A stretch of DNA of 64,000 nucleotides. It comes from an uncultured bacterium (GTDB taxonomy: Bacteria > Patescibacteriota > Minisyncoccia > Phycocordibacterales > PALSA-1337). Numbering within the stretch: position 1 is the stretch's first letter; each line of letters begins with the position of its first letter. The position numbers and the translations under genes were made by a program. The stretch is from positions 235,315 to 299,314 of the forward strand of contig CAIMDG010000001.1 in the NCBI GenBank assembly GCA_903839725.1, in the 5' to 3' direction. Below are positions 1-64,000 of the stretch, one piece after another. The notes below the pieces were generated by a model. It was not told the origin of the DNA, did no database searches, and was given only the letters and a program-made list of their open reading frames with translations.

Positions 1-93
1 CTTCTACAATGGAACTCCGGCCCCTCACCGAGAAATAAGCTGGGATAACATCGTCCTCACTCGCGCGCACCCTTGAAAGGTTCGCGCGATTTT

Positions 94-711
94 TTATTTG
101 TACCTCTTTTTGATCTCTTCAAAAATCTCCGGAAATTCTAATTCATTGAAATGGTTTTGGTCTTTAAAGGTATGCGCCACAGCACTTGGAAAGAGTTCTT
201 TGTATGTTTCGAAATCACTAAATGGAACGACGACATCATCGGTACTGTGGAATAATACAATATCTTTAACTTGATTCGTGACACCACTTATATCATTTCC
301 AAAAATAAAGTTGGTATTGTACGTATGTTTCTTATTCTTACCATCATACGGCACAGCGACGAGAATAAGAGCTTTGATCTTCTTGGGAACAACATTCTCA
401 GAGAGATATTTGATCAAGAATAAACCACCCAATGAATGACCAACGAACGTAGCATCATCTTTCAAAAAAGGAATCATCCGTTCAAACCACGCTTTCCATT
501 CTTCATAACGAGCGTTCTCTTTGTTCGGCATGCGTGGTGCAAATACTTCGAAGTGTGGTCCGAGCTTTTCTTGGAGTGTATCAGTCCATTTGTGAGATGG
601 TTTGAAATTGGAAACTATAACCGCCTTTGTTTTGAGACGATTCAAAAAGTCCTCGCGAGTATCGAGTGCATGACCGCCGTGAATGAGGATGATTTGGTGA
701 GGCATAGCCAT
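94..711 (-). CDS. alpha/beta serine hydrolase, YdeN/RBBP9-like
   Basis: VGHSLGG nucleophile-elbow motif and an IILIHGG start. It is a paralog of the 53827..54393 product. The ORF-track 5' extension to 951 runs through a 46-bp palindrome and is judged non-coding, so the start was placed at MAMPHQ. Confidence 0.6.
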   Translation of the reverse strand: MAMPHQIILIHGGHALDTREDFLNRLKTKAVIVSNFKPSHKWTDTLQEKLGPHFEVFAPRMPNKENARYEEWKAWFERMIPFLKDDATFVGHSLGGLFLIKYLSENVVPKKIKALILVAVPYDGKNKKHTYNTNFIFGNDISGVTNQVKDIVLFHSTDDVVVPFSDFETYKELFPSAVAHTFKDQNHFNELEFPEIFEEIKKRYK

Positions 712-906
712 ATTATGACATTTTCTAGATGTATTTGCTTGAATTAAAAACTTTTTATCTCGCCTATTTGATAATTTTGTGATATAATTTAGTAACAACT
801 TTATGTTTTCTAATAAATCATTCGGATCAAGACCCTCCACATTTTTAACATTAGTTAGATTTATTCTTGCAGTACAAATTATGGCCCTATCATTGACTTT
901 CGTGTT

Positions 907-952
907 CATGAGGAATACAATAGTCCCAATTGGGACTATTGTATTCCTCATG
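907..952. repeat. 46-bp perfect palindrome catgaggaatacaatagtcccaattgggactattgtattcctcatg
   Basis: Read directly from the sequence. It is intergenic, upstream of the hydrolase gene. Confidence 0.9.
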
Positions 953-1005
953 AAGTGTGGATAACTTGCTAAATTAACTTTCTTAGTCTATACTATTTAT
1001 GTACC

Positions 1006-1045
1006 GAAAAAGGGCGTCGACCGATAGGACGATCGCCCTTTTTCA
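1006..1045. terminator. bidirectional rho-independent terminator hairpin (aaagggcg..cgcccttttt)
   Basis: 8-bp GC stem flanked by an A-run and a T-run. It lies downstream of the minus-strand gene ending at 1055. Confidence 0.6.
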
Positions 1046-1054
1046 TATGTCCTA

Positions 1055-1804
1055 TTAAGAACCCTTCTCTACGAAAATATTAAAATTCCGATTTCGAAAT
1101 CCATCACTAAGCTTATTTACTCCTAAGTTTTTCTTTAAAAAATCCACAAGTTCAATTTTATAGGTAGACCCAGAAACAATTTTTTGAGATAGCTTTAAAT
1201 CATAAGTAATAGCACCTATCAATAAATCGACAACTTGAAGTAAATCATTTGACCTAGAATCAAATCGACAGACTCCGACAAGAGCCAGTCGTTTTTTGGA
1301 AAGATTAAAATTTTTTCTAGTATTTACCTCAAACTTGATTTCTTTAGGAACCGTTACGTGATCAGCAATCAGCACAAGAATCTCTTTTTCCGCCAACGCA
1401 ACTCCTAGTAATTTGAGAGTTATTTTTTCATATGCATTCCATTGATCAGAGTTAAAATGAAGCTTAAAATAATCACTATCTTTTTTAGTAGTGTAAGAGT
1501 AAAAATTAATGCTCTTAGTATCAAATAAGGCACCAATAGCAAACTTAGCAAATTCAATATTATGTTTTGTCAGCTGATTAAATTTCATTTCGTCATGAAA
1601 ATTACGCTTATTACGCTCATACATAATTCTACTTTGTAAATAATATGGCTGACTCATTTTTAAGATACCGACTGTGAAAAAGGGATCTTTTGGATCACTT
1701 AAATTGCCAGTCTCATCAAGAAAACAAAATTTTGTCCAAATATTATCGTAATCTGAGAGTTTAAGATCTTCTGTCCTCACTACTTTGTTATTCTTGAAAA
1801 ACAT
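1055..1804 (-). CDS. DUF3800-like protein with a conserved DE motif near the N-terminus
   Basis: N-terminal CFLDETGN motif and C-terminal LQVVDLLIGAI, in the 249-aa size class of DUF3800. The assignment is from memory and was not searched. Confidence 0.4.
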   Translation of the reverse strand: MFFKNNKVVRTEDLKLSDYDNIWTKFCFLDETGNLSDPKDPFFTVGILKMSQPYYLQSRIMYERNKRNFHDEMKFNQLTKHNIEFAKFAIGALFDTKSINFYSYTTKKDSDYFKLHFNSDQWNAYEKITLKLLGVALAEKEILVLIADHVTVPKEIKFEVNTRKNFNLSKKRLALVGVCRFDSRSNDLLQVVDLLIGAITYDLKLSQKIVSGSTYKIELVDFLKKNLGVNKLSDGFRNRNFNIFVEKGS

Positions 1805-1817
1805 AATGTATACTTGA

Positions 1818-3899
1818 TTATACTACTTTTTTCTTTCTTTTACCTTTCTTCCCCGTCACATCAACCCCATATTTCTCCTCCAACTTAAACAACTCATCTC
1901 GTATCAGCGCCGCAGTCTCAAAATCTAAAGCCTGCACAGCCTGCGCCATAGCTTCTTCCTTCTGCTTCATCAGTAACTTTGGGTTGGACTTCGCGAGATC
2001 TTCATCAAGCTTCACGAGTTCATACACAGCTTTATCGTGCTCACTGCGCAACTGATCAGTGATGTCATGAATTGCCTTTTTGATAGTTTGTGGAGTAATA
2101 CCGTGCTTGGTATTGTACGCAACCTGGATTGCACGACGACGATCGGTCTCGCGAATGGCATTACTCATAGAGCCGGTCATATTGTCAGCATAGAGGATAA
2201 CGCGACCAGCTGAGTTACGAGCCGCACGACCAATGGTCTGAATGAGTGATGTCTCTGAACGTAAAAATCCTTCTTTATCAGCATCGAGAATACCGATGAG
2301 TGATACTTCTGGCAGATCGAGACCTTCACGGAGGAGGTTAACACCAACAAGAATATCATACTTCCCTTTGCGGAAATCAGTAAGAATAGTAATGCGTTCA
2401 ATGGTTTTAATATCACTGTGGAGATATGCAGCCTTTATTTTCTTTCCTGCCTGCGCAGGCAGGTCCTTTATAAAATCTGTCAGGTCTTCCGCCATCTTCT
2501 TGGTCAATGTTGTAGCAATCACACGATCACCGATCTTGATTGTCTTCTCAGCTTCTTCGATGAAATCGAAAATCTGACCCTTATAGCCCTTACTCTCACG
2601 AATCGGACGAATATCAACCACTGGATCAATCAACCCTGTTGGACGAATGACCTGTTCAACAACCTGCTCACTATTGGCAGCTTCATATTTTCCTGGGGTT
2701 GCCGAGGTATATATCATCGGACCGATGCGCGCCAAGAATTCATCGAACTTCAACGGACGATTGTCTTTGGCTGAAGGCAAACGAAAACCGTGTTCAACCA
2801 GAGTCTCTTTACGTGAAGCATCACCGGCAAACATGCCGTTTAACTGAGGAATAGTTACGTGTGATTCATCGACAACGGTCAGGAAGTCAGGCTTACCATT
2901 CTTGTCCTTAGGAAAATATGCGAGAAGTGAATCGGGTGCTTCACCAGGCATTTTGCCAGAGAAATGGCGTGAATAGTTTTCAATACCATTGGTGTAGCCA
3001 ATTTCTTTAATCATCGAGAGATCGTACTTCACACGACGCTTCAGACGTTCAGCTTCGAGATTCTTGCCAGCTTTTTCGAGAACTTTGAGACGATCAGCGA
3101 GTTCAGCTTGAATAGTCTTCACGGCCTTTTCACTTTGCTCATCACTTGAAATGAAGTGCTTTGCAGGAAATATAAAAATATCTTTGTGATCATTGCGCAC
3201 AGACCTTGAAACGGGATCAAGTTCAACGATGTGACTAATCATGCCGCCTTCATATTCGATACGATACACAGTTTTTTCATTCACCGGCATAACTTCGAGC
3301 ATATTACCGAGTGCACGGAAATTACCAGACTTCAGATCAGCATTAGTACGTTCAAAATGAATATCGATAAGTTTACGAATGAGTTCAGCACGCGACAATT
3401 CCATGCCAACTGAAAGTTTAAGATTCACCTTCTGATATTCTTCAGGACTTCCTAAACCATATATACAAGAAACAGATGCAACAATGATCACATCTTTACG
3501 AGTGAGCAATGCTTGTGTCGAAGCGTGACGAAGACGCTCGATCTCTTCATTGATCATCGCTTCCTTCTCAATATAGGTATCAGTCGCTGGCATATACGCT
3601 TCTGGCTGATAGTAGTCGTAATACGAAACGAAATAGTGCACAGCATTATTCGGAAAAAATTCACGATACTCTTGAGCAAGCTGAGCGGCGAGTGTTTTGT
3701 TATGAGCAATAACCAAGGTTGGCTTATTGTAGTTTTTGATCACATTGGCCATAGTAAAGGTCTTTCCTGAGCCAGTGACTCCAAGTAGAGTTTGACGTTT
3801 GAAACCCTTTTTAAGGCCTTCATTCAGGCCTGAAATAGCCTTTGGTTGATCACCGGCTGGAGGAAATGGTGTGGCAAGCTTGAACATAGATTCAGACAT
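1818..3899 (-). CDS. uvrB: excinuclease ABC subunit B UvrB
   Basis: GVTGSGKTFT Walker A, helicase motifs and a C-terminal UvrB/UvrC-interaction coiled coil. Full-length at 693 aa. Confidence 0.95.
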   Translation of the reverse strand: MSESMFKLATPFPPAGDQPKAISGLNEGLKKGFKRQTLLGVTGSGKTFTMANVIKNYNKPTLVIAHNKTLAAQLAQEYREFFPNNAVHYFVSYYDYYQPEAYMPATDTYIEKEAMINEEIERLRHASTQALLTRKDVIIVASVSCIYGLGSPEEYQKVNLKLSVGMELSRAELIRKLIDIHFERTNADLKSGNFRALGNMLEVMPVNEKTVYRIEYEGGMISHIVELDPVSRSVRNDHKDIFIFPAKHFISSDEQSEKAVKTIQAELADRLKVLEKAGKNLEAERLKRRVKYDLSMIKEIGYTNGIENYSRHFSGKMPGEAPDSLLAYFPKDKNGKPDFLTVVDESHVTIPQLNGMFAGDASRKETLVEHGFRLPSAKDNRPLKFDEFLARIGPMIYTSATPGKYEAANSEQVVEQVIRPTGLIDPVVDIRPIRESKGYKGQIFDFIEEAEKTIKIGDRVIATTLTKKMAEDLTDFIKDLPAQAGKKIKAAYLHSDIKTIERITILTDFRKGKYDILVGVNLLREGLDLPEVSLIGILDADKEGFLRSETSLIQTIGRAARNSAGRVILYADNMTGSMSNAIRETDRRRAIQVAYNTKHGITPQTIKKAIHDITDQLRSEHDKAVYELVKLDEDLAKSNPKLLMKQKEEAMAQAVQALDFETAALIRDELFKLEEKYGVDVTGKKGKRKKKVV
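2446..2463. repeat. 18-bp perfect GC-rich palindrome CCTGCCTGCGCAGGCAGG inserted in frame in uvrB (encodes LPAQAG)
   Basis: Identical copy at 8389..8406 in rpiB. The AT-rich context makes it stand out. Confidence 0.9.
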
Positions 3900-4675
3900 G
3901 TGAATACTATAGCGTGTTTTCGGAACTTATGGAATTTGAAAATAAAAACCGCGGAATCTATATTGCAGATTCCGCGGTGCATTGCTCAAACCAACTATGC
4001 TCATAGTTCGCACACGTGCGACAAATTAATCGCTCGGACCACCAAACCCTTCACCCGAATGCTCGGTGGTGTTGATACCCGCTTCCGCAGAAACAAATAA
4101 GGGAACCTTGGCTTCAAGAGCCACAGGAGGAGGAAAGAAAATTGCCCTGATTTCCGCCCTCGTCAAGCTATTCTTGACCCAAGCATTGTGGATACGACGA
4201 TAGTCTGTCCCGTAATACCACCCGACGATGCCACGCTTCTGACGAGCCATGACATTGCTACCAGTGGTTGAACCGATCCTTGTCCGACATGGCCGCACGC
4301 CTTCTGGCAATACAGCCGGTGATGTATCTAGTTGCATAATGGTATGTATTTGTCCAAAGAACCAACTTCACTTTGTATTTCTTTCCGCACTCACGGTAGA
4401 AAAAGCGAACGGACCCCTTTGTTTGGGGCCCGTATCTGTAATCAAGAGATGATATTAATTACACAGACTGGACCCAAACAAGCATATCCTTTGCAAAGGA
4501 ATGCTTATAAGTTGAGACCACGTGTGTAATCCATATATTCATGTAAAAAGTATACATCAGCGTATATTGAATGCAAGTGGATTACAAAATATTCATTTTA
4601 GCAATAATGGACTTCAAATATTGACTAAATATAATGATTATAGTATGGTTCAGTAAATCAAAAGAAAGACATTGA

Positions 4676-4861
4676 ATGAAAAAATCTTGTCCAATAATTG
4701 AGGTTGGTAAAATTAATGCATCGGTAGCTCAAAGACGTGGCGGTCATGTGAATATAATAACAAGGCCATTAAAAGAAGCTCTGAAAGGAGCGGCTCGCCT
4801 GGCAAAACATCAATATGGTGAAACTTCACAAACTTTCAAATCAATCGCCTGTCGAATGTAA
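4676..4861 (+). CDS. small hypothetical protein (61 aa)
   Basis: ORF followed by a plus-oriented intrinsic terminator at 4888..4915. No recognisable domain. Confidence 0.25.
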   Translation: MKKSCPIIEVGKINASVAQRRGGHVNIITRPLKEALKGAARLAKHQYGETSQTFKSIACRM

Positions 4862-4887
4862 ATACACCTTATTCTCTATCATTACAC

Positions 4888-4915
4888 GCCGAGTCTAACT
4901 CGGCCTTTTATTTGA
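4888..4915 (+). terminator. rho-independent terminator (gccgagt-cta-actcggc + TTTTATTT)
   Basis: Stem-loop followed by a T-run on the plus strand only. Confidence 0.5.
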
Positions 4916-4921
4916 AAATAA

Positions 4922-5917
4922 TTATTTCCTCAGCATAACCTTACATGCAGCAGCATATATATCTTTTTCACCCATACCATAGTGTTCAATGAGTTCATCT
5001 GGTGTGCCTGACTGACCAAATTGGTCTATGACGCCAATGAATTCGATCGGTACTGGTTTGTGTGATGCGAGACATTCCGCAACAGCAGAACCCATACCTC
5101 CAGCGATCTGATGTTCTTCGACGGTAACAATTGCGCCGGTCTGATTTGCAAGCTGAACAATAGCATCAACATCAAGTGGTTTGATTGTTGCCAAATTTAA
5201 AACAATAACAGCCTTACCTTCTGCTTCCAATTTCTGCGCAACCTTAAGTGCTCGATGAAGTAATGCGCCCGTAGCAATAATCCCCACATTGAAACTTGAT
5301 CCTTGAGACTTGAACATTACTTCCGCTTTTCCTATCTCAAATGGTGTATCTTCAGTCGTGATGATCGGTGTCTTCTCGCGAGCAAGACGAATATACGTTG
5401 GCTCTTGTGTTTGTGCTGCAGCAATGGTTGCCTTACGTGCTTCGATAGCATCACAAGGTGAAATCACTACCATACGAGGAATAACACGCATGAGGGCAAT
5501 ATCTTCAATGGCTTGATGTGTTCCACCATCAGGACCAACAGAAACACCCGCATGTGAACCTGCAATTTTTACTGGTACATTATTGTAGGCAATCGTTGTA
5601 CGGATTTGTTCCCAATTCCTGCCCGGACTGAACATTGCATACGATGTCATGAATGGAATCTTGCCCATAGCAGCCATACCTGAAGCAACTCCTGCGAGAT
5701 TTTGTTCTGCAATACCCATCTCGATGAATCGATCTGAAAACTTCTGCTTGAATCCAGTCATCATCGTCGAATCAACAAGGTCCGCACATAATCCTACAAC
5801 ATTTCTATTCATCTCAGCAGCCTTCAATAACCCTTCACCAAAACCTTTGCGAATAGGAACTTGTTCGACATCTGTGTCGAAGATTTTTGAATTGAGTTGT
5901 TGAGATGGATTGATCAT
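4922..5917 (-). CDS. tkt: transketolase, C-terminal (pyrimidine-binding) subunit
   Basis: Transketolase Pyr and C-terminal domains (GSHAGVSVGPDGGTHQ...). Split-gene arrangement with the N-terminal subunit upstream. Confidence 0.9.
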   Translation of the reverse strand: MINPSQQLNSKIFDTDVEQVPIRKGFGEGLLKAAEMNRNVVGLCADLVDSTMMTGFKQKFSDRFIEMGIAEQNLAGVASGMAAMGKIPFMTSYAMFSPGRNWEQIRTTIAYNNVPVKIAGSHAGVSVGPDGGTHQAIEDIALMRVIPRMVVISPCDAIEARKATIAAAQTQEPTYIRLAREKTPIITTEDTPFEIGKAEVMFKSQGSSFNVGIIATGALLHRALKVAQKLEAEGKAVIVLNLATIKPLDVDAIVQLANQTGAIVTVEEHQIAGGMGSAVAECLASHKPVPIEFIGVIDQFGQSGTPDELIEHYGMGEKDIYAAACKVMLRK

Positions 5918-5923
5918 GTAAAA

Positions 5924-6184
5924 TTAGAGTGTATTCAAGAAACCGAGACTTATCAAAGAAAATATAACGAGAAGAGCACCTTCGATTTTTCGTATTCTAA
6001 AATCACTTTTTGCATTGGCACCTTTGTAACTTGGCTTTTTATTCAAGGTGAGAACGACTCCAAGGGCAAAACTTACGACCAAGAATGTCCACAAACCAAC
6101 ATTGATTACATTACTTGTAGAAATAAGAACGACTGCAAGAATAAGGAAACAAAACTTGAGAGTGATTTCAATTGGTCTCATCAT
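5924..6184 (-). CDS. small membrane protein (2-3 TM) between the two transketolase subunit genes
   Basis: Hydrophobic ORF of 86 aa, tightly packed between 4922..5917 and 6210..7082. Confidence 0.4.
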   Translation of the reverse strand: MMRPIEITLKFCFLILAVVLISTSNVINVGLWTFLVVSFALGVVLTLNKKPSYKGANAKSDFRIRKIEGALLVIFSLISLGFLNTL

Positions 6185-6209
6185 ATATGTAATAAATTTA
6201 TATTAATAA

Positions 6210-7082
6210 TTAACTATGGTCCGAATTACTAACTCTTCCACCAAGCGTCCTCACCGCATCCAATGCCGTCTTGATTTCTTCGGGCGTTGTCGGAGGCTTC
6301 CCGTGCCATTCAAACTTACGTTCAAATGCTGGAATACCCTTTGATGGAATAGTATAGGCAATGATCACTGAAGGCTTATCAAATACTGCTTGAGCCTCTC
6401 CAATTGCACGATCAATGTCGCGGAAATCATGACCATTAATCTCTTGTACATGCCAATTGAATGATCTCCACTTGTCAACGAGTGGATTGAGTGGCATCAC
6501 ATCTTCGGTAAAACCATCTATCTGAATATTGTTACGATCGACAATAACTGTAAGATTTTGTATCTTCTCTTTTCCTGCAAGCATGATAGCTTCCCAGTTA
6601 TTTCCTTCATCAAGTTCACCGTCCCCCACCAAACAATAGAATTGTTTTGTGGAAGAACGTCCATTGTCGAGACGGTCTGCGAGTGTCATGCCAACTGTCT
6701 GTGAAATGCCACAACCGAGAGGGCCTGAAGAAGTTTCGAGCATTGGTAACCATTCACGATGCGGATGACCCTGAAGACGTGAGCCGAACTTACGTAGGGT
6801 CATCAATTCTTCAACCGGAAAATATCCAGCATGTGCCATTGTTGCATATAGAACTGGACAAATATGTCCATTGGAAAGTATAAGACGATCACGATATTCC
6901 CATGAAGGATTCTTCGGGTCGTGTTTGAGTGCATGAAAATACAAATACGCAAAGATATCAGCCATATCGAGTGGACCAGCGGTGTGGCCGGACTTTGCTT
7001 CAATCAACATTTCAACAATAGAACGACGAATGTCGCGGGCTTTTGATTCAAGTTGCGTAACTTTTTCAGAGGTAAGTGCCAT
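6210..7082 (-). CDS. tkt: transketolase, N-terminal (TPP-binding) subunit
   Basis: GHTAGPLDMADIF and CLVGDGELDEG TPP-binding motifs. Start set at MALTSEK; the longer ORF-track extension covers a palindromic repeat. Confidence 0.9.
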   Translation of the reverse strand: MALTSEKVTQLESKARDIRRSIVEMLIEAKSGHTAGPLDMADIFAYLYFHALKHDPKNPSWEYRDRLILSNGHICPVLYATMAHAGYFPVEELMTLRKFGSRLQGHPHREWLPMLETSSGPLGCGISQTVGMTLADRLDNGRSSTKQFYCLVGDGELDEGNNWEAIMLAGKEKIQNLTVIVDRNNIQIDGFTEDVMPLNPLVDKWRSFNWHVQEINGHDFRDIDRAIGEAQAVFDKPSVIIAYTIPSKGIPAFERKFEWHGKPPTTPEEIKTALDAVRTLGGRVSNSDHS

Positions 7083-7111
7083 GTCGGGTATATTATACCA
7101 TGGAAGCGATA

Positions 7112-7209
7112 CAAATCCGCAAATGCATGCGAATGACGCAAATAAGCGCACCAAAATCTAAAATAGAGTGTGATTCATTCGCATTATTCGCATGCATTTG
7201 CGGATTTGC
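7112..7209. promoter_or_regulatory. long inverted repeat (caaatccgcaaatgcatgcgaat ... attcgcatgcatttgcggatttg) upstream of tkt; member of the AATGCGAAT palindrome family
   Basis: 23-bp perfect arms with a ~50-bp spacer, read from the sequence. Related sites at 7913..8001 and 41737..41797. Confidence 0.6.
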
Positions 7210-7216
7210 ATCGCAA

Positions 7217-7900
7217 TCATTCCTGTAAATATGGCAATTTCTTAAATTGATCGATAGCTTCAACAAAATTGTCACTATTGAATATAGCTGAACCGACAAT
7301 CAAACGATCAACACCTGCTTTGATCAGGAGTGGACCGGTTTCAAGAGAAACTCCCCCATCAACAGAAACAGTGAGAGATGGATACATAGCTTTTACCGCT
7401 TTAACTTTTTCTATAACACGCTCATCAAAATCCTGACCTTGAAAACCGACATGTGTAATTCCCATACATTGCACGAATTGAATCTTCTCTTTGTAGTGTT
7501 CAATAACATCTATTGGCGTATCGATATTCAAAGCCAAACCAACTTCAACACGTCCAGTGAGCATATCAACTGCTTCGGTGACACTACCTGTTGCCTCGAC
7601 GTGAATGATGATACGAGTTGCGCCAGCACGCACCCAGTCTTCAACAACTGTTTCTGGCTTATTTGCCATGAGATCAATTTCAAAATTTAATTTCTCCCAA
7701 CCAGGCAAACCTTCTTCTTCAGTCAGCATCTTTTCGAAGGTGTCATCACGCTTCTTATACGGCCATGATGGCGCAGGAGTAAATTGTCCGTCACATACAT
7801 CGATCTGAACAGTCTTCACAAAATCTCTAACCAAACCGATTTTTTCTTCGAGTTCAGCGAAGTCTTTAGGGAGTATTGCGGGGATGATTTCTACTTTCAT
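7217..7900 (-). CDS. rpe: ribulose-phosphate 3-epimerase
   Basis: Typical Rpe TIM-barrel sequence (VDGGV near the C-terminus), 227 aa. Confidence 0.9.
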   Translation of the reverse strand: MKVEIIPAILPKDFAELEEKIGLVRDFVKTVQIDVCDGQFTPAPSWPYKKRDDTFEKMLTEEEGLPGWEKLNFEIDLMANKPETVVEDWVRAGATRIIIHVEATGSVTEAVDMLTGRVEVGLALNIDTPIDVIEHYKEKIQFVQCMGITHVGFQGQDFDERVIEKVKAVKAMYPSLTVSVDGGVSLETGPLLIKAGVDRLIVGSAIFNSDNFVEAIDQFKKLPYLQE

Positions 7901-7912
7901 GTGTGTATTTAA

Positions 7913-8001
7913 TACGAATCTACGAATAATGCGAATCTACAAATTATTAATATGCGAATTGTTTGCGTTATTTGTGGCATTCGCATCATTTGTAGATTCG
8001 T
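7913..8001. promoter_or_regulatory. palindromic motif pair acgaatctacgaataatgcgaatctacaaat / atttgtggcattcgcatcatttgtagattcgt upstream of rpe
   Basis: Near-identical to the pair at 41737..41797 upstream of prfA. Confidence 0.6.
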
Positions 8002-8006
8002 TGAGA

Positions 8007-8495
8007 CTACTCAATATTATCTATCTGCTCAATTCTTCTCTGGTGTCTCTCATCTCCACTAAATGGAGTTTCTAGCCATGATTCAACTGCATCACATGCT
8101 GCATCTTGCTCAACATATAATGCTCCAATTGAAAGAATATTTGCATCATTGTCATTTCGAGTATGTCTCAAGACCTCTTGATTACCCCCGTACCATACTG
8201 CTGTGCGTACTCCAGGAAAACGATTTGCGACAATAGCTTCACCTTCTCCTGAAGCGCCAAAGATAATAGCCTTGGTCTCACCCTTCAAATCCTGTGCAAC
8301 CTTCATCGCGGCTGCTGACATAAAAATAGGATAATCATCACCAGGAACGAGTTCATGAGCACCTACATCAAGTACTGTATACTTTTTGCCTGCCTGCGCA
8401 GGCAGGGCTTGCAAGAATGATTTAACAGCTTCTTTGAGAGCAAAGCCAGCATGGTCAGAAGCGAGGATGATAGTTGGGGTTTTTGAAGAATTCAT
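8007..8495 (-). CDS. rpiB: ribose-5-phosphate isomerase B (RpiB/LacAB family)
   Basis: ILASDHAGF ... GALYVE ... RHQRRI motifs. Carries the in-frame 18-bp palindrome insertion LPAQAGKK. Confidence 0.9.
   Translation of the reverse strand: MNSSKTPTIILASDHAGFALKEAVKSFLQALPAQAGKKYTVLDVGAHELVPGDDYPIFMSAAAMKVAQDLKGETKAIIFGASGEGEAIVANRFPGVRTAVWYGGNQEVLRHTRNDNDANILSIGALYVEQDAACDAVESWLETPFSGDERHQRRIEQIDNIE
8389..8406. repeat. second copy of the 18-bp palindrome CCTGCCTGCGCAGGCAGG, in frame in rpiB
   Basis: Identical to 2446..2463. Confidence 0.9.
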
Positions 8496-8533
8496 ATGTA
8501 GAAGTAATATAGCACCTATTTAAATAATATGGG

Positions 8534-8812
8534 TTATTTTAGAAAATGAAGATACATTATAATAATCACAGGAACAATAAAACCAATTAAAGAAGATACT
8601 GCAAATTTATTACTTACAGGTGTTTTTATTGAGACACCAAGACTTATAGCACTAATAACTGTACCCAAAAATGAAAGGGTCAGTGCTATCAAATTTGAAT
8701 TAGAAGCAGCTCCGCCGAGACCTGAAGATAATAGAATGATAACAAAAGTCACTCCAATATATATAAAAGCGAACATATTTACTAAGACACCTAAAACTTT
8801 TAATGGATTCAT
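8534..8812 (-). CDS. small membrane protein
   Basis: Three hydrophobic segments. No recognisable domain. Confidence 0.4.
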   Translation of the reverse strand: MNPLKVLGVLVNMFAFIYIGVTFVIILLSSGLGGAASNSNLIALTLSFLGTVISAISLGVSIKTPVSNKFAVSSLIGFIVPVIIIMYLHFLK

Positions 8813-8824
8813 AAATTTGAATGA

Positions 8825-8908
8825 TTATACCAACCTCCCCGCCTTAATCACATGCTCCACGAGGGTATACGTATAACATAGTTCATTATCGTACCACCTC
8901 AGCATCAT
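8825..8908 (-). pseudogene. remnant of a GAPDH C-terminus (WYDNELCYTYTLVEHVIKAGRLV*)
   Basis: The translated minus strand closely matches the last 24 codons of the intact gap gene at 9432..10463 (WYDNEMGYTYTLVEHVIAAGRLI*). The nucleotides are also similar. Confidence 0.7.
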
Positions 8909-9081
8909 GGACATATTTTATCACAATTTTAGAAAAAACTCCCCACGCTCACCTCTTGAAGATCCGAGGATTCAGATACTCAAGAGGTGGCGTGTTGGTG
9001 TTCTTATTTCGTTATCAAAGTACATTTAAATCATAAGACTATTCCTGATGAATAGCAAGAATACTCGGTACAAGAGTGAGG

Positions 9082-9423
9082 TTAAACAAAAAACTGAAAT
9101 CCGTAAGCTAATATTATCAATATATAGAATATTATCCTCACGATCGACCAGATCAAGCGATAGTTAGAGAAATTCTTTTTTGCAATCACAAGATAGGTTC
9201 CACAAATGAGAAGTATTATTGCAACCCCAACTATGTATAAATTGCTAGCACTTGCAGAAGATGCATGCCTATCGACTAGACCCAGATTTGCCAGCACAAA
9301 CATGAAGGGTACTTGTATTGCAGTTCCAACAAAAGGAATAGGAATAAGAGAAAGTATGATAAAAAAAGTACCAAATACTTTTTCTATTAAGAGAAATGGT
9401 GAATATAGTTTATTTTCATTCAT
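9082..9423 (-). CDS. membrane protein, hypothetical
   Basis: Four predicted TM segments. Confidence 0.4.
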   Translation of the reverse strand: MNENKLYSPFLLIEKVFGTFFIILSLIPIPFVGTAIQVPFMFVLANLGLVDRHASSASASNLYIVGVAIILLICGTYLVIAKKNFSNYRLIWSIVRIIFYILIILAYGFQFFV

Positions 9424-9431
9424 AGTATTAA

Positions 9432-10463
9432 TTAAATTAATCTACCTGCAGCAATAACATGTTCCACCAACGTATACGTATACCCCATCTCATTGTCATA
9501 CCACGCCAACACCTTGACCAAATTACCACCAACCACACGAGTCATTTCCAAATCAGCAATAGATGCGTGACGATTGCCAATGATATCATGTGAGACCAAT
9601 GGTTCTTCAGTAACTGTAAAAATATTTCTCCAACGATCCTGAGCTGCGGCTTTTTTGAGAAGAGTGTTAACTTCTTCTGCAGTTGTATCCTTCTTGGAAA
9701 TAAAGGTGATATCAACGATAGAACCGGTAATTACAGGAACTCGGATAGAAATACCATCAAACTTACCTTCGAGTTTCGGCATGATCTTGGTTACCGCTAT
9801 AGCGGCCCCTGTTGATGAAGGCACCATATTTTGTGCTGCAGCACGTCCTTCACGGAGATCTTTCTTCGATGGACCATCAACCAAAGCTTGCGAAGCAGTA
9901 TACGCATGAACCGTATTCAAGAGTGCTTTTTCGATACCAAGTGTCTCATCAAGAATAGCAATGAGTGGACTACCTGCATTCGTAGTACAAGAAGCATTTG
10001 AAGACACTTTGCATGTTTCGAGCTTGTCTTCATTCATAGACATGAGGATAGTCTCACTCTTTACCACAGCATCCGGAGCATCCTTGGTTGGAGCTGAAAC
10101 AACGACACGCTTTGCACCAGCGGTAATGTGAGCTTGAGCTTTATCTCCAGAAGTAAATAAACCAGTTGACTCGACTACAACATCAATGTCCATAGCTTTC
10201 CATGGAAGTTTGGTTGGATCCTTTTCACTCGTGAATTGAACTTCTGCCCCATCGATAATAAGAGAATGATTCTTTTCATTGATTGAAATATCAAATGAGC
10301 TCACACCATATGCAGTATCGTATTTGAGCAAATATGCCAAACTTTCGAGGCTTCCGAGGTCATTCACTGCAACGATCTCTATTTCATTACGCTGACGAGC
10401 AACTTTAAGGAATGCGCGACCGATACGACCAAACCCATTGATTGCTACACGTGTTTTTTTCAT
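9432..10463 (-). CDS. gap: glyceraldehyde-3-phosphate dehydrogenase, type I
   Basis: NGFGRIGR NAD-binding motif and SCTTN catalytic Cys. Confidence 0.95.
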   Translation of the reverse strand: MKKTRVAINGFGRIGRAFLKVARQRNEIEIVAVNDLGSLESLAYLLKYDTAYGVSSFDISINEKNHSLIIDGAEVQFTSEKDPTKLPWKAMDIDVVVESTGLFTSGDKAQAHITAGAKRVVVSAPTKDAPDAVVKSETILMSMNEDKLETCKVSSNASCTTNAGSPLIAILDETLGIEKALLNTVHAYTASQALVDGPSKKDLREGRAAAQNMVPSSTGAAIAVTKIMPKLEGKFDGISIRVPVITGSIVDITFISKKDTTAEEVNTLLKKAAAQDRWRNIFTVTEEPLVSHDIIGNRHASIADLEMTRVVGGNLVKVLAWYDNEMGYTYTLVEHVIAAGRLI

Positions 10464-10626
10464 ATAAAGATAATATTAGGCTAGTGGGTATATTTTAGCA
10501 TATGATTGCGACAAATAGCGCATCCTCAGTTATAGACAGTCTGCCCCTATATTTCTATAAGAAAGGTGCTAGACTAGATTTCGGATCGGTCTGGAATGGT
10601 TCCAGTACCAATACTCTTCAAAATCT

Positions 10627-11067
10627 ATGTCAAAAAAGTTTGTCTCTCACCAAACGGACATTGTTGAAACGGTGCTCAAAAGACTCAAAAATATTTGGGC
10701 ACAGAGTAAATCTCTTCGACTGGTTCATTACCAACGAATTTCCAACAAAACAGTTGGGCTCGAAGGTATCAATCGAGCATTCGACATCAAACTTGCCGGT
10801 GGACAAAGGCTCAAACTTGCTGTTCTTGATTCCTGGAATCAACACGACGATTTATTGAGACAATGCAAGGCGCGTGACGAATTTATTCCGCTCCTCGTTG
10901 ACACGGGTCACGAAAAAGAAGAGACGCTAATTGAGATGCTACTCGCTTTGTTTCGCAGTGCGGCCAAATTCATCAAACGCCACATTCGTAAGCATCGCCA
11001 CGTTCGTCCAGGACGTTCGACGGACAACTACATCCAACAGAATCATGCGCCATGCATGGCACACTGA
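10627..11067 (+). CDS. hypothetical protein
   Basis: ORF with an intrinsic terminator hairpin at about 11087..11120. No domain recognised. Overlapping alternative ORFs exist. Confidence 0.3.
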   Translation: MSKKFVSHQTDIVETVLKRLKNIWAQSKSLRLVHYQRISNKTVGLEGINRAFDIKLAGGQRLKLAVLDSWNQHDDLLRQCKARDEFIPLLVDTGHEKEETLIEMLLALFRSAAKFIKRHIRKHRHVRPGRSTDNYIQQNHAPCMAH

Positions 11068-11136
11068 CACTTTCACCAAAAACCAAAGCGGGCCCTTCAC
11101 AGAGTGCGCTTTTTCATATCAATAGTTATATAAAAT

Positions 11137-12192
11137 CTACTTTTTTTTCGAATAACTCTGCGCCAATTTCTTCACCAATCCTGGACCTTCGAAGATCATT
11201 CCTGAAATAAGCTGTACCAGATCAGCGCCAGCATCAAACTTTTCTTTGGCGGTTTCTGGCGACATCACACCACCGACTCCAATAATAGTGAGGGATTTTC
11301 CATATACTTCACGAGTCTTGTAAATCAAATCTGTTGAAAGGTGCGTACAAGGCTTACCAGAAAGACCACCCTTATATGCAACGGGTGCTTCTTCGCGAAC
11401 ATCGAGCCATGAATAATCTTTATTGAGATTTCCAATCACTACCCCTTTCAATTTGTGAGCAACAATCACTTTTAGTAGAGCATTGAAATTATCCCACGGT
11501 AAATTGATCGGCATTTTTATATATACCGGCTTCGAACATGGAATGGTTGCAAGTGCGGATAGCAAACGCTCCAATAATTGAGGTTCAGAAAATGATTCAC
11601 CACCAAATGCATTTGGGCATGAAATATTGATCGTATAATAATCTCCGACTCCCTCTTCATTCAAGCGCTTGAATGAATATACGTAATCCTCTATACCAGC
11701 TTGAATCGGCACAGATTGTGCATCATTGGTGCGAGCAATCGAAACTCCTACAACAAAACTTCGTTTCTTTGTGCTATGTACACCTCTACGCTTGAGTCTT
11801 GCAATAATTGCATCAACACCTTCATTTCTTAATCCCTTATTCACCAAAATACTTTTTGATTCAAGTAATCGAGTCAAACGTGGCTTGGCATTACCTTCGC
11901 ATGCACGTGCAGTAACGGAACCAACCTCTTCACCGCCGAAACCGATATGTGACAATATGCGACTCAATCGGCCGTTATAATCAAAGCCAGCAGAAAGTAA
12001 GAATGGCGTGCGATATGTAATACCATCAATTGTCTTCGAAATATCACGGCCATGATACCCATATACGAAACCGATCAAGCCCCGAGTTACTGGGTTAGTA
12101 CCAAAAAATTCACCACACGAAACAAAAAAATCATGTACAACCTCTGGGTCAAATTTAAATAGAAGCGGTTTGAGGAAATGTGTATACAACAT
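11137..12192 (-). CDS. pyrD: dihydroorotate dehydrogenase (quinone), class 2
   Basis: N-terminal membrane-association helix and the class-2 DHODH TIM-barrel sequence. Confidence 0.85.
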   Translation of the reverse strand: MLYTHFLKPLLFKFDPEVVHDFFVSCGEFFGTNPVTRGLIGFVYGYHGRDISKTIDGITYRTPFLLSAGFDYNGRLSRILSHIGFGGEEVGSVTARACEGNAKPRLTRLLESKSILVNKGLRNEGVDAIIARLKRRGVHSTKKRSFVVGVSIARTNDAQSVPIQAGIEDYVYSFKRLNEEGVGDYYTINISCPNAFGGESFSEPQLLERLLSALATIPCSKPVYIKMPINLPWDNFNALLKVIVAHKLKGVVIGNLNKDYSWLDVREEAPVAYKGGLSGKPCTHLSTDLIYKTREVYGKSLTIIGVGGVMSPETAKEKFDAGADLVQLISGMIFEGPGLVKKLAQSYSKKK

Positions 12193-12249
12193 ATGTCGAT
12201 ATAATATATCATATAAATGCGTTATACTATGTCACATATCTACTAATTT

Positions 12250-12861
12250 ATGGATCAACTGCCTAACATCGCCAATTGGATTATTCATTTTGGAACAGCT
12301 CATGAATACCTCGTCTATCTCCTCATAGTTGTTGTGGCCTGTGCCGAAGGACCATGGATCTCATTGATTCTCGGTGTTTTGCTTCGACTAGGATTCTTCT
12401 ACTTCTGGCCAATATACATAGCACTCATGCTTGGTGATCTTATCGGTGATGTTATCTGGTATTACATTGGGAGAAGATACGGACATTCATTTATTGGTAA
12501 ACATGGGCATCGTTTCAGTATTACGGAAGCAGGAGTTGAACGTATGACTCATTTGTTCCACAAACACAAAGATGTTGTATTATTCCTCTCAAAGATTTCA
12601 AACGGTCTTGGTTTTGCTATTGTCACTCTCATGACTGCAGGAATGATCAAAGTACCTTTTGGTAGATATATTCTGGTCAACATGATTGGACAACTCGCTT
12701 GGACCGGATTCTTACTCGGTGCTGGTTACTTCTTTAGTAATCTATACATAACGATTGACAATGTACTTGGTAAAATATCAATTACCGCGGTTATTATAAT
12801 TCTCGTCTATTTCGGCTATAAATACTTCAAAACACTTAAAGCTAAAGCTCAAAATTTGTAA
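12250..12861 (+). CDS. DedA/VTT-domain membrane protein
   Basis: GDLIGDVIWYYIGRRYG and LSKISNGLGFAIVTL motifs typical of DedA. Confidence 0.6.
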   Translation: MDQLPNIANWIIHFGTAHEYLVYLLIVVVACAEGPWISLILGVLLRLGFFYFWPIYIALMLGDLIGDVIWYYIGRRYGHSFIGKHGHRFSITEAGVERMTHLFHKHKDVVLFLSKISNGLGFAIVTLMTAGMIKVPFGRYILVNMIGQLAWTGFLLGAGYFFSNLYITIDNVLGKISITAVIIILVYFGYKYFKTLKAKAQNL

Positions 12862-12870
12862 TTCACTTAT

Positions 12871-13584
12871 ATGATCTCTATTATTATTCCTACATATAAC
12901 GAAGAGAAGTACATTGAAAAAAGTCTTGCGTGCTTTAAAGAAAAAATGACTATTCCTCATGAAATAATTATTTGTGATGATAGAAGTACAGACGCAACAG
13001 CTGAAATTGCGAGAGAATATACTGACAAAGTCATTGTAGCTGACATAAAACATCCAACAATAGCCGCGAATCGAAACGCTGGAGCAACATCTGCTCGTGG
13101 TGACATATTCGTCTTCATGGACGGAGATAGCTTCATCGAAAACCCTGATGTATTTTTCACACGTGCACTTCATCATTTTGATGATCCTAAAATTGTGGCT
13201 GTAACTGGGGCACTCAACATTTTTCCACACGTAAAAACATCGAGTGACATTGTTATGTATGCAATTTTTAATTTTGTACACTACGTAAAAAATAATATAT
13301 TACATAGTGGTGAATCATCTGGAAAATTTCAAATGATACGTAAAAGTGCTTTTGAAAAAGTAGGAGGCTTTCCTGACCTAGTTACTCGTGAAGATGCTCT
13401 TATGTTCAAAAAATTAGCAAAAATTGGCCGAACAGTGTATGACAATAATCTTGTAATTCTTCACAACGGAAGACGTGCACACAAGTATGGATGGCCAAAA
13501 TTATTGAGTATTTGGGTAGTGGAAACTCTCTGGGTAGCGTTCTTCAAGAAAACCTTAATTAAAGAATGGACCGCAGTCCGATAA
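12871..13584 (+). CDS. glycosyltransferase family 2
   Basis: IIIPTYNEE start and a DxD-containing GT-A fold. Confidence 0.75.
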   Translation: MISIIIPTYNEEKYIEKSLACFKEKMTIPHEIIICDDRSTDATAEIAREYTDKVIVADIKHPTIAANRNAGATSARGDIFVFMDGDSFIENPDVFFTRALHHFDDPKIVAVTGALNIFPHVKTSSDIVMYAIFNFVHYVKNNILHSGESSGKFQMIRKSAFEKVGGFPDLVTREDALMFKKLAKIGRTVYDNNLVILHNGRRAHKYGWPKLLSIWVVETLWVAFFKKTLIKEWTAVR

Positions 13585-13591
13585 TACATAT

Positions 13592-14290
13592 ATGAAAGCC
13601 TCTGTCGTCATTCCTGCACATAATGAAGAACAAAATCTAGCTCACACTATTCGAGCAGTTTTGGCACAAGACTACCCAAACTTTGAGGTTATTGTAGTAA
13701 ACAATGCAAGTATAGATGCAACTGAATCAATTGCACGTTCATTCCCTGTCATCGTAGTAAATGAGACTCGAAAAGGCTTGCTATGGGCACGTGAAGCAGG
13801 CCGAATAGCTGCCACGGGAGATATTATCATCAATATTGATGCGGACTGTCTCCCTGAAACAGATTGGCTCTCTCGAGGAATGGCACATTTCAAGAAAGAT
13901 CACATTGTCGCAGTAACTGGGCCATACGACTATCATGATGGCGGATTCTTTTTCAGGAATAGTTCACTGATCACTCAAAAATACATATATAAATTGATGA
14001 GTCTTGCATTGCAAGCTCCTGGTATCAAAAAAGGTGCAGTACTTATTGGTGGCAATAATTTCATACGCTCACATGTCTTGAACAAAGCTGGTGGCTATAC
14101 CACATCGATCCTTTTCTATGGAGAAGATACTGACACTGCAAAGAAGATCGCAGAGCACGGTAAAGTTGTATTCAATCCATCACTTCACATGAAGACCTCG
14201 GCTCGAAGATTCAAATCAGAAGGTACTATCCATCTGATGCTCAAATATTGGTATCATTTCTTCAAAACAATATTTGGTAACAAAAAATAA
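13592..14290 (+). CDS. glycosyltransferase family 2
   Basis: VVIPAHNEE start and IDADC DxD motif. Tandem with the previous GT2. Confidence 0.75.
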   Translation: MKASVVIPAHNEEQNLAHTIRAVLAQDYPNFEVIVVNNASIDATESIARSFPVIVVNETRKGLLWAREAGRIAATGDIIINIDADCLPETDWLSRGMAHFKKDHIVAVTGPYDYHDGGFFFRNSSLITQKYIYKLMSLALQAPGIKKGAVLIGGNNFIRSHVLNKAGGYTTSILFYGEDTDTAKKIAEHGKVVFNPSLHMKTSARRFKSEGTIHLMLKYWYHFFKTIFGNKK

Positions 14291-14312
14291 AACCGCTTTC
14301 CGCGGTTTTATT
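14290..14312. terminator. bidirectional terminator aaaaccgc-tttcc-gcggtttt
   Basis: Perfect 8-bp stem with flanking A- and T-runs. Confidence 0.6.
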
Positions 14313-14329
14313 TACTATATGTAGACTAT

Positions 14330-15139
14330 CTATTTTTTTGTTGAAGAAGCCATGCTTGTTGATTCAACTGGAGCAGTAATTCCTTTCAGATTATTCTTGA
14401 TGATCTCAATATCTTTGCGTGCGGCGACCAAATCTTGTTGTGCGGCTTGGATCTTTGTTCTTGCATCCTGCAATGCCGTCTTATTTGCATACAATGTACC
14501 TCTATCCTTTATTTCGGAGGTGAGTTTCGTAACAATATCAGTTGCCGCATTCGCTTGAGTTGTTGCATCAGCCAATTTTGCTTTGAAATCAGAAAGGGTT
14601 GATTGCAAACTACTCTTACCAGCAATGCGACTTTCAAGTTTTACTCCTATAGCATTCATCATTGAGACAACTGTTCCTACACGATCAGCTGCGGCGAGAA
14701 CTTGAATCTTGGGAACAACGAGAGCAAAAATTCGAGTTGAAATGAGTGATTCTGACGCATCTTGATTTGATGTGGAAGTCGAAGTTGTAGTGGACATCTT
14801 CGTCTTGAATGAATCAAGAACAGTCATGTCATTCTGCAATTCAGTGATCAAAGAGGTTCTATTGGCATCAGAAATATTTTTCATATTCTGAATGCGTAAA
14901 ATGAGTGCCTGTATGCCCGCTTTACGAGCATCAACAGTGCTCGCTTCACGTTCCTGTGTTTTCTCGATACGCTGTATAGTAGTTGTTGCCACTACTGACC
15001 GTTCACTATTACTTACATTTACTGATTCGGACTTCATCCCTTTGACAGGCGTTGCGGCTTGAGAAAATGCAGGAATCAATATTGATGCAATGGCGACACT
15101 GGTAACTATTGTTGTAACACTTTTTGTATAGAATTTCAT
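14330..15139 (-). CDS. secreted coiled-coil protein with signal peptide
   Basis: N-terminal signal peptide (ASILIPAFSQA), Ser/Thr-rich linker and long heptad-like repeats. Confidence 0.5.
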   Translation of the reverse strand: MKFYTKSVTTIVTSVAIASILIPAFSQAATPVKGMKSESVNVSNSERSVVATTTIQRIEKTQEREASTVDARKAGIQALILRIQNMKNISDANRTSLITELQNDMTVLDSFKTKMSTTTSTSTSNQDASESLISTRIFALVVPKIQVLAAADRVGTVVSMMNAIGVKLESRIAGKSSLQSTLSDFKAKLADATTQANAATDIVTKLTSEIKDRGTLYANKTALQDARTKIQAAQQDLVAARKDIEIIKNNLKGITAPVESTSMASSTKK

Positions 15140-15161
15140 AGAATGTGTATTAGACTGATAA

Positions 15162-15422
15162 TTATTGGATGGCCTGACTTACATTCGAAGCATCAATATT
15201 GAGACGATTTAGCTGAGCATCGATAGCAGTCGTATCTTGATCAAGTCCTTGATTTGATGAATTCGCCGCTGAACTCATAGCAGGTACATCTTTATCAAAT
15301 GTATTCTGATGGTTTGAAATTGCAGGAACAACATTACTTGGACTCATGAAAGCGATGATTGCGAGAACGATTACAATCACAACTACTACAACACTTATGA
15401 TTATTTTTGTATTTTTAGACAT
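15162..15422 (-). CDS. small membrane-anchored protein
   Basis: One TM segment (IIISVVVVVIVIVLAIIAF). Confidence 0.4.
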   Translation of the reverse strand: MSKNTKIIISVVVVVIVIVLAIIAFMSPSNVVPAISNHQNTFDKDVPAMSSAANSSNQGLDQDTTAIDAQLNRLNIDASNVSQAIQ

Positions 15423-15541
15423 AGAGATATGTAAACTACTAATAAATTATGTAGGATAATTATATCACCTATAGAGAATCTCGACTATACAACAAAAAAG
15501 GCATTGAAATGCCTTTTTTGTACAATGTTTGAATAATTGTA

Positions 15542-16963
15542 TTAAACGAATGTAAGTGCCTTACCTGTCTTATTCGCACGGCCGGTACGACCAATACGGT
15601 GAACATAGTCATCATATGTCGCAGGAAGATCATAGTTGATCACATGACTCACACCTGAAATATCGAGACCGCGAGCAGCCACATCTGTAGCCACAAGAAT
15701 CTTTGAATGATGGTCTTTGAAAAGCTTCAATGCTTTCTGGCGTTGACCATGACTCTTATTACCGTGAATGGATTCAGCAGCAAACCCACGTGAACGAAGT
15801 GTCTCTGAGAGACGCTCCACGCCGTGTTTTGTTTTACCAAAAATGATAACTTTGTCGAATTCTGGTTTTGCGAGAAGTTCATACAACACATCATTCTTGG
15901 TCTTTCCGCCAGGGACGCGAATAATATCTTGATCGATACGATCAGATGTATCCTGTGTTTTTACAGAAATAGATACTGGAGTTTTCAAGAATTCAGAAAT
16001 CAATGTTTTGATCTCATCTGACATTGTCGCTGAGAAAAAGAGTGTGTGCTTTTCCTTTGGCATACGAGATACCATGTAACGAATATCTGCAATGAATCCC
16101 ATATCAAGCATACGATCAGCTTCATCGAGAACGATGGTGCTGTATTCTGCAAGACGGATCTTATTGCGCTCTATAAGGTCACGCAAACGACCCGGAGTTC
16201 CAATTACTACATTGAATGAACGTGAAAGAGCGGCCATTTGAGGACCAATACTTGCACCACCGACACAACAGACTGCCCACATACCGAGATGAGGAGCAAA
16301 GCCCTTGAATTCTGTTTCAATCTGGATTGCCAATTCACGAGTAGGAACAACAACGATAATCTTTTGTTTTGGGTTCGCAAGTAATTTGTTTATAAGTGGA
16401 ATGAGAAATGCTGCTGTCTTACCTGTTCCAGTATTTGCAATGCCAACAACATCTGATCCGCGGAGAATGTGAGGAATGATCTTATCTTGAATCGGTGTTG
16501 GTACGAGATATCCACGACCAAGAATATTTTTCTTGAGACGTTCATCGATCATGAAATCTGTAAATTTGTGTTCAGGTACGAATACTTCTGACTGTTCAGT
16601 AATAACAGCTTTCTTGATAAATTTAGAAATATCAATACGTTGAGAGAAGCCTCCACGACCTCCGCGCGAACCTCCTCCACGACCACCACTAAAACCACCA
16701 CGATTGTATGATGGCTTTGAATGAGATGCGCCTTTATATCCACTTGAAGATGGACGATCTCCATGAGATCCGGTACTGCTACGACCCTTATAGCCACCTG
16801 TATGAGGCTTAGAAAAACGACTTGGGGCTGAAGCTCCAGGGGTTGATATAGAATTGAATTTTCGTGCTGCGAATGGGCGTGAATGAGCGGAGCTACGAGC
16901 TACGGTATTTTTATGCCCAAGATACTTACCGCCAGAAACTGGCTTATGGTGTTTGTGTTCCAT
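15542..16963 (-). CDS. DEAD-box ATP-dependent RNA helicase with N-terminal RGG/low-complexity region
   Basis: Q-motif, GTGKT Walker A, VLDEAD, SAT and HRIGRTGR motifs. Confidence 0.9.
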   Translation of the reverse strand: MEHKHHKPVSGGKYLGHKNTVARSSAHSRPFAARKFNSISTPGASAPSRFSKPHTGGYKGRSSTGSHGDRPSSSGYKGASHSKPSYNRGGFSGGRGGGSRGGRGGFSQRIDISKFIKKAVITEQSEVFVPEHKFTDFMIDERLKKNILGRGYLVPTPIQDKIIPHILRGSDVVGIANTGTGKTAAFLIPLINKLLANPKQKIIVVVPTRELAIQIETEFKGFAPHLGMWAVCCVGGASIGPQMAALSRSFNVVIGTPGRLRDLIERNKIRLAEYSTIVLDEADRMLDMGFIADIRYMVSRMPKEKHTLFFSATMSDEIKTLISEFLKTPVSISVKTQDTSDRIDQDIIRVPGGKTKNDVLYELLAKPEFDKVIIFGKTKHGVERLSETLRSRGFAAESIHGNKSHGQRQKALKLFKDHHSKILVATDVAARGLDISGVSHVINYDLPATYDDYVHRIGRTGRANKTGKALTFV

Positions 16964-17190
16964 TATATTATTGTAGGGCGCATATAGCGGCCCAATTACT
17001 GTCTTTATCCCCCGAGACGGCCTATTTCAAAGACAGTAAGGAGATTCTTATTAAGACTAGAATTATATACTATCTGTTTGAAAAAGTCAAATATGATATC
17101 TGCATGGTATTCAAAATTATGCTTGACATACAGCACTACTCGCTATACATTTCTAAATGACAGCACAAACCCTTAACCACATATTTAGAT

Positions 17191-17358
17191 ATGAATACAG
17201 AAGACCACGAAGATCAGATGCGTAAACGTCGTTTTTACCTCTTCATCGCCACCATTATTTTGATGTTTATTTTGGCGACAACGATTAGCAACATCGGCAA
17301 AAAAGGCAACTTCAATGACGGCGTGAGCACTGTTCAAACCAACGCGCCGGCCAAATAA
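17191..17358 (+). CDS. small membrane protein (55 aa), not in the ORF track
   Basis: ATG ... TAA ORF encoding a basic N-terminus plus one TM helix (FYLFIATIILMFILATT). A strong terminator follows at 17380..17409. Confidence 0.4.
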   Translation: MNTEDHEDQMRKRRFYLFIATIILMFILATTISNIGKKGNFNDGVSTVQTNAPAK

Positions 17359-17379
17359 TTCTAGCCACCATCAACCCCT

Positions 17380-17409
17380 GCACTCCGCCCTTCGCGGAGC
17401 GCTTTTTTT
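17380..17409 (+). terminator. rho-independent terminator gcactccgc-ccttc-gcggagcgc + TTTTTTT
   Basis: 9-bp stem with one mismatch, followed by T7. Confidence 0.7.
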
Positions 17410-17453
17410 CTACAAACTAGATAATCAACAAACTTATAGGATATAATTCACAC

Positions 17454-18179
17454 ATGATTGACCTTATATCCTGTACAAGCAAGCAAGAAGCTTCATTTCT
17501 AGCTAGTATGGAATTAAGTTCCCTACTTGGTGAACTGAAGAAAAATCAACAACCAACCTTACTACTTCTATCTGGAGGATCAGCTTTTTCACTCACTGAA
17601 ACTATAGATGGAAGTGCGCTTGGAAATCACATGACAATCGGTGTCCTGGATGAACGCTATAGTGCAGATCCAGCGATAAACAATTTTAGCCAACTCATCA
17701 CAACAAAACTCTACACGGCAGGAGTTGCTACTGGTTGCTCTTTTATTGATACTCGAATACAACACAACGAATCGCAACAAGAACTATCAGTACGATTCGG
17801 CACAGCTCTCAAAGAATGGAGAAAAGCATATCCACAAGGAACAATACTTATTACACAAGGCATTGGACCAGATGGTCATACTTCAGGAGTACTTCCATTC
17901 CCTGAAAATCCCGTCCTATTCAAGACATTGTTTGAAAATTCTGATTCATGGACCGCTGCATATGATGCGACTGGAAAGAACCAGTACGCACTGCGTGTGA
18001 CGACCACACTTTCATTTCTCAAAGAAGTTACTGCTTCAATTGTATTTGTATGTGGAACAGACAAGACCGAGGCTCTCAAAAAGGCTCTCAACCCAGAAAG
18101 TGTACCCGAAATTACTCCCGCACGAATCATTCAGGACATGAAGCACGTCTCTATCTTTACAGATATCAAACTTCAATAG
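17454..18179 (+). CDS. pgl: 6-phosphogluconolactonase
   Basis: GIGPDGHTSGVLP motif of the 6PGL/NagB fold. It converges on a 6PGDH-like gene. Confidence 0.75.
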   Translation: MIDLISCTSKQEASFLASMELSSLLGELKKNQQPTLLLLSGGSAFSLTETIDGSALGNHMTIGVLDERYSADPAINNFSQLITTKLYTAGVATGCSFIDTRIQHNESQQELSVRFGTALKEWRKAYPQGTILITQGIGPDGHTSGVLPFPENPVLFKTLFENSDSWTAAYDATGKNQYALRVTTTLSFLKEVTASIVFVCGTDKTEALKKALNPESVPEITPARIIQDMKHVSIFTDIKLQ

Positions 18180-18209
18180 ATACTAAATTTGAGAGTGGAA
18201 GTTTTCTAA

Positions 18210-19169
18210 CTACTTTTTACTTGTACCTTTTACCTTTTTACTTGACCCTCCGTGAATCGCATGTCCCCCAAACTGCTTGCGAAGAAGTGCAACTATTTTA
18301 TTTGAATATTTTTGCTGATTCTTTGGATCCACTGATTCAGTTCTTACTTTGAGAGAATCTTCGATGACACGAACATCAATACCAAATTCTTTGGCAGTTT
18401 TAATAGTCCACTCAGCTTCCCCATTTGAATCAATTTTTCCTGATGTATTCTTGATATCTTCGTCAGCAAAAATATTTGCACAGAGGTCTATAAGCCATGA
18501 ACGTACAACAGATCCCTTTTGATAGACACGTGTTACATCAGCCAAGTTGAGCTTGAATGGACTCGCTTCGAGTACCGCATATCCTTCACCAATAGCTTCC
18601 ATCATGCCGTATTCGATACCATTGTGGACCATCTTGGTGAAGTGACCGGCACCCGTTGTACCAAGATATGCGTAGTTATCACCTGCAGAAAGCGCCTTGA
18701 ATATTGGCTCAACGATAGGCCACTTTGCTTTGGGGCCGCCGATCATCAGTGCAAAACCATTCTTCTCACCCCATACGCCGCCTGATGTACCAGAATCAAA
18801 GAAATGAATACCTCTCTTGGCGAGAAGTGCTCCACGACGAACTGACTCCTTGTAATATGAATTACCTCCATCAATCACAATGTCACCTTTCTTGAGATAT
18901 TTACCGAGATATTCTTTTCCAAAGATAAATTCCTCAGTGAAAGCATGTGGAAGCATAACCCAGAATATTCGTGGACTCTGTGAGTGCATCTTCACCGCTT
19001 CATCCAAATCTGACGTTGCCCAAATTCCTAACTTTTTCATTTCAGTCACAGGTTCAGCCGAACGATTCCAAGCATGAACTGCAAAATCAGCTTTATGTAA
19101 TCTGCGAGCAATCTGTGCGCCCATGCGACCAAGACCAAAAATGGTAATTGAAGGGTGTGTGTTTTTCAT
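18210..19169 (-). CDS. gnd: 6-phosphogluconate dehydrogenase, decarboxylating, short (YqeC-type) form
   Basis: IFGLGRMG Rossmann start and the 6PGDH NAD-binding and C-terminal domains. 319 aa. Confidence 0.8.
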   Translation of the reverse strand: MKNTHPSITIFGLGRMGAQIARRLHKADFAVHAWNRSAEPVTEMKKLGIWATSDLDEAVKMHSQSPRIFWVMLPHAFTEEFIFGKEYLGKYLKKGDIVIDGGNSYYKESVRRGALLAKRGIHFFDSGTSGGVWGEKNGFALMIGGPKAKWPIVEPIFKALSAGDNYAYLGTTGAGHFTKMVHNGIEYGMMEAIGEGYAVLEASPFKLNLADVTRVYQKGSVVRSWLIDLCANIFADEDIKNTSGKIDSNGEAEWTIKTAKEFGIDVRVIEDSLKVRTESVDPKNQQKYSNKIVALLRKQFGGHAIHGGSSKKVKGTSKK

Positions 19170-19197
19170 GAGATTTAGTATATATCATTATGTCTAT

Positions 19198-19347
19198 TTA
19201 TCCACCATTTTCAAAATTATCAATACATTCTGGATACACGCAATTAGAGCTCGGAATTACTTTATTATAGTTATAGTAATAGACAGCAATAATAGAGATT
19301 ATCACAACAAAAATTACGATCCCTAATATTATTTTTTTGAATTTCAT
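19198..19347 (-). CDS. small signal-anchor protein (49 aa)
   Basis: MKFKKIILGIVIFVVIISIIAVYYY... reads directly upstream of gnd. Below the ORF-track threshold. Confidence 0.25.
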   Translation of the reverse strand: MKFKKIILGIVIFVVIISIIAVYYYNYNKVIPSSNCVYPECIDNFENGG

Positions 19348-19403
19348 ACATATATTATACTACTAACAAAAAAGCTCGTCACCCAATGAGTGACGAGCAC
19401 GAA

Positions 19404-19994
19404 CTATGAACCCTGATACTTCCGCCAATATGGCAACCAATCAGACTTGAAGAGACCGAGAATGATCTCGTCCCAATATCGACCATTTACGAAACGATGA
19501 CGACGAAGTCGGCCTTCGACACGATATCCGCAGTGGAGACTATACGCCAAACTGCGTTCATTGAATGCATAGACGTGCGACACCAACTTACGGAGATTGA
19601 GATCATTGAATGCATAGTTGAGAAGTGCCATCTTGGCATCTGTCCCGAATCCTTTGCCCCAATATTCTTTTTCTCCGATGATAGCCCCTGTCGTGGCAAT
19701 GCGATGTTTCCAATCAATACGATGTAACCCAATATTACCAATTAGTTTTCCTTTGACTTCGATGCCGAGCACAATATCGGTTTGAGACCTCTTTTCCAGA
19801 GATTGAACCCAATTGCGCTCAGCACTCTCATTCAAGGGAACTGAGTTTTTGATGAACTGACGAACTTGCGGATCATTGATCCAACGAGTTAGTTGCGACA
19901 CATCATTTTCTGAAAGAGGCCTGAGAATGACTCTCTTGCCTTTCAGAAATATGACTGGCTGTTGCGGTTGAACTGCAGGCTTGTGTGTTTTCAT
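19404..19994 (-). CDS. GNAT family N-acetyltransferase (RimJ/RimL-like)
   Basis: GNAT acetyl-CoA-binding motif (EYWGKGFGTDA). Start set at MKTHKP. Confidence 0.7.
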   Translation of the reverse strand: MKTHKPAVQPQQPVIFLKGKRVILRPLSENDVSQLTRWINDPQVRQFIKNSVPLNESAERNWVQSLEKRSQTDIVLGIEVKGKLIGNIGLHRIDWKHRIATTGAIIGEKEYWGKGFGTDAKMALLNYAFNDLNLRKLVSHVYAFNERSLAYSLHCGYRVEGRLRRHRFVNGRYWDEIILGLFKSDWLPYWRKYQGS

Positions 19995-20283
19995 AGGTGT
20001 ATGTGGCTGTAATGAACTAATTATTTTGCTGGTTATATCCAGACTGTTTGAAAATATGGGAAACAAAAATCCCGACTTCCATCCAGTCGGGATTTTTCTA
20101 AAGGAGGAATTGGATTTATACCAACGTGTACATAGAAATATCACGACTAGAAGCAAGCATCTGCGTATCGGCAGACACGAGGATATAACCGGTGTTGAAT
20201 ACCGGGTTACATCTCTTATTCATGATATGAATATGTTTATTCATAGATATAATCGTACATTGGCAAGATACTTGTGTCAATAT

Positions 20284-20850
20284 CTAATATTTCCTCACGA
20301 CACCCTTCACCACCGCACCAATCTTGAGGTCATATTCTGGGTATATATTCTTGAAATTTTTGTTGGCAGGCTCCAACCACACCTTGTTTCCTGTTTTACG
20401 ATAATATTTCATCGTCCACCCACCATCCACCTCAGCAATGACGATGTCACCATCTTTTGCGACAGTAGAACGCATAGCAATAACCAAGTCACCTTCTTGG
20501 ATACCTGCATCTATCATAGATTCACCTTTGACTTCGAGCATATATGAAGTTGACTTATCACTGATCAAATAGTCATCGAGACTAATCATATCGAGATCTT
20601 GTTCTTCAGCAGTAGTCGGAATACCCGCTTCAACCAAACCAAGAAGAGGTAATTCACCGATCATGCGCAATGGAGAAAGTCGCCCACTAGAATCTTTGGT
20701 CACAATGCCCTGTTCAACCAATTTGTTGATGAGCTTGTAGACCGCATTCTTGGACTTGAAACCGAGAATCTTCATAATCTCTGAGTACGTCGGCATACGA
20801 CGATTGTCTCGGTAGAATGAAAGTATTTTGTTCTGGTGTGATGAAGGCAT
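20284..20850 (-). CDS. lexA: LexA repressor (S24 peptidase)
   Basis: N-terminal winged HTH and C-terminal S24 domain with GESM and the catalytic Ser/Lys region. Confidence 0.85.
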   Translation of the reverse strand: MPSSHQNKILSFYRDNRRMPTYSEIMKILGFKSKNAVYKLINKLVEQGIVTKDSSGRLSPLRMIGELPLLGLVEAGIPTTAEEQDLDMISLDDYLISDKSTSYMLEVKGESMIDAGIQEGDLVIAMRSTVAKDGDIVIAEVDGGWTMKYYRKTGNKVWLEPANKNFKNIYPEYDLKIGAVVKGVVRKY

Positions 20851-20858
20851 ATATACTA

Positions 20859-21058
20859 TTAAAACATGAATGTGTGCATGAAGCTAAATGATCCAAACAT
20901 AGTTCTTTGTGGTGAAAGACGCTTGAGCTGAGCAATGAGGAACTTGTGACGACGAGCTTCACGGGCATATGATATCCCACGAATGATGCGGAGGTCTATT
21001 TCTTGGTTCAACTTATCGAGTTCACGACGAATGGTTTTGATTGTTTGGTGTTTGCTCA
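20859..21058 (-). CDS. small basic protein upstream of and co-oriented with lexA
   Basis: 66-aa ORF starting MSKHQTIKTIRR. No recognised domain. Confidence 0.3.
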
Positions 21059-21094
21059 TATGTGTAGGCTTAATTACTATGTGTATAGTATAGG

Positions 21095-21110
21095 TGAACA
21101 ATCGTTCACC
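21095..21110. promoter_or_regulatory. Cheo-box type SOS operator GTGAAC-AATC-GTTCAC
   Basis: Perfect GAAC-N4-GTTC palindrome about 40 bp upstream of the small-ORF/lexA operon. It matches the Gram-positive LexA box consensus CGAACnnnnGTTCG. Confidence 0.55.
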
Positions 21111-21331
21111 TGCAAGAGGTCAGGTGTGGATAACTCAAGAATACACTTGCATTCACACATAAATGTGTTATCATGGTTCCAGTAGCTCTTCACTTTCTGC
21201 CAACTGTAGGTCATCATAATGACCGAATAACGAGGCGCAGATGCCGCGCCTACAATGCCTTCCAAGGCAAGAGAAGTTGGTGGCAATCCAAACCACCCAG
21301 CACGAAGTCGTGCGGGTGGTTTTCTCTTATA

Positions 21332-22504
21332 TTAAAACAGTACCTTCTTTATAGCTTTGATAGTCGCATCAATGTCCCCTTTCTTTGACCATCTACCAAA
21401 TGAGAAACGAACCGAGGTAAGACTATCGGCACCTATAGATTTCAAAACATACGATTCATCCTCATCGCGTAGACAAGAACTTTTTGTAGAACAAGCGATT
21501 CCTTGAACATTGAGCTGAATAACAAAAAATTCATTGTCGATACGAGGAATAGAAACGTTCACGATATGCATTCCTGCACCGTTCACTTTCACTCCTTCAC
21601 GAACTGTTTGAATCTGCTTAATAAAATATTCACGTAGTTTACCAATACGAACTACTTCTGATTCACGCTCTACCGCCGCAATAGTAAGTGCTTTCGCAAA
21701 ACCCATAATTGCAGGAATATTTTCTGTACCTGGCCTCATTCCTGCCTCCTGACCTCCGCCATGAGTAACGTTCGCGATCGGTGTATTGCGCTTGATATAG
21801 AGAGCGCCAATCCCGCGTGGACCATATATTTTACTACTATCAAGTGTAAGGAGATCCACACCGAGTTTTTCTACATTCAATTCTTCATAGAGTGGTGCTT
21901 GTGCGGCATCAGTGTGAAAAATAGGATATTGGCATAACTGGAAATTGAATGGACTTTGTTCAGCATATTGCTTACGCGCGTTACGAACAATCTTGGCAAT
22001 CTCCCGAATCGGTTGTACAGAACCAATTTCATTGTTTACTGTCATGACCGAAACAATAACAGTATTCTTTTGTATCTTATTTTTGAGATCAGCGAGATCA
22101 ACAACGCCATGAGCATCAACGGCAACAACATCAAAAGATACATCGTACTCATTCAAGAAATTTGCACATTCACGCACTGACGAATGTTCAATAGCGCTAA
22201 TGACTACATGCATCGCTTCATATGGTACACCTTGAGCGCGCAGAGCTTGAATAGTACCAATGATGGCAATGTTATTTGCTTCAGTACCCCCAGAGGTAAA
22301 TGTTATTTCATCACTATGCGCATGAATGAAATCAGCGACTATGTTACGTGCATCTTGCAATGCTTTCTTTGCAGCAACACCTTCTGAATACAAAGATGAT
22401 GGATTGGCATACTTGTCCGAAGAATACAAAGTCACCTCGCGAATAACACGAGGATCTATAGGCGTTAATGAGGCGTAATCGAGATATATTCTGCGCTTGA
22501 TCAT
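21332..22504 (-). CDS. cysteine desulfurase (class V aminotransferase, NifS/IscS-like)
   Basis: PLP-fold sequence with SGGTEANN and a C-terminal active-site Cys region. Start set at MIKRRIYLDYAS. Confidence 0.8.
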   Translation of the reverse strand: MIKRRIYLDYASLTPIDPRVIREVTLYSSDKYANPSSLYSEGVAAKKALQDARNIVADFIHAHSDEITFTSGGTEANNIAIIGTIQALRAQGVPYEAMHVVISAIEHSSVRECANFLNEYDVSFDVVAVDAHGVVDLADLKNKIQKNTVIVSVMTVNNEIGSVQPIREIAKIVRNARKQYAEQSPFNFQLCQYPIFHTDAAQAPLYEELNVEKLGVDLLTLDSSKIYGPRGIGALYIKRNTPIANVTHGGGQEAGMRPGTENIPAIMGFAKALTIAAVERESEVVRIGKLREYFIKQIQTVREGVKVNGAGMHIVNVSIPRIDNEFFVIQLNVQGIACSTKSSCLRDEDESYVLKSIGADSLTSVRFSFGRWSKKGDIDATIKAIKKVLF

Positions 22505-22539
22505 ATAAATAAAATGTAGCATTAATTGAAAGAAGAACC

Positions 22540-22648
22540 AATAGGGGCACATGTACTTATTTTCTGCACAAGTTTAGAGACATGTACATTACATCGCGTA
22601 CCTCAATGTTTACAAACTTGTGCAGAAAATAAGTACATGTGCCCCTAT
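22540..22648. repeat. hairpin module E1: 36-bp perfect inverted arms around a 38-nt loop
   Basis: aataggggcacatgtacttattttctgcacaagttt - loop - aaacttgtgcagaaaataagtacatgtgcccctatt. Confidence 0.9.
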
Positions 22649-23046
22649 TGGTTTTTGATGTGGTATATGAAAACGCCACCACTTCTGGCAAGTGGCGGCG
22701 TGGTCCAAGGTTGATTCGTCCTCGCGGACGAATTATACATCAGATAGGTTGGGTTTGATTGCCAACCTCGTTTTTGATTGAAACTCAACGTATCAATGTG
22801 CGCCAGGGCACACGCCAGAATCATCCGGAAGTGCTCATGCATGGCCGCCGTGAATTCACGGGGTCTTGCAGAATTCCAACGGAAAGAGTGATACGTTGCA
22901 CCGATGCTCTGGGTAAACCAGAGTGTGCAAGCAGCTCCTACATACAGGAGCGGAAGAACATCAGTTGTGAAGATATTCATACCTAAAAAAAGTCTATAAC
23001 AAGGAGCATGTAATTGCAAGATGATGTAATACATAGCGACTAAGAA
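22649..23046. other. GC-rich (about 50 %) non-coding core with multiple stable hairpins between modules E1 and E2
   Basis: Contains a hairpin plus T-run at about 22746..22778, a ccgtgaattcacgg palindrome and a gctcctacatacaggagc hairpin. ORFs here have no protein-like features. Confidence 0.5.
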
Positions 23047-23156
23047 AACGGGGATGTATACACACTTTTTCTGTACAAGTTTGTAAACATTGAGGTACGC
23101 TGTGTAATGTAAGTGTCTCTAAACTTGTACAGAAAAAGTGTGTATGCACCCCCGTT
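23047..23156. repeat. hairpin module E2, an inverted copy of E1 with the loop conserved and arms diverged compensatorily
   Basis: The E2 loop is the reverse complement of the E1 loop (2-3 mismatches). The arms differ from E1 at many positions but remain self-complementary. Confidence 0.9.
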
Positions 23157-23202
23157 CTCTCCAACGATTCCTCAAAACAAAAATATATCGTATACTGGTG
23201 AT

Positions 23203-23688
23203 ATGAATTTTCAAACATTACTCAACAACCCACTTCTCATTGCCGTTATCATTCTTGCGATTGTAACCGTCATACTACTTGTATTACTTATCCTCATTCA
23301 TCTGAAACTCAAAAGATTTCTCGTCGGCGTTGATGCGCAACATATCGGAGATTCACTCGTAAATGTGTCTTCTGATGTTCGTGAATTGCAAGAATTCAGA
23401 ACTGAGCTCGAAAAGTATCTCACAGAGGTAGAACGTCGACTTAAAAAGAGTATTCAATCAGTGCACACAGTTCGTTTCAATCCATTCAAAGGTACTGGTG
23501 GTGGAGGCAATCAAAGCTTTGCTACCGCGTTTATCAACGAAGAAGGTGATGGTGTTGTTGTATCGAGTCTCTATTCTCGTGATCATGTAAGTGTATTTTC
23601 AAAGCCAGTCAAGAAACATGCTTCTGAATACGAATTGTCAGATGAAGAACGTGAAGTATTGGATGGTGCAAAGAAAGGATTGAAATAA
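23203..23688 (+). CDS. membrane protein, DUF4446-like
   Basis: N-terminal TM helix then VRFNPFKGTGGGGNQSFATAFINEEGDGVVVSSLYSRD, resembling DUF4446. From memory. Confidence 0.45.
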   Translation: MNFQTLLNNPLLIAVIILAIVTVILLVLLILIHLKLKRFLVGVDAQHIGDSLVNVSSDVRELQEFRTELEKYLTEVERRLKKSIQSVHTVRFNPFKGTGGGGNQSFATAFINEEGDGVVVSSLYSRDHVSVFSKPVKKHASEYELSDEEREVLDGAKKGLK

Positions 23689-23756
23689 ATATTATAGATT
23701 TGGCAACAAAAAAGAGGGTACTTAGTTCCCCTCTCGTGTTTCGAGTAACTACTGAA

Positions 23757-24104
23757 TTACGACAATTCTTCAAAAAAATTCGCGAGCAAACTTACTGGTT
23801 TCTGCTTATGTGCATTGCGAGGTATCTTCACGGGCACAGCCGGACATGTGATCGAGCTGGTCATGGGGACTTTCTGCAGAACACCAAATTCATTCTTGAG
23901 CCGATTAATGAATGAGCGAATCTTGTAGATGTCGCGCTCTTCGGTATCCTTGAATTCAATCGAAGGTTGCTTGCTAAACGAGTATCCAAAACTGATATTG
24001 ACGCGCTGCGACAAGCGAAACGATCGACGAAGGACCATTTCCCGGATTTGTTCAGCAATCTGTTTACCACGACGTTGACCGAAGCCGACGACAAGAATCT
24101 TCAT
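23757..24104 (-). CDS. hypothetical protein
   Basis: ORF of 115 aa starting MKILVVGFG. No assignable domain. Confidence 0.3.
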   Translation of the reverse strand: MKILVVGFGQRRGKQIAEQIREMVLRRSFRLSQRVNISFGYSFSKQPSIEFKDTEERDIYKIRSFINRLKNEFGVLQKVPMTSSITCPAVPVKIPRNAHKQKPVSLLANFFEELS

Positions 24105-24211
24105 AAATTTTATGTGTATGTTGTAGGTGAACTGCGTTGTTTAGTTAAAAATTACTATCTAAATAGTGAATTGTCAATAATAGCCTTTTCTGGTATGATG
24201 AATTTTCTATT

Positions 24212-25786
24212 ATGCCTAACAAAGATCAGCACAACCTGATTAGCCAGCCTGCGCGTGCAGGTCGCCCTCCTGTGGTTGTTATCATGGGTCACATTGACCA
24301 TGGTAAATCTACCCTTCTTGACTATGTACGCAAATCACACATCGTTGATGGTGAAGCAGGCGGTATCACACAACACGTTGGCGCGTATCAAGCAGAGCAT
24401 GTTGGAGCTGAAGGAAAAAAACATCTCATTACATTCTTGGATACACCCGGTCACGCAGCATTTTGTTCTATCCGTGAACGTGGTGCGCACGCAGCTGATG
24501 TGGCTATTCTCGTCGTATCAGCAGAAGATGGTGTCAAACCTCAAACTATCGAAGCGTACAAAAATATTAAAGCTGAGAAAATTCCCTACATTGTTGCTAT
24601 CAACAAGATCGACAAGCCAAACGCTGACATAGATCGCACAAAACAAAGTCTTGGTGAAAATGAAATATATGTTGAAGGTTGGGGTGGCGATATTCCCTGC
24701 GTTCCTATTTCTGCCTTGAATGGAACAGGTGTTTCAGAACTTCTCGATATGGTTATGCTTGTCGCAGAACTTGCTGACCTTTCTACTGATGCAAATGCAT
24801 CTGCATGTGGTTCGATCATCGAATCAGAACTTGATACACGCAAAGGTATTTCAGCAACACTTCTTATTAAGGATGGTACGTTAACCACAGGAACGGTAGT
24901 TGTTGCCGGTGGAGCATATGCACCAGTAAGATTTATTGAAAATTTCAAAGGTGAAAAGATTACTTCAGGTATTGCTTCAATGCCAGTTCGTATTCTCGGT
25001 TGGAATACTATACCTGCATGTGGAACAGACTTCATAACCGTAAAGACAAAGAAAGAGGCTGAGAAGATGGTTAGTGAATTTGAGGCTGAAGCTCGTCGCT
25101 CATCTTCAAAGACAGCTATCAATGTATCTGCGAAGAAGACTGAACAAGTTGGAGATGACAAGACTCCTCAGATTGTTATTATTCCTTTTGTTATCAAAAC
25201 TGACGTGATCGGTTCTCTCGAAGGTATCAAACATGAGCTCGCAAAAATCAAACAGGACAAAGTTGTCATCAAAATAGTTTCTGAAGGTATTGGCGAAATC
25301 AATGAAAATGATGTGAAGATTGCTGCTGGTGATCCAAACCTGATGCTTATTGGTTTCAATGCTGCACCTGACAAAAAAGCCGCAACTATGATCGAACGTT
25401 CTCCTACACCAATCCAGATCAAAAATTTCTCAATTATCTATGAGTTAACGAACTTTATTCAAGAACTTGTTACTTCAAAAATTCCAAAGGAATATATCGA
25501 AGAAGTCACTGGTCGTGCAAAAATCATGGCAGTATTCTCAAAGGACAAAGATAAACAAGTCGTTGGGGGTAAAGTTGAGACAGGTACGATTGAAATAGGT
25601 AGCGATGTCCGTATCATGCGTCGTGAGACCGAGATAGGTCGCGGAAGAATCCGTGAATTACAACAGCAAAAAAAGAAAGCTTCTGAAGTTCGTGAAGGAT
25701 ATGAATTTGGTACGCTCATTGATGCCAAGATTGAAATCGCGCCAGGAGATAGAGTTGAAGCCGTAAAAACAGTAGAGAAGAAATAA
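24212..25786 (+). CDS. infB: translation initiation factor IF-2, lacking the long N-terminal region
   Basis: G domain starts 20 aa from the N-terminus (GHIDHGKSTLLD, DTPGH, NKID). C-terminal domains are present. 524 aa. Confidence 0.9.
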   Translation: MPNKDQHNLISQPARAGRPPVVVIMGHIDHGKSTLLDYVRKSHIVDGEAGGITQHVGAYQAEHVGAEGKKHLITFLDTPGHAAFCSIRERGAHAADVAILVVSAEDGVKPQTIEAYKNIKAEKIPYIVAINKIDKPNADIDRTKQSLGENEIYVEGWGGDIPCVPISALNGTGVSELLDMVMLVAELADLSTDANASACGSIIESELDTRKGISATLLIKDGTLTTGTVVVAGGAYAPVRFIENFKGEKITSGIASMPVRILGWNTIPACGTDFITVKTKKEAEKMVSEFEAEARRSSSKTAINVSAKKTEQVGDDKTPQIVIIPFVIKTDVIGSLEGIKHELAKIKQDKVVIKIVSEGIGEINENDVKIAAGDPNLMLIGFNAAPDKKAATMIERSPTPIQIKNFSIIYELTNFIQELVTSKIPKEYIEEVTGRAKIMAVFSKDKDKQVVGGKVETGTIEIGSDVRIMRRETEIGRGRIRELQQQKKKASEVREGYEFGTLIDAKIEIAPGDRVEAVKTVEKK

Positions 25787-25791
25787 ACTAT

Positions 25792-26115
25792 ATGAATCAA
25801 AAAGATGAAAAAATAAAAGAGATTATCCGTGAATTGGCAGCCACATATTTTTCGCGTGAATCAAATCGCCAATCACTCATCACTATTACCGATGTTGAAA
25901 TGCATAGTTGGGGTAGTAGAGCGGTGATACTCATGACGGTCCTACCTGAAGAAAAATCTCAGATCGCTCTTGAATTTGCACATCGTCAGCTCAATGACTT
26001 CCGTCAATACGTAAAAGATAATTCACGTCTCGGTAGAATCCCCTTCTTTGATGTTCAAATAGACATCGGCGAGAAGAATCGTCAAAAGATAGACGACTTA
26101 TCAAGAAATGTGTAG
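25792..26115 (+). CDS. rbfA: ribosome-binding factor A
   Basis: RbfA KH-like fold sequence. Position after infB is conserved synteny. Confidence 0.85.
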   Translation: MNQKDEKIKEIIRELAATYFSRESNRQSLITITDVEMHSWGSRAVILMTVLPEEKSQIALEFAHRQLNDFRQYVKDNSRLGRIPFFDVQIDIGEKNRQKIDDLSRNV

Positions 26116-26199
26116 TATAATCGTAAATATTAAAAATTAAATCTCAAATCTAGCCTCTTATATTTGAGATTTAAGATTTGATATTTGAGATTGCTCTAG

Positions 26200-26271
26200 G
26201 GCCACGTAGAAAAGTGGTAATTCGGAAGTCTGCAAAACTTCTATGCGCGAGTTCGATTCTCGCCGTGGCCT
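26200..26271 (+). tRNA. tRNA-Cys (GCA)
   Basis: Manual fold: acceptor ggccacg/cgtggcc, anticodon loop ctGCAaa, T-arm gcgag-ttcgatt-ctcgc. Confidence 0.8.
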
Positions 26272-26355
26272 CAAATCAGTAGAAAAAATTGGAATATAGA
26301 TTTATAAAAATCTGTATTTTTTAGTATCTGCAATTATTCATCTAACATAATATTA

Positions 26356-26877
26356 ATGCGAAAAAGAAGTTGGACAAAAGAAGATCTCGTAAAAGCGGTA
26401 ATAGAATCGAAGAGCGTGAGACAGACTATATCAAGGCTAAACCTTGTTGAAGCTGGTGGCAATTATAATCAAGTTAAGAAGTATATTAAATTATACAACT
26501 TAGATACATCACATTTTACTGGCTACACATGGAACAAAGGTATGTGTGGACGATATATGCCACTTATACCACTATCAAACATCTTAATAAGACATAGTGA
26601 ATTTCAAAGTTATAAACTTAAGAAACGTCTCTTCATCGAAAAAATCAAAACTCCCCAATGTGAAAACTGCGGTTGGGCAAAGAAATCAGAAGATGGTAGA
26701 ATCCCTCTTGAGCTTGACCATATCAATGGAGACAAGTACGATAATCGTATTGAGAACCTACGGGTTCTTTGTCCAAATTGTCATAGCTTACAACCTACAC
26801 ATCGAGGTAGAAATAAACACAAACGCCCGGGTGGTGAAATTGGTAAACACGTAACACTTAAAATGTTATCTTCGTAA
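26356..26877 (+). CDS. HNH endonuclease, homing-endonuclease-like freestanding type
   Basis: N-terminal SWTKEDLVKAV...GGNYNQVKKYI...DTSHF module and C-terminal HNH (LELDHINGDKYDNRIENLRVLCPNCH). The last ~53 nt of the ORF overlap tRNA-Leu. Confidence 0.8.
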   Translation: MRKRSWTKEDLVKAVIESKSVRQTISRLNLVEAGGNYNQVKKYIKLYNLDTSHFTGYTWNKGMCGRYMPLIPLSNILIRHSEFQSYKLKKRLFIEKIKTPQCENCGWAKKSEDGRIPLELDHINGDKYDNRIENLRVLCPNCHSLQPTHRGRNKHKRPGGEIGKHVTLKMLSS

Positions 26878-26908
26878 GGAGTTGTGGGTTCGATTCCCAC
26901 CCCGGGCA
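26825..26908 (+). tRNA. tRNA-Leu (TAA), type II with long variable arm
   Basis: Acceptor gcccggg/cccgggc, anticodon loop ctTAAaa, long variable arm, T-arm gtggg-ttcgatt-cccac. Confidence 0.8.
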
Positions 26909-26976
26909 CTCTGAATTTCATATATATTGTGAATATCTTTATAAACATTCCATTCTAAATTTGATATAATTTTTAT

Positions 26977-27213
26977 ATGAATAAAAAATCTTGTGAAAGT
27001 TGCTCTATGCCTTTTTCAAAAGATGTGGGCATGCGAGAGTCAGATCGATATTGTAGTCACTGTTTTAATCATGGCAAACTATGTTATGAAGGTAATGATT
27101 TGAAAGAGTTTCAAAGAGCATGTTACGAAAATATGGTCAAAGGAGGAATGAATACATGGAAAGCAAGATTATTTACTTTTCTGATTCGTTTTGCACCTCG
27201 TTGGAAGAAATAG
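26977..27213 (+). CDS. zinc-ribbon domain protein
   Basis: CESC ... CSHC pairs. 78 aa. Confidence 0.5.
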   Translation: MNKKSCESCSMPFSKDVGMRESDRYCSHCFNHGKLCYEGNDLKEFQRACYENMVKGGMNTWKARLFTFLIRFAPRWKK

Positions 27214-27651
27214 AAGAGGGTCAGGAGTTTCCTCCTGACCCAATCGACAGTTAAGTGGCCAATCCACTCATGTTTTTACGAGACTTTGTCCAGTTCTCAC
27301 CGGTTTTAGATGCAACTCATTTTCGATTACTGGTGTAACCGATCTCGAGGGGGTCATTCGGCTATTTTGGGTTGTCTGTCGGACAACACGTCTTATGGCC
27401 AACATAATTCTTCATAAATGACTACTGCCATAGTCATGTAATACGTCCAGAAGAATACTTGTGCCTGCGTCTTCCCCCGCCTGTTCCTGAGGGTTATCAT
27501 CTAACCCAAATCTAGATGTAATTATACACATAGCTACTATTTTTGCAATTACTTTTTAAGCGTCATATATGCATATACTCCTCAATTGACATTTCCTACA
27601 AAAGGAATAGATTTTAGGTAGCACACATGTGCTCATTGAAAAAGGAATCTT

Positions 27652-28215
27652 ATGTTTACACTCAAAGTCGGTGACTGGGTTATTCCCACAGCAGGACTCT
27701 TACCTATCGATTCGGAACAGCAACACAGGACGAAAGAACGGCGTAGTATCACTACGACGGAGCCGCTGCAGATCGAGTCAATTCCAGTCACGAAAAAAGA
27801 CGAAGAACAGTTAAAATTTCAGGGCATCAGAGGTCAGTTTTTGGCTTGCTTTTTCCAGCCGGTAAACAAGACTGCGATCACTATGCAGGGTAATGATCAA
27901 GGAAAACAAAATATCCTGTCACTTATCAAGGCGCATGGGGTGCAGAAAAAATCACCGACAATAGAAGTTGAGGTTGTGGTGAATGGCCGAACCTTTACAT
28001 TGTTAGGTTCGAAAGAACAAATAGTGGACATGGGCCTGACGTCGGTTGTATTGCTCTCCCCTGAAAGCACTCCAGATAATTTTATTTCTGCGACAACGGC
28101 CCCCAAGGAATTCGAGCTGGCGTTAGGTAAACTCGTCACTGGCGGCACTAAATTTTATACAGTGCTCCAGTCATCATGGGCTTTACCGGCGTTCATATGG
28201 GAGATTTGCCCATAA
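27652..28215 (+). CDS. hypothetical protein
   Basis: 187-aa ORF in a locally GC-elevated segment. No recognised domain. Confidence 0.4.
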   Translation: MFTLKVGDWVIPTAGLLPIDSEQQHRTKERRSITTTEPLQIESIPVTKKDEEQLKFQGIRGQFLACFFQPVNKTAITMQGNDQGKQNILSLIKAHGVQKKSPTIEVEVVVNGRTFTLLGSKEQIVDMGLTSVVLLSPESTPDNFISATTAPKEFELALGKLVTGGTKFYTVLQSSWALPAFIWEICP

Positions 28216-28394
28216 CGCCGAGGTCGTGATAGACTGCGTTTTCGACCAAATCCCTTTGTGATAAAACAGGACCATGGCATGAATCAGTTGGTAGTTGCAT
28301 AGAAGTAATGGCCTGAGAAACCATTACGTCACAAACAAGGTTTGGTAAGGAGTCCAGCGGGAGATTGATTTCCATCAATCTTCCGCTTTCTTAT

Positions 28395-28985
28395 TTATTT
28401 AAAGAAACTTTTTCGATGAATAGGAAGCTGTCCGTATTTTTTTATTGAAGCATAATGCCTTTTTGTTCCATACCCTTTATGTAGTTCAAAACCATATTCT
28501 GGATGTTTCTTACTAAGTGAATTCATTTTCCTATCGCGTAATACTTTTGCACAGATTGAAGCGAGTGCAATAACCATCTCTTTTTCATCTCCCTTAATAA
28601 TTGTCTTTTGGTTAATATATTCCACAGGTGCTTTGAGACCACCGTCGAGTAATACTTTTGCTTGAATAGGTCGAATTCCTAAACCATTCAATGATGTACA
28701 TAATGCTTTTTTTATCGCGTACGACAATCCTTTTACATCAATGATCTTTTCACTTTGAAATGTAACGTGAAAATCGACAAGGCCTACCCTTGTCGCTTCT
28801 TGAATAATCTTAAACCATTTCCCTCTTTGTTCTTCAGATAATTGTTTTGATTCCTTGACGCCACGAAACAATTTCTTCGCTTCAGGTTTCAAAAATACAA
28901 AAGCACCAACAGCAACTGGTCCTGCAATAGGGCCACGGCCAACTTCATCAATACCAATCGTATATCTAGGTTTATTCTGTAACAT
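28395..28985 (-). CDS. rnhB: ribonuclease HII
   Basis: GIDEVGRGPIAGPVAVGA catalytic motif. Confidence 0.9.
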   Translation of the reverse strand: MLQNKPRYTIGIDEVGRGPIAGPVAVGAFVFLKPEAKKLFRGVKESKQLSEEQRGKWFKIIQEATRVGLVDFHVTFQSEKIIDVKGLSYAIKKALCTSLNGLGIRPIQAKVLLDGGLKAPVEYINQKTIIKGDEKEMVIALASICAKVLRDRKMNSLSKKHPEYGFELHKGYGTKRHYASIKKYGQLPIHRKSFFK

Positions 28986-29055
28986 ATATTATATGTAAGC
29001 ATACTACAGATTCGTCAAACTTTTCACTTTTCACTTTTCACTGTAAACTGTTCCT

Positions 29056-32000
29056 ATGTCCCGCTTCAGCCACCTCCACGTCCACTCCCACTATTCTTTG
29101 CTTGCGGCACTACCAAAAGTTGATGATTTGGTAGATGAAGCCAAGAAACTCGGCATGAAGGCATTAGCACTTACTGACAATGGTAACCTCTATGGTGCTA
29201 TTGAATTCTATAAAGCCTGCACGAAAAAAGAGATCAAACCTATCATTGGTGTCGACTTTTTTGTCGCCATCCGTTCACGCACAGATCAACAGGCAGGAAT
29301 AGACAACCGTCGCAGTCGTCTCGTCCTTCTTGCTATGAATGAAAAGGGGTATCAAAATCTCATCCAACTCGTTACACTCTCACACCTCGAAGGTTTCTAT
29401 TACAAGCCTCGTATCGACCGCGAACTTATCGAAAAATACAGTGAAGGTCTTATCTGTATTTCGCCTTCATTCGGAGGGGAAATATCACAATCCCTCAAAA
29501 GCAGAAATCAAGACAAGGCCATAGAAGTAGCCACGTTCTATAAAAAAGTATTTGGTGACAGGCTATATATCGAAATAAGTCGACATCCTGAAATCGATGA
29601 TCATGAAGGAAATATGAAAACCTTGGCCACCTTCGCAAAAAGCCAACAGATTCCAGTATGCGCCGCACATGATGTGTACTATCTCAAACCAGAAGATCGT
29701 TTTGCTCGTGAGACACTTGTACGCGTGAATTCTCACAGTGATTCATCTGATCGTATTTCTGACAGTGATGAAGATGATTTTTCCTTTATTTCACCTGAGC
29801 GAGCTGAAGAACTATTCAGGGACATGCCTGAAGCTCTCGACAATACCCAGAAAATAGTTGATTTATGTAATCTCACCATGGAACTGGGTAAATGGGTCTT
29901 CCCTGCATTCACCGTAGAAAGTGGACGAACACCAGATGATGAATTGCGTCATGTGGTATTCGAAGGATTTGCTCGACGTGGTATCGAAAAAACAGATGAA
30001 CTCGTGAAGCGTGCGGAGTATGAACTCAAAGTCATCAAAGACAAAGGGTATTCTCCATACTTCCTTGTGGTGGCGGACATGCTTCGGTTTGCCAGAGAAA
30101 ATGGCATATTGAGTAATATCCGCGGATCAGTTTCTGGATCGATGGTCACGTATCTCGCAGGTATCACCAACATAAACCCGATTGAATATGAAATTCCCTT
30201 TGAACGCTTCCTGAATCCTGAACGTCCATCTGCTCCTGATATCGACATGGACTATGCTGACGATCGTCGCGATGACATGATTACCTATGTCCGTGGAAAA
30301 TACGGCAAGGATCACGTCGCTCAAATCGGAACATTCGGTACCATGGCTGCTCGTGGTTCAGTTCGTGACGTCGCTCGTGCTATGGGATTCCCCTACGATG
30401 TTGCTGATCGTATTTCAAAGATGATTCCTATGGGTGCACAAGGATTTCCCATGACTATTGATCGTGCCTTGAATGAAGTACCTGAGCTCAAAGAAATCTA
30501 CAATTCTGAACAGGATACTCGACGTATTATTGATATGGCAAGAAAGATCGAAGGTTGTGCGCGTCACATCGGTGTGCACGCTGCTGGTGTGGTTATTTCT
30601 CCGACTGCACTTACCGATTACACCGCACTTCAGTTTGATCCAAAAGGTGAAGGCAAAATCATCACCCAATACGATATGTACTCGATCGAAGAAGCTGGTC
30701 TTCTCAAGTTCGACTTCCTTGGGCTCAAAAACTTAACTATTATTGCCGACAGTATTGATCGCATCGAAAAGCTCACCGGTATCAAAGTTGATTACGATAC
30801 TATTCCCGTCGATGATACAAAAACATTCGAAATGCTTGCTCGCGGAGAAACTGCCGATCTCTTCCAGTTGAACGGTGACGGTATGACTAGATTCCTGAAA
30901 GACTTGAAACCAACAACCATTCACGACATCAACGCTATGGTGGCACTGTATCGTCCAGGTCCTATTCAGTTCATCCCGGAATATATTGCCCGCAAACACG
31001 ATCGATCACTCATCAAATATCTTGACCCTGCACTCGAGACAATTCTCGACAAAACATATGGCATTCTCGTGTATCAAGACGACCTCTTGATGATGGCTCA
31101 CAAGCTCGCTGGATATAGTTGGGGTGAAGTGGACAAGTTCCGTAAAGCCGTTGGTAAAAAAATTCCTGAAGAAATGGCGAAGCAAAAAGAGAAATTCATC
31201 GAAGGTTGTGTGAAGCACAGCAAATGGTCAGAGAAAAAAGCTAAAGAAGTCTGGAAATGGATTGAGCCATTTGCAGCGTACGGTTTCAACAAAGCTCACT
31301 CAGTATCATATGGTCGCGTCGCATATATTACTGCATACCTCAAAGCGCATTTTCCTGAAATATATTTGTCGGCTGTCCTTACATCTGAACAAGGTGAAAC
31401 TGAAAAAGTTGCTGAAACTATCGCTGAATGTAAGCGCATGAATATTCCTGTTCTTCCTCCTGACGTGAATGAAAGTTTCAGTCAATTCACTGTGGTCAAG
31501 ACTCTTGCAGAGGTCTCTCCAGAGCGGGCGCCAACTCCAAACCAACCGGCACAACATGTGCATGTGGGACGACCTTCGGAAGGAGCGAAGGCGAATCAGC
31601 AGATTCGTGCTTGGCCGACTGAGAATGAGGTGCTGGCCGAGCACGGCCAGACACCGTTCGTCCCACATGCACATGTTGTGCCGGTTGGTTCTTATCGCAT
31701 TCGTTTCGGTTTGGTAACGATCAAAAACTTCGGCCAAGGAATATCAACCGGCATCACCGATGAACGCAAGCGAGCTGGAAAATTCAAGTCATTGAATGAC
31801 TTCCTCGATCGCGTCAAAGACAAAAACCTCAATAAAAAATCTCTCGAAGCCCTCATCAAATCTGGAGCCATGGATTGCTTCGGTATTGATCGCGGTGTCA
31901 TGATGGCGAACCTCGATCTCATTCTTGATTACAACAAAGAAAATGCAAATCAGCACAGTGATCAAACATCCCTCTTCGGCATGTTCACCAATGCCTCTGA

Positions 32001-32418
32001 TGTACCAACTCTTCGTCTCATCGATGCGCCTCATGCCACAATGCGCGCCAAACTCGCATGGGAAAAGGAATTGCTTGGCTTGTATGTTTCAGGACATCCC
32101 CTTGAAGAATACCGCGAAATAATCACCAAAAGAGATATCGACATCAAACGAGCTCTTGAAACCGGCAAAGAAGGTGGCACTGTGGTATTGGCAGCCATGA
32201 TCAATGATGTGCGCCTCATTCAAACAAAAAAGAATGAAACTATGGCATTCATTACTATTGCTGATTTTTCCGGAGAATCAGAGGCCGTTGTATTCCCTCG
32301 CGTCTACAATGAATTCAAAGCACTTATTGCTCCTGATATTTGTCTCGCAATCAAAGCAACAATTAATTCAAGAAATGGAGAAAAAGGATTTATTCTGGAA
32401 CGATTAAAAAAACTATAA
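29056..32418 (+). CDS. dnaE: DNA polymerase III alpha subunit
   Basis: PHP domain (HLHVHSHYS), palm, fingers and OB domains. It contains an about 55-aa in-frame insertion encoded by a GC-rich palindromic element at 31540..31690. Confidence 0.95.
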   Translation: MSRFSHLHVHSHYSLLAALPKVDDLVDEAKKLGMKALALTDNGNLYGAIEFYKACTKKEIKPIIGVDFFVAIRSRTDQQAGIDNRRSRLVLLAMNEKGYQNLIQLVTLSHLEGFYYKPRIDRELIEKYSEGLICISPSFGGEISQSLKSRNQDKAIEVATFYKKVFGDRLYIEISRHPEIDDHEGNMKTLATFAKSQQIPVCAAHDVYYLKPEDRFARETLVRVNSHSDSSDRISDSDEDDFSFISPERAEELFRDMPEALDNTQKIVDLCNLTMELGKWVFPAFTVESGRTPDDELRHVVFEGFARRGIEKTDELVKRAEYELKVIKDKGYSPYFLVVADMLRFARENGILSNIRGSVSGSMVTYLAGITNINPIEYEIPFERFLNPERPSAPDIDMDYADDRRDDMITYVRGKYGKDHVAQIGTFGTMAARGSVRDVARAMGFPYDVADRISKMIPMGAQGFPMTIDRALNEVPELKEIYNSEQDTRRIIDMARKIEGCARHIGVHAAGVVISPTALTDYTALQFDPKGEGKIITQYDMYSIEEAGLLKFDFLGLKNLTIIADSIDRIEKLTGIKVDYDTIPVDDTKTFEMLARGETADLFQLNGDGMTRFLKDLKPTTIHDINAMVALYRPGPIQFIPEYIARKHDRSLIKYLDPALETILDKTYGILVYQDDLLMMAHKLAGYSWGEVDKFRKAVGKKIPEEMAKQKEKFIEGCVKHSKWSEKKAKEVWKWIEPFAAYGFNKAHSVSYGRVAYITAYLKAHFPEIYLSAVLTSEQGETEKVAETIAECKRMNIPVLPPDVNESFSQFTVVKTLAEVSPERAPTPNQPAQHVHVGRPSEGAKANQQIRAWPTENEVLAEHGQTPFVPHAHVVPVGSYRIRFGLVTIKNFGQGISTGITDERKRAGKFKSLNDFLDRVKDKNLNKKSLEALIKSGAMDCFGIDRGVMMANLDLILDYNKENANQHSDQTSLFGMFTNASDVPTLRLIDAPHATMRAKLAWEKELLGLYVSGHPLEEYREIITKRDIDIKRALETGKEGGTVVLAAMINDVRLIQTKKNETMAFITIADFSGESEAVVFPRVYNEFKALIAPDICLAIKATINSRNGEKGFILERLKKL
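31540..31690. repeat. ~150-bp GC-rich nested palindrome inserted in frame in dnaE
   Basis: 33-bp perfect inverted arms aaccaaccggcacaacatgtgcatgtgggacga / tcgtcccacatgcacatgttgtgccggttggtt with inner palindromes. About 58 % GC against about 38 % for the gene. Confidence 0.85.
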
Positions 32419-32427
32419 AGGCATAAT

Positions 32428-32458
32428 AAAATCCCGAGAAGTGCATCTCGGGATTTTG
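32428..32458. terminator. terminator aaatcccgaga-agtgca-tctcgggatttt
   Basis: 11-bp perfect stem plus T-run. Downstream of dnaE. Confidence 0.7.
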
Positions 32459-32471
32459 ATTTTAAGCACAA

Positions 32472-32756
32472 TTATTTTGTGAGCTCTTTGATAAGACTGC
32501 CTGCGTAGCGGTCTTCTATGCTCGAATAGTAGATACCCATGGGGTTGTGTATCGTCAGCTCACCTACGGTAATGATACCGGTGACATTTCCTGTAAAAAT
32601 AACATTGCTCAAAAAAAGCTTACTGACAAAAATGTTGTTGAAGTCAATATCACCAGTAACTTCGACATTCTTGAACTCAAACAGATGCATATGCTCTGAA
32701 TCCTGACCAGCCCGACACATCATAGCCATAAAGGCTTCTGCGGTCATAGTTTTCAT
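32472..32756 (-). CDS. hypothetical protein, possibly bactofilin-like beta-helical
   Basis: Repetitive V/I-x-G-x-V/I pattern. Weak. Confidence 0.3.
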   Translation of the reverse strand: MKTMTAEAFMAMMCRAGQDSEHMHLFEFKNVEVTGDIDFNNIFVSKLFLSNVIFTGNVTGIITVGELTIHNPMGIYYSSIEDRYAGSLIKELTK

Positions 32757-32805
32757 ATATTCCTACTTTCAAGCTACTTCATGCAGACATATTTTGCAAA
32801 TACAA

Positions 32806-32835
32806 AAAACAGTGCCTCTTTCAAGACACTGTTTG
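32806..32835 (-). terminator. terminator for the ABC transporter gene (aaacagtg..cactgttttttg on the minus strand)
   Basis: 8-bp stem plus T-run on the minus strand. Confidence 0.5.
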
Positions 32836-32853
32836 CGAATAGGCGACGAGTAT

Positions 32854-34728
32854 TTAGCCGATGCGATGCTTATCTTCAGTATACATTCTTGCAAATGCAC
32901 CTTGTTTCGCCATAAGCTCGGCAGGGGTTCCTTGCTCAACGATTTCGCCCTTACCCATCATGATGACTTTGTCACAACGTTCAGCGCGTGAGACGTGGTG
33001 CGTGATCATGACGACGGTTACATTCTTGAGCTTGAATACCTGGTCAATGACTTTCTTTGCCGAATCAGGATCCAAATTGGAGTCCGGTTCATCGAGAATC
33101 AAGATCGGTGTCCGACGATAGTGCACACGCGCCAATGCCAATCGCTTTCGTTCTCCGCCGGAGAATTCAAGACCATCGAACTGCGTGCCGATTTGAGCGT
33201 CATATCCCTTCGGGTTGTCACTCACCACTTCGTCAAAATGCGCGAAGCGTGCAGAGTTCGTAACGTCTTCAGGATTGATCGTTTGACCAAGTCTCGACGA
33301 AGCGATTTCACCAGCTATCGAACGTTCAAGCACGGTAAAGTCTTGGGTCAAAGCGGAGATGACTTCATTCCAATCTCTTGGTTTGATATTCCGCAGATTG
33401 ATTCCGTTTGCAGTTATCGAGCCAGACGATGCATCGTAATATCTACACAACAATGCTTGAAGCGTAGACTTACCATTACCACTTCCTCCGACGATGGCCA
33501 CCTTACTTCCCGGCTCGATCGTAAAGCTTACATCCTTGATCGCCAGTGTGTCTGACGTTGGATACGCGAAGCTCACATGGTCGAATACGATACGAGGGAT
33601 GCCTTCTAGACCAGGACGTCCAATGAATGGCGGAATGACCGGCGACTCCGTGACAATACTTGATTTCATGCCAAAGAATTCCTTCTCGATCATGATGACA
33701 CCTTTGGCATTGTTCCACTGGTCAGCCACCATACCGACGATTGATTCGAGGCTGACCTGGAATGTGCGCGCGGCAGCAATAATAATCGTAAGCGTTCCGA
33801 TTCCAAGATCATACGCAGCAGTGGACCATATTGCATAGACGATAACTCCACCAAGCCCAAGAAACATCACCAAATTGGCGAGTAGTTTTTTCTTGAGACA
33901 CGTCATACGAATATGATCGTATTCATCGAGAATACCACCGACATTGATGTCGACTTCCTTGCGAAGAGCCGGCATCTGGTTGAACATGAGCGCCTGCATG
34001 AATGCAGTTGGCTGATTGTATGCTCTTTCGAGAACATATCGTCTCTTGTGTTTGGGCACAAAACCACGGAACAAGTCCCACCACATCTGCACCAAGCGGA
34101 ATTCGATGAATACCGCCGGCAATGTTGCGATAACGAGCACCAGTGCAAAAAGCGGCTGATACACAACGAGAGTTGCACCGAAAAGTGCAAATGATATGAG
34201 TGTCGTGAAGAGGTCGAACATCTGGTCCGAGTATACAATTCTCGTTTGCCATGATGAAGGAAGCTCTTCAATATTCTTCGTTAGATCATCAAACTCTTTG
34301 CTTTTGAACCGAGCAATGTCGAGGGTCGAACGATGCTCGTTGAGTTCACGACGATTGAAGAAATGTAACTCAATCTTCCACAAATTGGCGTAATACCATT
34401 TGATGCGACCGAGCACAACACCAACCAAGATAACAGTAAGCATAAATACACTTGGCCACAGGAGATCACTGTGAATGAAATCCGTGAATGAGTGTACAGA
34501 CTGATGAGATGCTGCGACACGCTGGGCAGCGTTGATGATCCAACCAGTTGCCTGAACAACCAAATACACCACGATGGTGTTAAAAAATGAAACGCCAATC
34601 AGGACCTTGGTAGCTTTTTTACTGTTCTTCCAACAAAACGCGAACGAATACCTTGTCGCCAAGAGTATCGTCGCTATGGTTTCTCGTATCTTATTCATAA
34701 GAATGAAGGGTTTATTGTTAAACTGCAA
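32854..34728 (-). CDS. ABC exporter, fused permease-ATPase (MsbA-like)
   Basis: Six-TM N-terminal domain. C-terminal NBD with GGSGNGKST Walker A, LSGGERKR signature and ILILDEPDS Walker B. Confidence 0.9.
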   Translation of the reverse strand: MQFNNKPFILMNKIRETIATILLATRYSFAFCWKNSKKATKVLIGVSFFNTIVVYLVVQATGWIINAAQRVAASHQSVHSFTDFIHSDLLWPSVFMLTVILVGVVLGRIKWYYANLWKIELHFFNRRELNEHRSTLDIARFKSKEFDDLTKNIEELPSSWQTRIVYSDQMFDLFTTLISFALFGATLVVYQPLFALVLVIATLPAVFIEFRLVQMWWDLFRGFVPKHKRRYVLERAYNQPTAFMQALMFNQMPALRKEVDINVGGILDEYDHIRMTCLKKKLLANLVMFLGLGGVIVYAIWSTAAYDLGIGTLTIIIAAARTFQVSLESIVGMVADQWNNAKGVIMIEKEFFGMKSSIVTESPVIPPFIGRPGLEGIPRIVFDHVSFAYPTSDTLAIKDVSFTIEPGSKVAIVGGSGNGKSTLQALLCRYYDASSGSITANGINLRNIKPRDWNEVISALTQDFTVLERSIAGEIASSRLGQTINPEDVTNSARFAHFDEVVSDNPKGYDAQIGTQFDGLEFSGGERKRLALARVHYRRTPILILDEPDSNLDPDSAKKVIDQVFKLKNVTVVMITHHVSRAERCDKVIMMGKGEIVEQGTPAELMAKQGAFARMYTEDKHRIG

Positions 34729-34952
34729 TAAATTCTATAATATACAATATCAGGAAACTAGACTTGATGTCAAACTAGTTTTATAGTGTAATTCACAATT
34801 TCTTGCATAAAATGACACATTCTGGTATAGTATATCTACTGACGAGAAATGACCTTCCCAAAGGCCATTTTTTGTTTTCTAAATTTTAAGACAAACTTTT
34901 TATATGCAATGATGGCGCCCTGTTGTTACAAGGCGCCATTCGCGATTGAGCT

Positions 34953-35414
34953 TTAATTAAAATATCTATCAAAGATCAGCTCACAGATCTTGATTTCCGA
35001 CTCGTTCTGCGGAATGTGAACATAGTTGGGGATGTAAACATATTCCCCTTCGAGCCATATCGGAACACTTGGAACGATTTGGGAAACTTCCCGACGAAGT
35101 GTTTCCGGTTCACAGAGCACCGGATTGATGTGTGATCCACGGAGCAGTGCGATACGGTTCACGATGTTCGCACTCTCTAGCTCAGCAGTGAACCTGATGA
35201 CCGTAAGTCTCTTGGTCATCTCCTCTATCGTTTGCTCGAGGATAGGCTCGGGCGAATCCGGATACAGCAAGCGAATCTGTTCTGGAGAGATCCAGATATT
35301 CACGTTAGTGTTCCGAGAAACCCGATCAAGGCGAAGCCTTTGAACTCTGTCGATAATGTGTGCACTTCCCGCGATTTTGGCGGAAGGCTTTATCACAATG
35401 TATTGTTTTTTCAT
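34953..35414 (-). CDS. hypothetical protein
   Basis: ORF. Start set at MKKQYIVIKPS. Confidence 0.35.
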   Translation of the reverse strand: MKKQYIVIKPSAKIAGSAHIIDRVQRLRLDRVSRNTNVNIWISPEQIRLLYPDSPEPILEQTIEEMTKRLTVIRFTAELESANIVNRIALLRGSHINPVLCEPETLRREVSQIVPSVPIWLEGEYVYIPNYVHIPQNESEIKICELIFDRYFN

Positions 35415-35539
35415 GTAGTATTCAGTTGTAACCGAGCGAACGGCGCTCAGTAGGTGCAGTTTGTTTGTGAGTATAATAACATTATTTTTATAGATAGTCA
35501 ATCCTCTTTACACTCCTATTCTATCTAGTATTATTATGA

Positions 35540-35760
35540 CTACAGAAGTTGTTGCAGCCACCATCTGCAATTGATCCGCCAACCGGCGAACAAGCCTAGA
35601 AGCCTAATCTGCAATACATAAAGAGTGCTCGTCATAGTGGCGAGAAACTCGGTGGAACCACGAGGTTTATATTAGATTCCCCGTCCGAGTATGTACGTGA
35701 ATTTTTTCGCGCACATACTCGGCCGTTTTTTGAATCTCAAAAATTAAAAATAAAATCTTA
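35540..35760 (+). promoter_or_regulatory. putative T-box leader upstream of thrS
   Basis: Contains aactcggtggaaccacgagg, resembling the T-box AGGGTGGNACCGCG. A terminator hairpin (gagtatgtacg..cgcacatactc + TTTTTT) follows immediately before thrS. Confidence 0.45.
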
Positions 35761-35772
35761 AAAATAAACACA

Positions 35773-37539
35773 ATGAACCAACCTAACGAACAACTCCAAC
35801 ATCTTCGTCACACGCTTGCTCATCTTCTTGCAGCGGCCGTATTAGAATTATACCCAGATACAAAACCAACTATTGGTCCAGCGATCGATACTGGATTCTA
35901 TTATGACTTTGAATTCAAGACACCCATCACCGACAAAGACCTGAAAGACATAGAAAAGAAGATGCGTAAACTTCTTCCTTCATGGAAAGACATGTCTGGT
36001 AAAGAAGTTTCAGCCGATGAGGCTCGTTCCACATTCAAGGACAATCAATACAAGATTGAACTCATCAATGATATTCTTGCCAAGAATGAAAAAATAACTC
36101 TCTACACTGCCGGAAAGTTCACTGACCTGTGTCGTGGTGGACACAATGAGAATCCAGCAAAAGACATTCCTTCTGATTGTTTCAAACTTTCGAGACTTGC
36201 AGGTGCATATTGGAGAGGTGATGAAAAAAATATACAGCTGACTCGTATCTATGGAATTGCATACGCAAACAAAACTGACCTTGAAGTGTATGAAAATCTC
36301 GTGAAAGAAGCTGAAAAGAGAGATCACAAAAAACTCGGTAGAGAGCTCGACTTATTTACACTTTCTCCCCTTGTTGGTCCCGGTCTCCCTCTCCTCAAAC
36401 CAAAAGGTATGGCGATTCGCAGACAGATAGAGGCATACCTTTGGGAGTTACATCGTGACAAAGGCTATGAATGGGTCTGGACTCCACATATCGCAAAAGA
36501 AGAACTGTATGTCACCTCTGGTCATGCGGCAAAATTTGGAAATGAACTTTTCCGTGTTACAGGAAAAGAAGAAAAGTTTATTTTAAAACCTATGAATTGT
36601 CCGCACCATATGCAAATCTTTGCTGACAATCAATTCTCATATCGAGATATGCCTGTACGCTATTTTGAACCAGCAACTGTATATCGTGATGAAAAAAGTG
36701 GTCAGCTCGGCGGGCTCACTCGAGTTCGCGCTATCACCCAAGACGATGGTCACCTCTTCTGTCGTGTATCTCAAATTCAACAAGAAGTGAGTACTATCGT
36801 GGCTATCATCCGTCAATTCTATACAACAATGAACCTGATGAATGAATATTGGGTAAGTTTATCCGTACGCGGAGAAGATCGTAGCAAATATCTCGGTACA
36901 GATGAAGCATGGGAAAAAGCTGAAGGCGCACTCGAACAAGCAGCTATCGCAAATAATCTTAACTATAAAAAAGTTATCGGGGAAGCTGCATTCTACGGAC
37001 CTAAACTGGATTTTATGTTCAAGGATGCAATTGGTCGTGAATGGCAACTCGCTACAATTCAGTGTGACTTCAACCTCCCTGAACGCTTTGATCTTTTCTT
37101 CACCAATGAAAAAAGCGAGAAGGAACGTCCTGTTGTTATCCATCGTGCAATATCAGGATCCCTTGAAAGATTCATGGGTATACTTATAGAACATTACAGT
37201 GGCAATTTCCCTCTCTGGCTCGCACCATCTCAAGTTGCCGTTATTCCTGTCGGTGAAGCTCATTTTACTGAGGCACAAAAAGTTCATGATCTACTCCGTG
37301 GCGTAATGATTCGTTCTGAGATCGACCTCTCGAACAATGGCTTCGGCAAGAAGATTCGTAATGCCAAGAATGCTCGCACCCCATACACCATCATTATTGG
37401 CGACAAGGATATGGAGGCAAAGAAAGTAACCCTTGAAAGTCGAGATCTAGCTGCGCAGACAGGCAAAGGTCAGATCGGTCAACTCGACGCGAGTGAGGTG
37501 CTGAAGAAATTGGTTGAGGAAATTAACGAAAGAAAATAA
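35773..37539 (+). CDS. thrS: threonyl-tRNA synthetase
   Basis: Class II aaRS motifs, ThrRS catalytic core and C-terminal anticodon-binding domain. Confidence 0.9.
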   Translation: MNQPNEQLQHLRHTLAHLLAAAVLELYPDTKPTIGPAIDTGFYYDFEFKTPITDKDLKDIEKKMRKLLPSWKDMSGKEVSADEARSTFKDNQYKIELINDILAKNEKITLYTAGKFTDLCRGGHNENPAKDIPSDCFKLSRLAGAYWRGDEKNIQLTRIYGIAYANKTDLEVYENLVKEAEKRDHKKLGRELDLFTLSPLVGPGLPLLKPKGMAIRRQIEAYLWELHRDKGYEWVWTPHIAKEELYVTSGHAAKFGNELFRVTGKEEKFILKPMNCPHHMQIFADNQFSYRDMPVRYFEPATVYRDEKSGQLGGLTRVRAITQDDGHLFCRVSQIQQEVSTIVAIIRQFYTTMNLMNEYWVSLSVRGEDRSKYLGTDEAWEKAEGALEQAAIANNLNYKKVIGEAAFYGPKLDFMFKDAIGREWQLATIQCDFNLPERFDLFFTNEKSEKERPVVIHRAISGSLERFMGILIEHYSGNFPLWLAPSQVAVIPVGEAHFTEAQKVHDLLRGVMIRSEIDLSNNGFGKKIRNAKNARTPYTIIIGDKDMEAKKVTLESRDLAAQTGKGQIGQLDASEVLKKLVEEINERK

Positions 37540-37550
37540 TACGTAGACAT

Positions 37551-37583
37551 AAAAACACCCGACGAATATTGTCGGGTGTTTTT
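37551..37583. terminator. terminator aaaaacacccgac-gaatatt-gtcgggtgttttt
   Basis: Perfect stem with flanking A- and T-runs. Confidence 0.7.
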
Positions 37584-37599
37584 ATGTAATTCAAGATAT

Positions 37600-38220
37600 T
37601 TAGATATGCTCTGGAATATTGTGTCCAGTAATAAACCACGTACTTGGTGTTTCAACCTTGGCACCTGTTTCGTCAATGATTGGTGTTTCAATAACTTTTC
37701 GATTTGACTCAGATAATTCTTGAAATTCTTTTGTACTTACAAAGCCTTTAAATACAAGGTATCTCAATGAATCCTTTGCCATTTCTCCTGTAATCTTATT
37801 GAATGTTGATTCAGGGTCGATCTTGGCAAGCTTATCGGCGAGTCCTCTGAACAATGTAATGTGGTCAATTCTTCCTTCACCGTAAAAAGCTTGTTTTGTG
37901 AGAGAATCAATAAGAACAAAGAAGGCTCGAAGTGCTCGTTGGTGACCGTCACCAGGGCCTCTGTAAAGATATACGTGTTCGTCATCAAGAGGGACACCAA
38001 AAGATTCACATACATCCTTTCGTACTTCCAAAAATTCAACAGCTTCTTTTGTAGCATCAATTCTTTTCTTTTCATGAACTTCATCGTGGAAGCCCTTGTT
38101 CAACTCAACAGATCTAACTTTTATACTGACATCATTAATAATATGCAATAACTTATCGTGATAATTAGAAGGCACTTCTGATGAAGAAGGTTGTAACAAT
38201 TCATATTTTTTCATAGTCAC
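37600..38220 (-). CDS. hypothetical protein
   Basis: 206-aa ORF. No domain recognised. Confidence 0.4.
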   Translation of the reverse strand: MTMKKYELLQPSSSEVPSNYHDKLLHIINDVSIKVRSVELNKGFHDEVHEKKRIDATKEAVEFLEVRKDVCESFGVPLDDEHVYLYRGPGDGHQRALRAFFVLIDSLTKQAFYGEGRIDHITLFRGLADKLAKIDPESTFNKITGEMAKDSLRYLVFKGFVSTKEFQELSESNRKVIETPIIDETGAKVETPSTWFITGHNIPEHI

Positions 38221-38265
38221 ATTATACCCTTATGAATCGGTGTAATCAAACCAATTTGAGTACAA

Positions 38266-38294
38266 CAAAAATCACCTCTTTCGAGGTGATTTTT
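38266..38294. terminator. terminator aaaaatcacctc-tttcg-aggtgattttt
   Basis: Perfect stem and T-run on both strands. Confidence 0.6.
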
Positions 38295-38341
38295 GTATAA
38301 ACATTTATTTTTGGAGGCTCACACTCGCTCAGTCTCTTGGA

Positions 38342-39382
38342 TTATATCTTCGACTTATTGAAGACGAGATAGAGAACTGTAGCAAAGAGAAGGAGGATAA
38401 TGAGTATCGCGATCCAACCCCATGGAACATTTCCAAGTGAGAACAAAGATGCGGCAGAGAGTGAGTTTCCAGCAGTAGTTGTATTTGAACTAACTGTTGT
38501 CTTTGTATTTGATGAAGCAATGTTTGAACCTGCTCCTGTACCACGAACTGCGAGTGTATTAGTACATGAACGAGTACCTGTCTTACCATCAGCTGATGTA
38601 ACGGTAACGATGGCATTCTTTTCACCAGTTGTACTATATGTTTTGATGACAGATTTCGCTGTACCAGTCAAAGCATCAGAACCAGTCCATGAATATGTGT
38701 ATGGAGCAACACCACCAGTAACTTCTACCAACCATGTAATAGGCTGATTAACTGTGATTGTTGCAGGATCTGAGTAACAACCGATCTGAAGATCTTGATT
38801 CGAGTTAGAAGTTGTAGTGTACTGATTTGAATATTGCTGGTACACAACAGGCTGTTGGTACTGATAATATGCGTAATTGTAATTGATACCTACACTTGTT
38901 CCACAACTCTGAGTAGTTGACTGTCCGTTTGAGTATACGGTAACAGTTCCATATTTCTGACCAGGATTTGAATAGGCATTCGTAACGTATTGACCTGACC
39001 CGTAGAGACCGTCAGTACCAGTCCATGAATATGTGTAATTTCCATTTCCGCCAGTAGCATACGCAGACCACGTTACAGAAGTTCCGACATAACCACTTGT
39101 TGTATTTGGGCTACATGAAACACTGAGGGCCTGATAATAGGTAGTTGGAGGATAATACACTGGTGGCTGTTGATAGACAGGTGGCTGATATACAGGATAC
39201 TGAGGACGTGTATTACATGAACCGAAACGGTCACAGTAATTGGAGTTATATTGATAACTTCCACATCCGCCATATGAGTCACACCCATGAGCCTGGGCAG
39301 GTGTAACTACCATGAACATGCCAAAGGCAAGCATGAATGCCACACTGAGGATGAGATATGTTTTATTGATTGTATAATTCAT
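38342..39382 (-). CDS. secreted repeat protein: signal peptide, Tyr/Gln/Pro-rich region, two PKD/Ig-like repeats, C-terminal TM anchor
   Basis: Signal peptide MNYTINKTYLILSVAFMLAFGMFMVVTPAQA. Two about 80-aa repeats (...TWSAYATGGNGNYTYSWTG... and ...TWLVEVTGGVAPYTYSWTG...). C-terminal hydrophobic anchor. Confidence 0.6.
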   Translation of the reverse strand: MNYTINKTYLILSVAFMLAFGMFMVVTPAQAHGCDSYGGCGSYQYNSNYCDRFGSCNTRPQYPVYQPPVYQQPPVYYPPTTYYQALSVSCSPNTTSGYVGTSVTWSAYATGGNGNYTYSWTGTDGLYGSGQYVTNAYSNPGQKYGTVTVYSNGQSTTQSCGTSVGINYNYAYYQYQQPVVYQQYSNQYTTTSNSNQDLQIGCYSDPATITVNQPITWLVEVTGGVAPYTYSWTGSDALTGTAKSVIKTYSTTGEKNAIVTVTSADGKTGTRSCTNTLAVRGTGAGSNIASSNTKTTVSSNTTTAGNSLSAASLFSLGNVPWGWIAILIILLLFATVLYLVFNKSKI

Positions 39383-39517
39383 GGTTTTAGGCGACATCCC
39401 TATTATTCTCTGGCCATATGGCTTAACAGAGGCGTACAATAGGAATATTCAGCGATTAAATATTGTAATACCAGTATTGTATACTATATTAGATAAAAAG
39501 TCAAGCCCCCCTCTATA

Positions 39518-39541
39518 TTGGTGCCAAGGACCAGGGTCGAA
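39518..39541 (-). repeat. partial duplicate of the tRNA-Phe 3' end (ttggtgccaaggaccagggtcgaa)
   Basis: 23/24 identical to the tRNA-Phe 3' end at 39588..39611, lying 45 bp downstream of the tRNA. Confidence 0.8.
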
Positions 39542-39588
39542 TGTCTCCCCTTTCGTATTGAATCACAAGACTATTCTAAAAGACGATT

Positions 39589-39664
39589 TGGTGCCAAGGA
39601 CCGGGGTCGAACCGGTGACCCTTCCCTCTTCAGGGGAATGCTCTACCAACTGAGCTACCTTGGC
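39589..39664 (-). tRNA. tRNA-Phe (GAA), CCA encoded
   Basis: Reverse-complement fold: gccaagg-ta-gctcagttggtagagc-attccc ctGAAga gggaa-g-gtcaccggttcgaccccgg-tccttggc-a-cca. Confidence 0.85.
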
Positions 39665-39674
39665 GTATAGAAAA

Positions 39675-39941
39675 CTATTTTAACAAACCTTGCAGTGAAC
39701 TAATTGCACTATGAGTTGTCGCTGCATCACCTTGAATCTTGCCATACAATGTGAAGATCATCTCTATATATGGTTGGATCACGTAGTATGCACCGAAACT
39801 CACTCCTATAATAATCACCCAGTAACATACGGTCATCAGAGTCGCAAATCTATTTGCGCGACGCAATGAATGAAGTATTTTATTGTTCTCTTCCGCGAGT
39901 TTATGTGTCCTCTCGAGAAGTGATCGCTCTTCTGGGGTCAT
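39675..39941 (-). CDS. small membrane protein
   Basis: Start at MTPEERSLL. One or two TM helices. Confidence 0.35.
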   Translation of the reverse strand: MTPEERSLLERTHKLAEENNKILHSLRRANRFATLMTVCYWVIIIGVSFGAYYVIQPYIEMIFTLYGKIQGDAATTHSAISSLQGLLK

Positions 39942-40080
39942 GGGAAATACTTTAACAGATATTGAGCCTTTGAGCAAAGATTTTACCGATAGCTCGAGCC
40001 TAAAAAATAGTGTACAGTTTATCTTGCAAAGTCTAGACTCAATCATATTTCGTCTTTAGACTTTAATTTTTTACTCATTC

Positions 40081-40152
40081 GCCCTTGTAGTTCAATGGAT
40101 AGAATCGTCCCGTCCTAAGGGATTGATGCAGGTTCGATTCCTGCCAAGGGCA
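40081..40152 (+). tRNA. tRNA-Arg (CCT)
   Basis: Acceptor gcccttg/caagggc, anticodon loop gtCCTaa, T-arm gcagg-ttcgatt-cctgc. Confidence 0.7.
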
Positions 40153-40262
40153 CATGTTACATAACCACTAGCGAGCTAACTGCTTGACTCGCGCTAAGGA
40201 ATCGAATTTTGACATATATTTACCGAAAGAGTAACCTTTCAATAGAATAAAACTACATATGT

Positions 40263-40670
40263 ATGAACACATCTCTTTCTGATCCAATCAGACACATTGT
40301 TGAAAAACGAGAAAAAATTGATGCAATCGACCGCCAGATTGCAGAGCTTATTTGCAAACGGTTTAAACTTGTCAAAGACATCGGCTCAATCAAACACGAA
40401 CACAAGCTTACTATTCACGACCCTTCACGAGAATCACGACAAATGAGTATTCTCGGAGGAATAGCTCGTGAACATAATGTTCCCCATGGTGTCGTTGTAT
40501 TCCCCTTCAAAATGGTGACGATCATGTCACGTCAGACACAGGGTGAAAAACGCACCGAACACATCACCCCTCGGTATTGTTGGTCCTGCGAATGGAGAAC
40601 GTGTGGACTCGATGATCCAGGCGGTAGTAGTTTCCGAATTTGCCCACGCTGTAGCATGCCCTTACTCTGA
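40263..40670 (+). CDS. chorismate mutase (AroQ class) with Cys-rich C-terminal extension
   Basis: IDAIDRQIAELICKRFKLVKDIGSIKHEHKLTIHDPSRESRQMSIL matches the AroQ helical domain. The tail holds CWSC ... CPRC pairs. Confidence 0.55.
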   Translation: MNTSLSDPIRHIVEKREKIDAIDRQIAELICKRFKLVKDIGSIKHEHKLTIHDPSRESRQMSILGGIAREHNVPHGVVVFPFKMVTIMSRQTQGEKRTEHITPRYCWSCEWRTCGLDDPGGSSFRICPRCSMPLL

Positions 40671-40688
40671 CTACTATTCACTTTCGTT

Positions 40689-40715
40689 ATACACGTCCTC
40701 GAGGCGTGTATTTTT
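40689..40715. terminator. terminator tacacg-tcctcgagg-cgtgta + TTTTT
   Basis: Hairpin and T-run between two convergent genes. Confidence 0.5.
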
Positions 40716-40726
40716 GTATACATTAT

Positions 40727-41719
40727 TTATTCCTCGTCATCAACATCCTCACCACCAGTTGTCTCTCCCCCGTTTTTCTCAAATTCCATCAATGCTTCAG
40801 TAATAGGATCAAATTTACCTAACAAAATTGCAGGAAGGTTGTGCCATGATTGCTTGATACGGTGATCTGTTACGCGATCTTGTGGGAAGTTATACGTACG
40901 AATCTTTTCTGAACGTGAACCGGTACCAATCTGACCCTTGCGGTTAGCTGCGAACTTCTGTGATTCTTGCTCTTCTTGCAAAGCCTCGAGCTTGGCAGTC
41001 AAAATAGAAAGTGCCAATTCACGGTTTGCACCCTGACTACGTTCTGCAGTCGAACGAACATCGATACCTGTTGGCTTGTGGATCAAACGCACAGCTGATT
41101 CCACCTTGTTCACGTTTTGACCGCCCTTGCCTCCAGCACGTGAGAATTCCATTTCAAGGTCAGCTGGATTGATGACAAACTTTGATTTCTTGCGAATCGG
41201 CATAATAGCAATCGTCACGGTCGAAGTATGTGTACGTCCCATCTTCTCTGTTTCTGGCACACGTTGCACACGATGCACACCTGTTTCCCAGCGAAGATTT
41301 TCAAATACATCCTTACCCTTTATTTCGAGTGAGGCTTCTTTGTATCCACCAAGATCATTTTTTGATTCATCGATAACTTTTGTTTTCCATCCTTTACTTT
41401 CAGAATATCTCTTGTACATGTCAAAAAGCTCTGCAGCAAAGAGTGCTGCCTCATCTCCTCCAGCACCAGCACGAACTTCGAGAATAATCTCTTTTGGTTT
41501 TTCATCTTCAACTTGATCAGATGCGATAATAGCCATCATCTCAGTTTCGAGAGACTTTTTTTGTTCGAGTATTGATGCAAGTTCATGTTCAGCCATTTCC
41601 TTGAATGAAGGGTCAGCTTCCAACATCGTACGTACTTCAGACTCATCTTTACTGAGCTTCTCGTACATTCCGGCCATGAATGCGGTCTTTGGGTTATTTT
41701 TGCAGATTTCTAAGTCCAT
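40727..41719 (-). CDS. prfA: peptide chain release factor 1
   Basis: GGQ motif and a PET tripeptide at the RF1 PxT position. Confidence 0.85.
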
Positions 41720-41736
41720 AGTGGTTTAAATATAAT

Positions 41737-41797
41737 ACGAATCAACGAATAATGCGAATGCAACAAATTTGTAGCATTCGCATTATTTGTAGATTCG
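41737..41797. promoter_or_regulatory. palindromic motif pair acgaatcaacgaataatgcgaatgcaacaaat / atttgtagcattcgcattatttgtagattcg upstream of prfA
   Basis: Nearly identical to 7913..8001. Confidence 0.6.
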
Positions 41798-41804
41798 AAT
41801 CTCC

Positions 41805-42059
41805 CTACTTCTTTGACTTTGCGAGACGATTCTTGAACTTTTCAACACGACCAGCAGTATCGATAGTCTTTTCCTGATTTGTGTAGAATGGGTGAGATGC
41901 ACTTGAGATTTCGAGATTGTAGACAGGATATTCTTTTCCATCAGTCCACTTTGCAGTTTCCTTGGTGTGAGCTGTTGAAGAAATCAAAAACTTAGCGCCG
42001 CTAGAATTGTCGGCGAAGATGACTGGGCGATAATTTTCTGGGTGTATATCCTTTTTCAT
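41805..42059 (-). CDS. rpmE: 50S ribosomal protein L31
   Basis: [10 protein letters not shown] start and typical L31 length. Confidence 0.85.
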
Positions 42060-42187
42060 AGTCATCATAAATTATCACAACTTGAGGTAAAGTGCAACTT
42101 TTCTTGTCCAAGGCCTGACTTCGGGCAGATTACTATAGGTATTATGGTCATTGTATGGTACTTTTAAGACACATATATCCTTCTCCT

Positions 42188-42691
42188 ATGCTTCATATCA
42201 AAGAAAAAAGCGTTCATGAAATATTCATCGCGAGTCTCGTTCTCAAAGGAATTGGTTCCGTATTGGAAATACTTGGTGGTGTACTTTTCATATTCACAGG
42301 GAAAATAACTGATTTTTTGACCAATCTTGCACAAACAGAATTACTCGAGGATCCCAATGATTTCATTTCGACTCAAATACAACACTGGGTTCCCTATTTC
42401 AATGGTCATCTACAGACATTTGGAGCAATGTATCTCCTTTCCCACGGTATCGTGAAGACATTCTTGGTCATCGGTCTGCTCCGCAATAAATTGTGGGCAT
42501 ATCCTGCGAGTATCACTGTGCTCTGTCTCTTCATCGTATATCAACTCTATCGTCTCACCTTCGGATATTCACTCTTCTTGATATGGCTCACCGTATTCGA
42601 TATATTCCTCATCTTCCTTACCTGGCATGAATACAAGCTTGTCAGTAAGCATCTTCCGCTTGATAAGGGGTACGTGAAGGAACTTCCATAA
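42188..42691 (+). CDS. membrane protein, DUF2127-like
   Basis: Four TM segments. The MLHIKEKSVHEIFIASLVLKGIGSVLEILGG start resembles DUF2127. From memory. Confidence 0.4.
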   Translation: MLHIKEKSVHEIFIASLVLKGIGSVLEILGGVLFIFTGKITDFLTNLAQTELLEDPNDFISTQIQHWVPYFNGHLQTFGAMYLLSHGIVKTFLVIGLLRNKLWAYPASITVLCLFIVYQLYRLTFGYSLFLIWLTVFDIFLIFLTWHEYKLVSKHLPLDKGYVKELP

Positions 42692-42758
42692 GGAGGGATT
42701 TTAGGGTAGTATATTTTAATTCCCTTCTGTGGTAATAAACTTCGCAGGAATAGGATAT

Positions 42759-42829
42759 TGCGGGATCGTCTAATGGTAGGACACGAGCCTTTGAAGCTTG
42801 TTATCTTGGTTCGAATCCAAGTCCCGCAG
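42759..42829 (+). tRNA. tRNA-Gln (TTG) with U1:A72 and G73
   Basis: Acceptor tgcggga/tcccgca, anticodon loop ctTTGaa, T-arm cttgg-ttcgaat-ccaag. Confidence 0.8.
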
Positions 42830-42934
42830 CAGTCATGTGGTAGGTTCGGGAGACCGAGACCTGTCAGTTAATTATGTTTTTGACAAAGCGTTAATTCGTG
42901 GCGTTTTTCGGCTTTTTGTGAGAAGATAGGCTTT

Positions 42935-43936
42935 ATGAAACCTGAGGAAAAATTTATCAATATCACTGATAATAAGACAAAGATCAAACAGCTAATCGAA
43001 GAATTAGTTTTGGCCCCTCGACTGAATGCCATTAAATGGTCTCAAATTACGAAGCAAACTCCAAATATCAAGATTGGATATCCTGGACAGCATTTAGCCT
43101 CATTGATTACTGGAATGCCAGGCGAAAGAACTGGTGCGCGTGGCAATGATCTAATTGACGGTTCAGAAGTTAAATCGTGTTCTCGTGTTGATCAACTTGA
43201 TGTCTGTAAGGCATGTAAGTCACCTGTATCAAGATCCGAGGAAATATGTCCTGCCTGTAACTCAAAGGATGTATCTAGAAAAGAAGATTCAAAGTGGTTA
43301 TTTACGATTAGAAACGAGAACGATCTTAAGGTTCTTATAAATGATGTTAAAAGAGTTGTTCTCCTGATCGCTGATTATCCAAATTTTGAATCAAATGATT
43401 TCAATACTCTTCGTTTTCAGGCCTACGAAATTTGGACTCAAAGTCCAAGAAATAAAAGATTTAGTGAGTTGATGGATAACTACTATCATAAGATATACCT
43501 AGGACATAAGACAAAAGATGCCTCAAAGAACCCTGCACCAAAGAATTTTTGGCCATACTCATATCAATTTTTCCTCTGTAACCCAATCCTAACTTTCTCT
43601 TGTATAGTTAAAGACGCTAATACTAAACCAAAAATTGATATTCAGCATTATATAGAACCGAACCAAGATCGATCAAAATTGGAGTCTGTACTTATGCCAC
43701 CGAATCTTCTTGGTGATCTTGAATTTGATATTCTCTTAAATAATGCAAAAAAGTCAGAGATAATTGATATGCTTAATATCGATAAAATACCAGATTTTAA
43801 ATCTATGAAGTTACCAGAGAAGAGAAAGGTCTTTAAGGGTATTGATGAGAAGCTAAGATTCTATCTCCCATTAAGAGATACTGATAAGATTTCTGAATCT
43901 AAATCTGCTTACGCTCGTAGAAAATTAGTCGAATAG
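42935..43936 (+). CDS. putative type II restriction endonuclease
   Basis: Convergent with, and overlapping by 12 bp, a DPPY DNA methyltransferase. Has a Cys4 cluster (CKACK ... CPACN) and acidic/Lys residues (GNDLIDGSEVK) that could form a PD-(D/E)xK site. Called mainly from context. Confidence 0.35.
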   Translation: MKPEEKFINITDNKTKIKQLIEELVLAPRLNAIKWSQITKQTPNIKIGYPGQHLASLITGMPGERTGARGNDLIDGSEVKSCSRVDQLDVCKACKSPVSRSEEICPACNSKDVSRKEDSKWLFTIRNENDLKVLINDVKRVVLLIADYPNFESNDFNTLRFQAYEIWTQSPRNKRFSELMDNYYHKIYLGHKTKDASKNPAPKNFWPYSYQFFLCNPILTFSCIVKDANTKPKIDIQHYIEPNQDRSKLESVLMPPNLLGDLEFDILLNNAKKSEIIDMLNIDKIPDFKSMKLPEKRKVFKGIDEKLRFYLPLRDTDKISESKSAYARRKLVE

Positions 43937-44884
43937 TTTTTTCTGACTCTGTAAAAATTTAATTCTTTCTTTTGCTTTTTTGACGTAATCTGGATCAATT
44001 TCTATACCTATAAATTTTCTATTTAATTCTATTGCAGCCAAGGCGGTTGAACCTGCACCTAAAAACGGGTCAAGGACTATCATGCCCTCATTTGTACTAG
44101 CTTTGATGATTCGCTTGATTAAATCAACTGGTTTTTGAGTCGGATGATATCTTTCTTCTTTGTAAAATTTGATATCTGTCCAAACATCGGTGACTCCCAT
44201 CTCTATATTAAAGGTCTGCCCAATTTCCTCGTAAGGCAACTTAAATTCAAGGGCTTTCTCAAGTTTTTCCCACATCTCCCTTGTAGGGACTTGTGCAAGT
44301 ATATTTTCTCCTGTGTATAGCGACCAGACACCGCCACCATTGATCTTAACCCCAAGTCGTTTGTTTATATCTAAAGCAGTAAGCCCAAGTTCCTTCTGTC
44401 TCTTTTTTAGGAAGTCTTTAATAAACGGCTTACTATCGTAGATAAAAAATAGAAGGCTCTCGGTTACATTTGGAAACATTTTATATCCTTTCGTTGCTCT
44501 TCCCCCAAGAGCCTGCATACCTTTATCAATTACAAGTTGTTGTCTAAAAGTAAATCCTAAGTCTAGTATGTCTTTGTATAAATATACTAGGTTTCTCATA
44601 TATCCAAATAGGTAAAGACTACCAGAAATTTTAATTATTCTTGATAGTTCAGTGAACCATTCGAAGCACCACTTAGCGTAGTCACTTTCAGTTCTCCATT
44701 GATAATCCCAATGCTCGTTTATGACTTTCCAGTAAGGAGGATCGAGAACTATTAAATCAACACTTCTACTCGGCATTTTTTTTAGTTCTTCAATACAGTC
44801 GCCACAAATAATAGAATTAACCTCTAATTGGTTAACTAATTTACTTTTTTCTTTCTTTATCTTCTTATTCGTTTTTGTTGGCAT
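43925..44884 (-). CDS. DNA methyltransferase, beta-class (N6-adenine or N4-cytosine)
   Basis: DPPY motif IV near the N-terminus and FLGAGST motif I near the C-terminus. Confidence 0.8.
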   Translation of the reverse strand: MPTKTNKKIKKEKSKLVNQLEVNSIICGDCIEELKKMPSRSVDLIVLDPPYWKVINEHWDYQWRTESDYAKWCFEWFTELSRIIKISGSLYLFGYMRNLVYLYKDILDLGFTFRQQLVIDKGMQALGGRATKGYKMFPNVTESLLFFIYDSKPFIKDFLKKRQKELGLTALDINKRLGVKINGGGVWSLYTGENILAQVPTREMWEKLEKALEFKLPYEEIGQTFNIEMGVTDVWTDIKFYKEERYHPTQKPVDLIKRIIKASTNEGMIVLDPFLGAGSTALAAIELNRKFIGIEIDPDYVKKAKERIKFLQSQKKLFD

Positions 44885-44924
44885 TGTTGTTGATATTATG
44901 GCTTATTTCTAAGGTTTATACAAT

Positions 44925-46250
44925 TTAGACTTCATTCAAATATAATGTTTTATTATTAAGTTTAATTTTACTTTTTAAACAACTGAGCAACTCGCGTTTT
45001 TCAAAACTTGTACCTTCTCTTAGGATATATTTTGCATAGTTTCTGATTTCTATGTCCGCAACCTTTATCTTCTCGGTTTTACCAAGAACACCCGACTGAA
45101 ACTTCTTGTATCTCTCAACCTCAGCTTTTATATGCTCCTTCATACCGATCTCATCTAGATTAAGGGTGTCAATCATTTCCTCAAATTGTTTGATAAGATC
45201 TTCTTCTCGGATATACCCACACTTACAATCTTTATCTGCAAACCTGCTACATCCGTAGTACACATATCGATGCACATTTCCGTTAGCTTGTTTCTTGAAT
45301 TTCTCATCAGCAGTTATACCTGATCCACATAATCCACACTTGATGAGTTTCGTGAAGGCAAATTCCTTATTTTCAACTCGTATAATCGACCGTTGCATTT
45401 TCTCTTGCACGATATCAAATAGTTCCTTGGTGATGATCGGTTCATGTTTTCCCGTATACCATCGACCACTATTCTTTGGGTACTCGAAGCTACCGTAGTA
45501 GAAGTGATTTTTGAGGAGAATGTACACGTTGCTTAGGGTAAGTGGTTTACCTGACTTCGCTTTGAATTTGATTTCGTCCCGAAGCCAATAAAATATCTTT
45601 TTCCCACTCACGCCCTCATATGCCACTCGTTCGAACATCTTCTTCATGATCGGTGCTCGTTGATGATCTATATAGACGACCCCTTTCTCATTCACGTTGG
45701 TGCTATTAATGTAGCCTGTAGTTGCTACAGAAGGCCATAGACCCATCTCACACTTCGTTTTCAATCCTCGCTTCACATTGATGCTCTTGTTGTCGTTCTC
45801 GAGCTTAGCTTGGGATCCAAGGATCATGAGTAGGAACTTCTCATTTGGATTGTTCGTAAATTTCTGACTGTGCGTTCGTATCTCTATGAGGAGCTTCTGG
45901 TCAAGCAGATCGACAAGCGCTCCAAGATCTCCGGCATTTCTGCTCAGGCGATCAGGGTGCCATGTAATAATGCCGTTGAACTTTCCGCTCCGTATGTCTT
46001 GAAGAAGTTGATTGTACACAGGCCGTTGCCCGCAATCCTTTGCTGAATGGGACTCGCGATATACTTCAACAATATCGAGTTCGTCCCTTTGGGCAGTAGT
46101 GATCATTTCTTTGATCTGCGAGTCGATTGAAAGCGCTTGCCTTTCCTCCGCCTCACTCGATTTTCGAGCATAGAGGCAGTAACGTATTGGTAACGGCTTT
46201 ACCTCAAGATTGCCCATATTACTCCTCAGACCTATTGTTTTTGTTTCCAT
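44925..46250 (-). CDS. large serine recombinase (resolvase catalytic domain plus recombinase domain plus zinc ribbon)
   Basis: YARKSS catalytic Ser region, recombinase domain and C-terminal CxxC ... CxC cluster. Confidence 0.8.
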   Translation of the reverse strand: METKTIGLRSNMGNLEVKPLPIRYCLYARKSSEAEERQALSIDSQIKEMITTAQRDELDIVEVYRESHSAKDCGQRPVYNQLLQDIRSGKFNGIITWHPDRLSRNAGDLGALVDLLDQKLLIEIRTHSQKFTNNPNEKFLLMILGSQAKLENDNKSINVKRGLKTKCEMGLWPSVATTGYINSTNVNEKGVVYIDHQRAPIMKKMFERVAYEGVSGKKIFYWLRDEIKFKAKSGKPLTLSNVYILLKNHFYYGSFEYPKNSGRWYTGKHEPIITKELFDIVQEKMQRSIIRVENKEFAFTKLIKCGLCGSGITADEKFKKQANGNVHRYVYYGCSRFADKDCKCGYIREEDLIKQFEEMIDTLNLDEIGMKEHIKAEVERYKKFQSGVLGKTEKIKVADIEIRNYAKYILREGTSFEKRELLSCLKSKIKLNNKTLYLNEV

Positions 46251-46364
46251 ACTTACATTGATGACGCAGCCCCTCTTGAGAGTCTAGGACGCATCTGTTG
46301 GTAACTTATTCAGGCTATAATAATTAGCTTTTAAAATTAGTATTTTTGTGCTATAACTGGCCTA

Positions 46365-48125
46365 ATGAAACTTAAGAAAGTCAACATATCGGGTTTCCGA
46401 TCAATAAAGAAAACTGAGATACTTCTTGTTGAAGAGAAGATGACTATTCTAATCGGTGCAAACGATCACGGAAAGACTAATATTTTGAGTGCAATTGAAT
46501 TTTTGAATGAGGAAAAAACTTTTGTTCCAGATGATATTAACTGGGATCTTGAGACTGATCCAGATATAACAATAGAATGGCATTTTACACCATCGAGCGC
46601 TGCACTTGAGAAACTTGCATCACTTGAACATCAAACTGTTGAAGGTGAAGAGAGGCCGCCAATGATTGAAACCAATAAAGAGAATGAAATAGTTTATTAC
46701 CGAAAACATAGCGATAATAAAATAAAGGTTAAAAGTGTTCCTGGTATAATCCCTGTAGCAAAAGAGGTAGATGTTTTACAGTTGAGACCACGTATTGAAT
46801 TATTTGCGCCTCCAACTGCGAACTTGAGAGATCAAGTAAACCTAGGTCAACTTGAAACTTTGGAATTTGAATTTATGCAAGGAATATTTAGACTTGCTGG
46901 TATTTGGGATGTAAGGAAGGATATTTTTGTACAAAATGATAAGACTTCAAAATTGCTTGATGAGGCGTCATTGAAACTTACTGAAGTCCTAAATACTAAA
47001 TGGAATCAAGGCAGAGATCTAAAATGGAAAATAGAGCACACAGGAACAAACGGTGATCATATAGCCATAAAGATTCAAGATCCCGCTATTGGGACAAGGT
47101 ATACACGACCCTCTCTTAGGTCGTCTGGTTTTCGTACCTATTTCTTGCTTTCAATGATTACTTATGCTCGAACTGAAAATAAGGTTGCAGATTCGTATGT
47201 GTATCTCTTTGATGAACCAGGCACATATTTGCATCCTCATGCTCAATTGGATCTACAACGTAGCTTTGAATCAATATCTGGAAAGACGCAGATTATATAT
47301 ACAACACATTCACTTTTTCTTATCAATAAAAACTATCCTGGTAGAAATCGTGTAATAAGCAAAGCGAAAGACGGCACTAAAATTGACCAAAAGCCTTTTG
47401 TAAAAAATTGGAAATCTGTCCGAGAGTCACTTGGTATACTACTTAGTAATAATTTTCTTATTGCTGAAAAAACTCTTCTTGTTGAAGGCCCTTCTGATGT
47501 GATTTATATTCTTCATGCAATTAAGAAACTTAAAGCGGCGGATGAAATAGACATCGATCTCAATGATCTAAGCGTTGTTGATGCTGGGACATCTGAAAAC
47601 TATCTTGCTATGGCAAAGTTGATGGTTGCTGAAGGTCGTGAGGTTGTCGCGCTTTTGGATGGTGATAAGAAAGGTGAAGAAATAGAGAAACAATTGAAAA
47701 AAGTTTGCGAAAAAGAAATTAAGGATGGGAAACTCCAGATTCTCAAACTCCCTAAGGATAAATCAATAGAAGATATATTCACTGATGTGTCTGTTACCAA
47801 AAAAGCAATTGAGGCACTTGCTACTGATCTTATTGGAATGGGTATTCGTAAGTTGAAAAACGGAATTAACCTTGCTGGCGAAGTTGCCAAAATCGCGCCA
47901 ACTACTACTTTAACACTCGGAAGAATCATAGATGAAAAAACAACTTCAATGTTTGATCCAGAAGAGAAGCTTTCAAAACTTTCTATCGCACTAAAATATG
48001 AGGATATTATGTCGGACTCGGTTGCACTACCAGATAATGCTAAAGAGCAGATAGAAAAAATTAAAGACAAACTTTCTCTTAAAAATGAGAGAAATGATGA
48101 AAAATCTATTTTTGAAGAGGTCTAA
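46365..48125 (+). CDS. OLD-family nuclease: ABC-type ATPase plus C-terminal TOPRIM (class 1 OLD / GajA / fused PARIS-like architecture)
   Basis: Walker A GANDHGKTN, Walker B YLFDEPGTYLHP. TOPRIM region with LLVEGPSDVIYI and LLDGDKKGEE. 586 aa. Confidence 0.75.
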   Translation: MKLKKVNISGFRSIKKTEILLVEEKMTILIGANDHGKTNILSAIEFLNEEKTFVPDDINWDLETDPDITIEWHFTPSSAALEKLASLEHQTVEGEERPPMIETNKENEIVYYRKHSDNKIKVKSVPGIIPVAKEVDVLQLRPRIELFAPPTANLRDQVNLGQLETLEFEFMQGIFRLAGIWDVRKDIFVQNDKTSKLLDEASLKLTEVLNTKWNQGRDLKWKIEHTGTNGDHIAIKIQDPAIGTRYTRPSLRSSGFRTYFLLSMITYARTENKVADSYVYLFDEPGTYLHPHAQLDLQRSFESISGKTQIIYTTHSLFLINKNYPGRNRVISKAKDGTKIDQKPFVKNWKSVRESLGILLSNNFLIAEKTLLVEGPSDVIYILHAIKKLKAADEIDIDLNDLSVVDAGTSENYLAMAKLMVAEGREVVALLDGDKKGEEIEKQLKKVCEKEIKDGKLQILKLPKDKSIEDIFTDVSVTKKAIEALATDLIGMGIRKLKNGINLAGEVAKIAPTTTLTLGRIIDEKTTSMFDPEEKLSKLSIALKYEDIMSDSVALPDNAKEQIEKIKDKLSLKNERNDEKSIFEEV

Positions 48126-48425
48126 ACATGACTGTTGGTAACTCGACTTCGCAACCCCTCTAATCTAAGCTAAGGTACAGGACAGATTTTGATATTTCTG
48201 GTATTATTATTTTACAACTGAATAAGTGACCTAACCCCTAAATAACCCTTTGTTTTCTAGGATATGGTCGAAAAGCCGTCCAAAGTAAAGAACTCCTAAT
48301 CAGAGCTACTTTGGACGGTCACATCTCGAAAGAGGTGTGGGCACTCCCTGCGGGGTTTGTCGGCCTGGTTAGGAGCTTTTTGCTATCTAGTTCTCGGTCA
48401 TTATTAGTAAAACCGTCCAAATTTT

Positions 48426-48884
48426 ATGAGTATATTTGAATTTGTCATACCTGTAGTTACTCTAGTTGTACTGACTGCCATCGTCGTATTAGCTGTTAAA
48501 GAAATTAGAATAAATAAGAAAGTTAAAATTCTTCTTAAAAGTTTGACTGTTAAGTATCAAGAAAGTCCTGCTTTGTACATTCAGGATCTAATTTCTTTAG
48601 AGACATACAAAAATAAACAGAAAGATATTGTTCTGATAAAAGCATTGGATATGCTAAAAAAGCAGAAAGAGTTTGCTGAACTAGCGCAGAAGAAGCAAAA
48701 TTATAAATCAGATTACACCTCTTTGATTTTAATATCAGTGTTGGTACTTATTTCTGCAATAGTTGCTGTTCTTTTATATATGCTTACATTGATTATCCCA
48801 GGATTGGTATTTAGTTGGATCTTCGTTGCTCTTGTTGTGTTAGTGATTGCGGTGGTATTTATTATTACGGCTTTCGTTTCTTAA
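48426..48884 (+). CDS. small membrane protein (N-terminal TM plus C-terminal double TM) downstream of the OLD nuclease
   Basis: Hydrophobic N- and C-termini with a charged middle. 152 aa. Confidence 0.45.
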   Translation: MSIFEFVIPVVTLVVLTAIVVLAVKEIRINKKVKILLKSLTVKYQESPALYIQDLISLETYKNKQKDIVLIKALDMLKKQKEFAELAQKKQNYKSDYTSLILISVLVLISAIVAVLLYMLTLIIPGLVFSWIFVALVVLVIAVVFIITAFVS

Positions 48885-49383
48885 TCTTCTCCCATATTTT
48901 TCTTTGCTTAGGTGTCTTGCTGAAGAATTCCTTTAGGTATTTCTGATGCATTTCTTCGGTATATTCATCTTGAGAGAATGCCTTGTGGAATTGTTTTGCC
49001 TCATCAAAATTATGAGGTGCAGGTGATCTGTAACCACACTCGCTACATACATCACCAGGTTCAAAGTTGTGTTTATGCTCCTTTGGGATAATGTACGCGG
49101 TTCGTTTCGGCATATATCTCGGATCATTGTTGTTGAGATAATACTGAATAGCTCGAAAATCACCCTCGTTCACGAGCTTGAGTAATTTCGATTCAGCAAT
49201 CTCCCCAGCATTCGCTCTTCCATGTTTAAGAGCCTCGTCAATCGCTTGGCGAAATTCTGGGATATCTTTGATCCATCTGTAGACTGTCGCTCTGGCAATA
49301 CCTGCTTTTTTACATGCGTAATTGATGAAGGGCTTTTCGGAAAGTATTTCTACAATTTGGTTTCTAGTAAAATTACTTTTCAT
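48865..49383 (-). CDS. HTH protein, phage terminase small-subunit-like
   Basis: ACKKAGIARATVYRWIKDIPEFRQAIDEA helix-turn-helix typical of terminase small subunits and phage regulators. Confidence 0.4.
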   Translation of the reverse strand: MKSNFTRNQIVEILSEKPFINYACKKAGIARATVYRWIKDIPEFRQAIDEALKHGRANAGEIAESKLLKLVNEGDFRAIQYYLNNNDPRYMPKRTAYIIPKEHKHNFEPGDVCSECGYRSPAPHNFDEAKQFHKAFSQDEYTEEMHQKYLKEFFSKTPKQRKIWEKIKKRKP

Positions 49384-50743
49384 CGACTTTACGTCGTTTC
49401 TTACCTGTTAGCTTCTCCCATCGATTGAGTGCCACTTCAGCATACACAGGAGACTTCTCCATGATGAAGCATCGACGCTTTAGCTTCGTACACGCAATAA
49501 GTGTTGATCCGCTCCCACAGAATGGTTCAAGAACCAGCTGGTCACGCTTAGTGAGTACTTTGATGTATGGAATCAGTATTTCAATTGGCTTAGTGCCGAA
49601 GATAATTCCTTGTCCTGATGATTTCTCATCCGCTGCATTGTAGTCAACAAAATCAGTCGGGCAATACTTCTTACCTTTACCATACGACTCCCAGTGAGGC
49701 TTACCCTGAATAGCGAAGAGGGCTGTCTCGTATTCATTTTGAAGCAATTCATCTGCCTCTACTTCAGGATCTACACCCCCACGTTCATTACTTGTACCAA
49801 CCATGGCAATATCATGCTTCGAGAAGAACTTATGAGCACCTGCGTATCCTTGATTACGGTTCGGAAGGTGCCAAACAATCATATTGCGTACCTTCCAATG
49901 TTTTTCCATTTCACCCCAGATAGTGCGGATATTTTTCCAGTTCTCGTAACAGATGATTGAGAAATTTGAAGCTTGTACTTTTGCGACATTTGCCATCCAA
50001 AGTTCAGTGAAGTTCTCAGGTAATGATTCAGTCTCAAGATATCGACGATTTTTCTTTGCGCCGAATCCTGTGGTTGCTTCACCATGTTTTGTTTTTCCAT
50101 GAAGATAGTCCAATATATAAGGTGGGTCAGTCATGACCATATCTATCTTGTTGTCTCCACAGAGCTTGAGTATATCCGCTTCAACAGTTGAGTCACCACA
50201 CATCAGTTTTGATCCATCAAGATCGTACACGTCACCTTTCTGTACTGTTATTGTTCCTATTTCAAGTTTGTCGAGTTCTTTTTGGAGATCGAATTGTTCC
50301 TCAACCGAGTCTTCTTCGAATATTGAATCGAGTTCTTCTGAAGCGAAGCCTATATCAGAAAGGAATGTCTCATCAAATTGAGCGAGCAAGTCAAAATCCC
50401 ATTCGCCCTGGTTTTTATTGAGGCGAATACAGAGTTCCTTTTCTTTCTCCAGATCAGGAATATTTATGTATACAACAGGTACAGTTTCAAAGTTAAGCTC
50501 TCGAAGAACTTTCGCTCTAAAGTTGCCTCCGATGATAATTCCTTTTCTTGTTTCGGCTGAGTTTACGAGCAATGGATCGACTACTCCATACTGTTCGATA
50601 CTTTGTTTGAGTTGAGCAGTTGCTTCTTCATCCCAGACACGAGGGTTGTAATCTGGAGAAGTGAGGGTTGATAATGGAACATACTCGATTTTAAGGTCAC
50701 GTTCGTGTGAACGTGCAGAGCTACCTACGTTTGTATTTTGCAT
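49373..50743 (-). CDS. ParB-like nuclease domain fused to a DNA methyltransferase
   Basis: N-terminal ParB/Srx fold (VVDPLLVN ... GNFRAKV). C-terminal beta-class MTase (MTDPPY, PFCGSGST). This architecture is common in phage orphan MTases. Confidence 0.75.
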   Translation of the reverse strand: MQNTNVGSSARSHERDLKIEYVPLSTLTSPDYNPRVWDEEATAQLKQSIEQYGVVDPLLVNSAETRKGIIIGGNFRAKVLRELNFETVPVVYINIPDLEKEKELCIRLNKNQGEWDFDLLAQFDETFLSDIGFASEELDSIFEEDSVEEQFDLQKELDKLEIGTITVQKGDVYDLDGSKLMCGDSTVEADILKLCGDNKIDMVMTDPPYILDYLHGKTKHGEATTGFGAKKNRRYLETESLPENFTELWMANVAKVQASNFSIICYENWKNIRTIWGEMEKHWKVRNMIVWHLPNRNQGYAGAHKFFSKHDIAMVGTSNERGGVDPEVEADELLQNEYETALFAIQGKPHWESYGKGKKYCPTDFVDYNAADEKSSGQGIIFGTKPIEILIPYIKVLTKRDQLVLEPFCGSGSTLIACTKLKRRCFIMEKSPVYAEVALNRWEKLTGKKRRKVDEK

Positions 50744-51151
50744 ACTAAAAGATGAAATTATTTAATAATTTCTCTGTAGTGGAATAAAAATATAGGGTGT
50801 ACCTTCCAGAGGGAGGAGATACGTATCGTGAAGTCTGTAAAGATGTTGCGGCTTTTGTTCCCGTACAACACTTTAGACTGATAAAACCTTATAACCCCTA
50901 AGGTACAGAACGTAGACGGAGACCGATACCACTATGGTCAGGAGCACACGTTACTGTTTGCTAGAATTATTCGAGATATTGTTCCTCGAGGTGTTACTAC
51001 GAATTCTTTGCTTAGAGTAAGTATATCAAGTAGATAATTTTGTAAAATAGGTACCTGTGGACAACTTTTCGCATGTGTGTTGTCGTATACACAGTGTATA
51101 AGGAGATGTTTTTATGCTCGCTTATAGCACCAAAAGGAATATAATTACCAT

Positions 51152-51460
51152 ATGAATACATATGATAAAAAACCTAAGCAAGTAGATACTGAGTTTGTTT
51201 TAACTGAACTCAACAAGATAAAACAAGCCATGAGCGAGCTCGATGAGAGAATGGATTTTCTTTATGCGAGTGTGTTGTTTCAAGAGTCGATAAAAATTAT
51301 CCAAACATACAAAACAGTTACAGCTTCAAAGCTTCAGCGTAAATTTAATATTGGATATTCAAGATCTTGTTATTTGATTGATATTCTCGAAAAAGAGGGA
51401 TATCTCAAATTGGATAAAAAGAATAAAGAGTCTAGGACGTATGTAGTCCAGACTAAATAA
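51152..51460 (+). CDS. stand-alone FtsK-gamma winged-helix domain protein
   Basis: VTASKLQRKFNIGYSRSCYLIDILEKEGYL matches the FtsK gamma KOPS-binding wHTH consensus. Confidence 0.6.
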   Translation: MNTYDKKPKQVDTEFVLTELNKIKQAMSELDERMDFLYASVLFQESIKIIQTYKTVTASKLQRKFNIGYSRSCYLIDILEKEGYLKLDKKNKESRTYVVQTK

Positions 51461-51552
51461 AAAGACACTATTTTATAACATGCCCGCACAGTGTCTCATT
51501 TGTCTCATTTTATCATTTCATATTTGTATTTATCTAGATTTTTGCTAGCGTA

Positions 51553-51987
51553 TTGATTATGGATATCAGTACCACATCACCGCTTGGAATAGACTTTCCA
51601 AAGCAGGTTGTAAACCTTCTTCTGAAGGGTTTTGACGACGGTAAAAAGCATGCCGCCCATGTATTGTGGGATACGGGTATGTCGATTCTTGGTCAGCATT
51701 GGATCGCTATAGTCCTAGTACTAGTTGTTGTGCTTTTCCTCTCAGGATTACAGGCTTTTACCACAAGGTGGTGGGGGTGGTTCGGAAGCGTGCTATATCA
51801 CTATTTCTATTTTGGAACTTTGTTTATTATTGGTCTGATCTGGGGTCCAGAAGTCTTCGTTAGCGATCTCTTTGGTGTGCTTGCTGTAATTCTCTATATT
51901 GTCTGCTTTTTGCTCGTTGGCAAGATATTGAGCGAGACTGGAATTCACAGAGGCCTACCAAGACGTGTCAGAAAAGGGCGACGCTAA
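51553..51987 (+). CDS. membrane protein (3-4 TM)
   Basis: Hydrophobic segments and a basic C-terminus. Confidence 0.45.
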   Translation: MIMDISTTSPLGIDFPKQVVNLLLKGFDDGKKHAAHVLWDTGMSILGQHWIAIVLVLVVVLFLSGLQAFTTRWWGWFGSVLYHYFYFGTLFIIGLIWGPEVFVSDLFGVLAVILYIVCFLLVGKILSETGIHRGLPRRVRKGRR

Positions 51988-52093
51988 ATGCTACAATATG
52001 CTTACGGTGTCTCACCCTCAAAGGTCCTATACCGGAGCGTCCAGCTAAGTTGAGCGCAGTTCGAGCGCTCAAGTCGTATTAAGATATATTATA

Positions 52094-52933
52094 ATGATCG
52101 TCCCAGAAGAAATTAAAAAATGTATTGCATTTATTTGCGAAGACTCTAAAGACGGACCTATTCCTAGAGCGACAGGTTTTTTCGTTTCAGTACCATCGGA
52201 AAAGTTTCCCGAGAAATACAATTGGCTATATTTTATAACGGCGAGACATGCTAGTGCAAAATTGAATGGAAACTTGTTGCTTCGATTGAATGGACTAGAC
52301 AACAAAGCAAAATATATAAAGATATCTGACGTGGCTTGGCACTTTCATCCAAATCATTCAAATGATCCTGTGGATGTTGCAGTTATATCCATTTCACCGA
52401 TACCAGATATTGACATGAAATGGTTTCCGGTAGAAGGGATTATGACCCCAGAACTTTTTGAAAAAGAAGGTGTGGGAATTGGTAGTGAAGTATTTATAAC
52501 AGGATTATTTAGTAAAGTCTCTGGAGAAAATAAGAATTCACCTATTGTTAGAATTGGAAATCTTGCAATGTATCCAGAAGAAAAGATTAAAACAAAAGAT
52601 TTTGGGGACATGAAGGCCTATCTAATAGAAGCAAGGTCAATAGGTGGTGTTAGTGGTTCCCCTGTATTTTTTTGTGCTGATCCATTTGCACACATACCGA
52701 AAGGCTCAATACTTTATGCTACAGGTAATAGTCGACCAAGATTTTTTCTGGGTGGATTAATACATGGTCACTGGGATATATCTGATGAGCAGGTTGATTT
52801 TGATACCTCTGTAGACAAAAATATAAACATAGGTGTGGCTAGTGTTGTGCCAGGTTATAAGATTAAGGAAACATTATTTTCTGATGAATTAATTCAAGAT
52901 CGAAAAAAGAAAGATGAAACATTAAAAGACTAA
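52094..52933 (+). CDS. trypsin-like serine peptidase (chymotrypsin fold), no signal peptide
   Basis: Catalytic triad candidates ITARHAS (His), DVAVI (Asp) and IGGVSGSPVF (GxSGxPv Ser motif). Confidence 0.6.
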   Translation: MIVPEEIKKCIAFICEDSKDGPIPRATGFFVSVPSEKFPEKYNWLYFITARHASAKLNGNLLLRLNGLDNKAKYIKISDVAWHFHPNHSNDPVDVAVISISPIPDIDMKWFPVEGIMTPELFEKEGVGIGSEVFITGLFSKVSGENKNSPIVRIGNLAMYPEEKIKTKDFGDMKAYLIEARSIGGVSGSPVFFCADPFAHIPKGSILYATGNSRPRFFLGGLIHGHWDISDEQVDFDTSVDKNINIGVASVVPGYKIKETLFSDELIQDRKKKDETLKD

Positions 52934-53043
52934 AAAATTGCGCTCAACTCGCGTCGATATGGTAAACTGAAACTACTTAAATCCGCCAATCTGGGCTTGA
53001 CCGACGACGGTTCTGGCTCGAGTCGGCCAGCCAAGCAAATTTT

Positions 53044-53784
53044 ATGAAATTATTATGTCTCAATACTTGGGGCTGTAGAGTTGATACTATATTTGATTAT
53101 ATTCAGAAAAATTCTGATGCTGAGATTATTTGTCTTCAAGAAGTCATAGAAGGAGGAGAAAAAGAAACAGAACGCCATGAAAAGACAAATTCATTTGAAA
53201 TGATCAGTAAACTATTACCTCATCATTCCGGATATTTTGCTAAGTACATACATGGATCACACTATGGTGAGGAACCGAAAAATTTTTCGTTTGGAATATC
53301 GACTTTCGTTAAGACTTCAATTAAACATAGTCTTTACAAGAACATTGAGCTATTAGATGCAGATAAAAAATGGAATGATTATTCAGGAAGATTTGCAGGA
53401 GGAGTTGCACAGGCTGTTACTGTTGGAGATTTTACGATTATCAATGTTCATGGACTATGGCAAGATCTCGTTATTGAAGACACTGAGGCAAAGATTGAAG
53501 AAAGCCACACGATACTCAGGCTTGCTAATGAAACAGCTGGAAAAAAGATAATTTGTGGCGACTTCAACTTGACCCAGAACACACGGCCGATAAAAGTTTT
53601 AAATGATGCATTCACAAATTTGATTGATGCCCGTAGTATTTCTGATACAAGGGGCCCATTATATAAGGGTACAAATAGATTCGCTGATTATGTTTTTGTT
53701 GATTCTCAGATTGAAGTAAAATTATTCGAAGTTCCAAATGTTTCAATTTCAGATCATTTACCATTAGTATTAGAATTCAAATAA
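53044..53784 (+). CDS. endonuclease/exonuclease/phosphatase (EEP) family protein
   Basis: LNTWG...ICLQEV N-terminal motif and C-terminal SDHLP. Paralog of 61209..61904. Confidence 0.7.
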   Translation: MKLLCLNTWGCRVDTIFDYIQKNSDAEIICLQEVIEGGEKETERHEKTNSFEMISKLLPHHSGYFAKYIHGSHYGEEPKNFSFGISTFVKTSIKHSLYKNIELLDADKKWNDYSGRFAGGVAQAVTVGDFTIINVHGLWQDLVIEDTEAKIEESHTILRLANETAGKKIICGDFNLTQNTRPIKVLNDAFTNLIDARSISDTRGPLYKGTNRFADYVFVDSQIEVKLFEVPNVSISDHLPLVLEFK

Positions 53785-53826
53785 GTTGTTAGGCTTGAAT
53801 CGCGTCGAAATGTTATAATACCAATT

Positions 53827-54393
53827 ATGAAAAGTGCAATAATAATTCATGGATATAATGATAAGACTGAATTTCTAGATGCGAGTCGCCCATCAGCATC
53901 TAATGACCATTGGATACCATGGCTTCAGAGAAAGCTATTATTAAATGGTATCGAGACTCAAACTCCTGAAATGCCTGGTTTTTACGAACCAAATTATGAG
54001 AAATGGAAAGATCTACTGGATAGATTACATCCTGATGAAAATACAATGTTAGTTGGTCATAGTTGTGGAGGAGGATTTCTTGTAAGATGGTTAAGTGAAA
54101 ATAATAAGAAAGTTGGCAAGGTTGTTCTTGTTGCTCCTTGGTTGGACCCAGAAAGCGAAATCGATCCAAACTTTTTTAAATTCAATATCGATTCAAATCT
54201 CGTCTCTAAGACTACTGGTCTAATAGTGATGTATTCAACTGACGATGCTTCAACTGTACTCAAAAGTATTGAAATACTCAGAGCGAAAATAAATGATGCT
54301 CAATTTAAGGAATTTGAAGGAAAAGGACATTTTGTGTTGAGTAGTCTGAACACGGAGAAGTTTCCTGAACTTTTGTCTATACTCTTAAATTAA
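53827..54393 (+). CDS. serine hydrolase, YdeN/RBBP9 family
   Basis: IIIHGY ... LVGHSCGG nucleophile elbow. 188 aa. Confidence 0.7.
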   Translation: MKSAIIIHGYNDKTEFLDASRPSASNDHWIPWLQRKLLLNGIETQTPEMPGFYEPNYEKWKDLLDRLHPDENTMLVGHSCGGGFLVRWLSENNKKVGKVVLVAPWLDPESEIDPNFFKFNIDSNLVSKTTGLIVMYSTDDASTVLKSIEILRAKINDAQFKEFEGKGHFVLSSLNTEKFPELLSILLN

Positions 54394-54495
54394 TCTAGCA
54401 CCCTACAATCTATTCAAATTAACAACCATTGCCAAAAGGTGAAAAATGTGTAGTATTAATTTTTAGACAAACAAAACAATAGAAGCAAATTAATT

Positions 54496-55416
54496 ATGCA
54501 CCTAAACATCTTTGCGGGTAAAGGTGGTGTTGGAAAAACCAACTGCGCTGTCTCACTTGCGCTTCACCTCTCCGGCTCAATGGATATCAAAACGGCTGTC
54601 ATCGACTATGATGGCGGTCACAGTGTTGCGAATACACTCGGCACAACCACACTTCTCTCGAGAAATATGGTGTGTCCGATGAAAAAGAACTTCGCGATTG
54701 CAATCGTTGAAAATACAGATTTTGTTGGAATCGCTGAGGCAATTACCAAAAAGTGGACCTTGAAAGAATACTTGGCACAGTTCCCTGGCGAGTTCGGCCT
54801 CATTCCACTTACGGACATGGTGAACGCTTTCTTTGGTGTTCTAACCGATACTGTGACATTGCAAAAGTTTGCGACTCTTATAACGCTTCTTGCTCAGCTT
54901 GAGCAGCGAGGCTATGAACGAGTAATCATTGACGTTGAACCGACTGCGGGAATGGAGCGTTTGCTCCTCAATGTGCAATCGACTGCACGAAGCCTGACAA
55001 ATCTGCAGAATCAAGGCATCATCTCTCTGTCAATGATTGGCGCGAAATGGCCCCACATTGCTGGTTACCTCAAAGGTGATTACATCAAACATGCCGATAA
55101 ACACGCGGCAAATATCCAGCATGTGGCGACATTACTTACAAACGCCAAATATATGATCGTTTCGACCCCTGAAGCAAGTCCGATCAACCAAACATTCGAA
55201 GTGCGCCGAATCATCGAAAAGTTTGGGGGCAAGGTTCATGGTTACGTGGTTAACAATCTACGCGGGGAGGCTCATGAAGCTTCGAATATTTCCCGCCTCG
55301 ATGCAGAAGGTCTTCCCGTTGTGAAGATTGGACGGCAAGCTGGACTTCATTCCGGCAAGGAACGCACTCCAATTCTTCTGAATATGGGCGCACTCATCGC
55401 TCGAGAGTTAGTCTAG
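54496..55416 (+). CDS. ArsA/GET3-family P-loop ATPase
   Basis: Deviant Walker A AGKGGVGKTN at the N-terminus. Confidence 0.5.
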   Translation: MHLNIFAGKGGVGKTNCAVSLALHLSGSMDIKTAVIDYDGGHSVANTLGTTTLLSRNMVCPMKKNFAIAIVENTDFVGIAEAITKKWTLKEYLAQFPGEFGLIPLTDMVNAFFGVLTDTVTLQKFATLITLLAQLEQRGYERVIIDVEPTAGMERLLLNVQSTARSLTNLQNQGIISLSMIGAKWPHIAGYLKGDYIKHADKHAANIQHVATLLTNAKYMIVSTPEASPINQTFEVRRIIEKFGGKVHGYVVNNLRGEAHEASNISRLDAEGLPVVKIGRQAGLHSGKERTPILLNMGALIARELV

Positions 55417-55507
55417 CGAGCGCGACAGTATCAAATTCCAAGGATGACAACGTCCTTGGTTTTTTATTTTATACCATCAAGTCGCGTCAATCTGCTATAC
55501 TACATAC

Positions 55508-56140
55508 ATGCAAGAACTCATCGAAGTATACAAACTAGACGGCACATTCATCGGAACTCAAGATAGAGACGATTTTTATACTGAAGCCAAAAAAGAATTT
55601 GCTCAAAGTGGTGCTATTTCTAAAAAAATAAAAACTATCAGAGTACTCCTGATGAATTCACGTGGAAGAATATACCTGCAAAAAAGAAGTGAATTAAAAA
55701 AGGAGAACTCAGGTTTATATGACAAAACTGTTGGCGGTCACGTTATTTTCAACAACACCCCAGAATTAACTGTGGTTAAGGAATGCGCTGAAGAATTGGG
55801 TTTTCCAGCAACAATTATCAATAATAATGAATTTGAACAGGCCGTTAAGTCGATTGATCTCAAAATAGTTGGGATATTAAAGAAAATTGATCACATTGAT
55901 AATTTTGAATCAACAAGACTTTTGAATGATGGACAGAGTTTTGTTCAACCCTATATTACTGATATTTATATCGGATATTACGATGGTGCTATACGATTTG
56001 CTGACGGAGAAAGTTCTGGAGTTGAGACATTTTCGATTAGTCAACTCAAGAATAATATAGCGAATCAACCTGGTAAATTTACTGAGGATTTGAAGTATAT
56101 GGTGGAAAAATATTCAGATGTACTCGTACCATTAATTTAA
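55508..56140 (+). CDS. NUDIX hydrolase
   Basis: Nudix box GGHVIFNNTPELTVVKECAEELG. Confidence 0.6.
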   Translation: MQELIEVYKLDGTFIGTQDRDDFYTEAKKEFAQSGAISKKIKTIRVLLMNSRGRIYLQKRSELKKENSGLYDKTVGGHVIFNNTPELTVVKECAEELGFPATIINNNEFEQAVKSIDLKIVGILKKIDHIDNFESTRLLNDGQSFVQPYITDIYIGYYDGAIRFADGESSGVETFSISQLKNNIANQPGKFTEDLKYMVEKYSDVLVPLI

Positions 56141-56147
56141 TAACCCC

Positions 56148-56573
56148 ATGCTTTACAGTGATTTATTGAAGACCCCACGATCCTGCCCATTTTGTGAATT
56201 CACACATAACAGAATTATCGATCACAATGATGACGTGTTCATGACCTACGCACTTGCTCCATACCACAAACATCATTTACTCGTTGTTCCCTATCGTCAC
56301 ATAGATGATTTCGAGAATTTAAGTCAGACAGAATTAGTATCAATCAATACACTATTACATAAAGGTATTAATTTGCTGAAAAAACTCAACTATCAGGATT
56401 ACACCATCGTTGTTCGTAATGGCAAGAAAACAGGCAAAACGATTGAGCACTTGCACTATCACATTATCCCTGTTGATGTCATCGGTGACCTCAATCACGT
56501 CGGTGAAGAAAGAAAAGTATTGTCTGAAGCTGAAATAGAAGAAATTCTTCGTGATTTTGATATAAAGCAATAA
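56148..56573 (+). CDS. HIT family protein
   Basis: Histidine triad HLHYHIIP. Confidence 0.7.
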   Translation: MLYSDLLKTPRSCPFCEFTHNRIIDHNDDVFMTYALAPYHKHHLLVVPYRHIDDFENLSQTELVSINTLLHKGINLLKKLNYQDYTIVVRNGKKTGKTIEHLHYHIIPVDVIGDLNHVGEERKVLSEAEIEEILRDFDIKQ

Positions 56574-56767
56574 CAATCTTGAGAGAAAAATCTAAGGGAC
56601 ATATTACGCAATGTCATATAGACACTTCATCATTGCTGTGGTAATTTCGATATAGAAAGCTTTTTACATATCGAGCATCACTGTTCGTGGCTTTCTACGC
56701 GGAAAAATACACAACGCATATGAAAACACCAAACCAACGTAAAAAACGGGTCTACTCGGAGGCGGAT

Positions 56768-57763
56768 ATGTCTCCTGTCAGTCCCCTTGCAAAGAAACAA
56801 CTCGCAGTGTTGGGCTTCGGCTCGCAAGGCCACGCCCATGCCCTCAACCTCAAGGATTCAGGTCACAATGTGATCATCGGCCTCTATCCGGGCAGCAAAT
56901 CCATCCAGGTGGCGGAGAGCAAAGGTTTTACTGTGCTTCCGGTTGAATCAGCGGTTTGTCAAGCCGACGTCATTTTCGTCGCACTGCCCGACACGAAGCA
57001 AGCCCGCGTGTTCGTGGAAAACATTTTGCCTCATCTGACGAAGGGCAAAACACTTTTGTTTTCTCACGGCTTCTCGATTCACTTCAAGACAATCATTCCG
57101 CCGAAGGGCGTCAATATTGTCATGGTGGCACCGAAAGGCCCGGGCCACGTCGTCCGCAGCCAATATGTGGAAGGCAAAGGAGTGCCGAGTCTCATTGCGG
57201 TTTACCAAGGCGGCACCAAAGCGAAGAACATCGCACTTGGATGGGCCCACGGCATCGGCGCCACTCGCGCAGGTGTTTTGGAAACCTCGTTCAAAGAGGA
57301 AACCGAAACTGATTTATTCGGCGAACAAACCGTCCTGTGCGGCGGCCTGAGTTCCCTCGTCATGGCCGGCTTCGAAACGCTGGTTGAAGCGGGATATTCT
57401 CCCGAAATGGCCTACTTCGAATGTCTGCATGAAGTGAAACTGATCGCCGACCTCATGAACGAATCCGGCATCGCTGGTATGCGGTTCTCAATTTCCGAAA
57501 CCGCGAAGTGGGGAGATGTATCCGTCGGCCCCAAGATCATCAATGCCGGCGTGAAGAAACGCATGGCGGTTGCTCTCAAGAACATCCAATCGGGCAAGTT
57601 TGCTCGTGACTGGATCAAGGAATACAACGGTGGCTACAAACGCTACGACGCATTACTTGCACGCGACGCAGGACACCTGATTGAGAAGACCGGCGCCCGT
57701 CTTCGCGGACTCATGCCGTGGATGAAAAAGCGTGCGATCAAGGGCGCCCAAGCGTCGTATTGA
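56768..57763 (+). CDS. ilvC: ketol-acid reductoisomerase, class I
   Basis: [14 protein letters not shown] Rossmann motif and KARI C-terminal knotted domain. GC about 55 %, far above the window average. Start chosen at MSPVSP; the ORF extends upstream to 56687. Confidence 0.85.
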
Positions 57764-57875
57764 TCACTACGGTTCCAAGATCGAATATGCAATTCCGCAA
57801 GGAATTGCATATTTTTATTTGTATTAAAAAAGCCGATCCTATTTCTAGAATCGGCTTCGAGTCATCTGATCTTGA

Positions 57876-58772
57876 TCAGTATGACGAGCTGTGTTCAGGT
57901 TCACTGGTGAACCCACTTCGATCTGAACCCGCCGGCGGTTCCGCAGGCGATTCAACTTCCGTTGACGACGGAGGTTGATTTGTTCCCCCATCGTTGACGA
58001 ACGGATCAACGATAACAGGTGGAGGTGCAACACCGACGTCAGCAGTAGCCGTAGCAGCTTCGGTGCTCGGAGGCGCGCTGTGCTGCGCCGCAACACCGAC
58101 AGTGTCGAGGCTTGCGTCTGCACCGCCACCGCCAGACCGACCTTCTCCGGGATGAAATCCTGGGACGTCTTGGTAGGCGTGATGATTGCTGCTGGACATG
58201 GAGTCATAGACCCATAACCAGAACCAGGGGTTAAACCCTGAGCTCGAGGTGTGATTACTCCAAGGAGTTGGAGTCGGAGCAATGAATACCTCCTTACTTG
58301 CCCTCACTGCCACGAGCGGTGCAACCGCACGAGCGAGCATTCCCCACTTTCTTTCTTCGATGTCCAACGACACGATTTTGTCGCGGCCGATGTAGTTGAG
58401 CAAATCAACCATGTCACCATTGCTGATGCGAATGCTCCCATTCGTGGGAAGCAAGTTGTCATCATCGTCCGTTTCCCCGGCATGAATGGCCAGGATGTTA
58501 CGGTCGTCGGGCGTATTCGAGACGCGGGTGGCTTCACCACTGACCGCTTCGAAGACCAGAACAGCCGGGCCATAGGCAGCAAAGAGCTCCTCATTGGTTG
58601 CCTGCTTGTTCAGGTTGATTTGTTTCAGTTTATAGGAGCCGAGCTTGGGTTCGTGCCCTTCAAAATCCGAGTCGCATGTGCCGACAGCGGTTATTGGGGC
58701 GGAGCCATCTCCAATGCTCAGTGTTCCTGCATACTGCCGATTACTGGGCAGTTGTAGTATTAGGGTTTTCAT
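57876..58772 (-). CDS. L,D-transpeptidase-like (YkuD fold) protein with Ser at the catalytic Cys position, Pro/Ser/Thr-rich C-terminal tail
   Basis: IHAGETDDDDNLLPTNGSIRISNGDMVDL aligns to the YkuD IHGT...GCIRM motif with C->S. Confidence 0.45.
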   Translation of the reverse strand: MKTLILQLPSNRQYAGTLSIGDGSAPITAVGTCDSDFEGHEPKLGSYKLKQINLNKQATNEELFAAYGPAVLVFEAVSGEATRVSNTPDDRNILAIHAGETDDDDNLLPTNGSIRISNGDMVDLLNYIGRDKIVSLDIEERKWGMLARAVAPLVAVRASKEVFIAPTPTPWSNHTSSSGFNPWFWLWVYDSMSSSNHHAYQDVPGFHPGEGRSGGGGADASLDTVGVAAQHSAPPSTEAATATADVGVAPPPVIVDPFVNDGGTNQPPSSTEVESPAEPPAGSDRSGFTSEPEHSSSY

Positions 58773-61041
58773 AATCTAGGATTTTCTTTTGGTTCACTGC
58801 AGTTGTTGTGACGCTCTTCCACATACGGGAGAGCTTTGAAACAAGACTTTCCAGGAAGCTTTCACTCCTGAGAAGTTTGAAGTATGTTTGCACCATGCAA
58901 TCCATACCAAATGATTGCTCGATATGAGCTCGACCATTCTGCCCGAGCTCACGTGCCAAGTCGCGGTCGATGAGGACTCTAACAATGGCTTCGGCAAGCA
59001 TGTTCGGTGATTCGTTTTCCAGGAGCAGACCAGTTTCACCATGAATGATCTGCTCGCGAGTTCCACCATCATCGTTTGCAATGCACGGTAGTCCTGCTGA
59101 GAGAGCCTCAAGCAGAGCATTCGGGCACCCTTGATGTTTTCCGAGAACAACGAAGACGTCGAATTCGGGAAGCTGTTGTACCGTATCGAATGAAGGGCCA
59201 TGAAAGAAGATCCGGCGTGCCGGCGCTTCCTTCGAGACTTTCTCCACCGATGCGGCATACGTTTCGAATCGCGGTTCTGCCGCGCCGAACACGTGAAGCT
59301 CCACATCAGGTATGCGCTCACGCACGATCTTCATAGCCTCGAGAATTTCGAGGAAAAATTTCGTGGGAGCTATGCGCCCGTTTACCACAACGCGGGGATT
59401 GCCCCGAATCGTATAATCCATTTTCGGCGCCGAATGAACCGGAATGCCGTTGGGGATGACCACTGTCTTGCGCGCGCAGGCTATCGGGCTTTCGCCGTCA
59501 TATTTAAGGACCATATTGTCCAGCCGAGCGTGGAATCTATTCTCGTCAAAGCAAATCATACGCTGGAATTCAGCCACGATCTGCAATTCTTCGAACGAAG
59601 ACCTGCCTGGGCTAACGTCCACAAAACGAACGGACGTGAACTCAAGCGATTTCATCACGAGGAGCTTTACCTTCGGATCAAGGTTCCAGAAGCACACGGT
59701 GCCGATCTGGTCGTTGGATATCTTCTGAACCAGTGCCTCGGCATGGTCGAATGGATCACGAGTTGCCGCCGTCCTCCGCACAATCACTCCGGAACCCGAA
59801 AGTTCCTTGAAGAAATGTGAGGCAGTGGAGTTTCCCGTAACCGCTACTTCGAGCCGTAACTTTTTATTGAGGCGCGTAACCAGATTAACGAGTGAGCGTT
59901 GTGCTCCGCCCGAATTCAGGTTTGCTGTCACAAACAAGACTTTGCCAGTCGTGAGGACCGGCCGTGCCAAGCTTGCGAGCGTCCAGAGACGATACGAAGG
60001 AAAGTTAGACCACGACGGCGCCGGAAACACAGACGACAGGGATCTTGCGATCTCCGTAGCCCACACTTCTGCAGACGCTTTCGGATCCATCAATGTCAAA
60101 CCTTCGTGACCAATCTCACCTTGTCCGCCAACTTTGCTCGCCACTACCGGTAGGCGCTGCATGAGCGCTTCCAAGGTAGCGACACTGAGACCTTCATAGT
60201 GGCTCGTGTTCAGAAACAAATCGAAGACTGAGAGGCATTGCGAGGCGTCGGGAATGAACCCGGGCATCGCCACGCGACTACGCAGTCCGAGCCGGTCAAT
60301 TTCCGCAATGAGTGCTTCCCATGAAGAACGTCCATCGCGACCGATTGGTCCGCCCACAATAACCAGATACGTATCCTTCATTCCCTGTAGTGCGTGAAGC
60401 ACGTTGAGGGCGAACGGATAGTTCTTTTGTGGTTTGACCGCACCGATCATGCCAATGACTGTTGCATCTTGGGGAATATTCCATGCCTTGCGGAACCGCT
60501 CCCGATTGCCAGGAACAGAACGAAGACGAGGAATGTGGCGAATAACCGAAACAGGAAGAACAGATCCGCATGCGCGGAGGTCTGCCTGACAAGCTTCGGA
60601 TACAGTGATCGCATAAGGTGAACTTTCGAGGCGTGAAGCCTCTTCGATCCACCCATCACGAGCATTTTGGAGCACGGGGACGATAGTCGCCCCATGAGCT
60701 GACAATGCATCGCGTTCATCTTTTTTCAGCAGGTGGCAGAGGCAAACAGAGCTACTGCTTGCCGCAAGCTTCTTGCCGAGTGATGTAAGCTTTGCACGAA
60801 TATCTGTTCCATGAAGTCGAGTGACTTCGATGAAGGATGGCACGCGCCATTCCTTTTCTTGATCTCGAAGGACGATGATGTGAACGTTCCAGCCGAGTGG
60901 ATGGATGCGGATAGCCCAATCAAGGACCATCTGCTCAGCACCACCGATCGCCAACGTGGCTATTGCCACAGTAAGCTGACGAGAAGCAGAAACAGCAAGT
61001 AATGGCTGCTCTGCTTGGGTATTTGCAATATGCAGTTTCAT
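58741..61041 (-). CDS. tandem double GT4 (GT-B fold) glycosyltransferase
   Basis: Two group-1 glycosyltransferase C-terminal motifs (...EGLSVATLEALMQRLPVVAS... and ...QGCPNALLEALSAGLPCIAND...). GC-rich. Confidence 0.75.
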   Translation of the reverse strand: MKLHIANTQAEQPLLAVSASRQLTVAIATLAIGGAEQMVLDWAIRIHPLGWNVHIIVLRDQEKEWRVPSFIEVTRLHGTDIRAKLTSLGKKLAASSSSVCLCHLLKKDERDALSAHGATIVPVLQNARDGWIEEASRLESSPYAITVSEACQADLRACGSVLPVSVIRHIPRLRSVPGNRERFRKAWNIPQDATVIGMIGAVKPQKNYPFALNVLHALQGMKDTYLVIVGGPIGRDGRSSWEALIAEIDRLGLRSRVAMPGFIPDASQCLSVFDLFLNTSHYEGLSVATLEALMQRLPVVASKVGGQGEIGHEGLTLMDPKASAEVWATEIARSLSSVFPAPSWSNFPSYRLWTLASLARPVLTTGKVLFVTANLNSGGAQRSLVNLVTRLNKKLRLEVAVTGNSTASHFFKELSGSGVIVRRTAATRDPFDHAEALVQKISNDQIGTVCFWNLDPKVKLLVMKSLEFTSVRFVDVSPGRSSFEELQIVAEFQRMICFDENRFHARLDNMVLKYDGESPIACARKTVVIPNGIPVHSAPKMDYTIRGNPRVVVNGRIAPTKFFLEILEAMKIVRERIPDVELHVFGAAEPRFETYAASVEKVSKEAPARRIFFHGPSFDTVQQLPEFDVFVVLGKHQGCPNALLEALSAGLPCIANDDGGTREQIIHGETGLLLENESPNMLAEAIVRVLIDRDLARELGQNGRAHIEQSFGMDCMVQTYFKLLRSESFLESLVSKLSRMWKSVTTTAVNQKKILDYENPNTTTAQ

Positions 61042-61208
61042 AAATCCTATGGGTTTTTGGGTTTCAAAGAGTCTGCCCGTAATTTGAGCATATTATAGCA
61101 CTAATGTCAACACTTGTACTACCTATAAAAAATGGTGGTTGAGCCACACCATACACATTCTTTTGGATAAAAATTATTCAATAAAAGTGGTACTATACTG
61201 ATACAAAT

Positions 61209-61904
61209 ATGAATATAAAAATCCTCTCATGGAATATATGGTGTGACTGTCATTTCGAGGCTGTTTCGGCCTTTCTCAGGGCATCACAAGCAGATATTAT
61301 CGGACTCCAAGAAGTCTCATTGATCGACCCTGAGCGTGACGTTGTTTCACTACTCAAGAATTTGGGATATGAATGCGTAACTGGACCTGCAGCTGAGTTT
61401 ACTGACAATAATAATCGTCATCATGTACTCAATACTGCCCTATTCAGCAAGTTCCCTATCATAGGATCGAAGATCCACCCTTTGAGAGCTGGCAAGAGAC
61501 CTTCAATCGTAGAAGCTCGTATACAAGTTGGTTCCAAAGAACTCGCCGTCTTTTCAGTACATCTTAAACATACGCACCAACAATTTGATGAGATACAAAA
61601 TGAACAAGTCAAAACTATTATGGGATTATTACCTCCGAAACAAGGCATCATCATGGGAGACTTCAATGCAATTCCAGACAGTACAAGCCTGAAGACTCTC
61701 ACTGAGAACTATGTACATACTGACCCAACATTTTCTCCTACATGGAGTATGTACCCTGAAGGATGCCCTGTTTGTAAACCCAATAAATTAGATACTCGCC
61801 TAGATTATATTTTAGTTAGTCCAGATATTGCGTTCACTTCTCCAGAAGTTGGAGCATCAGATGGTTCAGATCATTTGCCGATTTCTATATCAATCAAAAT
61901 ATAA
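61209..61904 (+). CDS. endonuclease/exonuclease/phosphatase (EEP) family protein
   Basis: LSWNIW ... IIGLQEV and C-terminal SDHLP. Paralog of 53044..53784. Confidence 0.7.
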   Translation: MNIKILSWNIWCDCHFEAVSAFLRASQADIIGLQEVSLIDPERDVVSLLKNLGYECVTGPAAEFTDNNNRHHVLNTALFSKFPIIGSKIHPLRAGKRPSIVEARIQVGSKELAVFSVHLKHTHQQFDEIQNEQVKTIMGLLPPKQGIIMGDFNAIPDSTSLKTLTENYVHTDPTFSPTWSMYPEGCPVCKPNKLDTRLDYILVSPDIAFTSPEVGASDGSDHLPISISIKI

Positions 61905-61922
61905 TTCAATACGCTCTAGTTA

Positions 61923-62987
61923 CTATTCTGTTGCTTTACAAATTAATTGTCTTACACACATTGTAGCGTAACTACCAGTAGGTAAAAGGAAAGTTAACTT
62001 AATCTTCTTCTTGCCTTTATTCATTTCATCATCTGCAATATCCAATACATATACTGCCGTAGTTGTAATAGCGCATCTTGTATTATCTTTTTTTGAAATT
62101 TTTTGATCATTCTCCAATCTATGTCCTGCACATGAGACTATATTTGGTGCTTTGAATATATTCCCATAAGGAATAAAAAGGTCACCTACGTTTTCAAAGT
62201 AATCAATACTACCCTTACAGTTTTCTGCGAGTACTTTTGAGACTTCTCTATTCCATAGGTAACTATCATATGATGACAGGAAGAAATTCACTTTTTTGGG
62301 ATTAATTGTGAGGAAAAAATCTCTAAAATCATCTTGCGTACTTTTCTTTGATGGAATAGTGTTTTCTGACAATCCTTTATTTCCAGAAAGTTTAAATTGT
62401 TTATATGCCTCTTTCCAGTCTTGATCAATTATAGCTTTCCCTATCAAATGGGTATTGTATGGACCCCCAGGCATACCGAATCTCTGAGAATCATAATAAT
62501 TTATAAAACTTACAAATTTATTATTTTTACAAAACTTCAAGACCTGTTCCGCAATTGTCTCATGTACATTTCTAACAACCAAATTAAATGAATTAGCATG
62601 TAGCATTTTTTCAGCTACAGGTGTATCCCCATAACCCATGATACGCTCAATCTTTATATATGAAGAAGGTGTTAAATTTTTTTTGTTAAATAAGGCGACT
62701 TGTGAACTATTCAAAACTTTTTTAAGTGACAAAATTTGCGCAGTAATTCCATCCTCATCTTTCAAGCCTTCTACATTTATATCTTCATTTTTTAATTTAA
62801 AAAAATCTCTAATTATATCTTGAGCATCAAAAGTCGAGAATCCACTCTTTTGAATCCATATATATGTATACTTGCCAGTCTTAGAAAAACGTGGGAGCAG
62901 AGGCACCTCAGTCACTTCAAAATCTTCATTTATAGTCTTTAGTCTATAATCTAGATTTTTTGCATTTTTTGATTTGTGTTGTCTCAT
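61923..62987 (-). CDS. truD: tRNA pseudouridine synthase TruD/Pus7 family
   Basis: NYYDSQRFG matches the TruD NYFGxQRFG catalytic motif. N-terminal EDFEVTEVP. Confidence 0.7.
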   Translation of the reverse strand: MRQHKSKNAKNLDYRLKTINEDFEVTEVPLLPRFSKTGKYTYIWIQKSGFSTFDAQDIIRDFFKLKNEDINVEGLKDEDGITAQILSLKKVLNSSQVALFNKKNLTPSSYIKIERIMGYGDTPVAEKMLHANSFNLVVRNVHETIAEQVLKFCKNNKFVSFINYYDSQRFGMPGGPYNTHLIGKAIIDQDWKEAYKQFKLSGNKGLSENTIPSKKSTQDDFRDFFLTINPKKVNFFLSSYDSYLWNREVSKVLAENCKGSIDYFENVGDLFIPYGNIFKAPNIVSCAGHRLENDQKISKKDNTRCAITTTAVYVLDIADDEMNKGKKKIKLTFLLPTGSYATMCVRQLICKATE

Positions 62988-63158
62988 AAGATTTCTAAAT
63001 GAAATCTAGCAAATGTTATAAATATTACCACACATATTCTAAATGGCAATAGGATACAAGACTATTTACATATAACACTTTTTATGTCCAATTACGCAAA
63101 TTTAAATACGTCTAAATCACACAAAAAATATATATTACTTACGAAGTAAAAGTTCACC

Positions 63159-63773
63159 CTATACTCCGTATTTCTTCTTAAAATCCCCCGCTACATATTC
63201 ATCGAACTCAAACACCCCATTCGCCTCTTTGTTAAGTATCGCTATATATTCAAAAAAACCTTTTTTATCATAAACAGTAAGGTCGAGTGATTCGCATATC
63301 TTTGTCAATTCCTCAGTAATTTTCTGTGCATCTTCGTTACCATGAGCCATCTTCTCAGCTTCAAAATAATAACTATGATTGGGTACTTCTACCAAAGCAA
63401 ACTCTACGTCTTTATATTCATAGACACGACTCTTTCTGTGAGCTAGTACACCTTTTCCAAAACCAAGATGACCAAATATCTCCACAAGAGTATCGAACTC
63501 TCCTGGTTTTCCGAGAACAGAAAGCTCTTTTCTTTGTTCCGATCCACCCCACTCTCCAATTTTAACAATAATTTCAGGTATTCCATTTGTCACACGAAGA
63601 CGTATATCTTTTTTTCTACTCTCAATTCCCCCAGGCAAAAAAGTTGAATAGTCAATCAGAATCCTATCTTTCTTCTCTTTAACTTTCCCATTTTTAGTAA
63701 AAAATGTAATAAGAGATTCGTATTGAGCCTTCGAAAGAGGACCGCGAATTTCAATTTCGATATTTTTTTGCAT
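63159..63773 (-). CDS. CYTH-domain protein (class IV adenylyl cyclase / triphosphatase fold)
   Basis: N-terminal IEIEIRG (ExExK-type) motif. Start set at MQKNIEIEIRG. Confidence 0.55.
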   Translation of the reverse strand: MQKNIEIEIRGPLSKAQYESLITFFTKNGKVKEKKDRILIDYSTFLPGGIESRKKDIRLRVTNGIPEIIVKIGEWGGSEQRKELSVLGKPGEFDTLVEIFGHLGFGKGVLAHRKSRVYEYKDVEFALVEVPNHSYYFEAEKMAHGNEDAQKITEELTKICESLDLTVYDKKGFFEYIAILNKEANGVFEFDEYVAGDFKKKYGV

Positions 63774-63860
63774 GAGAATAGTATAGTACAAATTTATATA
63801 AATAGCATATACAGAAAAAGGGCAAGCCGTAGGCTTGCCCTTTAGTGTATTTCGTCCTAC

Positions 63861-64000
63861 TTCTTGGGACAAAATCCTTTGACGAAAACCTTGCCACCAA
63901 TAATTTTATGAATTGGCCGATTGAATATCTGACCCGCTCGACAGAAAGGTGTTTTGCATTTGGGACAATTTAGATCCTTCTCAGTATGATCAGCAGTTAT
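63861..64000 (-). CDS. partial CDS (C-terminal 47 aa, ...NCPKCKTPFCRAGQIFNRPIHKIIGGKVFVKGFCPKK*), continues beyond the window
   Basis: Open frame to the window edge with a stop at 63858..63860. Cys-rich. Confidence 0.3.

Follow-up and report, generated by a model that had tools for sequence, protein, structure and literature searches.

An 18-bp palindrome inserted in frame in essential genes of a CPR bacterium has the same ends as a GIY-YIG nuclease cassette

Essential genes of a bacterium of the CPR carry in-frame copies of a GC-rich 18-bp palindrome, here called P18. In our view P18 is probably an insertion of selfish DNA that has moved recently. It would represent a MITE-like miniature of a cassette that encodes a GIY-YIG nuclease, and would be tolerated in surface loops of the proteins that it enters. 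Our comparisons establish the insertions, their boundaries and codon phase, their presence or absence between close relatives and their wide distribution. They likewise establish that P18 and the cassette have common termini and that the cassette occupies unrelated host sites. How P18 moves is inferred.

Results

The DNA analysed here (the window) is a stretch of 64 kb with ~40% GC from a CPR bacterium, which is recognized by a LOOT RNA and by homologues named Patescibacteria or Paceibacterota. P18 consists of two 9-nt arms that form a perfect palindrome, and its exact sequence occurs twice in the window, in uvrB and rpiB, while a degenerate third copy lies in infB just N-terminal of the G domain (Table 1). 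All three hosts are essential genes. A preliminary description of this DNA had reported the exact 18-mer in uvrB and rpiB, in one frame, translated as LPAQAG and set in AT-rich flanks, and our analysis agrees on each of these points. It had also noted the degenerate relative in infB, for which the common phase and the peptide QPARAG hold, but the coordinates 24245-24264 do not and are corrected in Table 1. The codon phase xxC CTG CCT GCG CAG GCA GGx is common to the three copies, each of which splits a host codon between positions 2 and 3. On the minus strand, the reading begins with GA/C and ends with GG/A in uvrB (D-LPAQAG), and begins with GC/C and ends with GG/C in rpiB (A-LPAQAG). Three matches with up to three mismatches were reached in 0 of 100 dinucleotide shuffles of the window (shuffle mean 0.01). 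An ORF-poor stretch at 3880-4940 gave no match in an Rfam search of that region.

Table 1. P18 copies, their host genes and an empty site in the 64-kb window (a slash marks the site within the codons)
Feature	Position	Strand	Remarks
P18 exact palindrome, copy 1	2446..2463		inside uvrB; perfect match to CCTGCCTGCGCAGGCAGG
P18 exact palindrome, copy 2	8389..8406		inside rpiB; perfect match to CCTGCCTGCGCAGGCAGG
Degenerate P18, copy 3	24244..24261	+	infB; 3 mismatches, CCAGCCTGCGCGTGCAGG; encodes QPARAG
uvrB, host of copy 1	1818..3899	-	homologues named excinuclease ABC subunit B; Pfam UvrB domains
rpiB, host of copy 2	8007..8495	-	PDB matches: ribose-5-phosphate isomerase B; syntenic L121 gene with PF02502
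infB (short CPR-type IF2), host of copy 3	24212..25786	+	
Empty site, transketolase C-terminal subunit gene	5306..5307	-	minus strand AAG TC/T CAA

All three copies are clean 18-bp insertions without target duplication. LPAQAG is confined to the window's own protein among the 120 closest homologues of UvrB; the site is empty in 118 of 120, and relatives with 95% and 94% identity read ..FLKE/KKIK.. there. In the DNA of L121, a syntenic locus that encodes the 95%-identical UvrB, the empty uvrB site reads ..AAA GAG/AAG AAG.., and alignment with this DNA leaves an 18-bp gap in both uvrB and rpiB. The RpiB proteins of L121 (FLQ-E-KKY) and L123 (FLQ-G-KGY) also lack LPAQAG. The relatives L121-L123 and L230 are found in the GROS21 and BUSI22 metagenomes. 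Furthermore, IF2 relatives at 93, 89 and 87% identity are without the six residues and read ..NLIAR/PPVV; the infB DNA itself was compared with L230 and L229, not with the two closest IF2 relatives, and L229, whose IF2 is 70% identical, carries ACACCTGCGCATGCAGG (TPAHAG) at the site. The reciprocal case is seen in the transketolase gene, where L121 holds a 21-nt variant, CCTGCCTACCGGACAGGCAGG (LPTGQAG), and the window is empty. In the 40+ kb compared with relatives, these P18 and 21-nt cases are the only GC-rich clean coding indels of 18-21 nt. Filled and empty alleles of uvrB, rpiB and the transketolase gene differ by the element alone, with no bases repeated as a target-site duplication. Across five verified sites we found no common target sequence, only a purine-rich GA/GG/AA preference upstream, which could equally stem from selection for loop codons.

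The peptide encoded by P18 lies opposite a gap in solved homologues of 6/6 proteins (UvrB, RpiB, GatB, a beta-CASP RNase, HtrA and UvrD), and the gap measures six residues in solved UvrB as well as in solved RpiB (3he8). In the AlphaFold model of UvrB, LPAQAG forms coil between helix 467-479 and strand 490-494. The earlier claim of an insertion is borne out, as the six extra residues are missing both from close relatives and from solved homologues, and the structural check for surface loops that had been proposed with it came out in its favor.

At least 120 genome stretches contain the exact 18-mer; 71 of them carry the label CPR and 15 the label Bacteroidota. A few pairs excepted, the flanks of the copies are unrelated, and no conserved flank was found beside them. 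Of 127 copies, 91 fall within ORFs of 100 aa or more, 70 of these being in ORFs that reach 200 aa or more; the other 36 are found in short-ORF or intergenic DNA. Within the ORFs of at least 200 aa, the LPAQAG phase is used by 52 of the 70 copies (p = 3e-12) and other phases by 18; in low-GC genomes it accounts for 37/47, and the short-ORF copies show no bias (phases 11:14:11). The preliminary description would have fallen if close relatives had carried the same residues without a palindromic sequence, or if the 18-mer had been a common motif without in-frame bias. Since the 18-mer is widespread with a strong phase bias, and the relatives are without the residues, neither applies.

For the low-GC copies, these observations effectively refute chance, convergence or an assembly artefact. 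About 1e-12 matches per base would be expected at 40% GC by our estimate, compared with the 71 CPR-labelled stretches observed, and the shuffles never gave the window pattern. The MAGs were produced in many studies with many assemblers, two contigs on record encode the UvrB protein of the window, and an adaptor or assembly artefact would be expected to produce neither a phase bias nor loop positions. Random matches remain conceivable only at high GC (Streptomyces, Burkholderiales, Terriglobia and most viral contigs); viral stretches that contain the exact 18-mer number 25, mostly have 58-67% GC and are uninformative. A CRISPR repeat or a terminator was also considered and rejected, as there is no array and the coding strand has no T-run.

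The clean insertions also weigh on the idea that the host keeps the palindrome as a DNA uptake sequence, as a protein-binding or methylation site, or as an RNA hairpin that influences expression. CPR bacteria are believed to rely on DNA uptake, and such a function would agree with the conservation of the exact sequence in distant lineages and with the stability of the hairpin (-11.0 kcal/mol with RNA parameters). However, orthologous sites are empty in relatives with 93-95% identity, and copies are scattered over unrelated genes, intergenic DNA and pseudo-tRNA fragments. Uptake sequences (DUS/USS) occur about once per kb and arise by drift through point mutation, not as clean insertions. P18, with two exact copies in 64 kb, is far less dense than uptake sequences are, and it appears as an 18-bp unit against close relatives; we thus rejected a DUS/USS and hold any such host function to be highly improbable.

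P18 is the shortest in a series of hairpins of 18-39 nt, mostly multiples of three in length, with the ends CCTGCCTGC...GCAGGCAGG. These ends also delimit a cassette of 282-303 bp whose product is a small Slx1/YhbQ-type GIY-YIG nuclease, and P18 corresponds to the first 11 nt of the cassette joined to its last 7 nt. P18 therefore relates to the cassette as a MITE does to its autonomous transposon. The half-sites CCTGCCTG and CAGGCAGG, sought as bounds of a long element, were mostly isolated, but the search led to L070, the one locus where exact P18 and the cassette were seen together. Modules of partial tRNA-Gln, GIY-YIG and P18 were noted as well. Its HsdR gene contains four in-frame elements with identical ends, namely P18, a 21-mer, a 39-nt hairpin and a 292-bp GIY-YIG cassette (PF01541, E = 5e-16). 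A Pfam search of the 97-aa cassette returned GIY-YIG-type domains only and no Hint or splicing domain, so that the insert presumably stays in the host protein; a cassette of this length has no room for a Hint domain. This graded hairpin family, the termini that it has in common with the cassette and the spread through many CPR lineages and beyond were not part of the preliminary description.

Relatives of the cassette are encoded at 328 metagenome loci, of which 80 were kept, and at 71 of these 80 the cassette is read through in frame inside long host ORFs, which belong to restriction-modification and other genes. Its length is a multiple of 3 without exception, its left 11 nt are CCTGCCTGCGC in 50/71 and its right 9 nt are GCAGGCAGG in 69/71. 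At synonymous sites, the codons for the terminal Pro, Ala, Pro, Arg and Ala residues show 95-100% fixation, whereas the last Gly codon varies freely at its third base; invariant residues inside the GIY-YIG domain use 4-6 synonymous codons. This demonstrates a constraint on the termini at the nucleotide level. Cassettes up to 88% identical occur at unrelated host sites. Cassette-bearing loci also contain 33 hairpins of 20-60 nt with cassette ends. Exact P18 was not found in 367 kb of cassette-bearing loci, though longer miniatures occur, a tblastn search of the 64-kb window with 29 GIY-YIG queries gave nothing below E = 0.2, and a cassette profile search of viral contigs revealed no relative.

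The coincidence of boundaries and codon phase between P18 and the cassette could also mean that P18 is immobile and marks the site of a former full cassette, which collapsed or was excised between its inverted repeats so that the tips were joined. The graded 39-, 36-, 33-, 30- and 27-mers that adjoin cassettes within the same genes would fit such a decay, as would the LPAQAG phase, which is the phase that a translated cassette needs. Yet a collapse should yield many different junctions, and a single exact junction is seen more than 150 times. Moreover, two close genomes differ by three young insertions of 18-21 nt without any cassette. No cassette was seen at a housekeeping site, PF01541 is missing from all the UvrB and IF2 homologues listed, and no cassette-sized insert appears at the P18 site in the 120 aligned UvrB sequences. 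The 36 copies in short-ORF or intergenic DNA and the 18 long-ORF copies in other phases are not explained either, and altogether we consider P18 unlikely to be such a footprint.

Alternatively, GC-rich hairpins could be primary and be moved by an unidentified enzyme, with the GIY-YIG ORF homing into the hairpin loop later, which would explain the flanking arms. Homing endonuclease genes are well known for targeting repeated sequences, hairpins outnumber cassettes by far and are more widely distributed, and the nuclease ORF is located exactly between two arms. The coding sequence of the cassette, however, spans both arms (LPAPRP.. and ..ARQAG), so that arms and ORF form one compact unit, and we noticed no other candidate enzyme beside P18 copies, albeit without a systematic search. 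This order of events thus appears doubtful to us.

Discussion

We favor the interpretation of P18 as a mobile miniature of the GIY-YIG cassette. With MITEs, P18 has in common that it is short, non-coding and multi-copy, that it bears the terminal inverted repeats of a longer protein-coding element, and that intermediate sizes (27-39 nt) exist. In contrast to MITEs, which usually measure about 50-500 bp, P18 is far smaller and has no target-site duplication; this lack is unusual for MITEs and counts against reading P18 as the MITE of the cassette. The partner differs as well, being a GIY-YIG nuclease translated within the host protein and no known transposase. To our knowledge, GIY-YIG nucleases drive homing, not transposition, and we know of no transposase activity among them. 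The putative link between P18 and the cassette rests on the graded series and the identical boundaries, with only 11 + 7 nt in common.

The preliminary description had likened P18 to the Rickettsia palindromic elements (RPEs) reportedly described by Ogata et al. in 2000. The analogy stands with respect to behavior, as both are selfish palindromes in coding genes, in frame and translated where the protein tolerates extra residues. Membership of that family does not: P18 has 18 bp and six residues, is found across many lineages of the CPR as well as in other phyla, and has the ends of a GIY-YIG cassette, whereas RPEs comprise roughly 100-150 bp and add tens of residues. As far as we know, RPEs are confined to Rickettsia and close relatives and have no associated nuclease gene. 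Without having compared RPE sequences, we conclude that P18 is not an RPE, though it is similar in behavior.

Short GC-rich sequences have also spread in the AT-rich, compact genomes of mitochondria, namely the GC clusters of yeast and the 18-nt PstI palindromes of Neurospora, and such mitochondrial palindromes occasionally lie in frame in coding sequence (the var1 gene). P18 resembles them in being a short GC-rich palindrome that spreads in AT-rich compact genomes. They differ from it in being organellar and of other sequence, many GC clusters have target duplications, and we know of no GIY-YIG cassette linked to either. REP/REPIN sequences are, like P18, short palindromic multi-copy repeats that are probably recognized as hairpins. 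However, they are extragenic, carry a GTAG or CGTC tag at one end and co-occur with a RAYT (Y1) transposase gene; P18 is largely intragenic (91/127 copies in ORFs of 100 aa or more) and shows no evident tag of this kind, and was rejected as a REP element.

The cassette itself resembles homing endonuclease genes and inteins as a nuclease-coding selfish unit that lies in frame in conserved genes and is absent from close homologues. It is unlike them in that it lacks a Hint or splicing domain, has conserved inverted-repeat termini and occupies unrelated sites. A full-text literature search yielded no published description of P18 or its family, and the hairpin insertion family is widespread but apparently undescribed. 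The only related note concerns one Slx1-like GIY-YIG insertion in the HsdR protein MCA0838 of Methylococcus capsulatus, which was called very recent (Dunin-Horkawicz, Feder and Bujnicki 2006, PMC1564403); that note makes no mention of miniature derivatives.

We propose that P18 was absent from the ancestral genes and that it inserts as a unit of exactly 18 bp without duplicating its target. Copies within genes would persist mainly where the interrupted codon is split between positions 2 and 3; they are then translated as Leu-Pro-Ala-Gln-Ala-Gly within a surface turn, and the codon hit is typically one for D, E, G or N. P18 would be the minimal member of the GC-rich hairpin family, whose ends would be the terminal inverted repeats of the cassette. 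We infer, but have not demonstrated, that the structure-specific GIY-YIG nuclease of the cassette moves both the cassette and the miniatures by acting on hairpins or cruciforms formed by their ends, and that filled alleles may also pass between related lineages by homologous recombination; a shared TDFIKD patch raised the idea of co-conversion around the inserts. Against our interpretation count the lack of a GIY-YIG gene in the window and of cassette relatives in viral contigs, the single locus where exact P18 was seen with a cassette, and the absence of exact P18 from the 367 kb of cassette-bearing loci. As no taxon is known for the metagenome contigs that bear cassettes, co-residence with the CPR copies is likewise unproven. 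More speculatively, GIY-YIG cassettes flanked by terminal inverted repeats, together with their 18-39-nt hairpin derivatives, might represent a new class of bacterial transposable element, in which the nuclease, as an embedded domain of a host protein, excises and inserts hairpin-bounded DNA without target duplication. We regard this as a possibility with the balance of evidence against it.

If our interpretation is correct, selfish DNA of as little as 18 bp can spread even in the most strongly reduced genomes of bacteria, hidden in essential proteins as a loop of six residues, which would account for part of the lineage-specific small insertions in CPR proteins and would provide a sharp marker of recent DNA exchange among uncultured lineages. 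Annotation and phylogeny alignments should recognize insertions of this type. The cassette points to an undescribed lifestyle of a nuclease gene, which lies between inverted repeats and is read in frame without splicing. By favoring restriction-modification genes, the cassette could influence how defence systems evolve, and a nuclease recognizing a defined GC-rich hairpin could be a useful tool. Should the reading as a new class of element hold, P18 would be the smallest mobile element known, and surface loops of essential proteins would be actively remodelled across the Candidate Phyla Radiation, with movement between lineages by recombination.

Results

The preliminary description had reported one identical palindrome in uvrB and rpiB, read in the same frame as LPAQAG in both genes, together with a degenerate relative in infB. 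All of this stands: the 18-bp GC-rich palindrome (P18) has two exact matches in the window, and the infB copy differs from it by three mismatches (Table). The codon phase, xxC CTG CCT GCG CAG GCA GGx, is common to the three copies, and three matches were obtained in none of the dinucleotide-preserving shuffles of the window (~40% GC). The LOOT RNA of the window and the matches of its proteins to MAGs of Patescibacteria and Paceibacterota indicate that this DNA originates from a CPR bacterium.

Table. Positions of P18, its relatives and other repeats (window coordinates unless locus L070, from a WOR-3 MAG, is named)
Feature	Position	Strand	Gene or context	Reading or remark
P18, exact, CCTGCCTGCGCAGGCAGG	2446-2463		uvrB ORF 1818..3899 (-), UvrB, 693 aa	D-LPAQAG-KK
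P18, exact, CCTGCCTGCGCAGGCAGG	8389-8406		rpiB ORF 8007..8495 (-), RpiB, 162 aa	A-LPAQAG-KK
3-mismatch copy, CCAGCCTGCGCGTGCAGG	24244-24261		infB ORF 24212..25786 (+), IF2	S-QPARAG-R
LOOT RNA (RF03000)	48228-48357	+		68.8 bits
Type I HsdR gene, 1170 aa	L070 3955-7467	-	WOR-3 MAG	Pfam; four in-frame family elements
Element 1, exact 18-mer			L070 HsdR	LPAQAG
Element 2, 21-mer			L070 HsdR	LSAGQAG
Element 3, 39-nt hairpin			L070 HsdR	LPAPQSEAARQAG
Element 4, 292-bp segment			L070 HsdR	ends CCTGCCTGCGCCGCGCCCCGGACAA and imperfect inverse ..TTGTCCGCGGCGCGGCAGGCAGG; GIY-YIG domain, PF01541, E = 5e-16
Inverted repeat	31540-31690		dnaE ORF 29056..32418 (+)	perfect 33-nt arms, 85 nt spacer
50-bp perfect palindrome	905-954		overlaps start of ORF 94..951(-)	two 25-nt arms, no spacer
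Inverted copies of ~120-nt element	22533-22656, 23043-23160		either side of ORF 22645..23034	each copy itself a hairpin, 47-51-nt arms
AT-rich palindromic repeats, 'CGAAT' type	7106-7214, 7907-8001, 41730-41800		intergenic	last two 93-94% alike
uvrB-transketolase gap, ~1 kb	3900-4920			no convincing ORF; no Rfam match at E <= 0.1
Part of this gap	4025-4582			kept in L121 at 79% identity

The window copies are recent insertions, and the claim of the preliminary description that they are inserted is thus borne out by alignment to close relatives. Among the 120 closest UvrB proteins, LPAQAG is present in the window's own UvrB alone; those of 95% and 94% identity read ..FLKE|KKIKAAYLHSD with the site empty, and the syntenic DNA of the relative at 95% (contig L121/L122) shows a clean 18-bp gap. 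Here a Glu codon, GA|R, has been split to GA-(18-mer)-A with zero duplicated bases. From rpiB the 18-mer is absent both in the L121/L122 contig and in the further relative L123 (FLQ-E-KKY and FLQ-G-KGY versus FLQ-ALPAQAG-KKY in the window), and IF2 proteins of 93, 89 and 87% identity read MPNKDQHNLIAR|PPVV without the six residues, the 18-nt gap being confirmed in the DNA of one relative (L230). The reverse case is found in the L121 gene for the transketolase C-subunit, where a 21-nt relative, CCTGCCTACCGGACAGGCAGG (LPTGQAG), sits within a Ser codon (TC|T) and the window is empty (between 5307 and 5306), so that gains have occurred in both directions between close genomes. These are the sole GC-rich clean coding indels of 18-21 nt in blastn comparisons of the window with four relatives, and the insertion point always lies between codon positions 2 and 3.

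Filled sites recur patchily among relatives. At the uvrB site, empty in 95%-identical relatives, the 85%-identical L123 carries a 21-nt variant, CCTGCCTGCCGACAGGCAGG followed by G (LPADRQG); the upstream residues TDFIKD are common to the window and L123 alone, and over a 100-nt block the window's similarity to L123 (0.81) exceeds that to L121 (0.73), the opposite of the remainder of the gene. At the infB site, an insert is present in the window and a 70%-identical relative (L229, TPAHAG) and missing from the five closer relatives listed. This patchiness suggests that filled alleles spread by homologous recombination or that a hot spot was re-inserted into; the two remain undecided. A UvrB homologue from Taylorbacteria (P0051) has an unrelated 14-residue insert, PPPPSQSSGFGGAR, at the same helix-strand turn as the P18 copy; this turn of UvrB is a general insertion hot spot.

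In a scan of one genome per species, exact copies of the 18-mer occur in at least 120 genome stretches. Among the matches listed, record titles name CPR bacteria in 71 (WWE3, Microgenomates, Parcubacteria/Paceibacterota, Saccharibacteria, Dojkabacteria and others), Bacteroidota in 15, an unnamed 'bacterium' in 8 and others in 26. With chance matches estimated at about 1e-12 per base at 40% GC, the CPR copies cannot be chance; matches in high-GC genomes may be. Apart from a few pairs, flanking DNA is unrelated, which makes the 18-mer itself the unit that repeats, and variants with 1-3 mismatches are rarer than exact copies at the same loci. Reading frames, whose tabulation the preliminary description had proposed, were scored in the longest ORF spanning each of the 127 copies. 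The LPAQAG phase was found in 52 of 70 ORFs of at least 200 aa (p = 3e-12) and in 37 of 47 ORFs of at least 150 aa from genomes below 45% GC, and phases were even (11:14:11) in ORFs shorter than 100 aa. Because an insertion mechanism is blind to reading frame, this bias reflects selection on the peptide (the other two frames encode PACAGR and CLRRQ), perhaps reinforced by a target preference. Of 43 coding copies, 34 have GA, GG or AA as the upstream dinucleotide, and the split codon is therefore usually one for D, E, G or N.

Mapping onto structures, as had also been proposed, places the peptide in a helix-to-next-strand turn of an alpha/beta domain in both RpiB and UvrB, with a 6-residue alignment gap in the solved proteins (3he8; 3uwx and others) exactly opposite LPAQAG. 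The AlphaFold model of the window's UvrB, of moderate confidence (mean pLDDT 65.6), has it as coil, after helix 467-479 and before strand 490-494. Solved homologues of GatB, a beta-CASP RNase, HtrA and UvrD, which carry the exact 18-mer in other genomes, each show a net gap of 4-7 residues, and the peptide thus lies opposite a gap in all six proteins tested.

By looking for isolated half-sites of the palindrome, we reached an HsdR gene (L070) with four in-frame elements of one hairpin family, in which a GIY-YIG cassette of 292 bp splits the HSDR_N domain. A protein search returned 37 relatives of this segment, the complete ones mostly running from LPAP(R)P... to ...(A)RQAG; their hosts are partial HsdM, HsdR, HsdS, MsrB and other proteins. 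Among metagenome contigs, a profile search gave 328 cassette loci. Of the 80 retained, 71 have a cassette of 94-101 aa that is read through within a long host ORF, the hosts including HsdR, HsdM (at more than one site), HsdS, N6-methyltransferases and a helicase-like protein. Every one of the 71 cassettes has a length divisible by three, mostly within 282-303 bp; 50 begin with the 11 nt CCTGCCTGCGC, 69 end with the 9 nt GCAGGCAGG, and GA directly precedes 59. From these shared ends it follows that P18 equals the cassette's first 11 nt plus its last 7 nt, with identical outer boundaries and codon phase. Cassettes of up to 88% protein identity occur in unrelated host sites, and must therefore move between non-homologous sites, beyond homing into one allele.

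Invariant residues of the GIY-YIG domain use 4-6 synonymous codons (commonest 27-46%), and the terminal codons are nearly fixed (CCT 100%, GCG 98%, CCG 95%, CGG 97%, GCA 97%). The last Gly codon is unconstrained at its third base, which sets the right boundary directly after GG. By this codon usage, the termini act as nucleic acid, beyond a linker peptide. Cassette-bearing loci also hold 33 hairpins of 20-60 nt with cassette ends (for example the 33-mer CCTGCCTGCGCCGCGGACGTCGCGGCAGGCAGG), and the variants from L123 and L121 are found again at other loci.

In four loci (L027 1735, L037 3540, L038 6792, L110 728) a partial copy of tRNA-Gln is interrupted between its nt 10 and nt 11 by the exact 18-mer (..GATCG|TCTAATGG..), with an intact tRNA-Gln 120-380 bp away; a small YhbQ-type GIY-YIG ORF adjoins three of the four. 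These loci are a second, unexplained link between P18 and a GIY-YIG gene.

The window holds further repeats (Table). The dnaE inverted repeat is another coding palindrome, with a sequence unrelated to P18; its arms are translated in frame (NQPAQHVHVGRP...PFVPHAHVVPVGS) within a linker that differs from L230.

Discussion

The best-supported reading makes P18 a MITE-like miniature of a GIY-YIG cassette flanked by TIRs, the miniature persisting in protein surface turns. Since Slx1-type GIY-YIG enzymes cut branched and hairpin DNA and the predicted hairpins have stable energies (-11 kcal/mol for P18, -24 to -28 for the 33- and 39-mers), action of the nuclease on the GC-rich ends is plausible. That it mobilizes the miniatures is not shown: we know of no GIY-YIG transposase, no GIY-YIG gene is present in the 64-kb window, no exact P18 was found in the cassette-bearing metagenome loci, and both were seen together only in L070. 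It remains open whether P18 is instead a footprint left where a cassette collapsed in situ, a reading with which the identical boundaries and phase agree, or whether the hairpins are the primary element and the nuclease gene a later invader of a hairpin loop. A third alternative, that P18 has a role for the cell, fits the data poorly.

P18 behaves much like the Rickettsia palindromic elements, whose size criterion it fails, and like the GC clusters of mitochondria; unlike MITEs it leaves no target duplication, and it does not share the extragenic placement of REPs. In the full-text literature we found no description of the 18-mer, its peptide, or GIY-YIG domains with palindromes, inverted repeats or R-M subunits. 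One Slx1-like GIY-YIG domain inserted in an HsdR (MCA0838, Methylococcus capsulatus) was reported by Dunin-Horkawicz, Feder and Bujnicki (2006, PMC1564403); an 80%-identical homologue lacks it, and they termed the insertion very recent, with no inverted repeats or miniatures reported.

In summary, the mobile, in-frame palindrome of the preliminary description is a real feature and a selfish insertion. Its kind is already known, both as palindromic selfish DNA kept in frame and as miniatures derived from a coding element; the P18 family itself seems undescribed, and the GIY-YIG cassette system behind it stands a realistic chance of being a new class of mobile element.

Follow-up and report, generated by a model that had tools for sequence, protein, structure and literature searches.

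A palindromic intergenic repeat family built of ATTCG units in Patescibacteria, which probably punctuates transcription units

Long palindromes of similar build stand upstream of tkt, rpe and prfA in the genome of an uncultured member of the Patescibacteria, and the locus raises the question of whether these are operators shared by the three genes or copies of a repeat that is found at many unrelated genes. The window, i.e., the whole stretch of DNA analysed, comprises 64,000 nucleotides (GenBank assembly GCA_903839725.1, contig CAIMDG010000001.1, positions 235,315 to 299,314). Here we describe the family to which the palindromes belong, its architecture, its distribution and its gene context. 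The reading we prefer, with a probability of roughly 0.55, is that the palindromes, designated A, B and C, are copies of a palindromic, non-coding repeat of the MITE/REP-like kind that is dispersed between genes and that we call the ATTCG-octad element. On this reading the repeat family is newly noted in the CPR and probably punctuates transcription units. The features referred to below are as follows.

6210-7082, minus strand: N-terminal half of tkt (tktN), from Pfam.
7092..7100, minus strand: TGgTATAAT, extended -10-like, read from the sequence (score 8/8, gap 9).
7106..7214, no strand assigned: element A, a full palindrome in the rpe-tktN spacer, from repeat search, folding and the family pattern in both arms.
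7217-7900, minus strand: rpe, from Pfam.
7909..7914, minus strand: TATTAA, -10-like, continuous with the outer end of the start-proximal arm of B, read from the sequence.
7912..8001, no strand assigned: element B, a palindrome in the rpiB-rpe spacer, from repeat search, folding and the family pattern.
8007-8495, minus strand: rpiB, from Pfam.
26119..26192, no strand assigned: palindrome of AAATCTC/GAGATTT units, possibly a degenerate relative, from repeat search and folding (z -7.4).
40727-41719, minus strand: RF1 (prfA), from Pfam.
41729..41737, minus strand: TATTATATT, overlapping TATTAT and TATATT, -10-like, continuous with the outer end of C, from the sequence and a consensus scan.
41735..41800, no strand assigned: element C, a loop-less palindrome in the rpmE-prfA spacer, from repeat search, folding and the family pattern.
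41805-42068, minus strand: L31 (rpmE), from Pfam.

A preliminary description of this DNA reported three intergenic palindromes that share long inverted repeats, and all three were recovered, at 7106-7214, 7912-8001 and 41735-41800. It also gave the sites at 7913 and 41737 as almost identical over ~60 bp. This holds for the arms, the left arms of B and C being 93% identical over 30 nt and the right arms 94% identical over 31 nt; the two sites are not collinear, since the alignment shows an extra centre of ~33 nt in B. Element A belongs to this palindrome family too and has diverged further. In all three elements each arm consists of four 8-9-bp units (ATTCGCAT / ATTCGTAG), those of A being mainly CAAAT/ATTTG variants. 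The 38-nt arms of A (7106-7143 and 7177-7214) are 89% complementary and enclose a 33-nt centre. B has a left arm at about 7912-7944, a right arm at 7970-8001 and an extra unit, TATGCGAAT, in its centre at 7951-7959. The 33-nt arms of C (41735-41767 and 41768-41800) are 88% complementary, with no loop between them. Long hairpins are predicted for A, B and C on either strand (z -5.9 to -10.2): the sense RNA of A folds at -68 kcal/mol (z -10.1), and the z scores on the two strands are -5.9 and -6.4 for B and -7.1 and -7.9 for C. Neither the remainder of the window nor ~13 kb of flanking DNA of this organism yielded a fourth copy. Whether the palindrome at 26119..26192 belongs to the family is uncertain, the family arm pattern not being matched there; it sits between the rbfA stop codon (26115) and tRNA-Cys (26200).

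A chance origin of A, B and C was ruled out by shuffle and expectation counts. The 23-mer ACGAATMWACGAATAATGCGAAT, at up to 3 mismatches, occurs 4 times in the window versus 0 in 100 shuffles. The degenerate arm pattern ATTCGCATN{1,2}ATTYGYNGATTYG matches 6 of 6 arms in the window versus 0 expected, and arrays of at least three ATTYG units at a spacing of 7-11 nt make up 6 arms versus 0.04 in shuffles. The bare 9-mer AATGCGAAT, with one mismatch allowed, was not enriched in the window (20 observed vs 28.8 expected). The signal lies in the array and not in the word. Across the family, an arm is an array of usually four units (range 3-9) of 8-9 bp each, in a conserved order which reads, from inside to outside, ATTCGYRG-c-ATTCGCAT-N1-2-ATTCGTAG-ATTCGCAT-YRY, with unit starts 9, 9-10 and 8 nt apart. 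Beyond the 23-nt pattern, conservation continues for one more unit on the upstream side and for 3-6 nt on the downstream side, and then ends. The two arms flank a variable centre in opposed orientation, their conserved outer ends directed outward; of the arm pairs no more than 60 nt apart, 45 of 51 have this polarity (p=3e-21).

Each of the three elements occupies a spacer between co-directional minus-strand genes, namely rpe-tktN (A), rpiB-rpe (B) and rpmE-prfA (C). The sites had been placed near minus-strand start codons, and the distance from element edge to downstream ATG is indeed 24, 12 and 16 nt for A, B and C. Absent from the earlier account was the other side of the spacer, where the upstream stop codon lies only 2, 5 and 4 nt from the element edge. 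The window genome has essentially no Shine-Dalgarno sites; a TATAAT-like hexamer is found 2-13 nt before most ATGs in the window, with no -35 signal, and genes typically begin 6-9 nt past such a hexamer. At B, TATTAA lies 8 nt before the rpe ATG (7898-7900). At C, TATTATATT lies 9-12 nt before the prfA ATG (41717-41719), and at A, TGgTATAAT stands 8 nt past the outer end, with 9 nt between it and the tktN ATG (7080-7082). Judged by sequence, these adjoining hexamers are putative promoters. The only promoter call of the consensus scan was TTCGCA-18-TATATT on the minus strand at C, whose 9 of 12 matches occur at chance frequency for the region, and the scan made no canonical terminator call at A, B or C. 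The idea that the array is the -35 element of the housekeeping sigma was rejected, as promoters in the window are without any -35 signal and the array is present in only three spacers.

The 23-nt arm pattern was searched in the contigs of species-representative genomes, 596 Gb in all. At least 119 stretches carried it versus ~17 chance matches estimated for uniform composition over 596 Gb. Among the matches listed were about 90 species-representative assemblies, nearly all Patescibacteria and from more than 20 named lineages; the few listed under non-CPR names were mostly single and within ORFs. Carriage by phages was rejected, the one match in a viral contig lying in coding-like sequence and being consistent with chance. 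Copies of one genome have centres in common (L028 and L052; L017, L036 and L098). Single arms make up more than half of those detected and still fit the strict pattern. All same-species contigs carry copies, and one of them, L129, keeps element C with 3 substitutions. Relatives with amino acid identities of 86% or less carry no copies and have entirely different spacers, 357 kb of prfA loci from close relatives (57-86% amino acid identity) being essentially without arrays. No precise empty site was found among the same-species contigs and the relatives' prfA spacers. In the L129 comparison the spacer differs at 3 of 85 nt versus 16% of third codon positions (p=3e-4); purifying selection was nevertheless rejected as a conclusion, the test being confounded because third positions in the adjacent rpmE vary just as little (2/88). 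Of the relatives' orthologous rpmE-prfA spacers, some contain nothing, some an ordinary terminator-like hairpin with TATAAT after it, and some palindromes made of other ~8-bp units (for example GAATT, GGAGTAAG and AAAGTC). The S10 ribosomal-protein operon at a Falkowbacteria locus has such palindromes in six of its spacers.

Of 126 arms, about 110 lie between genes. At the outer end the distance to the flanking coding region has a median of 10 nt for starts (38 cases) and stops (42 cases) alike, and on the inner side it is 72-76 nt; the outer hexamer is the same at start-facing and stop-facing arms. Start-proximal arms end a median of 10 nt before the ATG, which is also the commonest spacing. 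Arms were present in 93 of 384 co-directional spacers versus 14 of 132 divergent and convergent spacers (p=7e-4), with 6 of 66 convergent spacers bearing elements. Two-armed elements at gene ends and single arms at promoters showed no significant association. The 40 downstream genes fall into 66 Pfam families with no functional theme, UvrD alone occurring twice. A relay mini-ORF with an in-frame stop was also considered, the ATG spacing favouring 10, 4 and 7 nt (mod-3 classes 19:8:6, p=0.012, post hoc); this idea was dropped because the spacing preference persists when unit 2 has no stop codon. In the light of these counts, the suggestion of a small dispersed palindromic repeat is essentially upheld, except that the repeat is not species-specific, the family being wide but patchy across Patescibacteria. 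The proposed preference for promoters does not stand as such: whole co-directional spacers are preferred, and in them the element borders on the upstream stop codon at one end and on the downstream -10 and ATG at the other.

If A, B and C are copies of a dispersed repeat, the family would have spread widely but patchily in Patescibacteria while multiplying within genomes, either by mobilisation in trans by a unit-binding protein or by copying through recombination. An element that occupies a whole co-directional spacer would most likely act as punctuation. The hairpin or the bound array would separate the upstream transcript from the next gene, and the outer end would supply or abut a -10 hexamer at which leaderless or near-leaderless rpe, tktN and prfA mRNAs would start. 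As in MITEs, terminal inverted repeats surround a short non-coding core and there are several dispersed copies, three of them in the window. There was no transposase or RAYT gene near any copy and no Y1 or DDE transposase among the window ORFs; the only recombinase in the window, at 44925-46250, is in a separate island. Nor did the window hold an autonomous element with the same ends. In 850 kb of matched loci, outward-facing arm pairs 0.3-3 kb apart numbered 4 and pairs in the opposite order 13. A RAYT or transposase gene flanked by arms was rejected, as the only tight outward pair around a gene (L034, 2550/3065) encloses a 130-aa ORF whose product, by eye, looks like a GxxExxY-type nuclease-family protein and not like a transposase. 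No target-site duplication can be seen at the elements, the outermost triplets being inverted (ATA...TAT, GCG...CGC) and not direct; there may be a palindromic 2-bp target duplication, TA or CG. Two observations speak against spread that is selfish only. Single arms of strict pattern are unusual for decaying transposon ends, and a 23-nt consensus common to deeply diverged lineages points, as far as sequence can, to functional constraint.

A possible, though tentative, alternative is that the ATTCG units are cooperative sites for a small DNA-binding protein, so that each arm is an operator or architectural array. Bound arrays would activate, repress or insulate the adjoining -10-only promoters and block read-through from upstream; the protein would be widespread in the CPR, and relatives with palindromes of other units would carry paralogues of different specificity. 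The conservation of unit order and of the 9, 9-10 and 8 nt period is consistent with such sites, as are the many functional-looking single arms, the position of arms beside a -10 hexamer in a genome in which no -35 signal is seen, and the palindromes of the same build and other units in the same spacer of relatives. Further, in some arms the unit variant ATTAGCAT is present in every repeat and is absent from the partner, complementary arm, which looks more like protein recognition than like a hairpin. Only about a third (~35%) of two-armed elements pair better with their own than with foreign arms, and there is no sense-strand G-U bias. These points are set against the lack of a functional theme among downstream genes, the identical outer hexamer of arms that face stop codons as often as start codons, the absence of the family from close relatives, and the lack both of any candidate protein and of an adjacent DNA-binding gene in the window. 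The polarity of 45 of 51 arm pairs and the centres shared within genomes also fit copying better than independent sites. It is a more doubtful proposal that the ATTCG arrays and the other-unit arrays of relatives are together the binding sites of a Patescibacteria protein family that delimits transcription units. The bound array would then stop upstream read-through and position RNA polymerase for the next gene, in genomes with -10-only leaderless promoters and no Shine-Dalgarno sites, and this would be a hitherto undescribed way of punctuating compact genomes by means of proteins.

We think it unlikely that the stem-loop in RNA is what matters, by serving as a terminator (intrinsic or bidirectional), by stabilising 3' ends or by giving RNase III a site at which to separate cistrons, with the sequence likeness between copies being secondary. 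In favour of such a role, folding is very strong on both strands, and the strongest hairpins of the window are these three, those of two other co-directional spacers and those at convergent gene ends, with none in divergent spacers. The elements begin 2-5 nt past stop codons, and relatives have ordinary terminator-like hairpins at rpmE-prfA. However, the more than half of arms that are single are unable to form a hairpin, the advantage of own-arm over foreign-arm complementarity is confined to the minority of pairs given above, and folding was better for the sense strand in 9 cases versus 19 for the antisense strand (28 total, p=0.11). Further, convergent spacers are not enriched, a canonical U-tract and a terminator call are both lacking at A, B and C, and a hairpin has no need for a 23-nt consensus kept throughout the phylum. 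A specific regulon, in which one transcription factor co-regulates the pentose-phosphate genes rpe and tkt together with prfA, is very improbable, as the shared operator first proposed finds its three sites just upstream of minus-strand starts, two of them in one pentose-phosphate cluster, but is contradicted by 79 related loci without a site upstream of prfA, by the unrelated genes found downstream elsewhere, by the half of arms that adjoin stop codons and by the lack of an adjacent transcription factor gene in the window.

To our knowledge, almost nothing is known of how transcription starts, stops and is regulated in Patescibacteria. In a 2024 perspective on the unexplored biology of the group, the words promoter, sigma, terminator and intergenic are absent. 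The ATTCG family is a conserved and easily recognised non-coding feature of the genomes listed above, and its copies lie exactly at the boundaries of core genes, including those for ribosomal proteins, a release factor and pentose-phosphate enzymes. It offers a handle for finding the DNA-binding or mobilising protein, for mapping transcript boundaries in cultured Saccharibacteria and for designing expression cassettes for these hard-to-engineer organisms. Were it merely a selfish repeat, it would still be useful for tracing horizontal exchange between CPR lineages. The repeat family is also a likely cause of assembly breaks.

No prior description of the motif was found in Rfam or in the literature searched; Rfam 15 gave no match at the gathering score, and at E<=10 only sub-threshold matches to miRNA-precursor hairpins. 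Two kinds of known sequence were considered and rejected. The features given for TIGR-Tas guide arrays in a preprint (variable spacers, box C/D motifs and a Tas protein) are absent, with no Tas-like gene nearby. For a DNA-uptake sequence, the window has no excess of CGAAT (91 and 70 copies vs ~69 per strand by composition estimate) and copies of the element, 3 per ~77 kb, are too few. Like Rho-independent terminators, the elements place a hairpin straight after the stop codon; unlike them, they lack a G+C-rich stem with a U-tract behind it, are conserved in sequence at unrelated loci and in different lineages, and also occur as single arms. REP/BIME sequences, which are associated with RAYT transposases, are palindromes tagged with GTAG/CGTC (PMC3733652). 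Similarities are that both are short extragenic palindromes between co-directional genes, for REPs in species-specific families and with proposed roles in termination and mRNA stability, and that GTAG also occurs in the ATTCG arm. The REP palindrome, however, is 20-40 bp long and G+C-rich with its tag at the unpaired end, whereas the ATTCG arms are 33-38 bp, A+T-rich and made of repeated units, with GTAG inside the arm (ATTCGTAGATTCG), and no RAYT (Y1 transposase) gene was present among the window ORFs.

The ERIC/IRU sequences of enterobacteria are imperfect palindromes of ~127 bp that lie in transcribed intergenic regions and are conserved across genera; we know of no transposase or function for them. 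They resemble the ATTCG elements as imperfect intergenic palindromes conserved across taxa, and differ in having no internal unit periodicity and a much narrower taxonomic span. Ribbon-helix-helix operators, such as the 8-bp met-boxes of MetJ and the 7-bp heptads of the omega repressor, consist of 2-10 contiguous 7-8-bp units beside promoters, and this unit period implies a protein spiral around the DNA. For such arrays the protein is known, and the regulons or plasmid operons to which they belong are defined. The ATTCG arms are likewise direct and inverted arrays of contiguous short units beside putative promoters, but here there is no regulon and the arrays abut stop codons too. Correia elements (CREE/NEMIS) of Neisseria are non-coding, ~100-150 bp long, and consist of a variable core between conserved terminal inverted repeats. 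They are intergenic, near genes and co-transcribed, their ends carry promoter-like hexamers, and an association with termination and with RNase III processing has been described; the TA target is duplicated, and they are found in one genus only. The ATTCG elements are similar in being dispersed and intergenic, with conserved inverted ends, a variable core and promoter-like hexamers at the ends. They are distinct in that their arms, unlike Correia arms, are arrays of 8-9-bp units, there is no visible duplication, single arms are common, and the family extends over more than 20 CPR lineages.

Elements A, B and C are intergenic palindromes at window 7106-7214 (rpe/tktN), 7912-8001 (rpiB/rpe) and 41735-41800 (rpmE/prfA). 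Their Pfam-assigned neighbors, and the arms (palindrome halves) of A and C delimited by repeat search, are as follows.

Genes flanking A, B and C, and arms of A and C
6210-7082, minus strand, N-terminal half of transketolase (split gene, tktN)
7106-7143 and 7177-7214, arms of A, 38 nt, 89% complementary, 33 nt between
7217-7900, minus strand, rpe
8007-8495, minus strand, rpiB
40727-41719, minus strand, RF1 (prfA)
41735-41767 and 41768-41800, arms of C, 33 nt, 88% complementary, no loop
41805-42068, minus strand, L31 (rpmE)

The shared inverted repeats claimed for the three sites in the preliminary description are present. Its near-identity of B and C over about 60 bp holds for the arms, the left arms being 93% identical over 30 nt and the right arms 94% over 31 nt by direct-repeat search of the window, but B has an additional centre of ~33 nt, so that the two are not collinear over 60 bp. 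A belongs to the same family but has diverged further. An arm 23-mer with up to 3 mismatches occurred 4 times in the window versus 0 in 100 shuffles. Each arm is built of four RCRAAT/ATTYG units at 8-10-nt spacing, and the window has six runs of such units versus 0.04 in shuffles. The degenerate arm pattern ATTCGCATN{1,2}ATTYGYNGATTYG, written so as to cover all six arms, matched exactly those six in the window. The originally proposed 9-mer alone, at 1 mismatch, was not enriched in the window (20 found, 28.8 expected); the distinctive feature is the unit array, not the single 9-mer. Long hairpins are predicted for A, B and C on both strands (z -5.9 to -10.2), and Rfam has no match for them.

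Because all neighbors are on the minus strand, A, B and C each fill a spacer between two co-directional genes. They start 2-5 nt past the upstream stop codon and end 12-24 nt ahead of the next ATG. Judged from the ORFs of the window, Shine-Dalgarno (SD) sequences are nearly absent genome-wide; in most window genes the ATG follows a TATAAT-like hexamer at a distance of 2-13 nt (typically 6-9), and no -35 signal is detectable upstream. These features suggest that promoters are -10-only and that mRNAs are leaderless or nearly so, for the most part leaderless. B is continuous with TATTAA, which precedes the rpe ATG by 8 nt, and C with TATTAT/TATATT, which precede the prfA ATG by 12 and 9 nt; the outer end of A, i.e., its conserved outward-pointing end, is 8 nt short of TGgTATAAT, itself 9 nt before the tktN ATG. 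A consensus promoter scan at C gave TTCGCA-18-TATATT, at chance frequency, and a consensus terminator scan made no call at A, B or C. Among the spacers of the window, folding is strong in A, B, C, two further co-directional spacers and the ends of convergent genes, and is not strong in divergent ones. Between the rbfA stop and tRNA-Cys (26119-26192) is a palindrome of ~7-8-bp AAATCTC/GAGATTT units (fold z -7.4), built like the ATTCG elements but not matching their pattern. In the split transketolase (4922-7082), the genes for the N- and C-terminal parts are separated by an 86-aa ORF of unknown function (5924-6184), and several metagenome contigs have the identical arrangement.

When the GTDB representatives, one genome for each species, were scanned with the arm pattern, at least 119 stretches matched, against a chance expectation of ~17 in 596 Gb (estimated for uniform composition). 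The matches listed come from ~90 assemblies, nearly all labelled Patescibacteria, including Saccharibacteria; the Parcubacteria/Paceibacteria groups Zambryski-, Yanofsky-, Nomura-, Taylor-, Kaiser-, Wolfe-, Lipton-, Sung-, Harrison- and Jorgensenbacteria; and Falkow-, Moran-, Kerfeld-, Magasanik-, Buchanan-, Roizman- and Doudnabacteria, Microgenomates and Gracilibacteria. Listed matches under Zixibacteria, Bacteroidales, Anaerolineales, Saprospiraceae and Methanoregula are single and mostly within ORFs, fitting the chance expectation, as does the lone match in a viral collection, in coding-like sequence. About 10 listed MAGs labelled 'Gammaproteobacteria' have several arrays apiece, and we suspect that these labels are wrong. 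With the matches aligned on the pattern, conservation covers one further unit on the upstream side (ATTCGYRG c) and, on the downstream side, 3-6 nt (YAT YRY), but nothing beyond; the arm consensus persists across deep lineages. The literature searched contained no description of the motif, and a recent perspective on Patescibacteria is silent on promoters and sigma factors as well as on terminators and intergenic sequence.

The preliminary description had weighed a dispersed palindromic repeat favoring promoter regions against a shared operator. Dispersal, and rarity inside coding regions, are borne out by the matches listed, where ~110 of 126 strict-pattern arms are intergenic by crude ORF calls, on which all gene contexts of copies rest. 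The promoter preference is not: among these matches the outer end, a median of 10 nt from a coding region, faces a same-direction downstream start codon in 38 cases and, in opposite orientation, the upstream gene's stop codon in 42, while the inner side lies 72-76 nt from the other gene. The outer hexamer is identical in start- and stop-facing arms, and full palindromes, including A, B and C, point outer ends toward both. Listed arm pairs no more than 60 nt apart had outer ends outward in 45/51 cases (p=3e-21). Elements occupied 93/384 co-directional spacers versus 14/132 divergent plus convergent ones (p=7e-4), a preference computed within hit loci only and hence ascertainment-biased. In start-proximal arms (retrieved loci L005-L123), the distance from arm end to ATG favors 10, 4 and 7 nt (mod-3 classes 19:8:6, p=0.012, post hoc), with or without TAG in unit 2.

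The shared operator of tkt, rpe and prfA fares poorly. Start-proximal arms elsewhere precede unrelated housekeeping genes (including lepA, uvrD, secY, pgk, pheT, smc, smpB, tig, pth, dnaJ, dnaX, ftsE, a release factor, many ribosomal proteins) and in one case a tRNA; among the matches listed, 40 such genes gave 66 Pfam families, with UvrD alone found twice, and relatives' prfA loci essentially lack the arrays. A regulon operator is thus not supported. A host operator or insulator array is a main rival of the reading favored below, and we regard it as considerably less probable.

Conservation upstream of prfA was followed in 80 loci retrieved from metagenomes. Element C is retained, with three substitutions, in the same-species contig L129 (94.5% nt identity), whereas ATTCG arrays are essentially absent from the loci of relatives (57-86% amino-acid identity; 357 kb). 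Some relatives lack any rpmE-prfA spacer; others have an ordinary terminator-like hairpin, then TATAAT-N5-9-ATG; still others (L125-L127, L131, L132, L134, L141, L143, L190) have long, similarly built palindromes of other ~8-bp units (GAATT, GGAGTAAG, AAAGTC, GTAAGA), L131 having two copies 1.9 kb apart. The family is therefore widespread yet patchy, with no given spacer tied to it. Palindromes made of unit arrays may be common to these genomes in general. Within a single genome, copies have variable centres in common (L028/L052 in a Paceibacterota MAG; L017/L036/L098 in another MAG), and a Falkowbacteria S10 ribosomal-protein operon (L091, 469-7000) has ATTCG or similar other-unit palindromes in six spacers.

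A hairpin selected as RNA is the less probable of the two main rivals: A, B and C do pair better with their own arms than with foreign ones, but only ~35% of 55 two-armed elements clearly do so, folding favored sense RNA in 9 and antisense in 19 (p=0.11; no sense advantage), and more than half of loosely detected arms, though well conserved, are single. Moreover, in some elements (L032, L038, L100, others) all units of one arm have ATTAGCAT, against CGAAT units in the partner. Together these features argue that the repeated units, rather than pairing, are conserved, which suggests recognition of double-stranded arm DNA by a protein that would bind each arm at several sites. In their 8-9-bp period and their direct and inverted order, the units appear to resemble MetJ met-boxes and omega-repressor heptads.

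No candidate partner was found among the window ORFs, which include LexA (20284-20850) and, in a separate island, a serine recombinase; there was no Y1 or DDE transposase among them, and no target duplication was seen. The island (42759-51460) adjoins tRNA-Gln and is probably an integrated mobile element; in it are a MamI-type restriction enzyme and its accompanying N6/N4 methylase, the large serine recombinase (44925-46250), an OLD-family ATPase/TOPRIM nuclease, LOOT RNA (RF03000, 68.8 bits; 48228-48357), an HTH_Tnp_1_2/terminase-small-like protein, a ParB-N methylase fusion and an FtsK-gamma protein. The DnaA-box-like 9-mer TTATCCACA lies just upstream of ORFs 94-951 and 20859-21101, one of which adjoins lexA; a perfect 50-bp palindrome (905-954) spans the start of ORF 94-951. 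The dnaE ORF (29056-32418) contains, at 31540-31690, an inverted repeat whose 33-nt arms match perfectly and lie 85 nt apart. In this stretch the HHH_6 match exceeds the profile by ~60 aa, and the repeat may be a palindrome inserted in frame into a core gene. Two mutually inverted ~120-nt palindromes (22533-22656, 23043-23160; 47-51-nt arms, 85% alike) flank a G+C-richer segment with a 129-aa ORF lacking a Pfam match, and may represent a further repeat family or mark the edges of an insert or a structured RNA. Positions 56000-60000 (G+C 0.50 vs ~0.40 elsewhere), covering ilvC (56687-57763), an ORF without Pfam match (57876-58772) and part of a glycosyltransferase gene, may be foreign DNA.

In sum, the dispersed-repeat reading is supported, with the addition that the family spans much of Patescibacteria. 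What the analysis shows directly is that the family exists, how it is built, where it occurs and in which gene context. We favor, at a probability of roughly 0.55, a MITE/REP-like intergenic repeat whose arms are arrays of putative protein-binding units. Such an element would be mobile, would have a binding partner, and would separate transcription units as punctuation in an SD-less genome, probably through terminator or promoter effects. Among known systems, Correia elements, REP/BIME, ERIC and RHH tandem operators come nearest, and the ATTCG elements have the full set of defining features of none of them.

Follow-up and report, generated by a model that had tools for sequence, protein, structure and literature searches.

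Two long palindromes beside an ancestral small gene in a Patescibacteria chromosome: candidate products of mirror copying at the DNA level

Two long hairpins bracket a 386-bp segment of a Patescibacteria (CPR) chromosome, and the question they raise is whether they are elements of an RNA, ends of a mobile cassette or structures made and kept at the level of DNA. The locus was analysed within a stretch of 64,000 nucleotides (the window), to which all coordinates refer. The first module, E1 (22533..22656), is formed by 43-nt arms (22533-22575 and 22614-22656) around a 38-nt loop of type A (22576-22613), and in the second, E2 (23043..23160), arms of 40 nt (23043-23082 and 23121-23160) enclose a type-A loop, also of 38 nt, whose orientation is opposite to that of E1; neither module was assigned to a strand. 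Strict counting gave 42/43 pairs in E1 and 37/40 in E2, and a repeat search returned arms of 51 nt with 92% complementarity for E1 (22533-22583/22606-22656) and arms with 87% complementarity for E2 (23043-23089/23114-23160). In the same search the two modules appeared as inverted copies of each other across 86 nt, with 85% identity. They have in common an apical unit, also without strand, made of the inner stem TTTTCTGYACAAGTTT plus the loop, whose 70-nt copy in E1 (22560..22629) is 91.4% identical over its length to the reverse complement of 23067-23136. These measurements agree with the first-pass annotation of this DNA, which had described two self-complementary modules around 38-nt loops, with the loop of E2 as an inverted version of that of E1. 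The inverted orientation itself carries little weight, as a loop placed between 40-bp inverted arms could flip by recombination. E1 had computed fold energies of -78.4/-74.8 kcal/mol and E2 of -62.8/-64.3 kcal/mol, corresponding to z values of -12 to -18 against dinucleotide shuffles, and DNA parameters gave z = -15.5 (E1) and -10.8 (E2). The stems were 93-100% paired and without bulges. A 24-mer common to E1 and E2 occurred exactly twice in the window, where no occurrence was expected.

The modules occupy the two spacers of a small gene that sits between a divergently oriented gene for a DUF4446 family protein (23203..23688, plus strand; Pfam PF14584, E = 6.3e-33) and a class-V aminotransferase or cysteine-desulfurase-like gene, Aminotran_5 (21332..22504, minus strand; Pfam PF00266, E = 2.7e-58). 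E1 lies between the terminator of the small gene and the Aminotran_5 promoter, and E2 in the interval that separates the promoter of the small gene from the divergent one of DUF4446, the nearest element of the small gene being its -35 hexamer (23014-23019). The promoters are tightly packed: in all three genes a -10-like hexamer precedes the ATG by 6-12 nt (TATACT at 23191-23196 for DUF4446). On the basis of the consensus, the Aminotran_5 promoter is predicted to consist of a candidate -35 hexamer TTGGTT (22536..22541, minus strand), a 17-nt spacer and a -10 TACATT (22513-22518) ahead of the ATG at 22504. The TTGGTT hexamer doubles as the outer end of one E1 arm, and the arrangement TTGGTT-17 nt-TA(C/G)ATT is also found in the module-free relatives L126, L128 and L131. 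The sequence TTGGTTCTT was considered as an element-specific terminal motif and discarded, since its 3 occurrences in the window versus ~1 expected are not significant and TTGGTT is an ancestral -35 in relatives without modules.

The segment between the modules (the core) has a GC content of ~0.50, compared to 0.41 for the window, and folds strongly on either strand (z = -6.1 and -5.2), and all the small hairpins and palindromes named previously in this ~50% GC region were found. On its minus strand, a candidate sigma-70-type promoter (22991..23019; -35 TTGCAA at 23014-23019, 17-nt spacer, -10 TAGACT at 22991-22996) is followed by a predicted, highly folded transcript of ~320 nt (22665..22984). 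The transcript would end at a terminator-like hairpin, 22701-22673, followed by UUUUCAUAU, with the terminator reaching 22665; this minus-strand hairpin was the only output of the terminator scan, in which E1 and E2 did not appear. The hexamers and the spacing of this putative promoter are conserved in the window, L042, L126, L047, L089 and L077. Homologues of the whole core (promoter, ATG, folded region and terminator) occupy the same syntenic site in these five relatives, so that the absence of conservation in relatives that had been considered earlier does not hold for the core. The long hairpins are absent in L047, L089 and L126, and L077 carries the core without modules of the E1/E2 type. 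As the core is present at the same site in relatives without long hairpins, the modules do not form part of it ancestrally. Comparison with relatives shows the core to be an ancestral small gene that has a predicted promoter and terminator of its own and a folded ~320-nt transcript, and whose ATG at 22980 is leaderless; the former reading of the locus as a MITE-like cassette is thus contradicted by an ancestral core that occurs in L047, L089 and L126 without the modules. A contig of a 93% relative (P0002) was examined as a possible empty site and dismissed, as it shows beside DUF4446 a 120-aa minus-strand ORF that fits the small-ORF frame, and ends inside the core.

No credible ORF had been recognised in the core previously, but a minus-strand frame of 111 codons from the ATG at 22980 (22645..22980), annotated by gene callers as 129 codons from the first in-frame ATG at 23034 (22645-23034), fills it. 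This frame (frame 0) contains no stops in nine lineages, compared to 1-6 stops in frames 1 and 2, and its openness gave shuffle p values of 0.008-0.11 per lineage, supporting that it has been kept open across lineages beyond chance. From the leaderless ATG, the frame spans 63-111 codons across lineages, and the predicted peptides all have an N-terminal hydrophobic stretch, with a basic tail in 8/9. Between the window and L042, the differences in the ORF were distributed as 13/16/14 over the three codon positions, with indels of -1, +4 and -1, compared to 18/10/121, 7/1/54 and 7/5/63 in flanking genes. Having neither an excess of third-position changes nor freedom from frame-breaking indels, the ORF shows no constraint at the amino acid level in this comparison. 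A word-indexed search among 5.8e9 proteins returned only the ORF itself, phmmer against 1.84e9 representatives returned itself plus weak matches to long unrelated proteins that were judged spurious, and Pfam and NCBIfam gave no match. Type I toxin-antitoxin and small membrane-peptide genes likewise combine a small ORF, an N-terminal hydrophobic stretch, a basic tail and a structured mRNA; however, the peptides predicted here (63-111 aa) are longer than most type I toxins and match no family, and there is only a putative antisense unit.

The substitutions in the core fit a minus-strand RNA structure, not a conserved protein. Between the window and L042, 14/22 substituted pairs were kept on the minus sense versus 6/22 on the plus, and the core changes were compensatory or G.U-mediated in a manner that fits the minus strand. 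This structural claim is based on the window-L042 pair, on an RNAalifold fold of five sequences from among the core homologues found by nhmmer, and on individual hairpins. The earlier idea of a structured non-coding RNA locus is therefore right in so far as the core has a conserved structure of RNA type; E1 and E2, in our reading, are not parts of one RNA. A scan of 22300-23400 with Rfam 15 at the gathering threshold detected no family, nor did the equivalent scan of L039; at E<=10 the only matches of both were to generic models of long-hairpin miRNAs, well short of the threshold. ARAGORN detected no tRNA or tmRNA at the locus, and RNase P RNA, tmRNA, 6S and T-box were each considered as identities and obtained no support from Rfam. 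By these comparisons, the core is a lineage-restricted, previously undescribed small gene in which an always-open leaderless ORF is combined with a predicted constrained RNA fold.

The origin of the modules was approached by comparing relatives. In L042, whose nucleotide identity to the window is ~85%, alignment and BLAST coordinates show that an 86-nt segment of E2 (23054..23139, no strand) is absent, and its site carries only the short hairpin AGAGCGCG..CGCGCTCT with a single GTGCATACAC. The E1 of L042 has basal arms orthologous to those of E1 in the window around an unrelated 64-nt loop. A loop of this L042 type is also present in L122/L123, where the core is missing and there is one module, located in L122 between two divergent promoters; the loops of L042 and L122 are 84% identical over 77 nt, a conservation between genomes that could mean that loops are functional. 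The distant L077/L086 have an unrelated nested hairpin of 160 bp in the spacer equivalent to that of E2, which hints that the site may favour hairpins for some reason. A putative link between the L042-type loop and a palindrome inside an ORF of L059 was rejected, the BLAST match not being significant. From the comparison with relatives, each module is made of an older local hairpin at the base, topped by a palindromic unit of 70-86 bp that both have in common. The base of E1 is a terminator-like GGGGC../..GCCCC stem, with a 3' tail that corresponds to the -35 box TTGGTT of the neighbouring gene, and the base of E2 is a short GC hairpin, still present alone in L042. The apical units of E1 and E2 are 91% identical, compared to ~31% difference between the window and L042 at third codon positions of the flanking genes, which points to recent copying of the unit. 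As a separate observation, the basal GGGGC/GCCCC pairs of E1 together with its U-rich tails resemble a terminator.

The arms of E1 and E2 are identical at 28/43 positions (~65%), and yet are 93-98% self-complementary within each module, as had been noticed from the start. Complementarity within modules was 42/43, 37/40, 39/39 and 36/37, versus an identity of 52-72% between the arms of different modules. In the orthologous basal arms of E1 in the window and in L042, 5/5 substitutions and one 1-bp indel are mirrored in the opposite arm, and one arm end of E1 is a mirror copy of the ancestral -35 box of the neighbouring gene. The arm pairs are strictly Watson-Crick, and the few mismatches of the modules show no G.U strand bias; by contrast, single-sided changes in the small hairpins of the core were kept via G.U in 11 cases on the minus sense versus 2 on the plus. 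Covariation of the arms had been taken as a sign of selection on an RNA hairpin, but strict Watson-Crick mirroring, the mirrored indel and the position of the modules outside the predicted transcripts fit copying at the DNA level better. Template switching at quasipalindromes renders them perfect or more perfect (PMC7202029), and the arms of E1 and E2 are probably kept perfect by such templated copying. The one-step arm copying of quasipalindrome correction, as formulated in the Ripley model and followed with the reporters of the Lovett laboratory (PMC7202029), agrees with the way in which the substitutions and the indel are mirrored. Nevertheless, what is known of that process concerns mutational hotspots at short quasipalindromes (10-30 bp) of E. 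coli, T4 and yeast, whereas the arms here reach 40 bp with loops of 38-64 nt, and it is not known to maintain arms of 40 bp over the long term, as proposed here.

The main RNA-level alternative is that E1, and perhaps E2 by read-through, serves the transcript of the small gene as a very large terminator working in both directions, or as a 3' stabiliser, in the manner of ERIC or REP hairpins, with arms that covary through selection on the RNA stem. E1 is located directly 3' of the weak-tailed terminator of the small gene, its GC-rich basal pairs are accompanied on both strands by A-rich and U-rich runs (AAGAACCAA...TTGGTT(T/C)TT), in an alignment its 3' tail falls on the U-tract of the one terminator that L126 has, and the covariation itself was the original argument for such a role. 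However, transcription is not expected of E2, which is upstream of the two promoters, or of the L122 module, flanked by promoters that diverge; for E2 this location makes transcription improbable, the transcription status of both window modules being deduced from promoter and terminator motifs. In addition, the arms lack the G.U usage and strand bias of the RNA-constrained core hairpins and mirror even indels, and the 40-43-bp stems with 38-nt loops are far outside the geometry of intrinsic terminators (a stem of ~5-14 bp, a loop of 3-8 nt and a U-tract), as in the 43-bp stem and 38-nt loop of E1. We regard an RNA-level role as doubtful.

The reading that we prefer, to which we give a probability of about one half, is that E1 and E2 are palindromes of DNA, neither RNA elements nor termini of a mobile cassette, which fill two probably untranscribed spacers beside an ancestral small gene. 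According to this reading, the apical unit would have been copied after the divergence from L042, either from one hairpin to the other or from another source into both. Any change in one arm would be transferred to its partner through template switching within the strand or through repair, by quasipalindrome correction or by the birth of the module as an inverted duplication, and base pairing of an RNA would not be the selected property of the arms. The modules would persist since the spacers tolerate them, and their homology could drive rearrangements, a likely example being the loss of the small gene in L122 with a single module kept. If this reading is right, compensated long stems need not mean a functional RNA, and RNA discovery calls for caution, as perfectly compensated long stems can come from mirror copying of DNA. 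Current understanding is not overturned by the locus, which offers testable material on the birth and upkeep of palindromes in natural populations: in very compact, little-studied Patescibacteria genomes it documents nested palindromes that evolve fast in the spacers between promoters and terminators, a gene loss that palindromes likely mediated and an unannotated small gene restricted to a lineage.

Transposition offers another source for the apical unit, in the form of a non-autonomous element of MITE or REPIN type that targets hairpin apices or terminators and is moved in trans by a transposase whose gene lies elsewhere in the genome. Consistent with such an element, the 86-nt unit is present in the window and absent in L042 at the apex of a pre-existing hairpin, two 91%-identical copies exist in one genome, two loop types are swapped at the same site between relatives, and related genomes have palindromic insertions in frame in dnaE and other ORFs. 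Moreover, REPINs are hairpins in which compensatory changes are common (PMC3116915). Like REPIN and REP-BIME sequences, E1 and E2 are ~100-120-bp hairpin-forming DNA in extragenic spacers, often near terminators, but the pattern of conservation is the reverse: REPINs have conserved ends of 16-25 nt and a variable spacer, whereas in E1 and E2 the loop and inner stem are 84-91% conserved and the arms 52-72%. REPINs also number tens to hundreds per genome and are accompanied by a RAYT, in contrast to two copies at a single locus here, and no match to RAYT or Y1_Tnp was detected in the window. The apical unit was not found elsewhere in the 64-kb window or in ~0.9 Mb of related contigs, so that any mobility would be deduced from a single presence/absence difference, given only two copies at one locus. 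There were also no matches to the modules by blastn in phage and plasmid collections, and 0 matches in viral contigs scanned with a type-A 21-mer, a type-B 20-mer and a gapped inner-stem pattern. A scan of genome contigs with the 18-mer CAATGTTTACAAACTTGT gave 31 single matches in unrelated taxa that are attributable to chance, as BLAST extended them to only 19-27 nt; no additional copies of the loop sequence thus exist in the collections searched, an outcome that the first-pass annotation had listed as refuting its reading.

The ERIC/IRU, Correia, RUP and Nezha MITEs are likewise imperfect intergenic palindromes, of ~120-150 bp. Variants of ERIC arise from internal insertions, and elements of this class affect neighbouring transcripts. 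The inverted repeats that bound short non-coding MITEs do have a counterpart here in the arms of 40-43 nt with 93-98% complementarity; on the other hand, in ERIC/IRU-type MITEs the terminal inverted repeats are fixed, the target site is duplicated (TA for Correia and ERIC) and copies are dispersed in large numbers, whereas for E1 and E2 neither fixed repeats nor dispersed copies were found, and no clear duplication. The flanks of the E2 insert, ATGTATACAC/GTGTATGCAC, match at 8/10 positions as a direct repeat and also at 8/10 as an inverted one, the 10-bp flank being near-palindromic, and those of the L042 E1 (GTATGT/ACATAC) are inverted, not direct; a simple target-site-duplication model for the apical insert was discarded because the former are ambiguous and the latter contradict it. 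A Pfam scan of all window ORFs of at least 100 aa detected no transposase. With this balance of evidence, a transposon in trans seems to us improbable.

The preferred reading, DNA palindromes in tolerant spacers, has also to be weighed against one in which the modules are recombination sites, either attC-like or inverton repeats, so that the small gene would behave as a cassette that a site-specific recombinase inverts or excises. As in invertons, a unit that bears a promoter is bracketed by inverted repeats (86 nt, 85% identity), L122 shows the single module and missing core that a two-site excision would leave, and the E2 arms show AAC...GTT beside a GGGG/CCCC run. However, the core is ancestral at this site and occurs there without any modules, the repeats are inverted and not direct, and the three same-strain assemblies L001-L003 and L042 all present the core in one orientation. 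The putative boxes of E2 (GAAAAAC ... GTTCTCT) and E1 (GAAGAAC ... GGTTTTT) do not fit RYYYAAC ... GTTRRRY, and the bulge-free stems have neither extrahelical bases nor an unpaired central spacer. No integron integrase or small invertase was found in the window, its only recombinase, of the large serine type, being located in a tRNA-Gln island at a distance of 22 kb. Such a cassette is, in our opinion, highly improbable.

Selection could also act on the structure of the DNA itself, if the palindromes served as cruciform insulators, supercoil buffers or loop-binding platforms that separate three genes with packed leaderless promoters. The tight packing of the three promoters, each with its -10-like hexamer 6-12 nt from the ATG, is compatible with this proposal, as are the near-perfect upkeep of the arms, the conservation of the loops across genomes (84-91%), and the recurrence at the same spacer of unrelated hairpins (E2 in the window, the L122 module, and the nested hairpin of L077/L086). 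Against it, L126, L047, L128 and L131 manage without long hairpins at either spacer, most of E2 was lost from, or never present in, L042, and cruciforms are not readily extruded when the central loop measures 38-64 nt. We know of no candidate binding protein. A function of this type is possible, although we consider it unlikely.

Palindromes are not restricted to the spacers of this locus. A 151-bp palindrome with perfect 33-bp arms (31540-31690) is inserted in frame in a variable linker of dnaE, a position at which relatives have other insertions or none, and in-frame palindromic insertions also exist in other ORFs of related genomes. In being in-frame insertions in protein-coding genes, the dnaE palindrome and those in the ORFs of relatives resemble the Rickettsia palindromic elements (RPEs), whereas E1 and E2 are intergenic and unrelated to them in sequence, and RPEs constitute multi-copy families. 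Selfish palindromic DNA in CPR genomes would be a more speculative account, which we find as doubtful as an RNA-level role. The apical unit would enter the apices of existing hairpins (terminators, small palindromes), with arms built from the local flanks and re-copied against them by fold-back synthesis. Loops would then be common and arms not, no target-site duplication would be left, related elements would be found in frame in essential genes such as dnaE, and homology between modules would drive the gain and loss of neighbouring small genes.

Finally, a possible convergent antisense unit was noticed on the plus strand of the core, with an extended -10-like TGGTATATG at 22661-22669 and a hairpin followed by a T-run at 22746-22778.

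The two long hairpins proposed in the first-pass annotation were borne out by reading of 22000-23700 and by a repeat finder. By strict count, module E1 (22533-22656) has 43-nt arms with 42/43 complementary pairs and module E2 (23043-23160) has 40-nt arms with 37/40, each closing a 38-nt loop. The repeat finder also supported their description as inverted copies (85% over 86 nt), the likeness being concentrated in an inner 70-nt unit (22560-22629 versus the reverse complement of 23067-23136, 91.4% identical), and a 24-mer common to both occurs exactly twice in the window, versus zero expected occurrences. As had been claimed, the arms have diverged while staying self-complementary, with only 28/43 positions identical between the outer arms of E1 and E2. 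Against shuffled sequences both modules fold far better, with z from -12 to -18 on either strand when modelled as RNA and of -15.5 (E1) and -10.8 (E2) when modelled as DNA. E1, placed after a terminator and overlapping a -35 box, and E2, placed between two divergent promoters, fall outside the predicted transcripts, and we consider it doubtful that E1 is an RNA-level terminator or stabiliser.

The locus is flanked by divergently oriented genes for a class-V aminotransferase/cysteine-desulfurase-like protein (21332-22504, - strand) and a DUF4446 protein (23203-23688, + strand). Source names of homologues, of Parcubacteria/Paceibacteria type, place the organism in the Patescibacteria/CPR. A Pfam scan of all window ORFs of at least 100 aa depicted an ordinary chromosomal region and found no transposase or invertase near E1, E2 or the core between them; the sole recombinase in the window is a large serine recombinase ~22 kb off, in an island adjoining tRNA-Gln. 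The suggestion of a novel structured RNA agreed with an Rfam scan of 22300-23400, which returned only generic long-hairpin miRNA models, far below threshold.

The 386-bp core proved GC-rich (~0.50 vs 0.41 for the window) and strongly folded (z = -6.1 and -5.2 for the two strands), as described; the statement that it holds no credible ORF had to be abandoned, as a 129-codon ORF (22645-23034, - strand) fills it. Distant syntenic loci were retrieved via the two flanking proteins. Same-strain contigs were 100% identical over the segment and hence uninformative. In the relative L042 (DUF4446 95% identical in amino acids; ~85% nucleotide identity overall), the core occupies the same place with ~86% identity, and nhmmer plus manual inspection identified homologues in L126, L047, L089 and L077/L086, with more remote versions in L056, L100 and L046. 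All lie between the DUF4446 and aminotransferase genes on the aminotransferase strand, share a folded region, and carry a candidate sigma-70-like promoter, TTG(C/T)(A/T)(A/T), 16-17 nt, TA(G/A)A(C/T/A)T. Because the ATG follows only 10-12 nt past the -10 box, the small-gene mRNA would be leaderless. Most lineages also have a terminator-like hairpin, which is weak in L047 and L077. The window counterparts are a candidate -35 (23014-23019), a candidate -10 (22991-22996), an ATG (22980) and a terminator-like hairpin (22701-22673) followed by a U-run, all on the - strand. All three locus genes have a -10-like hexamer only 6-12 nt 5' of the ATG without a Shine-Dalgarno sequence (22504-22541, 22980-23019, 23191-23205), with the same spacing in relatives, suggesting leaderless or near-leaderless mRNAs for each.

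L047, L089 and L126 have the small gene without the long flanking hairpins, which rules out the core as cargo of a hairpin-ended mobile element. The comparison points instead to an ancestral small gene, unannotated until now and lineage-restricted. It is absent from L043, L044, L048 and L052, where the spacer is short, and from L128 and L131, where a shorter promoter-terminator unit of 75-110 nt takes its place. In L039, a 77% relative, the spacer (3798-5001, 1.2 kb) contains an unrelated 205-aa ORF and a ~400-nt GC-rich stretch without similarity to the window core. The DUF4446-aminotransferase spacer is a turnover hotspot.

Both RNA-type and translation-type constraint can be seen in the core. 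Between the window and L042, flanking-gene differences by codon position show a third-position excess (18/10/121, 7/1/54 and 7/5/63), versus 13/16/14 for the core ORF plus indels of -1, +4 and -1; core divergence is 13.6% versus ~31% at flanking-gene third positions. The core is under constraint, though not for preservation of an amino-acid sequence. In keeping with the structured RNA anticipated earlier, 14/22 substituted pairs of the window MFE fold remain paired in L042 in the minus sense (3 by double changes, 11 by single changes via G.U) versus only 6/22 in the plus sense, and individual hairpins covary across lineages, one of them occurring as TGTGC/GCACA, TGCGC/GCGCA, TATGC/GCATA and CGTGC/GCACG. 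A possible long-range interaction, suggested by RNAalifold, joins CUGGC to GCCAG of the terminator loop, with one G-C to A-U switch. As to translation, the ATG frame lacks stops in its first 62 codons in 9/9 lineages (1-6 stops in the other two frames; per-lineage shuffle probabilities 0.008-0.11), and in L042 the frame is recovered through the -1 and +4 indels. The open frame of L126 is displaced relative to the conserved nucleotides. The predicted peptides all have an N-terminal hydrophobic stretch and, except in L077, a basic tail; protein and family database searches found no homologue or family for the ORF. Our reading is a small gene whose transcript would be structurally constrained and whose ORF would be translated, with only the peptide architecture conserved. 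It may be a type I toxin-like system, and a convergent + strand antisense unit may lie at 22661-22778, where an extended -10-like TGGTATATG (22661-22669; in L042 conserved in the form TGATATATG) precedes three hairpins and a T-run at 22771-22775, the hairpin plus T-run spanning 22746-22778. The 22661-22778 segment is the most conserved core stretch between the window and L042.

Comparison of the modules points to DNA palindromes. The basal arms of L042 E1 are orthologous to those of the window, and every difference, five substitutions and one 1-bp insertion, has its mirror image in the opposite arm; in place of the window apex, L042 E1 has an unrelated 64-nt loop (type B). L042 E2 lacks 86 nt (window 23054-23139), and what is left is the short hairpin AGAGCGCG..CGCGCTCT, in which GTGCATACAC occurs once. 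L122/L123 (84% aminotransferase identity) have no core, and their 210-nt spacer is one module (37-nt arms, 36/37 pairs, type-B loop) between the promoters of the flanking genes; for the L122 state, recombination between the modules on either side offers the simplest explanation. An 88% relative (L037/L038) has a type-B module adjoining DUF4446, and its contigs from three assemblies all begin ~140 nt 5' of DUF4446, within that module. In the four complete modules, complementarity is 154/159 within modules and arm identity 52-72% between them; the few mismatches are transitions without strand bias toward G.U. Arms are strictly Watson-Crick with mirrored changes, from which we infer that E1 and E2 are DNA palindromes. 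Apices are gained, lost or swapped among relatives, and loop sequences show conservation across genomes (84% for type B); that the modules function as an insulator, cruciform or binding platform is possible, if unlikely.

The module-free L126, L128 and L131 have a candidate aminotransferase promoter TTGGTT, 17 nt, TA(C/G)ATT. The window TTGGTT (22536-22541) forms the outer end of one E1 arm, with a mirror copy ending the opposite arm. In L126, the counterpart of the sequence 3' of E1 is the U-tract that follows its single terminator, and the E1 base thus looks like an old terminator/promoter spacer absorbed into the palindrome. The E2 base is a small hairpin still present in L042. Given that the E1 and E2 copies of the 70-nt unit are 91% identical versus ~69% for neutral sites between the window and L042, either one or both sites acquired the unit recently or the copies are homogenised. 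Probably, a small palindromic unit was inserted or copied at the apex of older hairpins, enlarging them, and the arms would be kept near-perfect by intrastrand template switching; this mutational process is known to render quasipalindromes "perfect or more perfect" (PMC7202029).

This reading is opposed, and rival readings are kept alive, by the conserved loops, by the unit's only two known copies, both at this one locus, by the failure to find a transposase in the window or a clear target-site duplication at the modules, and by an unrelated nested hairpin in the E2-equivalent spacer of the distant L077 (7079-7238; L086 9785-9944; 59% DUF4446 identity), a hairpin with 28-nt outer arms and, inside its 104-nt loop, a further inverted repeat of ~20 bp. 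A conventional hairpin-targeting MITE is improbable, and recombination sites of attC-like or inverton type, whose defining features the modules lack, are very improbable indeed.

Among known kinds, E1/E2 come nearest to palindromic intergenic elements of the REPIN/REP and ERIC types and to quasipalindrome correction. Such elements share the ~120-bp hairpin, spacer location and compensated arms, but in E1/E2 the conservation pattern is the reverse, with a conserved loop and variable arms; copies are few, arm ends are host-derived and a mobilising enzyme is not evident. Related evidence in this lineage comes from a 151-bp palindrome (31540-31690; 33-bp perfect arms, 85-nt GC-rich loop) in-frame in the dnaE ORF (29056-32418), resembling Rickettsia palindromic elements. 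The ~50 aa that it encodes fall within the hypervariable linker separating FSQFTVVK from YRIRFGLV; relatives have 5-65 aa at this spot, with other inserts or none: L101 carries a different 115-bp palindrome, and L080/L082 an insert including a small hairpin (ATCCCCGTTTTCACGGGGAT). A CPR family of palindromic elements that template themselves and target hairpin apices would be a long shot, on thin evidence.

Other palindromes were also seen. A second family unrelated to E1/E2, with ACGAATC(A/T)ACGAATAATGCGAAT-like arms, is intergenic at 7106-7214, 7914-8001 and 41735-41800, 3/3 in spacers adjoining gene starts or ends, and a perfect 25+25-bp palindrome without spacer (TTCATGAGGAATACAATAGTCCCAA/TTGGGACTATTGTATTCCTCATGAA) occupies 905-954, at the start of a hydrolase-like ORF (94-951, - strand). 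Other CPR relatives have 115-170-bp palindromes with near-perfect 29-38-nt arms and 56-103-nt loops (L059 18738-18879; L091 17499-17625; L093 918-1076; L105 1570-1740; L109 17042-17159), those of L059 and L091 within ORFs of 402 and 450 codons; a 17-nt loop motif is common to L099 and L109 (E = 0.003).

The tRNA-Gln-adjoining region (42759-51500) is a probable integrated island. Besides the large serine recombinase (44925-46250) it encodes a MamI-type restriction enzyme, two DNA methylases, of which one is a ParB_N fusion, HTH_Tnp_1_2 and FtsK-gamma proteins, and an OLD-like AAA/TOPRIM nuclease (46365-48125); directly 3' of the nuclease gene, at 48228-48357, is a LOOT RNA (Rfam RF03000, 68.8 bits). 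Finally, between tRNA-Cys (26200-26272) and tRNA-Leu (26825-26909) there is an HNH endonuclease ORF (26356-26877) whose 3' end overlaps the tRNA-Leu gene.
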